Shown in pieces: positions 1 through 64,000 of a DNA stretch of 64,000 nt. Below the pieces are notes generated by a model. That model was not told the origin of the DNA, did no database searches, and was given only the letters and a program-made list of their open reading frames with translations. The stretch is from contig RDEW01000081.1 of NCBI GenBank assembly GCA_011109175.1, positions 31,430 through 95,429 on the forward strand, read 5' to 3'. Source of the DNA: Dicyema japonicum (Eukaryota > Animalia > Dicyemida). The position numbers and the translations under genes are program-made. Every line of letters starts with the position of its first letter. Position 1 is the stretch's first letter.

Positions 1-260
1 CTTTGAATTTTAGTAATTTTTGATGAATCTGTCGATTGGCGTGACCTTCAAAGATAATTTCAAAAACTTTAACTTTAATCATTTCTAAGCATATATACAA
101 GTTCCAGACATGGTGACAACGGGAGACTGCCCACGTAGGTAAAAATCAAAACTTATTTTTTAAGTTATACAGATTTATTTGCAAATATCCAGAGAGATGT
201 AATCTTAGCTGCATCCTTTTTTCCTAATTTTATAGGGAAATTAAATATTTGCTTATAAAT
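1..260 (-). pseudogene. Decayed 3' fragment of a possible alpha-carbonic anhydrase gene (runs off the window start)
   Basis: Minus strand reads FTYVGSLPLSPCLELV, then across frameshifts IIFE/TPID/HQKLLKFK. This resembles the alpha-CA C-terminal motif Y-x-GSLTTPPC-x-E-x-V-x-W...PI-x-IS-x-x-QL-x-x-FR. Stops and frameshifts are present. Confidence 0.35.
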
Positions 261-1024
261 TTAGATATTTGTAGAATTTCAATCCAAATTGTAAGTAATC
301 ACTGTCATTATCTTGGAATTAGAGTTTGTCGTCAACTTACTTTTATTCCCCATCTACACATCAGAGTCAGTGATTATGTCTCTGTTAGCATTCAATTGAA
401 TGTCATCACGACTAGCACATGCCATTTTAACAAGCTGGTCGGAAGCAGAGGTAAACTCTTCATCAGGAGACCTTCCTCCCGTTCTTGTGTTCAACTAGCA
501 TGCTGAAGACATTTTCCAAATAAATTCTTTGCTACAGGTATGCTGAACAAAGTTAGAAAGAACGGATAGACAACAGTTGGTCAAATGACGCTTTTGTTAA
601 CCAGAAAGTAAGGAAATATAAAGGATGGTCGTACAAAAGATGTGACTGCAAAAACTATTGCTATAAAAATACAAACTTTGAAGAAAACCAACGAGCATAC
701 TGCAACTGCACAGCAAAAAAAGTAAGAGTGAAAGCTACAGGAATTAGCGGAAAGAGAGCAAAAAATCAATATAAAATTAAAATTCCGTGATATCAAGTTT
801 CCAAAATTATGTGGATTGGAATCTCCTAAAAACGCCAGAATAATGAGAGAAGGCCTATGTTTCTTGTTTTAATTTAAGGAGAGAGATAAAACTTCCTCTA
901 TCGGAGAAGTTAACTTATCTGTTCTTTTCGTAAATATATAAGGTAATCGAAATCCAAATGTGGCACTCGGAGATTGTTCTGAAGAATGCACCAAATGGGT
1001 GGAGGCTTATGTGAAAGAACTTAA

Positions 1025-4000
1025 CTACGTCACTGAGTTACTAAACGACTGGTGAAGCTGGGAAATCCGTCCTGCTAAGAAGTCCTTTATCCATGTGAAG
1101 AGTTTCTTTTGGATGTCAGCAGCCGCATGCCTTGATAGGAGGGCATCATGCCACACGCTATCGAATGCTTTGGACTGCTCCAAACACACCAGGTTGACTT
1201 GCCTCTTGAATTCCAGGCCTCTCAGTACGATCGAATACATGTGGTGGATACAATCCGTGCAAAATTTCTCAGATCTGAGCCACATTGTTCCGCGAGAAGG
1301 AAACAACTCTTTTCCATGTGCTCGTTTAGTCTTTTGAAGATAATTCTCTCAGCAATCTTGGAGATAGAGCAATTTAGGCTGATCGGCCTATAGTTAAAAG
1401 GGTCCCTCCCCGACTTTCTTGGTTTAAGTATCATACTGACAATAAAGGATTTCCAGCGTCTTGTGACATATTTATGATCAATGCTTGCGTTGAATAAGTT
1501 CCTTAGTAAGAGCAGCAAATCCTCTAAACCTTCCTTGAACATTCTCATGCTAACGCTTATGTCTAGGAGCGTGAGCTTTGCATTCTCTAATAGCAACTAC
1601 GACGTCTTCTGTCGTCATCCTTATATTGGTATCTTTGAGATCATCCAGAGAATAGGTAATAAGTTTTTGTGAAGCTACCAACTCTTCCTTCGGAATCAGC
1701 TTCATTGGGTTGACTCTTTGGATACGGTCTAGTGCTTCTTAAAGATATCTGGGGCATCTTCTGTAGAATATGACCCACCTTCTGGCTTGTTCAAAAAGAT
1801 TTTCATTTTTTCCCTCTTCTGGCCAGTTATTCTTTGTAAATCTTCCAGTACGAGGAGTCTTTGGTTTTTAGTTTGCTTGCCTCGACCTTCTAATATCGTT
1901 CTAGAGCCAGTCTTGTTCCCTCTTCAATGGCTTTTTTGATTATCTTTAGTTGATCGGTCAATGTAATCCGGTCGATCCAGTCAACACATCTTCTGGGTTT
2001 GGTCTTAGTCGGTTTCTCTCTTCGGGAATAAGGTCCGTCCTTCCAGTTTTTGAGGTTCCTAGATATGTATCTTCTGTAGTGATTTCAATTTATCGTTGAA
2101 ATGTCATATCCTGTGAACACTCACTCAGTAGTGTCCGGAGCCAGGTTCAGTGTCATCACTTGCGGAATGTGGTCGCTCCCGATGTCCCACATGGTCTTCT
2201 GTCTCTCCACATAAGTGTAGAGCGGTGGTGAAACAAGGAACACGCCAAGCATAACTCCACCATGGTGAGAGAAGTGATTTGGCTCCTCCGACGTCATGAT
2301 TTCAAAGCCAGTTTTATCACCCAATTTTCCTAGTCTGAGTTCATCCCCGTTAGTTCTGAGACACCCATATTTAACGTTCTTGGCGTTTAGATCTTCTACC
2401 AGGACAGACATATCGTTTCTCACAAAAAATTCTTCAATTTCTGTAGAACACTTTCTGAGGTCTTTCGAATACATGCCTCCAACGTGTATCCATGAGCCAC
2501 AGCAGCGCACCTCAACGGAAACAAATTCACATTGTGTATTCATAATAACTTTTGGCTCACGTATCTGTAGGTCATTACTGTAGAATATTGTGGTTCCAGC
2601 ACCAACATCAGAATCTTCTACCCACGGTATTTTTATAGAATTAAATCTTTGTAGCATTGTAGTGTTGGTCTTTTTCACCTTGGTTTTGTTTACCACTTGG
2701 ATGTCAATCCTGGTGGTTGACAGAAGTAATGCTAAGTCATGACGTCTCTTCCTCAGGAATCGGGCATTCACCAGCACTATCTTGATGTCTCTTCTCAATT
2801 CGCTTTTAGGTAGCCCGGGTTCAGCTCTACCATTCTTTGTAAATCCACCCCGAGTATACCGCTTAGTTCTTTTAGTCTTGATCAGAGCTTTTCAAAAAAT
2901 AATTCTCGCGGCACACTAATCGTAAAAAAAATAATCCACGGCACACATTAAAAAATAAAAAATTAAATTTTTAAGATGTGTAAAAAAACTAAGTACAAAA
3001 ATTGGTAATTTAATGCCCAAATTTTTATTAATAGAAAAATGAAATCTTAATTATAATTGTTTTTGCATATATTCTCCGACAAAGATATCTTCATTATTTT
3101 TTGTTCATATTTATGACTAAACATAATCCGAGCAATAATACGACAAGCAGGGATTATCAAGTTTTCGCCAATAGTGTGAGGTTTTAGTTGTTTTGTTATC
3201 AATCCTGATATCAGGTATGAACATTTCAATGATTCCTTTGTGTTTACTAAAGTTTCACTGAACATCATTTGACTAGATCTACGATTCATAGTAAAAACTA
3301 AATAATAGTTGTGTTGTTTTTTCAAATGGATAAAATAATCCACAGATTTTTCGGAATAGTCCGGATGCTTGGAAGTAAAATGTCTCTTTAGTTTGCTAAA
3401 AACCATAGCATCATTTGCAAAGACTCTCATGCAAATTAGACATTGAGGTAGTTTATTTTTATCTTTGCATATAAATCCAAATGACAAAAAAGAATCTTTA
3501 TAAAAACGACGAACTGATCCATAAGCACGTTGATGCGGACGTTATTAAAAAATTAATAAATAATAGTTAACCAATGTAAATGTCATTAATATATAATAAA
3601 AAAATGATTATTTTAATTTTAGTAATTATTTTAATTTGTTTATCTTTTTAAATTAATTAGGTCAAAAATGCATATAAATTTATTCAAATTTTTATTTGGC
3701 AGGCGGCACACTAGAAATTGTCTCGCGGCACACTTAGTGTGCCACGGCACACCGTTTGACAACCTCTGGTCTTGATATTATTTCCTCCAGTTCTTTTGCA
3801 ATTTTCCTTGGTATATTTTTTTGGGTAGCCAAGCCGATTCTCGTGAATGAGGATCTGGTCCATTTTTGTTAATCCTTGGGCCAATTATTCTTTTTTGGGC
3901 CACTTTGTTGGTTAAAGCAGAGGTTATTCATCTGTTTCGGTTCCATATTGTTGGTTCGGAGACTTAAGTTTCGCCTGGCCTCCACTAGAACAGGGCATCC

Positions 4001-4680
4001 TCAATAGTTTAACGCACTTGGGTTCGAGACCCGGGTTCGCACTGCACTTGGAGGTGTCATGCTCTCCCGCATAACGGAAGCATTTCTTCCTTCCTGTGCA
4101 CTGGTATGCAAGGTGACCGACATGCTGACAGTTGTAGCAGATCGGCGGTCTTCTTCTCATCCACTCACAGGAGATCTTGTTCGTTCCAATGTAGAAGCCA
4201 CAACGTATTAGCGATGCGGCCTCCGATTTATTATTAATTAAGGCTTTCGCCATTGGCATGGCCTGCGATCCTCTGGACATTTGGGTAACTTTTGTAGTTG
4301 ATGGAACCATCTCCTGGAGGTAGTCAGAGAGGTCGTCCTCCTTCACCCAGAAGGGCAGGTTCCTGATACAATCTCTGACGGTTTGTTGAAATTGTTCTGA
4401 ATCGGTGGTTGTCCGGACCAAAGGAGAAGTCTCATTCACGGTCTCCATAAAGGCGGTCATGTGGGGGTTGTCTCGGAAATCTATTCGGAAGAAAGCTCAT
4501 CTGTGGCTTATCTTCATACATCCGTACTGGTCATAGAGGTATAGAATGTTCGCGATCCTTATCGCACTGGTAGAGGAATCGACTGTGATCAATAGAGACG
4601 AGTTGTCTGTGGAATTAGCCTTCATGGGTTCGTTTGCTTGTTTGGCCAATTCTGTTGAGTCGAGTTTCATAGGTTCACCT
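1025..4680 (-). mobile_element. Jockey/I-group non-LTR retrotransposon, family A copy 1 (degenerate, internally deleted, interrupted by a hAT element)
   Basis: ORF1 with CCHC knuckles (CYNCQHVGHLAYQC, 3924-4460). APE endonuclease (IVLVNAR...DLNAK...SDH, 2121-2798). RT motifs PFNYRPISL (1222-1596) and LEQSKAFDSVWH (1025-1306). Confidence 0.9.
2883..3768 (-). mobile_element. Internally deleted Buster/Charlie-like hAT DNA transposon
   Basis: TIRs CAGAGCTTTTCAAA and (reverse complement) CAGAGGTTGTCAAA. Perfect 8-bp TSD GTCTTGAT at 2875-2882 and 3769-3776. ORF 3047-3487 has the BED-finger/Buster N-terminus (PQCLIC...KLKRHFTSKH; KPHTIGENLIIPAC). Subterminal CGGCACAC repeats. Confidence 0.92.
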
Positions 4681-5218
4681 CAAATCTCAAATAGCTCATT
4701 CTCGGACTGAATCGACTCTGTAGTTCCTTTTAACAAGAATTTAAAAATCGTATCTCAACCTTAACAAAATTCATCTTGAAAGATTCCAATACAAACCAGG
4801 GATCACTAGCAAGCTTTTCTGATAAGGATTTTGGCTTATTTCCTAAGCAAATTAGAAAAAAGCACGTAATGAGGTTAGTTTTGAGTCGACTTATAGGGTT
4901 TCCCGACCATTAACACCACTTTCCAGATCAATAGCGTAGCTTTCCGATCCATTACCGTCATTTTCCCCATTAATAGTGTAACTTTCAAGTCAATAAGGGT
5001 AAAACTCATTTAAGGTCGGATTTTCAGTATCCTAAAGACCAAGAAGAGCTATTTCAGGATCTTCTACTTATATTACTGTAATTTAAATAAAAGTTTGTTT
5101 TTACTTAAAAAAATTTTTTACCCTTAAAAAATTTAGTCGGGAAACCCAATATCTGCTGAAAGTTATGCTATACACTAGAAAGTGGCAAATAGAATATTTA
5201 AACAAATTAGGCTACAGG

Positions 5219-5309
5219 AATCGCAAAACTTAAATTAATCAAGAATTAGTTTGATTGTTAACTAAAATAATCGTAAAACTTAAATTAATCAAGAATTTAT
5301 TTGATTGTT
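5219..5309 (+). repeat. Two-unit tandem repeat, period 50 bp (also in copy 2 at ~29161-29250)
   Basis: AATCG(C/T)AAAACTTAAATTAATCAAGAATT..TTTGATTGTT starts at 5219 and 5269. Confidence 0.8.
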
Positions 5310-5699
5310 GATTAACCAGCCTAAAAAAAGAAAAATTACAAAAGTCAATTATAAAGATAGAGCATTAAATGAATAAATCAATTAGTCGGAAACTTTTGAT
5401 CGATTCACTACCATCTTCCTATTCATTCTTTTATAATAAGGAGTATTCAGATCGACCCTCAGAAAATAAAATTTGAAATCATCTTTAGTAAAATTAAAGG
5501 CAAAAAATTTTTACTAATGTTCGGGTTGCTCCGATACTTCAATAGTATTTTCCCTTAAACGGACTAACACATACAAAAAAATAAAAGGATGAGTGAGGGG
5601 TTTGATTGTATAAAAACACAGCTTTTCGAATATGCTTTATCGGAAACTATCATTTTTGATAAACTTTCTGTGATCGTCTGATTGAAACAATCTTCTGAC

Positions 5700-6900
5700 T
5701 TTGATTGTTGAGTCTTCCATGGAATTGAATAATTCTGAAATCTTCACACAATTTCTGATATGACCGTTCTTATTTTCTATTCCGTTGTCGCATTAGAGAC
5801 TTTGACATATGACATCTATTTTCACGGAAAAACGAATTTTTTTAATTTTTGTCTAAAACATGGTGACGTTGTATTGAGCAAAAATAGGAAACCTTTACAT
5901 CGGTCGTTTCTTAGATTTCCCAGAAAATCATTCGTGAAGTTAATTGTCCTCGTACAAGCCGTTACTACCCTATCACATGGATTGAAAAGATTAAGGTGTC
6001 GAAGGTAACTCGAAGATCTTTTGGGTTTTTTACGGAGAAGTTTTCTCATCTAGCTTGACGTCAATTAATAATTTCTCTTGTCTTCTGTATGACGTAAAAA
6101 GGATCAAACTGACTTCTCTGGGCTAGCTCTCAATTGATTTCAATAAAACAACAAAATCAGATTGTTCAGACTGTCCTGTAATCTTCGCGTCAATAATACT
6201 CACATCCAACGACTATATAACCCGCGTAAGATAGTAATATGCCGTTGTCATCTTGTGGAATTGCTAGGTCATTCGTAATAAGATTGAATAAGAGGGGAGA
6301 TTATGGGGAACCTTTAGTAACGCAATTTAGTGAAAGTCTCAATGCAGACATCGATTACCCTGGTGTACTCAGGAAATTCACCAACTATAACTTCAGGAAA
6401 AAATTGTGGGATGATCTCACACCAATCAAAGTAAATACCTTCTGGATTTGAATTGACAATCGACTTTATTTCCAATTCTCTTGTTTAGACCGAATCTTAT
6501 AAATTCCTTTAATGTATTTAGGTTCATCGCTTATCTTTGAAACAATGCTAAAACCTGGCATCTGGGAAAGAAGTGCAGATGAGTGTCATAACCAGCCTTT
6601 ATAGGATTCTTGACTGGACAAACTCTAACACAATGCTTCATGAATTTGTTCAAATCCATCTGGTAATCAAGGTCTCCCAGTATTCTTACTGTCAGCGTTT
6701 ATAATGTTCCGTAATTTCTTTCACATCTTGTAAAGTTATCTAATTGTTCATGGCAGTGGATATGCGACTCAGTTTCTTTCCTTGTAAACGTTTTTCACTT
6801 TCGGAGATCTAGTATTAATGTTAATTTGTATCTACTATAGGGACTACCATATATGGGTTTTGGAATCTACATGTGCAGTAACTAAGTACTGGTCTTTATT
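5700..6900 (-). mobile_element. Heavily decayed LINE RT/C-terminal remnant (duplicated at ~29640-30800)
   Basis: Broken frames give KGSP*SPLLFNL (QGSPLSPLLFN motif), SYAGYIVV (YADD region) and PKDLRVTFDT (YLGVTFD thumb motif). Confidence 0.55.
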
Positions 6901-8182
6901 CACGAATTGAAATCCTCTATAGCTACTACCACATCATTATTTTTAAGTTTCGTCTCCAGAATTGATCCTTAATGTATCACTTAAAGTTAAGTTATTATTA
7001 TACAATCTTTTAACAGTTTACGGATAACTAACTTCATAACTATTCAAATAAATGTGTTTTATTTCCTTTTAAAATTTGTAATGATAATTAAAAAATCACT
7101 ATTATTTTTCATAATGCTTCATTTAAAAAAATAAAGTTATTAAAATGTCGCGTAGTCAATTGGTCACATGTTTACCAGCGGTCTGTTTTATATTCCTAAA
7201 AGATCCAGTTTGACTACGCAGTCATTTTTTCTTACTTTACAATTTTGTTAATAATTTACCTTTTAAATGCAAAAATTTAATTTTTTTAGTTTTCGTCTTC
7301 AGAATTGATCCTCAATGTATCACTTTAAGTCAAAGCCGAGGATCCGAAAAGAAGGAAGTATAGAAGCATCTCTGAATAATTAATGTGAACATTGATCTAT
7401 AGATCTAGAAAAATGTTATAAGATAAAAGAATATTCGAAATTTTATTTATAAAATAAATTAAAAATTAGATGAGATAAATAAATATTAGAAATTTCATTA
7501 CAGTGGCTTTGATGGAGGTTCGTTCCTTTATTGAGGTTCGTTCCTTAAAACTTCTGTAGAGTTTTTGTATATGTGGGTTGGAAGTCGCCAGTTTCAAAAT
7601 TAGTTCCACGTGTGGTGTATCTAAATGATCAGATCTTAGCACTTCTTAAAAAAATAGTCAAATGTCGGGAATTTTATTTAATATTCCAGGAAATACCGGA
7701 AAGATGTTAAGAGTTAATTGACGGCTAATTAAGGTAAATCCACTTCTCACGATCCTTTTTAATCATCAAGTCTATCCATATCCGTAGTTGTGGGAACCCC
7801 TCAAATCGAAAGGTGAAGAGAGTGATTTTTTGGTGTTTTTTAGACTAATGGATCACGTGACGGCTCTTAGGATTCAAAGTAGGCACATAGCAGTGAGTGG
7901 TCCTGAATCGTACCCACAGCTAACTCTAGATTGTATTACATGATCTATATTAACAGATGGAAATAAGGTCGCGAATTGTTTAGAGAAGGGAGAATTTCTG
8001 GAGTGTTGAAACAGAGAAACGGGATAAAGGCAACTCCGAGTATTATTGGTGTTTGATCACATAAAAAACTGATTGAGTTGGGGTAAGATAAGAATTTTTT
8101 CAAATTTTAAGGTTAAAAATGTTTGCCCAAATCATATTAAACAAATATAATACAAACCAACAGAATCACAAATCAAAGAAAA

Positions 8183-10561
8183 TTAAACTAAGTCCCTTCG
8201 TTGTTCCTCAGTCACTGCTTCTTTTTTCTCACTAGCCTTGACATTGCTCTCCACTTGACAGTGCAGCTTCTCCATCCTATTCCTCAGTCCATTAAAATCA
8301 ATCCTCATTCTCTGGATGTCATACCCCTTATCATTTTCACTGGTAAACTAAAAGTGACACGACCCATACTTCGGTGAAATTCTCGGATTCCACAAATTTG
8401 CCCTCAAATCCGTTTATTTTACTAACGAACTCCCTCACAGACACCGATTGCTCATCAAAGTTCTTCATTTCCAAAATTAATTTTGCACACTTTGAGCTTT
8501 CTTCCAACCACGAGTCAATTTTAATACACAAATCGTGGAAACTCTCAGCAGCGACACAAGTCTACAATAATAATAAGTTAAATAACCTTCTCCTGTTCAT
8601 TCAAATCCCGCAAAAGCTTAGCCCTTTTATCATGACAAACCTCAATCATCATTTCTTTAGTCTCCTCTAACTGTTGAAGACTCGAACATGTGTAAACATT
8701 CTCTTCCACGTAAGGAAGTTCATTCTTTTTACAGATGCATTGAATCCGCTTGACAATACCCCTGATATTCTTAAGTTTTATATCTGCTTTCTCCACATTC
8801 TTTTCAAACGAGTCCAGATAGTCCAACCACTTATTAATAATATTGACTGATGACACCAACAGATCATCCCGCATGTCTTCGATCCAAAAGTCCATCCATT
8901 TCTTTAAAATCTCCAAATATATATTCATCATACAGTCACATCCACTGCATAGTCAAACAACAGTGTATCAATTTGCTCCAAAACTAGCATTCGATGTTTA
9001 ATCTGCTTATACAATTTGGTGTTAAAATCCACAAACTCACTAAAAATGTTCTTAATCTCTTCAAGACGATTATCAACGAGACATATCAACGAATATCCAT
9101 TATCACGCAAGTCTTTAGCATAATCATCAAAACTCCTAATTATTGGGTCATCCATTGCGTTCATAACAATCCTAATTTCGTTAATCGTAGCCTTGATCAC
9201 TCAATATGAGTACCTTCAAGTTAGACAATCCACGTGAGTTTATTTTTATCTTCATATTCGCCATCCACGCTTCATAACTGTCACATTTGCGATGGAAATT
9301 CATAGCCAGACTTTCAATCAACTTAAGTCTACAACTTATCAAACACGTGACCTGGTACTTTCGGAATTTATCCATTCCTTGTAACTTTGAGACAAATCCA
9401 CCAAACTAGACCAGTCCTCGATAATATTATTTAGTTGTTCCTCTTCAAACTCACTCCTAGCTCTCAAAATGTTGGAGATGTTCTCCAATTCAACTTTCTG
9501 AGAATACTTTGATGGCATCTCTTGCATGGAAAACCATCGGTATTTCTCTAGCTGTTCCCTCACCTCATCAGAACTCCCAAATTCTGGTCGATTGGACAGC
9601 CAGTCTTTCTTGACATTGATCCACGAGATCATCTCGGGGATATCCTCAAGCAGTGGCAAGGAAATCTCACTCTCGCTTACTCCTCGTAGCAAAGAGTATG
9701 CATTCTGTTCTGTCTTGATTGTCTACCAGTAACACAACTCTACACTAATTCATCATGTATAAATTTTTGATAAAGCGAAGAGACATATGTCATAACAGAA
9801 CGCTCATCTGCACGCCAAGCCATATCTAAGATGATAAACCTAGTTACCCTCGGGGTCAAGCATACAGGGTATATCGAGATGCTCCTCTGCTACTTGGAAT
9901 GCTCGCTTTAGGTTCTCTTCCGATGTTTCAGGCTTGGGTAAATACGATTAATGCCTGAAATCCGTCAAATTCTATTAGATCTGGTCTGTGTCTATGGATT
10001 ATTGCCGCAAAGGCTAGTCCGTCCTTAAAACTAGTATGGAAGTTATTGACGTTCACTCCTTCATACCCATCAGTCTTTCGTTGACACCACAAAAGCAGCC
10101 CTTCCATGGCAAATTTATCTGTTGATTTAAAAATCCAGCCCTACTTTCCATCGTGATGTCCTGTATTGCGAACCGTAAAATTATAGCCCAGATCACCATC
10201 AGTATAACTTTGACATTTCCGTCGAGTATGTCTGAAAAAAATCAGTACATCAGTACCTTCTGCTACAACTGAAAGAGTTTCACTCCCTTGTTGATCATGA
10301 ATTTAAGAGCCTGATTGAGGTTCATTATTTGATGAAGCCTGAGGAATTTGGTTTCAACCAGAGGAATTTTCTCGTTGGAAATTACTTCAAGCAGACGAAT
10401 TAGTACAAATCCATTGGAGAAATCAGTATCAAAGTTAACTATTTGGCAGTTGATTTTCCGGAGGTGGGAATTACACCAAGCTGTAAACACCTTCATTTAT
10501 AATTTAATTTTACTTTTTTTTGTTGTTTCTAGCTTGAATGATATAGAATATGATCGCACAT
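8183..10561 (-). pseudogene. ACTN: Alpha-actinin (CH1-CH2, 4 spectrin repeats, no EF-hand domain), 11 tiny introns, disabled copy 1
   Basis: [49 protein letters not shown]...[30 protein letters not shown] and spectrin-repeat segments become colinear with alpha-actinin after removing introns at 10491-10513, 10232-10256, 10119-10144, 9933-9954, 9826-9847, 9723-9745, 9329-9351, 9192-9213, 8911-8933, 8562-8586 and 8348-8369. Lesions: GAG>TAG at 10529-10531 and a 1-nt deletion near 10272. Restored length ~707 aa. Confidence 0.9.
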
Positions 10562-10719
10562 CTTCACAAACTTAAGTTAGTTACGTAAAATTTTATTAAA
10601 AATGTTGGTTAGCCAATTTATAAATATTTTTTACTTAAAATTTAGAACTTATTTTTTATCTAAAAATTTATGATTTTCTACCTATAAATGATTTTAAATT
10701 TATTGGCCACGTGGTGCAA

Positions 10720-11420
10720 CAGTGGGCCCAAAAAGTCATGGCACCACTTAATAAATTTTAATATTTTACTTTTAATTACTTTTTTTACAAAATTAAAAAG
10801 TATTAAGATATTGAAAATAATTTTAAATTTTTAAATTTTAATATTTGGTTAAGAAAAAACAATTTTTTTATATTTTTAGTGTTATTTAATGGTCAAAAAG
10901 TGTTGGCACGGTGCGTCATTAATTTTTTGTTGCATGACCTATTGCAACAATTACTGCCTCTAATCTTCTTTTGTATGTTTCTATTAATTTACTCACGGCA
11001 GAATACTATTAACTACATTATATTTTTTGGTCTTCGGATTCCTATCTATATTTTCAACGTTTTCCATAAATTTTCAATTGGGTTTAAGTCGGGAGGCCAT
11101 TTCAGAACATTTAGTTGTAATTTTAGTTTTATGTTTCGGATCGTTATTATGTTGAAAACGTCCAATTATTTTTTAACTTTAATATATTGGTGGATGAAAT
11201 TTAACAATTTTTCAAAATTACGACGTACTTTTCGGTATTCAATATTTCATCTATGAAAAATAGTTCACCCACTCCTTGAGATGAAAAACACGCCCATAAC
11301 ATTATGCTGTTTCCTCCGTGCTTAACTGTAGGCATGGTACATTTTTTGTCATATTCTTGATTTTTTTCTTCCAAATATATCAAAAAGTTCAACTTTGGTT
11401 TCATCTGATCATAATATATT
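10720..11420 (-). mobile_element. Tc1-family transposon remnant (3' half of transposase plus one terminus)
   Basis: [46 protein letters not shown]...ATK*. Terminus CAGTGGGCCCAAAAAGTCATGGCACC at 10720 with an internal related motif GGTCAAAAAGTGTTGGCAC near 10890. Confidence 0.85.
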
Positions 11421-11796
11421 CATTAATATTTTGTTTATTCGCTGGATATTTTTTTAATCGTTGAATATTTGGTTAGGAATCTAAGTGTTCTTGAAGAGAT
11501 CTAAAGAAACTTCACAATGTCATTGAAGATACAAAAATCTCTAAGTAGTAGTCAAATGGTTGAGAAAATGATGTATCTCTAATGCATACGTATGTCTGCC
11601 TAGGTTTGTGATAGAAAAAGTTTTTGTCTTCTTTCTTTTCGTAGCATAAACAATGTGACAGACTTAGGGGTATCAATAACCAGAATTTATTACCAAATGA
11701 AATAGAGGATGAACGAAGATCAAAGCTGCGGCATTATTATTAGGACGAAAGAAGATCAAAGTTTTCCTAAACTTGATAAATTATTTTAAATAGCGG

Positions 11797-11905
11797 GTGC
11801 CCAAGTAAAACGTAGTAAGACAATACTAGTGGATTCAGAGTTAAGATTGCTTAGTCGATTTTAATAGTGTGTGCCCAAGTAAAGCGTAGTAAGACAGTAC
11901 TGGTG
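11797..11905 (+). repeat. Direct repeat of ~35 bp, period 74
   Basis: GTGCCCAAGTAAA(A/G)CGTAGTAAGACA(A/G)TACT(A/G)GTG at 11797 and 11871. The assembly gap in copy 2 starts between the two units. Confidence 0.7.
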
Positions 11906-12384
11906 TGTGAAAAATATAAAGTCAAAAAAGTCAACATTATGAGTATTATCCAAAAATGTCAAAATTTTAATTTATTAGTGATAATTATTCCAAATAAATG
12001 AACCAAAGCATGTCCATTACATCAGCTATACTAAACTAAAATATGCTGAATAGAATACTATTTGTTTTCTTGGTTCGCATTCTAATAGTCTTAGTTAAAT
12101 TTATACTCAAAATATTGTTAGCCTGGATATGAGGATAATATATGAGTGTCAATACAATCTGATACTGGTGGAACGTCTTGTTCATCATTTCTTTAAGATC
12201 ATCCAAATTCTGCTTTATCAATTCAAATATAAGATCAATATTTTCATCATTCTTCATTCCACTCATTTTTAGAGAATAGCGGCGAATCTGTTATTTCAAT
12301 AGTCTCCGTCACATATCTATTTAATATAATTCAAGTGTGAAAATACTATTGAAAATATTTACCACGGTCAAATTATCTTAATAG

Positions 12385-12630
12385 TGTCAAGGCAGACAAT
12401 TCCCAAGTCTCCGGAGGCGACTCGAACCCATAACTTTAGTCTACAGCTTTCTTCGTTTTTAGAGACTTCTTGTCTTAATTGTCCCTTAAGTCCTTCATTC
12501 ATATGTGCATATGAAGAAGAGGGATGAGGGCTATGAGATGAAGCCATTTAGTATCTGACTTCCATCAAAGCAGACAATTTCCAAGTTTCCGGAGAAAACT
12601 CGAACCCATAGCGGTACTCTACTCGTTTCC
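12385..12630 (-). mobile_element. Two degenerate copies of a tRNA-like (B-box-bearing) short repeat
   Basis: GCAGACAATT(C/T)CCAAGT(C/T)TCCGGAG....CTCGAACCCATA occurs twice on the plus strand. The minus strand reads TATGGGTTCGAGT (B-box); GTTATGGGTTCGA is shared with the SINE at 62921. A-box is unclear. Confidence 0.4.
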
Positions 12631-13539
12631 TTAGTCCTTAACTACTTTTTGTATTGGCTCCTTTATTCACATAAACACGTGAGAAGAGAGAAAAAGGATA
12701 TTTCCATCATGACGTGATGAACGCATTCAGTAAACCAGGGTGCGTCACCAGTTTTTAAGCTACCAAGGATCAAACTAATAAGAGATAAGGGAATCCTTAG
12801 TATAGAAGATTATCAATAAAGCACGTTTCGAAAAATCAATAATCAATTTTCTCGACTTTCATTTTTTGGAAAAAAAATCTACCATATTTAATGAATGAGT
12901 TCTCAGACAGGAAGTCCTTCATCCGTCTTATTTTTCTCATGGGAGTTTTATTTTATATAGACGGCATAGTAGTGCTTCTCGGAAACATTATCGATTTTTG
13001 ATATATCAGACAAAAAAACATTCAGGTGACTTTTAAAATCTCTCACTCTGGTTATTTCAGAGTTTAGAAGAAAGAAACAGTCATCAACAAATCTACCATG
13101 CGGGAATCCATATCGCTGGTTATTAGGAAATCCCCATTCATTTCAATAATATGGAACAGTCTATTATAAACTATTTATTACTATGTGCTATTCGTCCAGA
13201 ATTTTCTACTATAAAGTACCTTGAAGATTAACATACATAACACCATCAAAGGTTAGTTTGAGAAGAGGAAATTCCTTTGATTTCCATCTATTCCGTTCAA
13301 GGCAGTCCTCTCAAAGAATAAACATTTCTGAAATGTTTATTGAAAAAATTAAATTTAACAAAAACGGACAATGAAGAAAATTATCATACTTTTAATTTCA
13401 CTTTAATCGGCAGTCAAGAGAAGATAAAGCTAATTAAGTTTTAAATCGGCGCTATTAGACACTGTCAACCATTTACATAAAACATGTTATTCCTTGTGTA
13501 ATTAAAGTCATTCTCATTATATAACAACACGCCACACAA

Positions 13540-15180
13540 GGAAGAACATTCAATACCCACGATTGATCCCAAGAAACACGACCTCGCGGAAGTGTGCAAA
13601 GTTACGGACGTACTAACGAAACCTAATGCTCTTGACAACAGGGCTCTATTGATCACAGTGGATTCTACTATGAGTGCGATAAAAATTGCAAACGTTTTAC
13701 GATACTATGACCAATACAGATCTTTGAGGATGAGCCACAGAGGACCGGGCTTCTTCCGGCTAGATTTTATGGACAACTCACACATGGCCACCTTCATGGA
13801 GACCATAAATGAGACCTATCCCTTTGGTCGTGACAACCACAACTTCAGGGCAATCTCAACCAAACCATCTGAGATTGTCCTAGGAACCTTCTATTCTGGG
13901 TGAAGAAAGACGACCTTTTGGATTACCTCCAGGAGATGGCTTCCTCAGCCACACAGGTCACGCGAATGTTCAGAGGATCGTAAGCCATGCCAATGGCGAA
14001 GATCTTGATTAACAGTAAACCAAAGGCCACATCATTAATACGCTGTGGCTTCTTCATCGGAACAAACAAGATCTCTTGTGAGTGGAAGAGAAGAGGACCG
14101 CCAATCTGCTACAACTGTCAGCAGGTCGGTCATTTTGCATACCAGTGCACGGGAAAGAAGTAATGTTTCCGTTGCGCGGGAGAACATGACACCTCCAAAT
14201 GCAATGCGGATACGGATGCTGAACCTAAGTGTATAAACTGCGGATCAACAAAACACGGTGCAAGATATGGAGGATGCCCTGTGCTCGTGGAGGCCAGGCG
14301 AAAGTTAAATCCTCCAACTAAAAATCCGGAAATGAAACCTATGAACGCCATAGACGACAAATTTGAAATACTAACACGAAAAAGAATTATTGGTCCAAGG
14401 ACTAATAAGCTCTCTTCAGCTAATCTTCCACAGGAATCGGCTTGGCAAACCAACGAAAAAATACCAGGAAGAATCAAAAAAGGAACTAGAGGATATCATA
14501 ACAAGACTGAAAGAAATAAGCAACGTACTAGGAGTGGATTTACGGGAAATGGTGGATCTGGCCACCAAAAAGAAATTTGAAAAGAAACCTAAAGATAGTG
14601 CTGGTGAACGCCCGATCCCTGAAGAAGAGGCGTGATGACCTAACACTACTCATGTCGTCCACCAAGATTGACATCCTGGTGGTCAATGAGACCAAAATAA
14701 AAAGGATCAACACAGCAACAATAAAAGGTTATAATTCAATAGAAATACCATGGGTCGAAAGCCCAGAGGCTGGTACTGGAACCACATTGTTCTACAACGA
14801 TGTTCTACATGTACGTGAGCCAAGAGTTACCTCGAACACACATTGTGAATTTGTTACTATTGAGATACGCTGTTGTAACCGTTGGATACATATTGGAGAA
14901 ATGTACTCCAAGGACCTAAGAAAATGCTCCACAGAAATCAAAAATTTCTTCGCAGAGAACAACTTGTCTATCCTAGTGGGGGATCTGAACGCCAAGAACT
15001 CTAAATATAGATGCATCAAAACATACAAAGATGGAATCAGGTTAAGAAGACTAAGTGACAAGGCAGGCTTCGAGGTAATAACCTCGGAAAGCCAAATCAC
15101 TACTTGTACCACATCGGAAACATGCTTGGGGTCTTCCTGGTGTCACCACTACTATGCACTTATGTGGAGCAACCAATGAT
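13540..15180 (+). mobile_element. Jockey/I-group LINE family A copy 2 (ORF1 and APE, 3' truncated)
   Basis: Frameshifted ORF1 with CCHC motifs, then APE (IVLVNARSLKKRRDDL...GDLNAKN, 14577-15179). Homologous to 2121-4680. Confidence 0.88.
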
Positions 15181-15339
15181 CATGATAGATTTTGTTAAAG
15201 TGCAACTGCCCTTCCTCTCTGTTTGTTATTGAAGTTTTCAATCAAAATTTTTAATTTGTCTGAAATGTCTGCTTCCCAGAGTCCATACTCTTTTGCTTCT
15301 TGCCGTTTTTTTCTGATCTCCTTCTCCAAAGCATGTATG

Positions 15340-16180
15340 CCCATTTTCACAATTAAACTAGTGTGCTATCAAGGGACTTGAAGTTAGCCGGGTTGAAACC
15401 ATATAAATAATATTCGATTAAGTCAACAAACTTTCTCCATTCGACATTTATGTAGTTAGTGAATAATATGGGCATTCTTTCAGAGGAAACTCTTCCTTTA
15501 AGCGGGATAAGTATTGTGTTGTGGTCACTTCTGATATTGTAGTGCATCATCCAATTGGTTAGTGTGGCAATGTTCTGGAAGCAAGTGTAAGGTTAGGAGA
15601 GGACGTCCTACCGTTAAGTCTAAAGAGTTTTTTATTGAATAGATGGTTGTTTAATATCATTAGATTATCCAGATTCGACTATATTTAATCACCCCTGGTA
15701 TCTTCTAACTGATTTTTGAACCACATTGGATTCTTTGCATTCAGGTCACCACATAATAACAGGTAATCAAAATTGTGGACATCTACCAGTGAGAATCTAA
15801 AATCTTAGTAACAGGAATAATGAGGGGGTATATACATATTTATAAGGGTGATGTTACTGACGATTGTTGAAAGTGGGATGGCGATGTACTCAGTGGGAGA
15901 AGGAGATTATGTTTCTCAAGTGTTTGCTGAAAATCATTAGTAAGTCATATGTGACCCCCAGTATTTTGGTTGAATTTGTGGAGGGCATTGTCATTTCATT
16001 TAGGGTCATTGAAGGCGCCGAGTTAGTTAATCTTCTATTGGAAGTAAAGATCATGGAGCACGACTATTCAGGACTTGTGTGTAATTGGTTCTTCGTAAGC
16101 CAACAGTTCAGGTTGTCCAGTAAATCTTATAAACGGGTACCCGCTGTGTGGATACACTCGCTTTGCTGTCAAGATTAAGT
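15340..16180 (-). mobile_element. Two rearranged LINE fragments (RT thumb, then APE C-terminus), related to family B
   Basis: TKILGVTYD (thumb, ~15900-16000), LLCGDLNAKNPMW (~15740) and SDHNTI (~15520). Confidence 0.55.
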
Positions 16181-16199
16181 TGTCAGCATAAGCAAGAAA

Positions 16200-18950
16200 C
16201 AAGGTATCGTCTCAGGGAGTATTAAAAAAGAGCTAAAGGAAATAGTATCAAGACTGAAGGAACTAAGTAACATACTCGGAGTGGATTTACGCAATATGGT
16301 GGACCTGGCCATGGAGAGTCCGGGCCACCAACAAGAAAATTGAAAAGAAACTTGATAGTGCTGGTGAACGCCCGATCCCTAAAGAAGAGGCGTCATGACC
16401 TGGCACTACTACTATCGTCCACCAAGATTGACATCCTGGTGGTCAACGAGACCAAAGTGAAAAAGACCAACAACACAATGCTAGAGGGATACAATTCTAT
16501 AGAAATTCCATGGGTCGAAGGTGCAGAAGCTGGTACTGGAACCACATTGTTCTACAGTGAAGTTCTACAGATACGTGAGCCAAAAATTATTATGAATACA
16601 CACTGTGAATTTGTTTCCGTCGAGGTGAGATGCTGCGGCAGTTGGAATGTATTCAAAAGACCTTAGAAAGTGTTCCGCAGAAATTGAAGAATTCTTCACA
16701 AGAAATGATATGTCTATTCTAGTGGGTGATCTAAATGCCAAAAACATTGAATATGGATGCCTCGGTACTAACGATGATGGAATCAGACTGATGAAATTGA
16801 GTGATAAAACTGGATTTGAGATTTTGACATCGGAAAAACCGAATCATTACTCGCACTACGGGGGAGACATGCTTGGGGTGTTCCTGGTGTCACCATCACT
16901 CTACAATTATGTAGAAAAGCAGATGATCATGTGGGACATCGGAAGTGATCATATACCCCAAGAGATGTTATTGAACCTAGCTCCAGACTCCATGGACTCT
17001 GTGTTTACAGGTTACGACCTAACAAGAATAAACTGGGAACACTACAGAAGGTACATATCAAGAAACCTCAAACACTGGAAGATTAAAGATTATTCCCGAA
17101 GTGATATCGACATCATAGACAATGAACTCTCTATCATGATGGAGACATATTTAATGCTTTACGCAAGAAGGAGATCCTCAAGTACTAATCATGGAAAGAG
17201 CATCAGTCTTTCGAATTCCACATATCTTTGATCAATGAAAGGAATCGCCTGAGGACTAAACTCAGAAGATGTGTGGACTGGATAGACCGGATTGCACTGA
17301 CCGGACAATTGAAGATAACAAAAAACGCCATTGAAGAAGGAATAAGACTATCTCAAGAACAATGTTTGAGGGTAGAAGCAAGCAAACTAAACACCAAAGA
17401 CCCCTCGTTCTGGAAGTTCTACAAAAAAATAACTAGCCAGAAAAGGAATGACATAAAAATCTCCTTGACCAAGCCAGAAGGTGGACTGTGTTCTATGGAA
17501 GAAGCCCCAGATATTTTTAAGAAACAACTGGACCGTATTCAGGGGATCAACCCGATGGAGCTTATTCCGAGGGAGACGTTAGATTCTTCACGTGAAATTT
17601 TAACCTACTGTTTGGACGATCTTAAAAATACTGAAATGAAAATAACCACGGATGAAGTCATGGCTGCAATCATGAAATGCAAGGCTAACGTGCTGGACTT
17701 GACCATCTAAGCATGAGATTGTTCAAGGAAGCCCCAGAGGCTCTATTTCCGATACTGAAGAATTTATTCAATGCAAGCATTCATCATGGTCATGTCCCAA
17801 AACGCTGGAAATCTTTCATTGTCAGAATGATACTGAAACCGGGAAAATCGAGGAGGGACCCTCTCAGCTATAGGCCGATAAGCTTCATCTGTTCGATCTC
17901 CAAGATTATCTAACGAATTATCTTCAGAAGGCTTAACGACCACATAGAAGAAAGTGGTTTCTTCCTCGCAGAACAATGGGGCTTCAGACCTGGAAAATCA
18001 TGCACGGACTGTATCTACCAGATGCATTCAACGGTATTGAGAGGTCTGGAAGTCAAAAGACTAGTCAACCTGGTATGTTTGGATCTGTCCAAGGCTTTTG
18101 ATAGTGTGTGGCACGAAGCATTCCTATCAAGGCTAGCAGCTGCTCAGATCCAAAAGAAACTTCTCATATGGATAAAAGATTTCCTAACAAAACGGATTTC
18201 CCAAGTACGTGTTAAAGCACATATGTCGAAAAACATCATACTGAAGAGGGGAGTTCCTCAGGGTTCCGTCCTGAGCCCTCTGCTATTCAACATATTCCTA
18301 TCAGATTTTCCAACTCCACCGGATATAACACAAAACTATTGATATACGCCGATGATATTCTGATCACAGATACATCTGGCAAATCAACTCTTTCGGAGAA
18401 AAGGATCATGTCATTCATTAGACAAGTTCAGGACTGGTGCACAAAAAGAGGGATGAGATTGTCTACTGAGAAATCCAGCTCTCTACGAGTAAGTCGCCTA
18501 AGGAGGCATCAGAAGCAGCCTTACTCATTAGAGATTCCTAAAGTAAACTCAATGCGCTACCTCGGGATAGCAATCGATGGAATGGTTCCTTCATGGAGGA
18601 CATAAGACAAAGAAGGAAGAAGGCGCTTCAAGCACTCTTATGTACGAGAAAGTTGTTTGTAAGCCTGGAAACCTTCTTGTTCATCTTCATGAGGATCATC
18701 CTACCGGAACTGCTATATGGATGCGTAGCATGGTTTTTCTCTTGCCAAAGAGAAAGAAGAATGTTTCTCATGGAAAAAACCAGAAGGTCGGCAATAAAGT
18801 TTGCTTTAGGAAAAGGCTCTGGGATGCTCTCAGTACTGAAGAAGACATGATTCTAACTCCTGTTAAAAACATCGTAGAGAAAAGAATCAATGCGATCCGA
18901 CGATAGAAGATAACTAAATGGAGTGTGGATACATCAGAAGTGTCCAGGCC
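16200..18950 (+). mobile_element. Jockey/I-group LINE family A copy 3 (ORF1 tail plus nearly complete, frameshifted ORF2)
   Basis: APE 16340-17000. RT motifs DPLSYRPIS, CLDLSKAFDSVWH, GVPQGSVLSPLLFNIF, IYADDILI, RYLGIAID. Jockey-like C-terminus (ILPELLYGCVAW). Confidence 0.92.
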
Positions 18951-20138
18951 GCATAGTCGGACACGTTTAAATATCCTAAAAATAACTCCTTACTTACTTT
19001 GGAATAAATCTGGTTTGGTTTGGTCTCTTCTTGGCTTTTGGCTAAAATCAAAGTGTATGAAAAATTCCCCGAGGTAAAAAGAGTAATTTAACCTTTTTGA
19101 TGCAATTCTGGCACTATGCGCTTTCTAAGCAGGTAAATCACATGTCATGATTATAATAACGTAATGAAATGAAGGAACTGAAGAAAATTCAAGAAACTCT
19201 TGACCAAGTAACCAGGATGATCATATGCAAAGATCATAGTAACCACTAATTATAAAACTTCATGAAACTCTTGGGACCGGGATAGTCTATTAGAGAAAAA
19301 CTAACCATAAAGTCATTGATAAATGTAGGATGTGATTTTTCAACTGAGGAGACGAAATCATCTCGTAAAATGAATTATTCCATATCACCAGTTTGGTTAA
19401 AAAATTAAGAGTTTGAGCTGATGTAGCTCTATAGAACTAAATATCTTGATATTCCTGTGACGGACGTAATCCATTTTTCAATCTGACTGTGGTCAAATGA
19501 CTGACTCGGAGACATCGATACATCATGTCCACGAAATAAAAACACCCCACATCAATATTATGGAATTCATATCCTATTAAGCTTATATTTGGACAAATAT
19601 TACGGTTAACTCATTATTCATTTTCTGTTCATACAACTTGTTGAGAATAATTGGGGATATATTGGATTTACATTATTACCAGGTTTATTTGCTTCTTTTT
19701 CATAACAATTTTTCATATATCTGAAATATATTAGCAGTTCCGACCATGATCAGGGATGACAAGTGTTCATTGTCAACTTTGTTCTCTGAGAATATTTTGT
19801 TGATTTCGTAAAGGAAAACAACTGTTGTAAGTGGAACCGTACATTGCATAATCATCGTTTAAAACTTTTTGAAGTTTGTAAAAATTTCAGGAAACTATGA
19901 GTAGAAATCAGGTATCCTCACTTATAGGTATTTTGCTATGAGTACAGAATTAGAATGTATTTCTAATAGTTTCATCACAAGTTTTCATCTTGAAAACATT
20001 AGCATTCAAATGATGAGAAATTACTAAACATGAAACTCTGTTGACAATAATCATATTTAACAAATATTTTATGCAGTTAGGAAAATGAACAAATTTTTCA
20101 ATTGCGACTTTTATAACCTTAGTTTTGTAATGAAACAT

Positions 20139-20340
20139 ATTAAACCAGAGACCACGGTTACACAAGCTAACTAATCACGTGATTCCAGCACACTCTTGCA
20201 GAGACCTCAACTTGATGCTCCTCCTTCGACACCACACAAGCACGTATCGGCTGTACAATCGATGTTCGTAATTTACCGGCCACGTTCCTCTTTGTTAAGT
20301 ATTAAACACACTAAATATTAACTACACAGTTAATTGATTA
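20139..20340 (-). repeat. Short interspersed non-coding repeat, related copy at ~60519-60690
   Basis: Shared plus-strand block GACCACGGT..A..AACTAACTA(A)TCACGTGAT.CC and downstream AAACACACTAAA. Confidence 0.55.
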
Positions 20341-20642
20341 AACATTGTATACATCTTATACCTGCGTTAATTGTATTTACCACTTCTTGGGAAAGGATTA
20401 CGTTTAATCGTTTTATGAAAGATTGATATTTTGTATAATCTCAACAAAAAATGCTAACATTATTCAACCCAAGTCTTAGAGAAAGGATTTGTCTACAATT
20501 AAAGAATTTTTATGTGCTACTTTACATTAAACCACAATATTAGTATAAATGTCGCATAATGATTATGTAAAAAGACATAGTTGTGAAACTATTACTTTTG
20601 CAACGAGTTTGTAATAAAGTGAAAGTTTATAACAAATCAAAT

Positions 20643-22053
20643 CTAACATTTATTTCCCTTGTTAGTATTACTAACCGACAATGGAGTCTAAATAACATAA
20701 AAAATACAGAATGGGTATATTTTGACTGTTCTCCTCTACTCTTTTTCACACTATCCTTACCAGATACCTTACTATCACTGATTCTTTGCTTCTCTTCAGT
20801 CACAAGTTCTTTGAAAGCCCCTTTTTGTTCTTCAATCAATTCACTCAGTTCCTCATCATCAATAACAAATCCTAATATTTTTGCATCCAGCTTTCCACAC
20901 TCATTGTTAAACCTCTGTAAATCCGCAGCATCCTTCAACAGAAAACCCCCTCTGTTTCTGAGTCGGTCAGGGTCACTCGATTTAGCTCCAATCGTCATTA
21001 TAGATGACATACACTCCTTCCACTTGTTAATATTACTCGTAAAAACTGATATTCTTTCCTTCATTCTTCTCACATGACTGAGTTTGTCTATAATATCTCT
21101 GACACTGTCGTCCATAGTCATAACAGGGACCTGTTTATTCCCAAAATACATCAATTTCATTTCAGTATCAAGACACTCCAATAGAGAGCTCTTTTTTTCA
21201 TTGAGAATAAACTTAAGTTCTGACACCTTGTTAGTCCATTCTGTAATCAAATCCAAAGATATAGAGTCCACAGCTCTCGGGAAGCACACGTGCACACCAA
21301 TAAGTGACAAATTATTCGAAAGGCTCTCACCAGTTGACACCAAAGACTGCATAAGAGTTTCTCTCCTGTAGAGTTCCTTCTTTAATTCTTCAATGTAGCG
21401 TCTACATTCCAGTAGAAAGTCTTCAGAAAGTACGTCCGTATGAGAACAGAATATCTCAGAAGCAGGAACATCAGATAGTCGTCCAAGAATGTCAGTAATC
21501 TCAGAGTAATACATGTTGTATTTGTCAGAGTTCAATTTTACTTGAGTCTCTTGAATATCAACCAGTTGCTGAGCCATTTCCAAAGACTCCAACAAGGGAA
21601 CTACGCTTTCGTCAAACTTAATCATTTCCTCCTCGAGCAAAAGAGAATACTTTCTGTTCAAATCATAAAGTTTATTCTTCTCTGACATTCGTTTTTCTTT
21701 TTCGGAAACCATTTTTTCATAATATTTGGTTATTTTCTCACATTTTTGAATGAGGTTTAGCCTGGATCAACCTCTTTGCATTCAAACCCAAGTTCCTTTG
21801 CGAGAAAATCGGCTTCTTCCTTCTTGCTGCAAATTTCCTTATCTAGTGATATTTTTGATAGTTCCTCATCTTCAAGTACTATGAATATCCTGTTTTTTAT
21901 GTTATCAAAAAATTTGCTCTGTCTTTCAAGGCGATAGTCATTTGAAAGCCCAACTTCATCCCATATAGCATCAAATTTACTAAAAGCCATTGGAAGATTC
22001 AAAAGCTCAGAAACATTAACGTCCCACATTGAGATAGAAACGAATTCCGCCAA
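20643..22053 (-). CDS. PRC1: PRC1/Ase1/MAP65 microtubule-bundling protein, probably intact (~454 aa), introns of 26 nt (21762-21787) and 20 nt (20688-20707)
   Basis: N-terminal IWDEVG...R dimerisation motif and the family signature SSDPDRLRNRGGFLLK. Removing both GT-AG introns gives one open frame (1365 nt) ending STPLSVSNTNKGNKC*. Confidence 0.85.
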
Positions 22054-23640
22054 AGTATTTTAAATTTATATATATTTTTAATATTATACTTTATTAATTT
22101 TATTAACACTTTTTGAAAGTTTACGTATTTTACGGAAAAAATTCAAATGTTGACACTCTGAACCCATGGACAAAAGATCTTGGAGACAATGCTGTATTCC
22201 TCACCACCATCTACATACGATTTATCTGACCAGTATTGACCCTTGCTAGTGCAACGTGGTCAAGGGTTATTTCCCGTTTTGATGAATAAACTGACCAAAA
22301 TTTAGAAAACAGATAACAGAATCATCAGTCCTAATTTCAACTGATTCAATAATGCACTTGCCTAAATATATTATGTAACACTGTATTTCCCCAGCTAGAC
22401 ACAAAACAACATTTGTTGGAATCAGAAAAGATTCAAATGAAAACCGCAATATTCAATCAATTACATTTTATGCAAAATCCACATGCGGATTCGCGATTTA
22501 AGGTTCGCATTCCAGCCGATCTTTTTTGAGACGTCTGACGTACTTGGCCCGAACACGTCTAAGTTTTTCAGTTTAATCGCTCTGTTTGCAGGACTGCTAA
22601 AGGGAGAGTCTAGAAAGACACGATGGCACTTCTAGAACTGAAAAAGATTGAACCGATTAAGAAGCTGGCAAAAAGCAACCAAATATTACTCCCAGAATCT
22701 TCCAGAAATTATTAAAACTGTCTCTGAATTTGAAGGAGATGGAGTTTTTTCAATAATGTTTCGATTTTAATTATTTTTGGCAAAAAAATCAGTTACTCAT
22801 TCAAATGAAAAATTTTATGCAGATCTGAACAAAATATAATTTTCATCAGATCAGAGCAATATAAAAAAATTATATTTCAAAAAACCTTTCAGAAATCTGG
22901 GATACTAAGTATTCTTGATTTCTCTTTTTTTAAATTTTTTCGCCAGAAATTTACTCATACCTTCAAAATGCAATAATTGATTTCGTTAATTTTTTATAAT
23001 GCAATTCGTACAGTTAAAAAAAATTTCATGCAAATTTTTTTTAAAAATTCCAATTTTCTTGTTTCCCTAATATTTTTTTTAATTAGATTAAAATACATTT
23101 TCTCTATGACGGGAAAAGAATCACAACCAATTTTTAAAGAACATGGTATTTAATTTTCCTAAGATACGCCTGTCTTTCATGAAACATTTGATTAAGATTC
23201 TGTATGGTAAAGATCACAGTTATTATTAGAGGCCTAGGAAGAAATCCCATTCATATCAACAGTGAACGATACAGGATAATATAAAATAGTTACAACAATA
23301 TCGAGGTCATCAACGCAGTCGTCCATATCCTTTTTGAGGCAAATTTAATAAGTCTGATTTTCTTATGTAATTCCTCCCTTTCTTCACTCTCTGTTGAAGC
23401 GCTTAATCCATTTTAACGTATATCGATGACTATTGTCAGATGAACAGTATGGCTATCCAATCTCCCTAACTTTTAATTTCTTATAATTAATGGTTTATTA
23501 ATCACTTTCCACAGTATTAACTGTAGAGAAAAGATTTTTACTATTGATAAAATTATTATGTAAAGACAAATTTTTTAATCTGAAAACGTTTTGAATTACA
23601 CAATTCTAAATTTTAATAGTCTTTGATAAGCTTTTTCATA

Positions 23641-26565
23641 TTATTATTTATTTAAGCACTTCACAAGAGCCATACTAATTATAGCCCGCATGTGCAGCAA
23701 AAGAAACAAGGTTAGATGTCATCCTTTTCCATGCTCCCCTGTTCCTAGCCAAGGCTCTCATGCTGTCCAGGTCGTCGGCATTTGTTAGGTTTTTTTTTAT
23801 ACTGACCAGGTCTTTTTGTAAGACTATTGGCAGTGTTGTTCTTGGTCTTCCCCGATAGCGGCCTTCTTCACTAACATAGTATGTTTCCATAGATATGTTC
23901 GGTGGGGAAGTTAATTCCATCCTCAGCACGTGTCCGAAGAGCCTCCATCGGGATTCCAGTACTTCTAAGCTGATAGGTCTAGTGCTGCATCTCTTATATA
24001 AAGCATTCCTAGATATTCTCGTAGGCCAAGTAGTTCCTGTTATTTTTCTCAGCTGACCTCTGTGGAACGAGTCTAGTTTTTCATATCCGCTGATGAGGTC
24101 GCCCAAGTTCCAGCGTTATATAAAAGTACGGGTTTTATGAATGAGTCGTATAGTAGGATTCTCATTTTCGTGTCGATGCCTTTTTGATTGAGCCATAAAT
24201 TCTTCAGTTTATATAACGCAGCATTGGCTAGAGTTTTCCTACGTAAAATATCTTCGCTATCTCCCATAAGTGAACCGAGTTTCTTTACTTGTCGCCACTT
24301 CTCTTCTAGGACGTTACTCATCCTTCTTATCTCTGTGAGTTCTGTTTTTCTCTGTTCACAGTAAGAAACCATTTCCCTAGTACATCTGGTGCTTTTTCTA
24401 ATAGGTTTTCCAGGACCTCTTTGTCTTCAGAAATTAGGTCTACATCGTCCGCGTAGATTACTTCTTCCGTCTTTCCTTGGTATGACGGTCTAAGTTCCCT
24501 CATAGCGGCTTCCAAATAAATTGTGAATAGTAGAGGAGAAAGAGAGTCTCCTTGTGGAGTGCCCGTATTTGTTTCAAATTTTCTTGAATAGGTTTTTCCG
24601 ACTCTCACAAGGAGCTCAGTGTTAGAAAGTAGAATTCGGATCATCCTTAGACTCGATTCATCAAGAAATCCGCCAGTACCCCCATTAATTTGTTCCTGTT
24701 AACCGTATCAAAAGCTCTTGATAGGTCAATTCCCAAAATATTGGTGGCGTTACGGTATCTTTGATATGTTGCACACCTCCATCTGTGACTCCAGACCGCA
24801 TCAGCTGTGGATCTCCCTTCTCGAAAACCACTTTGACTATCTGGTAGGTATTTGTAAGCAGGTCCTTTTATTCGTTCAAGCACAATGTTTGCCAAGACTT
24901 TGCGTAATGAATTTAGTAGTATGATGGGTCGCAAATTTTCGAGCGGTCCTCTGTTTTTGTTAGTTTTTTGTATGGGGATTAGTAGTCCCGTACCCAGAGG
25001 TAGAGTTGAGTTAGTTGAAAACATTTCATTTAGTAGTGTAGCGATTTTTTCAAAAAGGAGGTCAGGGCCGTATTTCAGTAGTTCTGGGTTTATCGCATCT
25101 GGTCCGGGGCTTCTGTTATTCTTGAGTTTTCGGCAGGCCGTTTTGATTTCCTCGGCCGTGATTGGTATCTTAAGGGGTCTTGGCCTTCCATCAAATGGGT
25201 GGATTTCTATGGTTTTGATGTTGAAAAGCTTCTCAAAGTGAGCCGCGATGGCTTCAGTTTGTTCTTTGGTGTTCAGTATCAGCTTACCGTTCTCGTCTTT
25301 TATGGTTAGTCGACTTCGGTTTGTTCGCCGCAGCAAACGGGCAGCGACGTACACCTGTGCGTTGTCTTTCACTTTGTTTACTTCTTCTATACAGGAGGCT
25401 ATTTCTTCTATGAAAAGCTTCTTGTTCAGACCCTTTATTTTTCTTCTGACACGTTGTCTTTCGCCTTGAAGGGCTTTTATCGCATTAGTGTCAGTGGCAT
25501 TTGATTTTCTCATATTTATTTCTTTTAGACTTTTCGCAAGCTCAGGAACATCTGGATGAATAGCCTTCAGGTGCATTTTACTATTCTCCCTTTTGCCAAG
25601 ACATGCTTCAGCAGCTTCGTTGATGGTGTCCTTTGTGCGTTTCCAGGCGTCTTCTAGCGTGGTATCCACCAATACGTCCTGCAAATTAGTCTGAATGTAT
25701 TGTTGATATCTCTCAGTAGTCTCCGGTTGAGAAATCAGCCTTTCAGTCGCGTAGTCGCCTCTGATTTTTCAAATTCGTGATTTTTTGCATTCTGTATTTA
25801 ATGGCATGTTTTTTCAGGGTGAAGGTCGCAATAACCATCTTGTGGTCGCTGACAGTCGTCGAGCCTTCATATGAACGTGCGTTTACTAGAAGGTGTTTGT
25901 CTTTAGCCCGGCATATGACATAATCGATTTGGTTGTATATTGGGACCAGCTTTCCTTCTGAGTTCCTTCGCTTCCCCATCCACGTAGTTTTGTGGCAGGC
26001 AGGATGCGTAAATGCAGTATTGCATAGGAAAAGGTTGTTTGCCATACAAAAGTGACCAAGTATTGTCCCGGGTAAATTTCTTATTCCACGTCCATGTTCT
26101 CCCAAGAAAACATCATCCGGGTTATTCTTCATCCCGACTTTTGCATTCAAATCCCAGCAATGAGTATTAGTGATGACGACTCATATTCGTTGTACGTCCG
26201 TAACAGTGTTGAATAGAAGTCGTCTAGTTCTGTCGGATCTTTCGCTACTCTCCCGCAGTGTGGCGCATAAACATTTACAATTGTCAGAAAGCTCTTCGAA
26301 GGAGGTAAGTCGTTTAGCCGGATTTGTATAACACAGATCCTGTCATTCACACTCCATATACGGTGGACTGCACTTGTCAGCTTTGAGTGGATGGCAAATC
26401 CAAGTCCATAATGTCTTGAGTCGCTCGGCTGACATATAATTCGATATTCGCCAAAGTTTTCATCAAGGCTACAAGTGACTTTCGTCTCTTGTAGACACCC
26501 AATAGAACGTCGTATCTCTCCAGGTCATCACAGAGAATCTTCCTCGACCAGGTCGTAGATAAGCC
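23641..26565 (-). mobile_element. RTE-clade non-LTR retrotransposon, nearly complete single ORF (frameshifted, 5' end cut at the duplication junction)
   Basis: APE (IGCLQETK, VYAPH, DFNAKVG-like, NQIDY, SDHKMV). RT (NLRPIILL, QSGFREGRST, IDLSRAFD, GTPQGDSLSPLLF, YADD). RTE C-terminus (SRWRLFGHVLR...GRPRTT). (TAA)n-like tail. Confidence 0.92.
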
Positions 26566-27660
26566 TATCCAGAGAATAGGTAATTACCTATCCAGAGAAT
26601 AGGTAATAAGTTTTTGTAAAGCTACCAACTCTTCCTTCGGAATCAGCTTCATTGGGTTGATTCTTTGGATACGGTCTAGTGCTTCTTAAAGATATCTGGG
26701 GCATTTTCTGTAGAATATGACCCACCTTCTGGCTTGTTCAAAAAGATTTTCATTTTTTCCCTCTTCTGGGCAGTTATTCTTTTTGTAAATCTTCCAGTAC
26801 GAAGAGTCTTTGGTCTTTAGTTTGCTTGCCTCGACCTTCTAATATCGTTCTAGAGCCAGTCTTGTTCCCTCTTCAATGGCTTTTTGATTATCTTTAGTTG
26901 ATCAGTCAATGTAATCCGGTCGATCCAGTCAACACATCTTCTGGTTTGGTCTTAGTCGGTTTCTCTCTTCGGAATAAGGTCCGTCCTTCCAGTTTTTGAG
27001 GTTCCTAGATATGTATCTTCTGTAGTGATTTCAATTTATCGTTGAAATGTCATATCCTTGTGAACACTCACTCAGTAGTGTCCGGAGCCAGGTTCAGTGT
27101 CATCACTTGCGGAATGTGGTCGCTTCCGATGTCCCACATGGTCTTCTGCCTCTCCACATAAGTGTAGAGCGGTGTGAGACAAGGAACACGCCAAGCATAA
27201 CTCCACCATGGTGAGAGAAGTGATTTGGCTCCTCCGACGTCATGATTTCAAAGCCAGTTTTATCACCCAAGCCAGTTTTATCGGAAATCTATTCGGAAGA
27301 AAGCTCATCTGTGGCTTATCTTCATACATCCGTACTGGTCATAAAGGTATAGAATGTCGCGATCCTTATCGCACTGGTAGAGGAATCGACTGTGATCAAT
27401 AGAGACGAGTTGTCTGTGGAATTAGCCTTCATGGGTTCGTTTGCTTGTTTGGCCAATTCTGTTGAGTCGAGTTTCATAGGTTCACCTCAAATCTCAAATA
27501 GCTCATTCTCGGACTGAATCGACTCTGTAGTTCCTTTTAACAAAAATTTAAAAATCGTATCTCAACCTTAACAAAATTCATCTTGAAAGATTCCAATACA
27601 AACCAGGGATCACTAGCAAGCTTTTCTGATAAGGATTTTGGCTTATTTCCTAAGCAAATT

Positions 27661-28796
27661 CAAGATGTATACTGGGATCTTGATTTGCGGACTGAGAGGT
27701 ATTCCTTCCGAACGTCAGGGTAACAAGGATCTCCAATTTCAAATGTTTTCCGATTTATTTCTTTTTGACTTGGCAATTCAATGCGACAAAAAAGACTTGA
27801 TTCTGTTTTTATACTCCAAAAATCGATGCTTACAGACAGCCACCTGAAGATCTGAAAAATCGTTTAATCAGTTGATTGGATATAAAATTTCGACTCACTT
27901 TCGACTCCCCTATGACCTTCAGGCAATACGGGACCGTGTTACTCTCTCGCCAAAGAAAAATCAATTCTTTAAAGCCCACCTTGGACACTACAGAAGGTCT
28001 TTTTTTGACGTTAGATCCCTGAGGGAGCTAGGATCCACCTTAAAATTCGAGAAATGGTATTTTTCCTCGAAGAAGATAGAATAAAATCTTTATTGAAAAA
28101 ATCAAGAGTAGCGGCCAGTGAGTAGAGGTAGGTAAGAAGTTATGCACTGAGCTAGACAAGGAAGAAGATAAACCGCTTAAACTGATTAATGCGTGGTGGA
28201 GGAGAGGATCAATGATTTCATTGTGAGACACTTCTATCACTACTTTGCCTCATGGTGGATGAAATCCCTTGTTTTCCTTCATGTGAACATGGACGAGGTG
28301 AAAGACTCACATGTCATATACTCGAAGTTGAGAATAAGAGAGTTTAGGATTCTCTAATGTCCGGGTTCCAATCTCGGCAAGCTTAAGGGGTATGTAGGAT
28401 GATATTTAATATGATCCTATGTTTACAACAATTTGAGAAGTTATTTATGATGCCTTGACTCTCTTCCTAAGATTACTTGGCCATTCTGTTCTTTTTCCTT
28501 TTAGAATCATTTTAACCACGTGGTGTCATATGGCTAATCGATGTAAGATTTATCTTCCTTTTAGCGGCGTCACTGCATCCACCTTACAAAGGAGTATCAT
28601 GGTAATGAAAGGCATGCATAGTAAAAAAACTCGAGAAACTAGCATAGTAAAGGATAGAGTAAACACTCACAGAGCAGTCGAATATCACGGAATTGTTAAT
28701 TTAGGGAAGGAATATTTGAAATTTTATAGAATTTTGAGTGCTGGAGGACTGCGGTAGCTGCGATAAATGAACCGTAATCAAAAAGAAGATAAAAGT
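27661..28796 (-). other. Segment present only in copy 2, with a possible LTR-retrotransposon integrase C-terminal remnant
   Basis: TFEIGDPCYP..RK reads on across 27660 into KLASDPWFVLE, resembling F-x-VGD-x-V...KL-x-P...GPF-x-V. The continuity suggests a deletion in copy 1 rather than an insertion in copy 2. Confidence 0.35.
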
Positions 28797-31700
28797 AGAA
28801 AAAAGCACGTAATGAGGTTAGTTTTGAGTCGACTTATAGGGTTTCCCGACCATTAACACCACTTTCCAGATCAATAGCGTAGCTTTCCGAACCATTACCG
28901 TCATTTTTCCCATTAATAGTGTAACTTTCAAGTCAATAAGGGTAAAACTCATTTAAGGTCGGATTTTCAGTATCCTAAAGACCAAGAAGAGCTATTTCAG
29001 GATCTTCTACTTATATTACTGTAATTTAAATAAAAGTTTGTTTTTACTTAAAAAAATTTTTTACACTTAAAAAATTTAGTCAGGAAACCCAATATCTGCT
29101 GAAGTTATGCTATACACTAGAAAGTGGCAAATAGAATATTTAAACAAATTAGGCTACAGGAATCGTAAAACTTAAATTAATCAAGAATTAGTTTGATTGT
29201 TAACTACAATAATCGTAAAACTTAAATTAATCAAGAATTTATTTGATTGTTGATTAACCAGCCTAAAAAAGAAAAATTACAAAAGTCAATTATAAAGATA
29301 GAGCATTAAATGAATAAATCAATTAGTCGGAAACTTTTGATCGATTCACTACCATCTTCCTATTCATTCTTTTATAATAAGGAGTATTCAGATCGACCCT
29401 CAGAAAATTAAATTTGAAATCATCTTTAGTAAAATTAAAGGCATAAATTTTTACTAATGTTCGGGTTGCTCCGATACTTCAATAGTATTTTCCCTTAAAC
29501 GGACTAACACATACAAAAAATAAAAGGATGAGTGAGGGGTTTGATTGTATAAAAACACAGCTTTTCGAATATGCTTTATCGGAAACTATCATTTTTGATA
29601 AACTTTCTGTGATCGTCTGATTGAAACAATCTTCTGACTTGTTGAGTCTTCCATGGAATTGAATAATTCTGAAATCTTCACACAATTTCTGATATGACCG
29701 TTCTTATTTTCTATTCCGTTGTCGCATTAGAGACTTTGACATAGGACATCTATTTTCACGGAAAAACGAATTTTTTTAATTTTTGTCTAAAACATGGTGA
29801 CGTTGTATTGAGCAAAAATAGGAAACCTTTACATCGGTCGTTTCTTAGATTTCCCAGAAAATCATTCGTGAAGTTAATTGTCCTCGTACAAGCCGTTACT
29901 ACCCTATCACATGGATTGAAAAGATTAAGGTGTCGAAGGTAACTCGAAGATCTTTTGGGTTTTTTACGGGGAAGTTTTCTCATCTAGCTTGACGTCAATT
30001 AATAATTTCTCTTGTCTTCTGTATGACGTAAAAAGGATCAAACTGACTTCTCTGGGCTAGCTCTCAATTGATTTCAATAAAGCCACAAACTCAGATTGTT
30101 CAGACTGTCCTGTGATCTTCGCGTCAATAATACTCACATCCAACGACTATATAACCCGCGTAAGATAGTAATATGCCGTTGTAATCTTGTGGAATTGGTA
30201 GATCATTCCCAATAAGATTGAATAAGAGGGGAGGTTGTGGGGAACCTTTAGTAAAGCAATTTAGTGAAAGTCTCAATGCAGACATCGATTACCCTGGTGT
30301 ACTCAGGAAATTCACCAACTATAACTTCAGGAAAAAATTGTGGGATGATCTCACACCAATCAAAGTAAATACCTTCTGGATTTGAATTGACAATCGACTT
30401 TTATTCCAATTCTCTTGTTTAGACCGAATCTTATAAATTCCTTTAATGTATTTAGGTCCATCGCTTATCTTTGAAACAATGCTAAAACCTGGCATCTGGG
30501 AAACAAGTGCAGATGAGTGCCTTTAGGATTCTTGACTGGACAAACTCTAACACAATGCTTCATGAATTTGTTCAGATCCATCTGGTAATCAAGGTCTCCC
30601 AGTATTCTTACTGTCAGCGTTTATAATGTTCCGTAATTTCTTTCACATCTTGTAAAGTTATCTAGTTCATGGCAATGGATATGCGACTCAGTTTCTTTCC
30701 TTGTAAACGTTTTTCACTTTCGGAGATCTAGTATTAATGTTAATTTGTATCTACTATAGGGACTACCATATATTGGTTTTGGAATCTACATGTGCAGTAA
30801 CTAAGTACTGGTCTTTATTCACGAATTGAAATCCTCTATAGCTACTACCACATCATTATTTTTAAGTTTCGTCTTCAGAATTGATCCTTAATGTATCACT
30901 TAAAGTTAAGTTATTATTATACAATCTTTGAACAGTTTACGGATAACTAACTTCATAACTATTCAAATAAATGTGTTTTATTTTCTTTTAAAATTTGTAA
31001 TGATAATTAAAAAATCACTATTATTTTTCATAATGCTTCATTTAAAAAAATAAAGTTATTAAAATGTCGCGTAGTCAATTGGTCACATGTTTACCAGCGG
31101 TCTGTTTTATATTCCTAAAAGATCCAGTTTTACTACGCAGTCATTTTTTCTTATTTTACAATTTTGTTAATAATTTACCTTTTAAATGCAAAAATTTAAT
31201 TTTTTTAGTTTTCGTCTTCAGAATTGATCCTCAATGTATCACTTTAAGTCAAAGCCGAGGATCCGAAAAGAAGGAAGTATAGAAGCATCTCTGAATAATT
31301 AATGTGAACATTGATCTATAGATCTAGAAAAATGTTATAAGATAAAAGAATATTCGAAATTTTATTTATAAAATAAATTAAAAATTAGATGAGATAAATA
31401 AATATTAGAAATTTCATTACAGTGGCTTTGATGGAGGTTCGTTCCTTTATTGAGCCATAAAACTTCTGTAGAGTTTTGGTATATGTGGGTTGGAAGTCAC
31501 CAGTTTCAAAATTAGTTCCACGTGTGGTGTATCTGGATGATCAGATCTTAGCACTTCTTAAAAAAATAGTCAAATGTCGGGAATTTTATTTAATATTCCA
31601 GGAAATACCGGAAAGATGTTAAGAGTTAATTGACGGCTAATTAAGGTAAATCCACTTCTCACGATCCTTTTTAATCATCAAGCCTATCCATATCCGTAGT

Positions 31701-32086
31701 TATGGGTACCCCTAAAATCGAAAGGTGAAGAGAGTGATTTTTTGGTGTTTTTTAGACTAATGGATCACGTGACGGCTCTTAGGATTCAAAGTAGGCACAT
31801 AGCAGTGAGTGGTCCTAAATCGTACCCACAGCTAACTCTAGATTGTATTACATGATCTATATTAACAGATGGAAATAAGGTCGCGAATTGTTTAGAAAAG
31901 GGAGAATTTCTGGAGTGTTGAAACAGAGAAAGGGGATGAAGGCAACTCCGAGTATTATTGGTGTTTGATCACATAAAAAACTGATTGAGTTGGGGTAAGA
32001 TAAGAATTTTTTTCAAATTTTAAGGTTAAAAATGTTTGCCCAAATCATTCATATAACAAACCAACAGAATCACAAATCAAAGAAAA

Positions 32087-34442
32087 TTAAACTAAGTCCC
32101 TTCGTTGTTCCTCAGTCACTGCTTCTTTTTTCTCACTAGCCTTGACATTGCTCTCCACTTGACAGTACAGCTTTTCCATCCTATTCCTCAGTCCATTAAA
32201 ATCAATCCTCATTCTCTGGATGTCATACCTATCATTTTCACTGGTAAACTAAAAGTGACACAACCCATACTCCGGTGAAATTCTCGGATTCCACAATTTT
32301 GTCCTCAAATTCGTTTATTTTACTAACGAACTCCTTCACAGCCACCGATTGCTCATCAAAGTTCTTCATTTCCAAAATTAGTTTTGCACACTTTGAACTC
32401 TCTTCCAACCACGAGTCAATTTTACTGCACAAATCGTTGAAACTCTCAGCAGCGACACAATTCTACAATAATAATAAGTTAAATAACCTTCTCCTGTTCA
32501 CTCAATTCCCGCAAAAGCTTAGCCCTTCTATCATGATAAGCCTCAATCATCATTTCTTTAGTCTCCTCTAACTGTTGAAGACTCGAACATGTGTAAACAT
32601 TCTCTTCCACGCAAGGAAGTTCATTCTTTTTACAGATGCATTGAATCCGCTTGACAATACCCCTGATATTCTTAAGTTTTATATCTGCTTTCTCCACATT
32701 CTTTTCAAACGAGTCCAGATAGTCCAACCACTTATTAATAATATTGACTGATGACACCAACAAGTCATCCCGCATGTCTTCGATCCAAAAGTCCATCCAT
32801 TTCTTTAAAATCTCCAAATATATATTCATCATACAGTCACATCCACGGCATAGTCAAACAACAGTGTATCAATTTGCTCCAAAACTAGCATTCGATGTTT
32901 AATCTGCTTATACAATTTGGTGTTAAAATCCACAAACTCACTAAAAATGTTCTTAATCTCTTCAAGACGATGATCAACGAGACATATCAAAGAATATCCA
33001 TTATCACGCAAGTCTTTAGCAAAATCATCAAAACTCCTAATTATTTGGTCATCCATTGCGTTCATAACAATCCTAATTTCGTTAATCGTAGCCTTGATCA
33101 CTCAATATGAGTACCTTCAAGTTAGACAATCCACGTGAGTTTATTTTTATCTTCATATTCGCCATCCACGCTTCATAACTGTCACATTTGCGATGGAAAT
33201 TCATAGCCAGACTTTCAATCAACTTAAGTCTACAACTTATCAAACACGTGACCTGGTACTTTCGGAATTTAACCATTCCTTGTAACTTTGAGACAAATCC
33301 ACCAAACTAGACCAGTCCTCGATAATATTATTTAGTTGTTCCTCTTCAAACTCACTCCTAGCTCTCAAAATGTTGGAGATGTTCTCCAATTCAACTTTCT
33401 GAGAATACTTTGATGGCATCTCTTGCATGGAAAACCATCGGTATTTCTCTAGCTCTTCCCTCACCTCATCAGAACTCCCAAATTCTGGTCGATTGGACAG
33501 CCAGTCTTTCTTGACATTGATCCACGAGATCATCTCGGGATATCCTCAAGCAGTGGCAAGGAAATCTCACTCTCGCTTACTCCTCGTAGCAAAGAGTATG
33601 CATTCTGTTCTGTCTTGATTGTCTACCAGTAACACAACTCTACACTAATTCATCATGTATAAATTTTTGATAAAGCGAAGAGACATATGTCATAACAGAA
33701 CGCTCATCTGCACGCCCAGCCATATCTAAGATGATAAACCTAGTTACCCTCGGGGTCAAGCATACAGGGTATATCGAGATGCTCCTCTGCTACTTGGAAT
33801 GCTCGCTTTAGATTCTCTTCCGATGTTTCAGGCTTGGGTAAATACGATTAATGCCTGAAATCCGTCAAATTCTATTAGATCTGGTCTGTGTCTATGGATT
33901 ATTGCCGCAAAGGCTAGTCCGTCCTTAAAACTAGTATGGAAGTTATTGACGTTCACTCCTTCATACCCATCAGTCTTTCGTTGACACCACAAAAGCAGCC
34001 CTTCCATGGCAAATTTATCTGTTGATTTAAAAATCCAGCCCTACTTTCCATCGTGATGTCCTGTATTGCGAACCGTAAAATTATAGCCCAGATCACCATC
34101 AGTATAACTTTGACATTTCCGTCGAGTATGTCTGAAAAAAATCAGTACATGAGAAGAGTTTCACTCCCTTGTTGATCATGAATTTAAGAGCCTGATTGAG
34201 GTTCATTATTTGATGAAGCCTGAGGATTTTGGTTTCAACCAGAGGAATTTTCTCGTTGGAAATTACTTCAAGCAGACGAATTAGTAAAATTCCATTGGAG
34301 AAATCAGTGTCAAAGTTAACTATTTGGCAGTTGATTTTCCGGAGGTGGGAATTACACCAAGCTGTAAACACCTTCATTTATAATTTAATTTTACTTTTTT
34401 TTGATGTTTCTCGCTTGAATGATAGAGAATATGATCGCACAT
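32087..34442 (-). pseudogene. ACTN: Alpha-actinin, disabled copy 2
   Basis: Same exon/intron structure as copy 1, with first exon MCDHILYHSSEKHQKK intact. Lesions: 20-nt deletion removing the second intron donor (~34150) and a 1-nt deletion at ~33538 (GGG versus GGGG). Confidence 0.9.
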
Positions 34443-34648
34443 CTTCACAAACTTAAGTTAGTTACGTAAAATTTTATTAAAAATGTTGGTTAGCCAATTT
34501 ATAAATATTTTTTACTTAAAATTTAGAACTTCTTTTTTATCTAAAAATTTATGCTTTTCTACCTATAAATGATTTTAAATTTATTGGCCACGTGGTGCAA
34601 CAGTGGGCCCAAAAAGTCATGGCACCACTTAATAAATTTTAATATTTT

Positions 34649-35891
34649 TTTTTTTTTTTTTTTGAGGAAAGTTTTATTTTATAAGGAAAAAGGAATAGTT
34701 AATTTTAATTCAGCTGTTGGGAGATGCACAAGCTATTCCCACGGACAACAGCCAACGAGAGCCTCTCCTTGAGCCATCTCGTCTCACGAAGATCACCAGT
34801 TTTGTCAGTTAGTAGTTTTCCCAAATGGTTCAGGAACTTCAGCGTTTTAGGGCCAAAGTTCCCCGAAGTTTCAATCGCGACAGGTGCGAAAATGTACCTG
34901 TCGCTGATATCCGAATATTAGCATTTTTACTTCCTCTGCTTGAGAAGAAGGTCTGCCCGGTGAATTATTTTTTTTGCTTGGGGCGAAAGAGCAGACACAG
35001 GTCACATCCCATACAAGGTTTCGCCCTCGCTCAAAGGAAAGGAGGTCATGCCGTCAGGGCGTCTTCCGTTGTCAAATAGACCAGTCGGTTCGATCCGGCA
35101 ACGGAATCCAGCCGATTCTAATGCCCTCTTAATGATGCCGTTCATTGCCGAATGTCGAGAAGATCTGCCAATTCCGCTCCGGCATGAGAGGAGGTGGAGA
35201 CCCAGTTCGTCCGATAGACAGCCACATTTGCACTTCGATTTGGTGCAAACAGGCAATCCGAGGTGTAGACATACAGCTGTACGAAGTGAGTCATCATCCA
35301 ACAATCCACCAACTTCTTGACATGGGTAAACCCCAAGCCAAGATCCATCAACCGCCTCCCTCGAATTTTGGAAACAGTCCAGGCGATGTCCAGAGAGCCG
35401 GCTGACTAGGTTGGATGCCAGAGCATTCCATCTATGGATCATCCAAGACGATTGTTGGTCTGGATTACGCGGCTCGCTAAGCCCTTCACTTCCGCCACAC
35501 GTCCATGTATTCAACCAAGTCATTGGACAGTTTCCGAGATGGAAGCTTTGAAAGAATTGAGTCCACTTGGTTTTTGCATGAAAGTTTTGAGGCAAAATAC
35601 GCCGGGCCAGCAATTTGGCAGGGAGTAGTAAGACCGATTCCACCCAATGATATCGGTAATTGAGTCTGTATCCATCCAGGGGTATCAAGAGAAACGTTAA
35701 GTACGAATTCAGTACATCTTTTGAGGCAATCAGAGTATTCCATTAAAAGGGAATCACACTTATAACATGGTGCAGTCCTCAGTAATAGTTTAATCTTGGA
35801 ATGGACAAGCAGTTTCTCAATAGGAAGAGGGCAATATGGTTGTCAACATGCCGCAAACGGGTCTCAAAAGTACGAGCTCTATTGTCCTTTC
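34649..35891 (-). mobile_element. 5'-truncated CRE-like non-LTR retrotransposon (restriction-like endonuclease), poly(A) tail, ~100-bp TSD
   Basis: HIALFLLRNC, QLPISLGGIGL, CCHC finger (CKCGC...HLLSC...RH), RPDG...WDVTCV...K-x-x-KY, FAPVAIETSG, RLSLAVVRGN. AATAAA then poly(A) (T19 on plus, 34645-34663). Flanking duplication at 34549-34648 and 35892-35992. Confidence 0.92.
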
Positions 35892-35944
35892 TTATGCTTT
35901 TTCTACCTATAAATGATTTTCAATTTATTGGCCATGTGGTGCAA

Positions 35945-36640
35945 CAGTGGGCCCAAAAAGTCATGGCACCACTTAATAAATTTTAATATTTTACTTTTAA
36001 TTACTTTTTTTACAAAATTAAAAAGTATTAAGATATTGAAAATAATTTTAAATTTTTAAATTTTAATATTTGGTTAAGAAAAAACAATTTTTTTATATTT
36101 TTAGTGTTATTTAATGGTCAAAAAGTGTTGGCACGGTGTTTCATTAATTTTTTGTTGCATGACCTATTGCAACAATTACTGCCTCTAATCTTCTTTTGTA
36201 TGTTTCTATTAATTTACTCACGGCAGAATACTATTAACTACATTATATTTTTTGGTCTTCGGATTCCTATCTATATTTTCAACGTTTTCCATAAATTTTC
36301 AATTGGGTTTAAGTCGGCCATTTCAGAACATTTAGTTGTAATTTTAGTTTTATGTTTCGGATCGTTATTATGTTGAAAACGTCCAATTATTTTTTAACTT
36401 TAATATATTGGTGGATGAAATTTAACAATTTTTCAAAATTTCGACGTACTTTTTGGTATTCAATATTTCATCTATGAAAAATAGTTTACCCACTCCTTGA
36501 GATGAAAAACACGCCCATAACATTATGCTGCCTCCTCCGTGCTTAACTGTAGGTATGGTACATTTTTTGTCATATTCTTGATTTTTTTCCTCCAAATATA
36601 TCAAAAAGTTCAACTTTGGTTTCATCTGATCATAATATAT
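35945..36640 (-). mobile_element. Tc1-family remnant, duplicate of 10720-11420
   Basis: TVKHGGGSIMLWACFSSQGVG; same CAGTGGG terminus. Confidence 0.85.
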
Positions 36641-37059
36641 TCATTAATATTTTGTTTATTCGCTGGATATTTTTTTAATCGTTGAATATTTGGTTAGGAA
36701 TCTAAGTGTTCTTGAAGAGATCTAAAGAAACTTCACAATGTCATTGAAGATACAAAAATCTCTAAGTAGTAGTCAAATGGTTGAGAAAATGATGTATCTC
36801 TAATGCATACGTATGTCTGCCTAGGTTTGTGATAGAAAAAGTTTTTGTCTTCTTTCTTTTCGTAGCATAAACAATGTGACAGACTTAGGGGTATCAATAA
36901 CCAGAATTTATTACCAAATGAAATAGAGGATGAACGAAGATCAAAGCTGCGGCATTATTATTAGGACGAAAGAAGATCAAAGTTTTCCTAAACTTGATAA
37001 ATTATTTTAAATAGCGGGTGCCCAAGTAAAACGTAGTAAGACAATACTAGTGGATTCAG

Positions 37060-37937
37060 NNNNNNNNNNNNNNNNNNNNNNNNNNNNNNNNNNNNNNNNN
37101 NNNNNNNNNNNNNNNNNNNNNNNNNNNNNNNNNNNNNNNNNNNNNNNNNNNNNNNNNNNNNNNNNNNNNNNNNNNNNNNNNNNNNNNNNNNNNNNNNNNN
37201 NNNNNNNNNNNNNNNNNNNNNNNNNNNNNNNNNNNNNNNNNNNNNNNNNNNNNNNNNNNNNNNNNNNNNNNNNNNNNNNNNNNNNNNNNNNNNNNNNNNN
37301 NNNNNNNNNNNNNNNNNNNNNNNNNNNNNNNNNNNNNNNNNNNNNNNNNNNNNNNNNNNNNNNNNNNNNNNNNNNNNNNNNNNNNNNNNNNNNNNNNNNN
37401 NNNNNNNNNNNNNNNNNNNNNNNNNNNNNNNNNNNNNNNNNNNNNNNNNNNNNNNNNNNNNNNNNNNNNNNNNNNNNNNNNNNNNNNNNNNNNNNNNNNN
37501 NNNNNNNNNNNNNNNNNNNNNNNNNNNNNNNNNNNNNNNNNNNNNNNNNNNNNNNNNNNNNNNNNNNNNNNNNNNNNNNNNNNNNNNNNNNNNNNNNNNN
37601 NNNNNNNNNNNNNNNNNNNNNNNNNNNNNNNNNNNNNNNNNNNNNNNNNNNNNNNNNNNNNNNNNNNNNNNNNNNNNNNNNNNNNNNNNNNNNNNNNNNN
37701 NNNNNNNNNNNNNNNNNNNNNNNNNNNNNNNNNNNNNNNNNNNNNNNNNNNNNNNNNNNNNNNNNNNNNNNNNNNNNNNNNNNNNNNNNNNNNNNNNNNN
37801 NNNNNNNNNNNNNNNNNNNNNNNNNNNNNNNNNNNNNNNNNNNNNNNNNNNNNNNNNNNNNNNNNNNNNNNNNNNNNNNNNNNNNNNNNNNNNNNNNNNN
37901 NNNNNNNNNNNNNNNNNNNNNNNNNNNNNNNNNNNNN
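37060..37937. other. Assembly gap (878 N)
   Basis: Run of N. Confidence 1.
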
Positions 37938-40900
37938 TGAGCAATCACAGCACATCTCACAAGGCACACAAACACACTTACAACACTAGATACTAAGCTT
38001 ACAAATCGTATGACTAATTTTATGACAAAACGTACAAACTGAGATAAATAACATAAAATTTACGGACATATATGCAAGCTATATTTTTTCGCGGGACCAG
38101 GTACCATATCGTCTACGGACCGCACCGATCGAGGACTGCTGGTTGAGATCATTACATTAAGCCACCTGGTTCAATTGACAATTAGATACCTTTTCAAAAA
38201 CCTAACTAAAAATACATTTTTCAAATCATTATTTATTTAATTTAAATTTTAAATTAAATTATTAAATTGTGCAAAATATTATATAATTTTACTCAATTTA
38301 TTCGCATAATAATTGAATATCACTAATATATAAACTATCTCAAATACAGAATTCACCATAAGTAGTGCAATATTCAATAATTTCATTCTAAACATAAAAG
38401 TCAAACAAATGTCAAAATGATGTTTTCTTAAACGTCACACTGTAATTTGCAAGAAGACAACAAGAGAAAATACTAAGTCTTTGTTATGGTCAAAAATATT
38501 CAACTTGAATAAATATTCAAAAATATGACATCTCATTGTTGACAGGATAAGTCAATAATATAATTTGGAGTCTTTAGTGTTTTCTGTTCTGCGTTTAGTG
38601 AAAACTTTAGTCAATGGAATTAAAGAATAATTTCCTTTCTGGAGGTTATTAGAACTTGAAGCTTGAACGAGTTAAAGTAGTTCTCTATTTTTGTACAAAT
38701 TCACCGATTATAGAAAATGAATATTTGTTTAATTTCAAAGCCACTCTCTCAAAGTATCAGAGCGAACGTCACTTTTGCATCTCCAATTTACATGATCCCA
38801 CCTTAACAGGTGAAACACGTGGTTCTGCGCTGATTTTTCTTGGATAGAGTAGAACTGGGGTCATCCATGAAATAACATAGTTAAAAATATATTATATCAA
38901 ATTTGAAATTGTGCCTTGCATTAACCATACCTGCGAGTCTCTAGTATTTCAAGCACGTGTTAATATGTCTGAATGATCTCTCCAATATCAAGATATTCCA
39001 TTGAGTTAATATAACGGAACAGCTTTCATTTGACCGTACAATCTTGTGTTAAAAATACAACAGACAAGACGATGTAATATTGTAGATATTGTCTCCAAAT
39101 TTTCATTGTTGTTCTTTGGTTGATCAGTTACAGTATATCGGATATAATCAGTAAATCAAACAAACAAGGACTTAAAAATGACGAACAAGATGATTTTGAA
39201 ATTTTGGATTCGCTTTGATTAAAGTTAGAAAATACAAGCGAATAGCCCTAACTAAAGTCCATTTAAATTAAACTCGAAATTTAATTATAACTTCTTAGCA
39301 GCGAACATTGGATTCAATAATTTTCACTGTTCAGCCAAAATGAAAGTTGATTTTTTCCTGTTTCAATTCACATGAAGTTGTTATTTGAATATTTAATCGG
39401 CTAACATCAATTTAAATTTTTTACAGAATAAGCTATTGAATTCTTTAAAAATTAAAGTCTTAAATATAAAACCCCTCATGTTTTACCTCAAAGCAGACTT
39501 GGTTAATTTGGTATTTCATCTTCCTCAGTTTTTTTAATTTTGCGAAAGCGAGAATCGGACTTCTAAATTTGTGAATCAATCCATTTTCAACTACAGTTTT
39601 CCAATGAGCGATAAGTTATATCTACTTTAAGGAGAATAAGATTTCAATTGATCCCAAGTAAATCCTAGATCCACCGGGTTAAATTATCACAAAACCTTCT
39701 GACTTATTTTCACTATGTTAACTGTCTAATAAAACAAAAATATAAAACTTTTATTGAATATTAATTTTTAATAATAATAAAACTCATAAACAAAACTGCG
39801 CTGGTTGACTAAAATTATGCTGTTTTAAAGAGGCATAATAGATTCAGAAGCGTTACTAGCTTAGGCACATCTAATTGTTGTTTGACAATTGGTTGTTTTC
39901 CAAACTCCGGATATTTTCAAGTTGGACCTAGTACCCACACTAATTGATCCCTATATTCGAATTGGGATCTACACGGGACTTTGTTAACCACATCATCGGT
40001 CCCTGCAGGACGGTTAGGACCACCGTGGAATAACATACTGGGGAAAGGACCTACAAAAGGAGAACTATCTGGAAATGGGCGGACTGGCTTTGTACCTACA
40101 ACGCTCTGGAGATAAATTAGTAATTGGATGGATAGCAAAAATTAGGGGTACCCGGAGGAACAGTCCAGGCCAACCGGCGACTGGTAGTTACCTATTCCAC
40201 AACTTTTTGTTTTAATTCATTTTTCATTTTTTTCATTTGACAATTGGAAAATGGTTAGTGTATTGACTGTCACTGATATTTAGGCTCGGTAGGATAGAAG
40301 AGGGGCATGCCCATTCCGGAAAAGATGCAAGGAAAACTTGCTAATATGATCGACTAATTCTGTCAATATTGCCTAATGACTACTATTTTAAGATAGATAT
40401 GTTAATCTGAAGGTATGCGTTACTGAACAACCGTTGGAAGTGAAAATAGCTAAATTACTCAAAATAACTTAAATAGAAGCAGGTCAAATACATTTACCTA
40501 CTCAAATTAAAATATAGTACAGGATACCCTTTAATTTCAACCTCATCTCCTCATCATCAGTGCTTCTCAGTCATTTAGGACTCTATCTTCTTTTTAACGT
40601 ACTTATTTAAGGCAGTTATGAGAAAGATGCAAAGTGTTATTTATGACAATGAACTAATTTCCATTGTAAATTACAAATATAATTAATTTGGTTTAACATA
40701 GATTACATGTGTGAACTGCTTTAGCATTTGTTGCTGTACCTTTGCTTCCAGAACATATGTACGAAATGAATATTGAAAACGTGACTTAAACCGCATCTGG
40801 TTTAATTACGCGTTAAAACGTGAGATTTTTGCAAAAAATTGAGTATAAAGAACATAGATGATCCAAAGCATTTAAATAAAATGAAATGGTTTGTTTTATC

Positions 40901-41032
40901 GAAACAAATTTATAGATAATAAAAATGTTGATTTTTTTAAATTATTTTTCTTTAATGACTTTACGAAGCCATAAAAATCATCAATTCTTAAACTAATAAA
41001 ATTAAACATACTGTTTTTTCTTTCTTTTAGTT

Positions 41033-41345
41033 ATTTATTTATTAACCCCGGATACACGAGAAAGAAGTTAAAGTAAACAACTAATTAGTGTATCCAGTTT
41101 CCACTTCTACAGAAACAGAGTTTATCGGAATCAACATGTAGGGTAAGACGTTTATTACATGCAGGTGTGGAAACCTCTCCAGGGTAGTGGGGAAGAGCAA
41201 ATGATCCTTTTTCGTGCCGGCCTGGCACTGGGCGTCACCTAAACAGGTGGATCACATGACGCCACTCTAATAGGAAGAGAGGAGAACAGACAAGCAAGCT
41301 GAAAAATTAAACCAATTAACACGCAGCACCACATGGCGCCACGCG
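41033..41345 (-). mobile_element. Short non-autonomous derivative of LINE family B (5' leader joined to a LINE-type 3' end)
   Basis: Shares GTGGCGTCATGTG.TCCACC...AAAAGGA(T/C)CATTTGCT with the LINE 5' ends at 41971 and 52818. No coding capacity. Ends CCGGGGTTAATAAATAAATAA. Confidence 0.65.
41202..41263 (-). ncRNA. Candidate HDV-like self-cleaving ribozyme
   Basis: Nested order P1 GGCGUC/GACGCC, P2 UGAUCC/GGAUCA, P3 ACC/GGU, P4 GUGCC/GGCAC, J4/2 (C)GAAAAA. Covarying homologues at 41974 and 52821. Confidence 0.6.
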
Positions 41346-41699
41346 GCAAATCGAATATGTCTTTTTTTAGTAAATGAATTAACCGATTTTTTGGTTGTAA
41401 AATTTAAATAAATTATTAAAAAAATATTTAAAATTTAAATAAAAATTACTTTATGTTCTTAGTTGTATTTAAATATCTTTAACTCTTTGGAAAGAAGATT
41501 CCAGTGGCCTTTTCTCTATTTGTATGAGACAGTCAGTTTTTATAGGATTTTGTATTTCTCAGAATAATTTAACAGGGACAACTATCTCTCCAAATTTTAC
41601 GCTTCACTTTTATTCTTCCTTCCTTATTCAAACCCGACGCTTTGAGAGTTTTGTTAGTAATCACAGAAGCTGCATCGTCGAATGTAAAACAGTTATTTT

Positions 41700-41830
41700 A
41701 TTATATTATTAAAGCACTTTCACGAAAGCCATAATGATTATAGCCCCCATGTGCAACACTCAAAGAAACAATATTTAAGTTATCTTTTCTATCTTCCTCT
41801 GTCGAATGCGAATGATCTCAGTTCGTCTGA
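41700..41830 (-). mobile_element. RTE 3'-end fragment
   Basis: DELRSFAFDRG (cf. DDLDSMRALARNRG), conserved hairpin at 41728-41744, GTGAAAGTGC and TAA-type tail. Confidence 0.75.
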
Positions 41831-41970
41831 GAGTTATTTTATTTATATACCTAAAAATATATTTTATTTAAATTTTATAGACTTTGTTCGATGAAATTTA
41901 TTATGTCTGCAAAAACGGACATCAAGCTGTTTCTAATGAAACAGCTTTAAAAAATGGCTATTAAATTTAG

Positions 41971-43500
41971 CGTGGCGTTATGTGGTCCACCAATTCAAAA
42001 AATTCAAAAGGATTTGGCAACGCCCAGAGGGCTTCTAATACCCTCGCGAAAAGGACAAGTAGACCCCTTCCCCGGGGTCATTATAGAACCCCGGCGATGT
42101 GTTTCAAGAAAGTCCAAACGTTCGCGGCGAAAACCCTCAGCCCACTGTGGTGAAAAGAAATTTACTGCTCTCCAACTAAACATCAACGGAATTAAAGGCA
42201 AGGTCAGGGAACTCCGTTCAATCCTGGCAAATCAGAAGATCGACATGGCCATGATTCAAGAAACTAAACTCCACATGCATGATTCCACTCTTCATTCCCT
42301 GGATACGAGGCAATCAGGATGGACCGTAAAAAGAGAAGAGGGGGTGGACTACTCACTCTATTCAAAAAGAACCTGAAATACAGAGACATTACTTCGGAAG
42401 TGAGGAAACTTGTTGGAAGTGAATATCTACTTGCCTCCTCCCGGCTCCTGCCCAAAGGACTATGTTATTCCAAATTTATCAAGATTGGTTATCTACGATG
42501 AGATCATCATATGTGGTGATTTAAACGCAAAGCACCCATTATGGTTGTCAACCCAACAGGCCGACACGAGAGAAAGCTATTGTTATTGAAATCGGACACC
42601 CTAACGATTCTGAACGAACCAGCGAAAAATACAAGGACCCCACTCAGAGAGACGGATCAGCTTACCTAACAGGATGAGGTAAGCTGAAAAGGGATAGTTA
42701 TGTGAGAGAGGAGCTGGCTCATTGAATATCTGGAGATCTAACTTTTCTGCGACGAAGTTGGACAAGATATTGAACATTCAAGTGGAGGCAGCAAACCTAC
42801 TAAGGAAATATTCCGAGTGGAAATACTGCCTAGAAATTTAGAAAATATGATAGAGGCGACTGGCACAGTGCCTCTGCAAAGGACTCGGGTATGCGGACTC
42901 CGTCCATCTCGGAAATGCGCAGGAACGCAGTCGGAACACCTAGAAAAGATGCGGAGACTGATAAGGGAGGCTGGGATTACCTGAATCTTTTTATTTTAGA
43001 TATGACGATGGTTTTTTGGTTCAATAAAATAAAAAAATCATTGTTAATTGAATGTCATACGGGCCTTCATCCAGAAGCCCCTAGGGAATATGAATAAAGC
43101 AATCGAAATCATATACGGCCAGACAATTGTGCCGAATTTGCCTCAGCTGCGTGGAGATTTGCGTTCAGAGGCACTATCCAAAAACTAAACTTACTGCAAT
43201 CTGAATATTATTTTTATTATTGAAAGCAAAAAAATCATATGGCCACAATCGTAGAATTCTTAGCTGGAAAATATCGCTTAGAGACAAGGGAATTTAATAT
43301 AAAACAGCTGAAGGATGGAAAACAAATGGAGCTATTAGAAATGATAAAAAGAAAACCTCTACATACTATGTTGTTCAATTCAACAGAAGATCTGAGTGTT
43401 GATATTAAACAATCTAGCCAATAATTAGTTACGAGGAACAACTATCCAAGGACGGAGGAATGCTATGATATGTTTAGGATCTTTGTAAGGAATTTCTTAG
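41971..43500 (+). mobile_element. ORF1-less APE-RT LINE (family B, Ingi/Vingi-like architecture), degenerate
   Basis: Structured 5' leader followed within ~200 nt by APE (LQLNINGIKGK...IQETKL; GGGLLTL; ICGDLNAKHPLW), then RT N-terminal remnants. No gag-like ORF1 in between. Confidence 0.7.
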
Positions 43501-44599
43501 GAACTGAGTCAAACGTTTTGTGATGTAAGTACTAAGTACTGTCTTCTGATGTGGTTTGGGAGAGCTAAATCATTCCGCAATGAATGTGTGAGGGTTGTGT
43601 GGTTACCCCGGAATCTGTAGTATGTCAAAAGTATTGAGATCGAGTCTTGTACTTTTTCCAAAACAAGCTTTTCAAGAACGCCCAAGCCATGTTTCGACCA
43701 GTAGCGAAAGGGAATATCGTTGTCCCTTCGGGGCGTTCTATCCCAAAGGAAGAAACTAGTGATGGCCAGCAGAGAGTCTGCATTTTTTAATGTCTAATTG
43801 TTACCTCATGTCGGGGACAGCCAATAATCAGCTAAAGGATAATAGCCATCAATTCAGCGTCCACAAGTGCATTTTCATTCAACACAAAATTAAGGTCAAA
43901 ACGGAGCAAGACAGCAATCTCACTGCCTCGTCGTCAGAAGGTTGCCAATTTTACCACATTGATAAACATCCAACCAAGCATTTGTTGAATAATTTCTAGT
44001 CATCTTGAAGCAGACCTTCTAGCATTATATTGCCCTCAAAAACTCTTTTTTTAAAAAACATCTTAATGCGATTTCAGATTAATTCGGTCATTTAGATGAA
44101 AAAAATGTCCTCATAAACGTCCACAGATCCAGAAATACGAATAAAGGGTAAGGTCAGTATAAACTAATAGCATCCACATTTGGTTGCGAATAGTATGGAT
44201 ACTAATGGCATCTATAGTCATCAAATGTATATTTAAAATTACTTCAACGGTTGACCATAATTTTACTGTCAAGGAGGAATATGACCTATTTTTACTTTCA
44301 ATTAGAAAAGAACATCGGAGGTTGAACAGCTTTTAGTTCTGATAGATCAATCTGAAGGCAAAATGCACAGAAAAATTATTTTGTTATCAAACGATAACCT
44401 TATTCGACTTTTTTAATATTTCACATAAAATCAATTCGAGAGAGCGACAATATCATATATTTGATTCTAAAGAAGGCAAAAGATTCTCCTATTATGCTCA
44501 GGCTAACTACTTCATAATGCTTTGTGTTAATTTAACGTCTAATCCTCCAAAATTATACCAATTAAATACCATGCAGAGTCTTGTCGAGAAAAAATATTC

Positions 44600-44860
44600 A
44601 TTTGCCCTGCAGTACTCTTGTCTGAAAAAGAATTAGATATCATTGATGCCTCAAAACCAAAATCCAGGTCATCCGCATATATTAATTCCTAGATAGAAGT
44701 AGGACAATTTTTAGCTCTCAGAAAACGAAGAGCAGCTACCAGATAGACAACAAAAGATATGGTTATTGTGAGTTACATCCTGAAGTGTCAATGTGCGTAG
44801 CCTCTTTCAGATTCACTTGAAATTAGATTTTCGCGCTATTTGACCTGTAATTAAACATCA
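44600..44860 (-). mobile_element. RTE-like RT remnant
   Basis: FVVYLVAALRFLR...ELIYADDLDF matches LFTIYLEAAMRELR...EVIYADDVDL of the RTE at ~24400. Confidence 0.6.
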
Positions 44861-46805
44861 CTCAAAAGGAATTAAACTTTTTGACACAATTTTTAACAAT
44901 TTGATAAAGTTATTAAACATTGCAAAGTAATTAGACATTTTTGACAAATTTATTAAATTTTATGGTAAATTATTAAACAAATTGGAAAACCATGTTAATT
45001 GTGTAAATTTAATTAAATTATTTTTTAATTTTATTTATTAATCCAACACTTTATTTAATAAAATTATTATTAATTATGACGACTGTATTTCATGTAGTAA
45101 TTTTTATTTCTTGTGGTTATCGTATATTCATTATTTTGGTATTTAATCTTATAGATGTTTCACTTTTCTCGTGTTAAACTTGTCATTCGATATTATGACA
45201 TCACATAATATGCAAAACGAATTAAAGTAGTAAAACTCTGTATCATATATAAATTATTAAGATATTGGATTAATTGTACACATTCGATAACTGGCCTACC
45301 TGATTTTGAAATTGGCTGCATTAATAATTCAAAATATTAAATTTGAACCTGATGTCACTTTTCATTATGGGAATGAAGTTAGGTAATTGTAATTATTAAT
45401 TATTTCATAGTATGTTGGAGAGAAAAGTTTAAAATCTGTAGACAACCGAACATTCCACCTACCATTATTCATGTTATATATTTTTAAATTTATAGAATTT
45501 TTTACTGTGATTCCCTCAGATTATATCGATCGAATTTGCGGAAAATTTATCATTACTTCGAACTGTACATTTTTTGTAATTAACGTAGATCTTTCCTAAG
45601 AATAAATGTTATTCAAATTTTTAAAGTTATTTCCAACAGTGTTTATTTAGATGAGTATTTTTAATAATAATAATATAGTCTTATCGTTTGCATTGATTCA
45701 TTCGATATCCAGAGGCGTATGATATTATATTTAGTATAGATATATTCAGTACTCCTCAGAAATAATAAATTGTAAAGATCGAAAAGTAATATATTTAGAA
45801 GAAACATCAGGTCGACATGTGAATCACGTAATAAATAATGTTATTTCAGACTGCAGTGCCATTAAGGACAAGTATAATGTACTTGGAACTTGCGGAGTTC
45901 AATACTAACAATTTACTAACTTGATGGTTTTTATCAGGTATAAAAAATTGGTGTTAATTAATTCAAATTTATTATAATTGAATTAATATCCTGGTTGGAC
46001 AACTGAATCGCACAGCTATACTCTTGTCTCTGAAAGAATAATTTAATTTCAAATAACAATGAGAGAAGGAATCGATTTGATAGATGTTAAAGAACGAACG
46101 GTTTTTCTCAGATTTATGCAGACCGACGTAAGCAATATCCTAATTAATCATATAAGGACTTAAACTACTAGCTTTACTCACACACGATTACTCTCATAAT
46201 AAAGAGGAATATGTTCAAACAGTTGAGAACGATGATAGGAGTATTGACCATAAGGAAACATTTTTCATTTTACTGGAATACAGTGAATCCTCTCCACAAA
46301 CTTACAGGTACACAGCGACAGCTTGAATCACACAAGTTCAATTTGAGAATAAATTCGTACAACATCTACGCCACGAGCTCCAGCCCCCAATTGAAGGTCC
46401 GTCTTACACGAACCTGGATCTTCCAAATCGTAACTAAAGTGTAGTTCGGAATGTATTTCAACGGGGAAGTCCTCAGAGAGATGATCTTTGAGAAGTTCTT
46501 TGAATAATTAACCACAGGTTGTTCCGTTCACTCAAATCATTTAATACTCACTAAGTCTCTCACTGGTCCACGCAAAAGAAAATCGGTTGGCTAAGAAAAT
46601 TCCGTCCCCGATCGGCTTCCTCAGCAAAGATCAAAAAAGGCATTTTCGTTCGACAGTGAGAACAATAGAGACACAGAGGATTCGGATGGCACGTTTGGTT
46701 TCGGGAACTGGGATCACGTAACTAGTGATTACTTTTGTTTTTCCTTATCGTTGATCCCGGGGTTAATAAATGTTGTATAGTATTAGAACCCGGAGCCATC
46801 TTCGT

Positions 46806-46838
46806 GTCCGGGCTGATAAGTCAAACTTATCAGTCCAA
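46806..46838. repeat. Mariner-like terminal inverted repeat, collapsed into a hairpin
   Basis: GTCCGGGCTGATAAGT-CAA-ACTTATCAGTC. The core GGCTGATAAGTC is shared with the Himar1 TIR. Confidence 0.5.
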
Positions 46839-47099
46839 AACATATGGTTACAGGAGTCATTAATGAAACTAAGGGAAACACAATGTATTTCCATTATAGC
46901 CAAAAGAATAGAACAATTGCAACATTAAAAAAGAATTAAAAACGTAACAAAGGCAAAAGTTGAAAAATTGTCGCTTAACAGATAACATAATTTATTCGCA
47001 AAACCCCAACTAACTAAATAAGGTAAGAGCCATTAACTAAAGAGGAAAGCCAAGATTTGGGGTCGTCTATATCGGGGCACTTTCATGAGACACCGTATG

Positions 47100-48240
47100 T
47101 CTCTTCTTCGTAAAAAGCCCCAATTACAAAGCGAGTTTCCACAAGCAATGTAATAAATCACCGATTCTTCTCGTTTTTCTTTCGTGTTCGTCATCAAATT
47201 CAGATGCTAAATCCAATCCATGTGCGAGTTTAATTGCATAATTTAGACTAAAGTTAAAAACTTTAACTTTCCAGACTTCATCCATTTTACAAGGCATTTT
47301 CCGTCTTGATTGGTTGTTACACAACCATAGTCAGTATGTTTAGTGATCATGTCACCAACAAGGATTAAATATTCATTGTTTTCCATAAATTTGTCAACAA
47401 TCCATGGATACTCTCGTAGTTTTTTAGAATAGATTCCTCCGATAATTATCCATCCATGGTTGTTTGTAGTTGAATGCTTGCTAGTTCACAAAGATTTTCT
47501 TCATTGATCGTGGGTAGTCTTGTATTTAAAGAAGTTTTGTAGTAAATTGAAGTTCCTGTTCCAGCACAAGAACTAGTTTTACAAAAAAATCTAATGAGTC
47601 GTATCCATCAATTTTAAATGGTCTTTTCTTCAATTTAGATTCGTTTATAATTATAACTTCCATCTGGATCGTGCTGGCTATAGCAACCAGCACTGAGGCC
47701 CGTTTCCGAAGAGAACGGGCATTAGTCAGGGTTATCCTGACTACTTCTGGTTTTTTCGGGGGCTGCCCTCTCTTCTTAAGAGCGCCACTCTCTTCTCTGT
47801 TGAAGCTTCTACTGTTTTTTTAGAAGGTTTCTTATTATATGTTCTATTCTAGCCAGTTTTAATTTTTTATTCGTTCCAATTTTGGAAACTTCACTTTCTC
47901 CATTATGGCCAATTTCTCGTTTTAGAGATATTTTTCCATTCGATTCTTTCCTTTCTTGATCAATTTTTTTTTTTTCTTCGTATGTTAGCTTCAACAGCCT
48001 TGGAACATCTTCCATAATTGGCAAAGTGGCTGGATGAACCGCAATTCAAACGACTTATTATTGTTTGTAACCGGACACTGCGATCTTCTATGTGGACCAG
48101 AACAAACAAGGCATCTTTCAACATATCTCCATTAGGCCTGCAGATGTTTATCAACCTCGTACTATATTCCTTCGTCTTGTAGCACCAGTGGCACCACTTA
48201 CTCACCAGTGGAAAAATTGTCCCTTGCATAACACAGAAAC
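47100..48240 (-). mobile_element. Diverged relative of LINE family A (ORF1 zinc knuckles plus APE), decayed
   Basis: RCLVCSGPHRRSQC, CGSSSHFANYGRC; ITLTNARSLRKRA...INESKL; IIGGIYSKKL...LVGDM. Confidence 0.7.
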
Positions 48241-48599
48241 CCTAAAAAATTCATATTTGAATTATGTATAATAAAATTTGGATTGCTTTTAACTAAAGAT
48301 TTATTTATAGTAATAATATATTAATATCAAAAATAAAAAGAGAATTTATGGATCAAAATTACAAGTCAATTTAATTAGAGTTCGAACACTAATTCTCTAA
48401 TACATCATAATAATCATTCTAATTCACCCTAAACCCGTTCAAGAAATTGACTTTAACCAAATCCATAATAGAAAATAAGGGAATGTAAAAAACATATTAT
48501 TGTTGATTTTTTTAATTCGGGTCTTTGATATTTTCTGTTTGTTTCATGTAGAATCTTGGACTATAACAGAGTGCAATTTCTTTTCAATCACTTGGTATT

Positions 48600-49698
48600 C
48601 TTCTCTCTCAAAAAAGCTCTCCAATAGGAATTTTCTTGTCAGTTGATTGTTATCAAAGTCTTTTTTTTATCCGTATGAAGTCCCCAATCTTTATATCTTT
48701 TTTCTGAAATTTTTATTGTCGTTTTCTTTTGTTTTGTTCTTATATTTCTCCAAATGTATCATAACCTCTTTATTACATTCCTCAGTTGACTCATCTGACA
48801 GTTGCAAGTCAGATACTGCACCAACATTGAAACCTGGAATGCCACGAAATAATTTAAACGGCGATTTTCTCGTCGCACGATGGCAAGACACATTATATTT
48901 GTAAACGGGTTTTTCCAAAATATCAACCCACTTTGCTGATCTTGTTTCAAAGAAAGTTTTTGCTAACCAATGTTTAAGTGTTTGGTTATAACCTTTGACT
49001 TGACACTGTGAGTTAGGATTTCTAGGCCTTCCGTGAATTGAGTTGACTTTCAATCGGAAAGAAAATTAGTCATATTTCAATTACGGAATTCTTTTCCGTT
49101 ATCAGTATGTAATGAAACTGGTGGACCAACCGTCAGAAAAAGATGTTCCAATGAAGTTTTTACATTTTCCGCTGTTTTATTAAAAAGCGGAAATGCCCAG
49201 GCATACTTAAAGAAACAATCGATCACTGTTAAAATCCAGTTGAATTCATTATTGTCCGAAGCATATCTTCTAAGATCGATGCAATCAGCCTTAAATCGTT
49301 CATAATTTTTAGAGAAAGTGAGCATTTTGATTTCTTTAGATGTTTTTAGATAATTAAAACTTTTACAGGAATCGCAATTTGATATAAATCTGCGAATAAC
49401 ATCATGTTTTATTCCAACATATTATCTGATATAAGTTTTGTCAATTTGCTAAAACCAGGATGGCCGATGTTGTGTTCTTGGGATAAAATTGAGTGAATTC
49501 TGTTTTTTGAAAAGCACAAAAGACTGTCCTAGAGATCCATCTCTTTTAGTCAAAATAAGTGATCATTTATCAATAAAAGAATTTGACACCGTTTTCTAAG
49601 TGTTCTTTTAGCATGATCAGACATTCCAATAGGATATACTTTCTCTTTCAAATAACAAAAAATTATATTCAATTCTTCTTGTGAATTGACCGATAGGT
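48600..49698 (-). mobile_element. Ginger/KRBA2-like DDE integrase gene (frameshifted; start codon displaced to 52053-52055 by a MULE insertion)
   Basis: ADCIDLRRY...WILTVIDCFFKYAWAFPL, LHTDNGKEF, HGRPRNPNSQCQV...NQTLK, SPFKLFRG. No RT or LTR nearby. Confidence 0.8.
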
Positions 49699-49706
49699 AA
49701 GGAGGC

Positions 49707-52045
49707 GGAGTAAGGAAAAAAAAGTCAAGCGGAAAAAAGGTCAAGCGGAAAAAAAGTCAAGTCGTCTTTTTTTAGTTTATATCGCATTTTTGTGATACTA
49801 TTAGCATCTTTTAATTTTTTTAAATTTTTTCAATACTTGACTTTTTTTCCGCTTGACTTTTTTTCTATTTTTAAAAATTTTTCCCTTATAAATTTTCGAA
49901 ATTTAGCGCAAAATAGAAAAAAAGTCAAGTCTGCTAACGATATCACGGACTTGACTTTTTTTCCGCTTTGGTATAAACGCTTTGACTAAATCAATTTAAG
50001 AATTTCAAGGTAATAATAAAATTGACTTGACTTTTTTCGCTTTGGTTTAATCTTTTTGTTAAATATCAACTAACAAAGTAGGAAAGAAAATTTGTTTTAA
50101 GGGTTATATGTATACAAAGCACTCGGTGACAAAAAACTATATAATTTTTAAATGTGTGAAAAAATCTTCACAAGGATGCAGAGGAAGCCTAAGAACAGAT
50201 CATACTTTTGAATTTCCCAAATAAGGAATTTCTCACAATCACGAATTTGACGAAAGTCAAATAAAACTGATGAAATTGTGCAACGAAGCAAAATTTATTG
50301 CTAAAACGAGTGAAGAAAATCCCTTACAAATCTATTCAAAAGTTGTGTCTCAATGTGAAACAGCAACCAAAATTATTCTCTCTTCTGCAGATTCTTTTAA
50401 GCGAACACTAGGAATCAACGCTTGTCTCTACATATTCCAAAAAATATTTTCGATCTCGGAGATATTCCATCGTCTTTAACTTTAACTCTTGGTCCAGATT
50501 CAAAAAATTTTTTAATTTATGATAATCATAGAAGAACCGATAGAATATTAATATTCAGCACCAAAACTAATTTAACGTTATTGGCGAATTCAAAATCATG
50601 GTATATGGATGGAAATTTCTCCATGGCACCATGTATCTTCAAGCAAATCTATTTTATCAGGATTCAGTTCAATGCCAGTGCAATTACAGTTATTTATGGA
50701 ATATTACCTTCTAAATCACGAAAGATTTACGAAGAATTTTTTGAGGCTATTCAAAATGCAATTCATAATTTGAATTTGGAATTTTGTCTTGAAACTATTA
50801 TGGCAGACTTTGAAGATTCGGTATTTCGAGCTGTCCTTGCAGTATTTGGGAGACGAATACATATTAGAGGATGTTATTATCATCTAAGACAGTCAACCTG
50901 GAGAAAAATTCAAGAATTGCATCTAGTAAAACAATATAAAGAAAATATTAATTTTAACATTTTTTGCGCAATGATAGACGCTCTTGCATTTTTACCCATT
51001 CAAGATATGGAAGAAGGAATAGAATTCCTAATGAATAATATGCCAGAAAATGTTCCAGATTCAAAATATATATTAGATTATTTTGATAGAACATATGTTC
51101 GCGGTTATTATCGTTGCTTAAATGATCGAGAAAATCCCTTAGCTGTTAGAATACAGCACATTGCTCATTGTTTCCTCCAAATTTATAGGAATGTGTATGA
51201 AGCTACACTCAATAATAAACAAAGAACAAATAACTATTGTGAAGGGTGAAACAATAAATTATACAATTTGACGGGATATCGTCATCCATCATATGGAATA
51301 TTATATCGTCATTCCAAAAAGAAGAAAAAATGACGAAAACTATTATTGATCAGGATTCCTTTGGAAAAAGAATTTCAACAAGAACAAATAAAAAAACGAT
51401 TGATAGATAGACAAAAAAGGCTTTTAAATATATGTCTGGATCGCCAGGACGGAAAAATAACAGTAGGAGAAGCCCTAAAAGAAATTGCATGGAATATTAA
51501 ATATTCTTTTGATTCACATTAAATAATCCCTTGATTCACGTTAAATAAAAATCATATGTTTATTACATTTTAAAAAATTTTAAAAGTAGAAAAAATCTGT
51601 TTTATTTTTAGAATTTATTTCCACCACGTGAGTTTTAGTTGTGGCGGGGCATTTTAATGCAATTACAAACTAAAGCATTAACATTTGCCAAAATTAACTA
51701 TTTAAAAAATTTGTTATTCTAAACTCGCTTACTTTAAAATGAAACGATCATGAATAAAAATTTTAATTTATAAACGGAAAAAAAGTCAAGTTTGTTAACG
51801 AAATTATGGACTTTACTTTTTTTCCGTTTTGCGCTAAATTTCGAAAATTTATAAGGGAAAAATTTTCAAAAAATGGAGCGGAAAAAAAGTCAAGAATTGA
51901 AAAAATTTTTAAAAATTAAAAGATGCTAGTAGTATCACAAAAATGCGTTATAAACTAAAAAAAGACGACTTGACTTTTTTCCCCTTACGGACTTGACTTT
52001 TTTTCCGCTTGACCTTTTTTCCACTTAACTTTTTTTTCTACAACC
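49707..52045 (+). mobile_element. Mutator-like (MULE) transposon with ~270-bp repeat-rich TIRs
   Basis: Transposase WYMDGNFSMAP...IMADFE...GCYYHLRQSTWRKIQ (50422-51249) with FLYWCH-like SHNH upstream. Inverted arms at ~49707-49975 and ~51775-52045. 8-bp TSD AAGGAGGC at 49699-49706 and 52046-52053. Confidence 0.93.
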
Positions 52046-52317
52046 AAGGAGGCATCACACAAAATATTATATAGCGTGGTAATATTATCAATTAAAAATT
52101 AGAAAATTATAAATAAAATTTTTTGTTTTATTTAAATAAAAATGTTAAATGTTTATTTAAATTAAAAATTTTGTTTTTCCTCCAAAAATCGGGGACCGAT
52201 GTCAAGGTCTCCCATTTTTGTCCCATACTAAGTCGAACATGTTTTTGGACAAAATTAAAAATTTCGTTTTTACTCCCAAAAGAGTCCGGTAACCATTTGT
52301 TTTGGAATGATAAATTA

Positions 52318-52340
52318 GACTTATCAGCCCGGACGTGATA
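52318..52340. repeat. Mariner-like TIR (right-hand orientation)
   Basis: GACTTATCAGCCCGGAC is the perfect 17-bp inverse of 46806-46822. Confidence 0.5.
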
Positions 52341-52404
52341 CTTTACTCGGACGTGATACGACAATAAATAATTAAAGCGTTTAAGATCCACGTCATCAGT
52401 TCTA

Positions 52405-52779
52405 TTATTATTATTAGCACTTTCACGAGAGCCATAATTTTTATAGCCCCATGTGGAGCAAAAAACATAACAGAAATAATTAGCTTACTTCAAGCTCTTC
52501 TGTTCTTAGATAGGTCATTCAGTGTGTTCAGATTGTCACCAGATGCCATTGTTTTCTTCACGGCTTTCAGATCGTTTTATAAAACGACCGGGAGGATTAT
52601 TCTCGGTCTTCCCCGAAAGCGTTTTACATTGGAGAAGGACTAGTAGTCTTCCATTGCGATACTCGGAGGGTGTCGGGTGTCGGGTCCAACCTCAAAACGT
52701 GTCCAAAAAGTCTCCAACGAGAGCTAATGATCTCGAGAGTTAATGGTGTACAGTCTTTTCCGCGAGATCTTGGATGGCA
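52405..52779 (-). mobile_element. 5'-truncated RTE copy with 10-bp TSD
   Basis: LEIISSRWRLFGHVLRLD. Conserved hairpin at 52431-52447, (TAA)n tail. TSD ATCAGTTCTA at 52395-52404 and 52780-52789. Confidence 0.8.
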
Positions 52780-52817
52780 ATCAGTTCTAACAAAAGGAAA
52801 TAGAAATAATTTAAAAA

Positions 52818-54310
52818 CGTGGCGTCATGTGGTACACCAGACAGACTAGTCATTGAAACTCTCAAAGTGCGCGTAACGCACCTCAGAAAAGGACCATTTG
52901 CTTTCTTCACCGGAGAGTAATGTCTTTCTCCATCGACGGAATTTCTGGATCGTTATCAGCTTCCCGGACGTGTGTCCCTCGAAAACATAAGGATCAGATT
53001 TCAGTGATCCAGCTAATCGTGAATTAAATCAAGGGTAAAATCTTGGATCTCAGAACACTTATCTCAAAAATCAAAATTGACATCCTACTGATTCAAGAGT
53101 CTAAACTGAATCCAAATGCTTTACGCCTATTTTTCCTGGATTCAATGTTATTCAAAAAGATCTTACAATGAAATGTGGAGGTGGACTACTAACGATTATT
53201 AGAAAGGGACTCAATTATCAAGACTGTTCATAAGAAATAAAGAAACTCTATGGGGTCGACGTAACAACGGAAACCAATGGAATCTCTGTGGGTTTAGCAG
53301 AAGGAAAATTGTTTCTGGGTGAACGTCTATATAACTCATTTTGGCTCATGCCCTAAGAAGTATTCAATTGTTGACAAATCTACTTTGGAATATATGGGGG
53401 AAATCTTGATCTGCAGAGACCTGAATGCCAAACATCCCTATTGGCTGTCAAGTCAGCCTGCCGATTCAAGAGGAAGACTTCTACTATCTCAGTCTGGAAA
53501 ACTGATGATCATTAATGACCTCTCGAGCAAAATGGTCACAAGTTCTCACAGCTTTGAACCAAAATTAGACAATTACCTAAGTATGGAAAATTAGTCGGGA
53601 CATATCAAAGGCTGATGATAAACTAACCGACGAATCCGAATACAGCCAGTGAGATCTGAATTCCATATGAAGTATTATGTGAAAATTGCCTATAAAGAGA
53701 AACGGAAGATGTCAACTTCCTTTAGAAAACCGAAGAAAGATAGCTAATCTTCATATTTTTCAGAAACGGATATAAAAGAAGCACTGCTTAATACAGACTA
53801 CCTATTCCCACGGCCCAGATGGAATCCCTGTTATCTTGCTGAAAATTCTTGGACCGGAGGGGATCAGGACCTTTGCAAAGATCTATAATTGGTCTTTAAG
53901 GGAAAATGCGATCACCTTAATATGGAAATTCGCCTACATCTACCCGACATTGAAAATGAGAAAACCAAAAACGACCGCCATCATTCAGACCGGTATCGTT
54001 GCTATCTTCAATATCGAAAATTCTGGAAAAGCTAGTTCTTCAAAAGATCAGAGGAACAATCCCAGAGAAACCATTAAAACACGGATTTAAATCCTTTCAC
54101 TCGACGGATACCAACCTACTATTCCTGAGTGAGTTTATTCGCTCTGGATTCACCTGCAAACCCAGGCACAAAAAATCAATTCTATGTTTTGTAGACATTT
54201 ACATGGCATTTGACTCCATCCCAAGAAAAAGACTCACCAGGAAAATCTATCAGACGGATATACCTGGGAATTTCAAACTCTGGCTATGAATTTTTTCAGT
54301 GGACAAAGAG
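52818..54310 (+). mobile_element. ORF1-less APE-RT LINE family B copy (degenerate, 3' truncated)
   Basis: Same 5' leader. APE (IDILLIQESKL; GGGLLTII; DLNAKHPYW). RT (GPDGIP, LLSSISKILEKL, QHGFK-like, VDIYMAFDSI). Confidence 0.75.
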
Positions 54311-55099
54311 GATTCGATAACATTTGCAGAGTCGTCTTCATTTTGGATATTTGTTAGCTCATAAACATTTTCATTACTAAAATCTGTGCCTTTTCTTTTA
54401 CTTAAAATCAACGACTTTACCAAATTACAGTTAAACTTCGATCATTTCTGTTCTTTTATCCATTTCATAAAACAGATAATAAACTCCACAATTCTACTAT
54501 TTCTTACTGTGTTTCCCATAAGTATATGGAAAATTTTCATGATTAATAAAGAAACCATAAATAAATTGAAAATTTTTAAAATAAAAACGAAAAGATATCA
54601 TTTTAATGTTAAAATACTTTAAAATGTTTTATCGATTCTGAATGATAAAATTTGACATTATCCATTATTAGGATTTTTTTATTATAAAATTTTGAGTCTT
54701 ACAATTTTCTATAAAAATTAGAAATCTTTTTGTATTAAAAGAACCATCCACCATTTCATGTCAAATATTGTAGCCCGTTGTTTATCATTAATAAATGATT
54801 GCAGCAGTTGCGTAAGATTATAGTTGTTTATAGTAAAACAAATAAGTTTTTGTTGGAAAGCGAATGCCTCCAATTAGAACCACAGCATAATTTTCTTCAG
54901 CCCAAATGTACAGCACCGAGATTCGGCTATCAGGTCTTTTACTCGACACTCGTTACACTGCCCCGCTCTGCACTGTGCCACTCCCTTCATTTTATATAAA
55001 TTTAAAAAATAATTAAATTAATTTAGGGAGTATTAATTTTTAGGCTATTTCCTCAGACAATAGCTATCGAGATAAGCTCCCTAAGTCTCACTTAAATTC

Positions 55100-55480
55100 T
55101 TGGTGAGTTTTTTGATTATTGAATCGATCCAATTCATCTGTTGGGTGTTTACCATCGTCTCTAATGAGACCAGTAGTGTCCAAAATGCACTGATACCAAC
55201 CAGAGGAAAGTGCTTTTCCGCATCACGTTGAGACATGAATGCCTTAGGTAATCTGCAAGATGATGGATGGTAGACATATCGATCAAGCGTTCACTACGAA
55301 ATTTTCTCTCCTCACACACTTTTAGACCAAGACGTAGCTAGGTGGCTATTTCACTGCTTCATCATCTAGCAGTTTGCCAATGTCGGGAAATGGATATGCG
55401 TTCAGCTACCGTTTTTAGACACGAAAGACTTTTTGTAACCCCACGTCGATAATAGGCTTCTGATTAGCGCCGCCCTCCGG
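55100..55480 (-). mobile_element. CRE-like fragment
   Basis: LNAYPFPDIGKLLDDEAV..LRLGLKVC; DTTGLIRDDGKHP (cf. EPTGLFDNGRRPDG). Confidence 0.65.
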
Positions 55481-55569
55481 AATTCTTGATCCAAAATTAG
55501 TCAATTCACTTTAATAACCTTTTCTTTAATACACCGTTACATATCGTAATTGACACGAATATCAAATTT

Positions 55570-56300
55570 TTGTTTAGCTTCTAATATAACGGGCATCGTC
55601 CACATCTAGCCTTTTTTGAGAATACCCAAAGTTGACATATATTGTTTTCGATCCCGGATCCATCTTGCATTCGGAGATGTCGTGTTCCCTGCACACAGAA
55701 AACACTTTTCCCTGTACTTGCATTGGTATGCAGAGTGTCCGATTTGTTGGCATTTATAGCAAATCTCCGCATCCATTTGCAAGTGACCTCGTTTCTTCCA
55801 ATGACAAAGTCGCAGCGAACTAGTGATGTGGCCTCTGCTTTGTGTCCGACTGACGCCTTGGCCATTGGCAAGTCTGTCAACTTCTGAACATGTAAGAGAC
55901 CTTCCTAGTGGATGGGTCCATTTCTTGGAGATAGTTCAAGAGATCGCTGTCCTCAACCAAAGTTCTTCATTACAATTTCTGATGGCCTCAAGGTTATCTT
56001 GGTGATTGTCAGGTCCGAAGAGGCAAGCATCGTTCACGGGTTCTATAAAAGCATCGTTTCAGAGTTGATGTAGAATACAAGGCGCAAAGTGCCTGAGCCT
56101 CTGTGGCTCATCCTCGTAGATCTTGATTCGTCGTGAGGGTAAACGACATTACCGATCTTTATGGCGCTCATAGTTGAGCATACTAAGATTTGTAAATTCA
56201 GGTTGTCTGAGTACTCCATAGTGATGTCGTCGTTTTCGTATAGCTTTTACTAATTGGTTTAGCTTTTTTGCTCATGGGTTCTGGATTGGTCGCCGTTATG
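55570..56300 (-). mobile_element. LINE family A ORF1 fragment
   Basis: DLPMAKASV...VTCKWMRR and CCHC remnants homologous to 3924-4460. Confidence 0.7.
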
Positions 56301-56429
56301 GGCATTCCATTAGCAGGTGTAAATTCTTAAACTTTGCATGGCGTCTTGTTTTTTTCTGTGAAGGATTTGATATTTGCAGTTTCCAGAAGGCGAAAAGAGT
56401 TGCTCTTCTGCTTTGTTATCACTAAAATT

Positions 56430-57750
56430 TAAGGGTAAAACAAATTTTAATGTGAAAATAAACCATTTTTTGATTTTCTCATTTTCAGACGTCCTCTGGA
56501 AACATTTACTTTTTCCGCGTGCTGGATAATTTCAATTGGATTAAGAAATATCGAGTAGGGGGTAATAGAACATGGGATTTTCCGTATAATGATGAATGCA
56601 GGCATTATCCAAGATGTTGGTTTTCAATTCCCTTTTCATAACAAAGAATTTCTTAAGGATTCCATAAAAATTGGTCATTGATGTAATTTCTGGTTCTGTT
56701 GGCCCCTACATAAATATAGTTCTTCCTCGATTTGGTATTAAGGATATTGAAAATACGACCTCATTATAAGTTTTAAGATGTTCTTTCATCCAAAAATAAT
56801 GTTAATGAGTAGAAAGTAACGCTATTTATGGGAAAGTGAAGCGAATGGCCGGGAATCCTAAAGAAAGGATTTATAAACATTTCGTCAGTCATGTATTTTT
56901 TAAATTGATGTTCATTAATTTCTCCGTATTATTGTTAACTTTCTTGTTGATTTGAAGTTGTCAAGTAAATAGTCATTACATGTCGACTAAGTAAATTATT
57001 CTTCTGATATTTTATCTTTGATATTTAATGTCGACCGACGGCGACCTTACCAATCGTCCTTGATAAAGACATTAAAGAAATCGAGAGACGCCTCAAGGAT
57101 GGGGAATACCTCAACAGGTTGCGGGACATGGCAAAGAGTCGTCAGAGATGTAAGAAGTATCCAGTAGTTTGATTTTTCGTTTACAAATTCTATGCTACGT
57201 CGTATGACATAGCGTACGTGCATTTAATAATTTCCATAAAGCGTTAATATTGTGGATTCCATCAATATTAAGCTGGAATTTCTGTATTTACATATCATTG
57301 AATCAGAAAAACGATCCTTCCCCAAATGAGACTGAAAACTATTGATAAAATTGTTTTATTAAGAAATTCTCCACTCATCGTCATTAAATACGTTTCCCAT
57401 AAAATTTGAATATACGTTTGATTTGATTGAAAAATCTCAGAATAATGATAATTTTTGTTTAATGACTAAACATAATGCTCTCTTTGTTTAATCCAATTCT
57501 TTAAACTTTATAACCCATCCTTGCCTATAATTCGGATTTCTTGATTTTCAATTTTTTACAATCTTTGAAAAATTAATTCATCATAAAACATAACTGTCCG
57601 AAAACTTTTATATAAACAATTCGTCAGATGTTTGCTGTTTCGATAATTTTGAGAAAAATGCATTGGAGATTCACATGGTTGCAAATTATAAAAATGGCAG
57701 ATTCGAGAAGATTTAAAATATTAAATAATTAAAATGTTGAAGAATGTGAT
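56430..57750 (-). mobile_element. Decayed Tc1/IS630-like and pogo-like transposase remnants with a short RTE 3' fragment (plus strand, ~57040-57230) inside
   Basis: LFLDE, ILDNACIHH, LPP(Y)S.FLNPIE (56500-56800). RQGWVIKFK and VFNDDE (57380-57530). LPIVLDKDIKE resembles the RTE C-terminus. Confidence 0.4.
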
Positions 57751-58919
57751 TTTTTACATTGGTTACCTCTTGAGAACATCTCAGTTCGATTAGAAAGTAT
57801 ACTATGGTTGACTCCAGATAACAATCTTATGAAAATTATGGGGCTAAATGTAACAATTGTAGTTCTATCAGGAAAACTGGTGATTAAATGTCAAAATATA
57901 CGGATGAATACTGAATACCAACTATCATGAATTTACATCCTTTACGGAGATCAGACAGTCTTATTATTTTCACTTTCCAAAGTAACTTTATTTCTCCAGT
58001 CGAGATATTGTATTTTTAAATATGTATTGGCGATTATTGTGATTTAAATTGATGATGTAATTTCGATTCTTACATCGATAATTTAAAATCAGAATGAGCT
58101 GAATATGTCTTTTAATCATTATGGATTACTCTGGAATTAACATAATTCCTTTCAGAGTTCTGATGAATCACATAGTTATGTGAAATGATAACATAGAATG
58201 AAAACGTCATTCAATTCAGTGTAATAAGTCCGGACTAAAATCCTGAAGTCCGGTTAGAATATCTCAGCTGTCTATTTGTGTGAGGTTCCACGTATCTAGG
58301 ATGTTTTGGAGTTGACGAGTGATGCCGTAGGCATTCTTTCATAACCGCGGAATTGTGTTGTCTTCTGGGACTCGCACAAGAACAAAAAGAAGAACAATAA
58401 TTCATGAACAAATTCAATCAATTCCTTAAATTAATTAACTAACATTTCTGTTCTTATTAAATAAGCGTTTTCCTTAGGTGAGGTTTAAGTAATAGATTGA
58501 TTCTTCTAGGAAGATTCCATGGGATATATAATTATTGAACGACTCAAAAAGAGGGACTCAATTATCATGAACTTTGAGAAAACGTGGAATTTTGCATTAA
58601 AGTTTGCTTACAAAAGAAATTATCATAAGCCCATTATATATGGTTGGATGGAAAAATCAAAATAATATTATTCGAAAAACGCAAAAAAATATTTGGAACT
58701 TATCTTCACATATAACCCTTTAATTGTGCAATTTCTTGGGCAGACATAATGGGTGTAAGTCCGTTGATAAGAACTAGCATTTTGAATTACTTTTTTTAAC
58801 TTAATAACAGTGTCCTTTACAGTGTTTCCTTTAATAAAATGTTCCGTGTGGATCCTATTTATATTGAAATATTATTTATAACTTATAAATAATTAATTTT
58901 ATTTAGAAAAGAAAAAAAC

Positions 58920-58980
58920 AAAATATAGCGGCTGCCCTGACTGTGTGGCAATTCTTTCTCAGGATGGCAAGCGAAATTCG
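58920..58980 (-). mobile_element. CRE-like extreme 3' end
   Basis: Reverse complement of the 62715-62770 sequence (ISLAILR.N...V.AAAI). Confidence 0.6.
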
Positions 58981-59068
58981 CTCAAATATTTTCTATGATA
59001 TTGTGTTGGTGAATTAAACATATTCAGTATACACAAGTTCGTCCATGATTAAATAAATATTATGAAAT

Positions 59069-59440
59069 TTGGACACAAATTTGTCTATTATTTCGCAAAC
59101 GAACAGACGAGATGACAACCTGGTTAGGAACGCTTCGTGTGTTGATCCGTGCTCTCAGCAAAATTTGACTGCTTCAGTCTCTGACCGAGGTAATGTTCCT
59201 AAGCAAATCGAAAATCAAAAGATAATGAAGTATAAAAGTATTTCGGGGTACCACATGTTTGTCCCATTTGCTATTAAGACGTCAGGAATTCTTTGCCCAC
59301 AAAAGAACGATCTACTCAGTCAGATCAGCTCAATGGTCCAAAGGGTCACCAAGGATACAGTGAGACTTGATGGCTTCAAAAACGTATCTCGATAGCTATT
59401 GTCAGAAGAAACAACCTGGCGATTCAAGCACCCTAGATTA
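59069..59440 (+). mobile_element. CRE-like endonuclease-domain fragment
   Basis: KIMKY...FVPFAIKTSG...KRISIAIVRRN. Confidence 0.7.
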
Positions 59441-59519
59441 AGTGTTTTTTAACTGTTTGTACGCAAAACAATAAATTTATTACGTCTAAGAGGCTTTTGG
59501 AAACAAAACCTCCGATAAC

Positions 59520-59840
59520 ACCAATTGTGGCAAAATACCTACGTGGCAGATATATAGCCGACCTGATCGATTTGCGACGTTATTCTGACAAAAACTTGGG
59601 TATTTATTCTCATTAATTTTCTGTAGCTTTTGACAGTGGTTGATTGTTTAAGGAAATTTAGTATGGTCGAAATTCTCTACTCCAAAAATTCAAAGGAAGT
59701 AGTTGAAATTACACACAGATAACGGAAAAGAAGTTAAAAATAAATTGATGACCGACATGATAATGGAGCTTCGTGTCAAATATGTATATGGTAAACCACG
59801 TGCTCAATTGATACGAGGTCAAGTAGAGAGGTAAAAAAAG
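59520..59840 (+). mobile_element. Second Ginger-like integrase fragment
   Basis: YIADLIDLRRYSD, LTVVDC, HTDNGKEVKN, YGKPR...GQVER. Confidence 0.7.
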
Positions 59841-59899
59841 AAATTATAAATTTAGATTTAACCATCGATAACGAAAATGGATTTCCTTTACATCCGCTT

Positions 59900-60080
59900 C
59901 CAGTGGAGAGATTGGGAGTCATGTTCTTCATTTAAAAAAATTGTTTTGATTGCAACAATTCGATACACGAGACAACGATAAAGTTAGCTATCGGTTAACT
60001 GGTAAAAGATCCAAGCCAAATCATCGTAAATGCGTGGAACCTTCAGCCGGAATGTAGAATTCATAGCAGCGAGATTTGAA
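59900..60080 (-). mobile_element. Degenerate copy of the tRNA/RTE SINE
   Basis: TTCAAATCTCGCTGCT...AAGGTTCCACGCATTTACGATG matches the SINE at 63100-63155. Confidence 0.55.
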
Positions 60081-61019
60081 TTAGAAGCCGTTCGACAAAA
60101 TGGAACGGTGTGGATCTACTTCTCCAACTCTCTTCGGAAGCGGAAGCCTGTATTGAAGTATTGAAAGATCAATTTGGTCGGCACAAGCAGATGTTCTCCC
60201 TTTGGTTCCTTCCTTGAATAATTAGTTATGACTGTTTGTGGTGAGTTACCATTGTAAGCCTGGGGTTAATAATAATCATGTTTGTCAGTTCCAAGATATT
60301 GCAAATTTTGCAGATAATCAGAACCCTTTTTTTTCATTCAGAATCCTTAAATTGGCATAACCAAATCGAACGTTTACGGATCTACAAATCAATAACCAGG
60401 TTCACCTTGTAACTGTCAACTTCTCAAAACGACTCAAAAAGATTCCAGAGATTTAAAGGGTCTTCTTAATGGGAAGCGAGGAGTCGTACAATTTTATTCG
60501 TGATGTTGCCTGTATTTCTTTATTTATTTAACACCCAAGACCACGGTAAAACTAAACTAACTATCACGTGATCCCGATGCGTTCCACCAAAATCCTCATT
60601 CTTTCCCGGTGCTTCTCCCTCGTGCCCACACAATAATCAATTAATGTCATACATAAGCAAAACACACTAAAAAACAACTAATTATATATGTTATATTTTA
60701 TTCAAATTTTTAATTCATTGAGAAATTATAAATAAATTTAAAACAATTGTTAACGTGCGTTATGTGGTTCACCATATTGGTCGCGCCAGAAATAATCCTA
60801 AATTATATCCATGGCCTTCTACAAGTTAGTGAGTCTGGGTTATTTAACTAACTAAATTATATTCATAAAGGACCATTATTCAACAACTATCAAGAGGAGT
60901 TCCCCTGGACGGAACTTTCAATTCTTTCTCTTTTACCCAGTGATCCTGCAAGTAATGATAATATTTTCTTGAGGTTTTTTGTGCATGCTACAGACATCCG
61001 GACCGCGTTCAGGACGAAA

Positions 61020-61330
61020 TACCAGGAGATCCCAAGTCCGAATCTCACTAATGTCCATTCAATATAAGGATCCGCGCATCTACGATGCTTCAGATTTGAC
61101 GAGGTTAATGGAAACGATTCTATGGATGGATATTTTAATTGTTTTGTAATCTGTGGATTCCGTGGAAGACCGACGACTACCGTAGCATAATTCTGAATAA
61201 GAACCTCTAAAAATTAATCTGAGGACGATTGACGACCTAGATACACTTGGACATATTCGAGTAATGAATGAGATTAATACAACTGCTAACAAACGATTGC
61301 GGCACATGAGAAAATTTTAATTAATTATTC
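61020..61330 (+). mobile_element. Degenerate copy of the tRNA/RTE SINE with a longer RTE 3' coding remnant
   Basis: CCGCGCATCTACGATGC...TTTGACGAG body, then RGRPTTT...TIDDLDTL (RTE C-terminus). Confidence 0.55.
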
Positions 61331-62129
61331 TAACGTGTTATTAATTGTAATTATAATAATTTGACACGTTTCTTCTGCAATGAAATGAGTGCTTCCCATG
61401 GGCTTCCTGTTGAAACAAACACAATCGAGAGTGTCGAAGCCAGGATGTTTGTCTGTGGCTGAATAAATTAAAGGGAGAAGAATTAACTGGAAAGTAATTA
61501 ACGACTTGGATAAAGTACACGTTTCATTCCTCACTTCACGAGTTCCTGTACTAATTAAAATATCTATTTATAGTTAGTCAAGTGGTCTACAAGGAAAAAT
61601 TATTTATGAATATATTTTACCGCCAAAAGGTAGTTAGCCGCTAAAATTGATTTACGATGTCCACGCCGAATATATAAGCAATTCCTGTCTACTCCGATCA
61701 AAATGTGTCGCGGGAAGGATAACATAACAAAGAACAATAAAGATTTTGACATTAATTATATACCTAGGGAAGACGATATTATTAGCTGAGTGATTCTGAC
61801 GATGGGGTCCCCCACCCTGACATAGATGTTTCAGAAATGTCGCATATTCTCGAACATAGAGATTTGATTATGAGATGGAATGACGATGGGGAAAACTATG
61901 AGGTGGAGCCGAAACTACTTAATGATATCTCTGATGGCATAGTACTAGCTGTGGAGACAGAATCAGAGATTCCCGGAGACTCCAGCGTATTGAAAGTATC
62001 CTGTGATGGAAGCGAGTTGATCGAAGAGTCTAATGATTCGACAGACAAGTCTAAACCAGAAAAGGATTCTGATTCTAATTTATGTCACAGTCCTATCAAA
62101 AAGGATTAATTAATTTTTTTTTAAATTTG

Positions 62130-62770
62130 TTGTCGTTGTTTTGTTGTCGGGGGCTTCTTCGAGAGCGGTGCCAGTCTCAACGGCATTCCCAATGGAGTTC
62201 TGGAACATTCCTGGATGATGAATGCGTCCATATTGGGATCTCATTGCGACTGGGATTAAAAGTCTGTGTTCCACATCCGTGCCGATACGGAGACCAGATC
62301 GACTATTTGGCCTACATCCTCTCTCCTGTAGGATGAGTGCAGGCAGAATTCCCAGACACATGGCCTTGAAAGAAGTCGTTAAGCGGACACTCTTCTATGC
62401 TCGAACCTGTCGGTCTTTGCAGGCGGGACGGGAAAGACCAGATGGGATGACAATCTTCCCTTTTGAAGCCGGGAAGCCTCTTGTCTTGAGACATTACTTG
62501 CATCGACACATTTGCCTCTTGCAACCTACTCCAGAGTGCCTCTGGAGTTAAACGGGAAAGTACGCGGTCCTACTCAAGGATTTTTTGTATGTTGCACTTG
62601 CCGTTGAACGTCTGGTTCCCTTGCGCCCGCGACGTTGGAATTCTTGAGTCGTTCAGAGAATCGGATCGCTACACGAACAGGAGACCCTCGTGAGCGCTGC
62701 TGGTTATTTGAGGGAATCTCGCTGGCTATCCTAAGAAGGAATAGCCACGCAGTCAAGGCAGCCGCTATAT
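62130..62770 (+). mobile_element. CRE-like 3' fragment
   Basis: FLDDECVHIGISLRLGLKVC, RHMALKEVVKR, RPDGMTIFPFEAGKPL, ISLAILRRN. Confidence 0.75.
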
Positions 62771-62920
62771 AATTGTTTATTCTTTTCTAAAAACAATTAA
62801 ATAATTAAATAATTAATAATTTTATTAAATGAATTAAAATTAAAAGTATTTTTGTTTTTTTTGATGTGGTACATAAATTTAAGAAATATTAAAATTATTC
62901 TAAAGACTAAGTGTTTTAGT

Positions 62921-63223
62921 AATAATAATAGCCTTTCACGAGAGCCATAATATTTATAGCTCCGCATAAGCAGGACACACACTTTTTAACCAAGGAATGA
63001 TCTTCACTTCTTTTTTCTTTTTCTTGTGTGTGGGTCCTTTCTAGACAATCCAGTTCCGCAGTGAGTATCCACTGATGACGGTCACTCGTCAAACCCTTCT
63101 GGCATCGTAGATGCGTGGAACCTTCCACCAGGTAAACAGCAGCGAGAATCGAACCCATAACATAAGTCACTTTAGCCTAACAACTAACCACTACGCCACC
63201 TGGATTAATAATAATATTATTAT
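62921..63223 (-). mobile_element. tRNA-derived SINE with RTE-type 3' tail, 13-bp TSD
   Basis: A-box TGGCGTAGTGG (63188-63198), B-box GGTTCGATTCT (63145-63155), 32 nt apart. RTE hairpin at 62944-62960. TSD TAAGTGTTTTAGT at 62908-62920 and 63224-63236. Confidence 0.85.
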
Positions 63224-64000
63224 TAAGTGTTTTAGTGGCAAATCCAAAGACATTCTGGCTTTAGTGGTAAAAATAAGAGGTGATGAATTTGTCGGTCTAT
63301 CTTCATGTAGAAAGTAAAAAATGAATTCAGTATAAATTTGAGTACTTTAAATGAAGACTACAAACGGATTTTAAATGTAATTGATATTTACTGTAAATAT
63401 GCCAAATGACTTTAAAGTGGGAGATAAAATCAAACAGCTTCAATGTTCGATTCATGGATCCATTTCCTTTGTGGATATGCCACCTTTAGTTAACTAGAAG
63501 GAAACGTCAGAATGATCAAACCCAACATAAATATTAACCTGCTGTCTGGTAGCTTTACCAATCTTAGCAACGAAGAGGACTCAACCATCCAGATTTGATT
63601 ATTTGCTAAACTTCACAATAGAACCAAGTTCACGTAAAGAGGTTAACCAACACGAAGGTTATCAAACAAACGTCATTTGTTGTTTTTATCATCCAGATTT
63701 AAATAAAAGGAATTTTTTGTTGCGCGCGGCGTTATTGATCTAAAGCGAGAGGTCTCTACTCGACGCTCGTCTGTGAGTGGATAATATATTCTATACGTTC
63801 CTTATACATGAATACGAGCTTTCAGAATTTCTAGCATGCCTCCAGAAGGCAGTTGTGTCTAATTACTGTTGAATGCGTTCGAGATCTCGATTGACAGCAG
63901 CCGTTCCCTGAGTGGTTTCATTAAATAAACTCATATGCGACGGCAACTTTATTCAAGAAACTCACGGACCTGAACATTATTCAAAGAAACTCGAATATTA

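Follow-up and report, generated by a model that had tools for sequence, protein, structure and literature searches.

A candidate −1 frameshift cassette at the ORF1–ORF2 junction of a LINE family in Dicyema japonicum

Described routes to a second ORF and the LINE family of the window

The translation of ORF2 from the bicistronic RNA of LINEs has long posed a question, and the cases that have been studied use unconventional reinitiation. In SART1, a LINE of Bombyx mori, stop-start coupling needs an overlapping UAAUG together with a nearby RNA structure (PMC3894237; PMC10275272). The TURBS signals of RNA viruses also combine an AUGA or UAAUG overlap with structured RNA shortly upstream, and reinitiation of this type retains as much as about 45% of its activity with near-cognate start codons (PMC10275272). 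Retroviruses and LTR retrotransposons express gag-pol by −1 frameshifting at an in-phase slippery heptamer, which is followed by a spacer of about 5–9 nt and a stable RNA structure such as a stem-loop and lies in a short overlap with the −1 polymerase ORF; the outcome is a minority product in which the structural protein is fused to the polymerase. Among non-LTR elements, ORF2 of the Dictyostelium retrotransposons TRE5-A and TRE3-A is stated to require a −1 frameshift (PMC5911963), and a gag frameshift is described for Drosophila HeT-A (PMC5009743). These precedents share frameshift-dependent expression with the proposal made below, so that the idea of a frameshifting LINE is not new in kind, but they come from distant hosts and clades, and the passages on them offer no comparative evidence of a heptamer combined with a helix.

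The junction described here resembles gag-pol in its candidate heptamer, spacer of 7–8 nt, predicted stem-loop and short −1 overlap, and its predicted outcome would be the same kind of minority fusion. Unlike gag-pol, it belongs to a non-LTR LINE with no protease to separate the fusion, its heptamer is one base off the X_XXY_YYZ consensus, and the presumed stimulator is a simple and often weak hairpin. Its arrangement can be likened to that of SART1, in that ORF2 and the ORF1 stop have nucleotides in common near a predicted RNA structure. In relatives, the overlap is AUGA with ORF2 in −1, whereas the window copies have TTG rather than AUG, and the subgroup to which they belong carries a slippery heptamer 50–58 nt upstream, which coupling does not need. 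The likeness to TURBS signals extends to overlap, predicted upstream structure and a possible near-cognate restart; TURBS occur in unrelated elements and are defined by complementarity to 18S rRNA.

The window, a 64,000-nucleotide stretch of Dicyema japonicum DNA, contains three copies of one LINE family, which self-BLAST placed at 73–77% DNA identity to one another.

About 4679–1059, minus strand: copy 1 of the LINE (self-BLAST)
2795..4679, minus strand: ORF1 remnant of copy 1 with a CCHC knuckle, interrupted by a single nested insertion of foreign DNA and carrying at least one stop
1059..2798, minus strand: ORF2 remnant of copy 1 (APE and part of RT), beginning at TTGA, broken by at least two frame changes and at least three stops
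About 13592–15184, plus strand: copy 2 of the LINE (self-BLAST)
13592..14635, plus strand: ORF1 remnant of copy 2, broken by at least two stops and one frame change
14577..15184, plus strand: ORF2 remnant of copy 2, first ~200 codons only, beginning at TTGA
16213 to about 18906, plus strand: copy 3 of the LINE (self-BLAST)
16213..16343, plus strand: 3′ remnant of copy 3 ORF1, the element being 5′-truncated within the end of ORF1
16340..18906, plus strand: ORF2 remnant of copy 3 (APE and RT), broken by at least five frame changes and at least one in-frame stop

Exo_endo_phos_2 and RVT_1 were detected in ORF2 of copies 1 and 3, and zf-CCHC, the CCHC knuckle, was detected in ORF1 of copy 1. The CCHC-bearing, gag-like ORF1 of the window family is 34% identical to ORF1 of L004, one of the Octopus sinensis relatives considered below. 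Judged by these domains, the family is an APE-type non-LTR retrotransposon: its ORF2 runs from an apurinic-type endonuclease to a reverse transcriptase, and the CCHC knuckle lies in a gag-like ORF1. The copies are all dead (pseudogenes), and the value of the finding is therefore comparative rather than functional. Third codon positions carry an excess of the differences between copies (in one example, 102 ORF2 codons differ 16, 11 and 28 times at positions 1, 2 and 3), indicating that the divergence arose partly under selection and partly through decay.

Heptamer, hairpins and stop codon at the window junctions

The elements of the putative cassette and its surroundings are located as follows.

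16283..16289, plus strand: candidate slippery heptamer G_GAT_TTA of copy 3, in ORF1 phase
14536..14542, plus strand: heptamer GGATTTA of copy 2
2840..2846, minus strand: heptamer GGATTTA of copy 1
16297..16330, plus strand: predicted hairpin of copy 3, 34 nt, after a 7-nt spacer from the heptamer, −18.1 kcal/mol, z −2.8
14550..14567, plus strand: predicted hairpin of copy 2, 6 bp, after a 7-nt spacer, −9.2 kcal/mol, z −1.1
2809..2831, minus strand: predicted hairpin of copy 1, after an 8-nt spacer, −8.4 kcal/mol, z −1.3, carrying a G-C to A-U swap
16340..16343, plus strand: TTGA of copy 3, in which the ORF1 stop TGA overlaps an ORF2-frame TTG; relatives have ATGA at this place
16364..16396, plus strand: weaker predicted hairpin over the ORF2 codons Ala-Arg-Ser and those that follow

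An earlier note on this DNA had placed GGATTTA in codon phase with ORF1 in every copy, and we located it at each of the three sites. It had also proposed that, in copies 1 and 3, no stop interrupts the −1 frame on its way from the heptamer into the APE domain, which our reading of the frames upheld, and that ORF2 has no AUG; we found none in this interval when it was read in the ORF2 frame. Copy 2 is indeed broken, as claimed: the −1 frame does not stay open from its heptamer to the APE domain, and a single length difference from the other copies, which changes the frame, has moved its ORF2 out of −1.

On the 5′ side of the heptamer, with codons read in the GAT-TTA frame, copies 1 and 3 differ at 1, 1 and 5 first, second and third positions, respectively, and copies 2 and 3 differ at 6, 1 and 8. 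Given this third-position bias, we counted the GAT-TTA frame as coding, and the selected frame upstream of the heptamer is, on this substitution pattern, the ORF1 frame that reads GAT-TTA. The 5′ truncation point of copy 3 lies shortly upstream of the heptamer.

The heptamer had further been described as conserved amid variable third positions. Its presence in all three copies stands, but conservation beyond chance does not: third positions differ by ~27% per pair of copies, so that three invariant synonymous sites in three copies would be expected roughly one time in four, and heptamer conservation within the window is not significant by itself. The extended pattern GGATTTAC-N7-GGT occurs three times in the window compared to 0.01 expected occurrences, a count that shows only that the three sites are homologous. 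As a slippery sequence, G_GAT_TTA has a good A-site half and a P-site half (GGA) that lacks a homotriplet, and one paper treated GGATTTA as a point-mutated and presumably inactive slippery site (PMC2805616).

The 34-nt hairpin proposed for copy 3 was recovered at 16297–16330, and its predicted fold is more stable than 99.8% of the 64-nt windows of the element, whereas the predicted hairpins of copies 1 and 2 are unremarkable by the same comparison. A spacer of exactly 7 nt, claimed for every copy, holds for copies 2 and 3 but is 8 nt in copy 1. The compensatory G-C to A-U change in the outer helix of copy 1 is a real double change; it keeps the pair and alters both residues in the ORF2 frame. 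In that frame, the arms of the helix are Gly-Gly and Pro-Pro codons. A scan of 13–20 kb against Rfam at a permissive threshold returned no frameshift element and no other relevant family.

Every window copy ends ORF1 in TTGA, with the stop TGA overlapping a TTG of the ORF2 frame; the earlier note, which set termination-reinitiation aside, had overlooked this. The endonuclease motif begins 8–9 codons after the overlap. TTG is a near-cognate start codon.

A second LINE family in the window also has a heptamer close to ORF2.

47723..47756, minus strand: AAAAAAC, then a 6-nt spacer, then an 8-bp hairpin immediately upstream of ORF2 of the second LINE family

Owing to decay of the copy, the phase of this AAAAAAC relative to the true ORF1 frame is uncertain.

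Junctions of the Octopus sinensis relatives

We searched 1.8 billion representative proteins exhaustively with the endonuclease (APE) ORF of copy 1 as the query and found only five close relatives, with identities of 33–41%, each a single prediction from the Octopus sinensis assembly GCA_006345805.1; by themselves, these matches would suggest a cephalopod or another mollusc as the probable host. The five loci compared at the junction are L001–L005. An ORF1 profile search gave one extra match, a truncated ORF1 with no ORF2 behind it. Two more distant relatives are uninformative about the junction, since the ORFs of L007 are separated by a gap of about 140 nt and L008 comes without upstream sequence; P0006 is a distant single-ORF element. 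A cluster look-up among the relatives returned no clade names.

ORF1 is intact in L002 and L003, where about 470 codons run up to a TGA that overlaps the ATG of ORF2 (ATGA), and ORF2 lies in the −1 frame. The same overlap is present in L004 and L005, giving four of the five octopus relatives with ORF2 in −1; in L001, the body of ORF1 is in another frame through a frame change. From these junctions, the default arrangement of the group is an overlapping stop-start (AUGA). We considered the possibility that ORF1 and ORF2 share one frame, which copy 2 and L004 would suggest as they stand, and rejected it because the intact ORF1s of L002 and L003 place ORF2 at −1 and because of the third-position pattern in the GAT-TTA frame.

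For comparison between families, junctions were anchored at the Asn codon of the ORF2 motif N-A-R. An in-phase heptamer lies 78 nt before this codon in window copy 1 (GGATTTA), L001 (CCCTTTA) and L004 (AAATTTA), and at −84 in copy 3; no in-phase heptamer was found at the junctions of L002, L003 and L005. The L001 (C_CCT_TTA) and L004 (A_AAT_TTA) heptamers are canonical X_XXY_YYZ sites with different X triplets that specify different ORF1 amino acids, as would be expected under selection for slipperiness and not for protein sequence. Canonical heptamers occur in phase at 17 of 5300 codon positions in the ORFs of these elements, so that two at one aligned site would arise by chance with a probability of order 1e-5, or an estimated ~1e-3 or less after correction for shared descent of TTTA and for about 25 positions. 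The comparison covers three heptamer-bearing families, all represented by decayed copies, and in this small sample the heptamer signal appears to have been kept in the relatives beyond the needs of coding.

In the window family, L001 and L004, the heptamer is followed by a spacer of 7–8 nt and then by GGUGG(C)/(G)CCACC, a helix whose interior differs from family to family. Changes in the outer helix comprise one G-C to A-U (window copy 1) and one G-C to G-U (L004), and the stability of the L004 hairpin is unremarkable. MAFFT misplaced the 3′ arm in an alignment of the cassette across families, and RNAalifold, applied to a hairpin on the other side of the stop (below), gave no consensus; the helices were therefore compared from the fold of each individual sequence. 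At most junctions, the 3′ end of the hairpin lies 5–18 nt before the ORF1 stop. L003 and L005, which have no heptamer, carry strong hairpins ending 5–9 nt before ATGA; the hairpin thus need not be a frameshift stimulator, and the upstream hairpin may serve stop-start coupling.

Similarity in the ORF2 frame, as detected by tblastn, starts exactly at the TTT of the heptamer for P0001 compared to L004 and for P0001 compared to window copy 1. Between the heptamer and the ORF1 stop, L001 and L004 are identical at 9/16 positions in the ORF2 frame, compared to 7/15 and 6/15 in the other frames, and the comparison of synonymous changes gives 3 for the ORF2 frame versus 1; the ORF2 frame is thus slightly the best conserved over this interval. 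Upstream of the heptamer, no frame could be aligned between families, nor could the ORF1 tails.

Every heptamer-bearing family can be read in −1 without a stop from the heptamer on to ORF2, as seen in L001, L004 and window copies 1 and 3; the open stretch of L004 starts at precisely the heptamer codon. Among the three heptamer-free families, L002 and L005 have the −1 frame closed immediately upstream of the AUG. All three heptamer-free families have an AUG at the ORF1 stop, compared to one of the three that bear a heptamer (TTGA, CTGA and ATGA in the latter), and L004 carries both the heptamer and AUGA.

A counterpart of the hairpin at 16364..16396 was predicted at all nine junctions studied, about 25–30 nt 3′ of the stop. 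Stability percentiles for this downstream hairpin ranged from 0.002 to 0.2, and a Fisher combination worked by hand over seven families gave ~6e-5. RNAalifold recovered zero consensus pairs and no common register for it.

Frameshifting weighed against reinitiation and coding constraint

We give about an even chance to the reading in which heptamer, spacer and hairpin are what remains of a −1 frameshift cassette that worked in active ancestors, either alone or with residual reinitiation. Under this reading, ribosomes translating ORF1 would reach G_GAU_UUA with the hairpin positioned at the entrance of the mRNA channel, and a minority would slip back by one base, translate a short linker rich in Gly and Pro and go on into the endonuclease-reverse transcriptase, yielding an ORF1–ORF2 fusion; ribosomes that did not slip would terminate 17–19 codons after the heptamer, at UGA. 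What the sequences themselves show is the anatomy of the junction, its reading phase and its conservation among relatives; slippage, its efficiency and the fusion protein are what we infer from them. The earlier note had suggested that this LINE may make such a fusion by frameshifting. That suggestion gains from the canonical heptamers of L001 and L004, which share site, phase and helix with the window family, and loses from the noncanonical window heptamer, the weakness of two of the three window hairpins and the TTGA/AUGA overlap.

That overlap is the core of a rival explanation, which we regard as a real possibility but a somewhat doubtful one, in which termination-reinitiation accounts for ORF2 expression on its own. 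Ribosomes would stop at UGA and a fraction would restart at the overlapping AUGA or UUGA codon with the help of flanking hairpins, and the heptamer would be a by-product of coding and RNA structure. The AUGA overlap in L002, L003, L004 and L005, with ORF2 in −1 and with ORF1 of L002 and L003 intact up to the stop, fits this account, as do TTGA at the homologous place in every window copy, hairpins close before the stop at most junctions that are strong in the heptamer-free L003 and L005, and a second hairpin predicted downstream at each of the nine junctions. It also has precedents in the overlap and RNA structure of SART1 and the near-cognate starts of TURBS (PMC3894237; PMC10275272). Reinitiation alone, however, gives no reason for the canonical heptamers that two sister families share at one aligned site, for similarity in the ORF2 frame that sets in with the heptamer, or for a −1 frame without stops ahead of the restart codon. 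Moreover, the AUG has been lost in three families, where TTG, CTG and GTA are found, and GTA is not a near-cognate start; the downstream hairpin also lacks a common register. Coupling and frameshifting could have been combined, and a frameshift cassette would then probably have been layered on ancestral stop-start (AUGA) coupling.

A third account invokes no dedicated signal at all: the copies are pseudogenes, common descent and the coding needs of ORF1 preserved the heptamer, and the hairpin reflects the natural complementarity of Gly-Gly and Pro-Pro codons (GGN GGN / CCN CCN). Heptamer conservation in the window that is within chance (about one in four), the broken state of every window copy, the Gly-Gly and Pro-Pro identity of the helix arms in the ORF2 frame, hairpin z-scores that are modest in most copies and the lack of an Rfam match are all consistent with it. 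We nevertheless consider it improbable, since it does not account for the coincidence of heptamers across families, for a G-C to A-U swap that alters both ORF2-frame amino acids yet keeps the pair, or for an island of nucleotide similarity that starts at the heptamer while the ORF1 tails cannot be aligned between families; an ORF2 without an AUG would, in addition, still need some route of expression.

The most economical history, on the frameshift reading, would begin with AUGA coupling in a LINE lineage of cephalopod type; one subgroup probably gained the cassette in addition, and the window family would subsequently have lost the AUG of the stop-start arrangement. We propose only tentatively, at a little less than an even chance, that a subgroup of mollusc (cephalopod-type) LINEs replaced or supplemented AUGA coupling with a retrovirus-style −1 frameshift that makes an ORF1p–ORF2p fusion. 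If this is true, the conserved slippery site and hairpin would represent a second LINE solution to the translation of ORF2 and the first metazoan LINE frameshift signal with comparative backing. A covalent ORF1–ORF2 fusion would be implied, with a bearing on cis-preference and on ORF1:ORF2 stoichiometry. The group would also document how a single LINE lineage changed its recoding mechanism, and it would provide a natural series for the evolution of recoding signals, from AUGA only, through AUGA plus heptamer, to a heptamer without AUG.

Transposon remains around the LINE copies

The region is rich in transposons, and no host genes were recognised in it. Several remains, together with a segmental duplication and an overlap of ORFs, were mapped in the window, which contains 878 Ns:

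3047-3487, minus: 146-codon ORF that weakly matches a BED/C2H2-type zinc finger in Pfam
24647-25684, minus: ORF bearing RVT_1
50422-51249, plus: MULE transposase ORF
55687-56019: ORF1-like fragment, kin to LINE copy 2 (67% over 320 nt)
1643-11838 and 26590-37059: segmental duplication, ~10 kb, 97-99% identity
36988-37975: four overlapping ORFs of ~300 codons each, on both strands, within 1 kb

The zinc-finger ORF sits within foreign DNA inserted into ORF1 of LINE copy 1 and probably represents a piece of a DNA transposon. The segmental duplication takes in part of the same LINE copy; its second duplicate (26590-37059) lacks the ORF1-ORF2 junction. The overlap of four ORFs suggests a low-complexity or repetitive stretch. 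At the Octopus sinensis locus L003, a second LINE (L003:2-2479; 90% to protein P0004) lies 5' of the locus's own element, and its ORF2 runs for 825 codons with no interruption and continues past the contig end.

Junction of a more distant LINE copy

The window also holds a fourth LINE copy, with 37% to protein P0001:

~47250-48120, minus: more distant LINE copy
47723-47756, minus: AAAAAAC, 6-nt spacer and 8-bp hairpin at its ORF1 end/ORF2 start

The hairpin has a z of -3.1, and the stop (GTAG) has neither an ATG nor a near-cognate codon. Decay of this copy, and the placement of its CCHC ORF in a different frame, leave the phase of the AAAAAAC uncertain.

Predicted hairpin on the ORF2 motif N-A-R-S

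Folding placed a hairpin, beginning at the Ala-Arg codons of the ORF2 motif N-A-R-S, at all junctions studied (the window copies and octopus loci L001-L005):

2739-2771, minus: LINE copy 1
14603-14640, plus: LINE copy 2
16364-16396, plus: LINE copy 3
L001:4134-4160: octopus L001, with counterparts in L002-L005

The predicted L001 fold is strongly stable (-25.8 kcal/mol). Across the junctions compared, no consensus fold was found for this hairpin because the 3' arms differ in register. The predicted N-A-R-S hairpin is reminiscent of the structure that SART1 requires for coupling.
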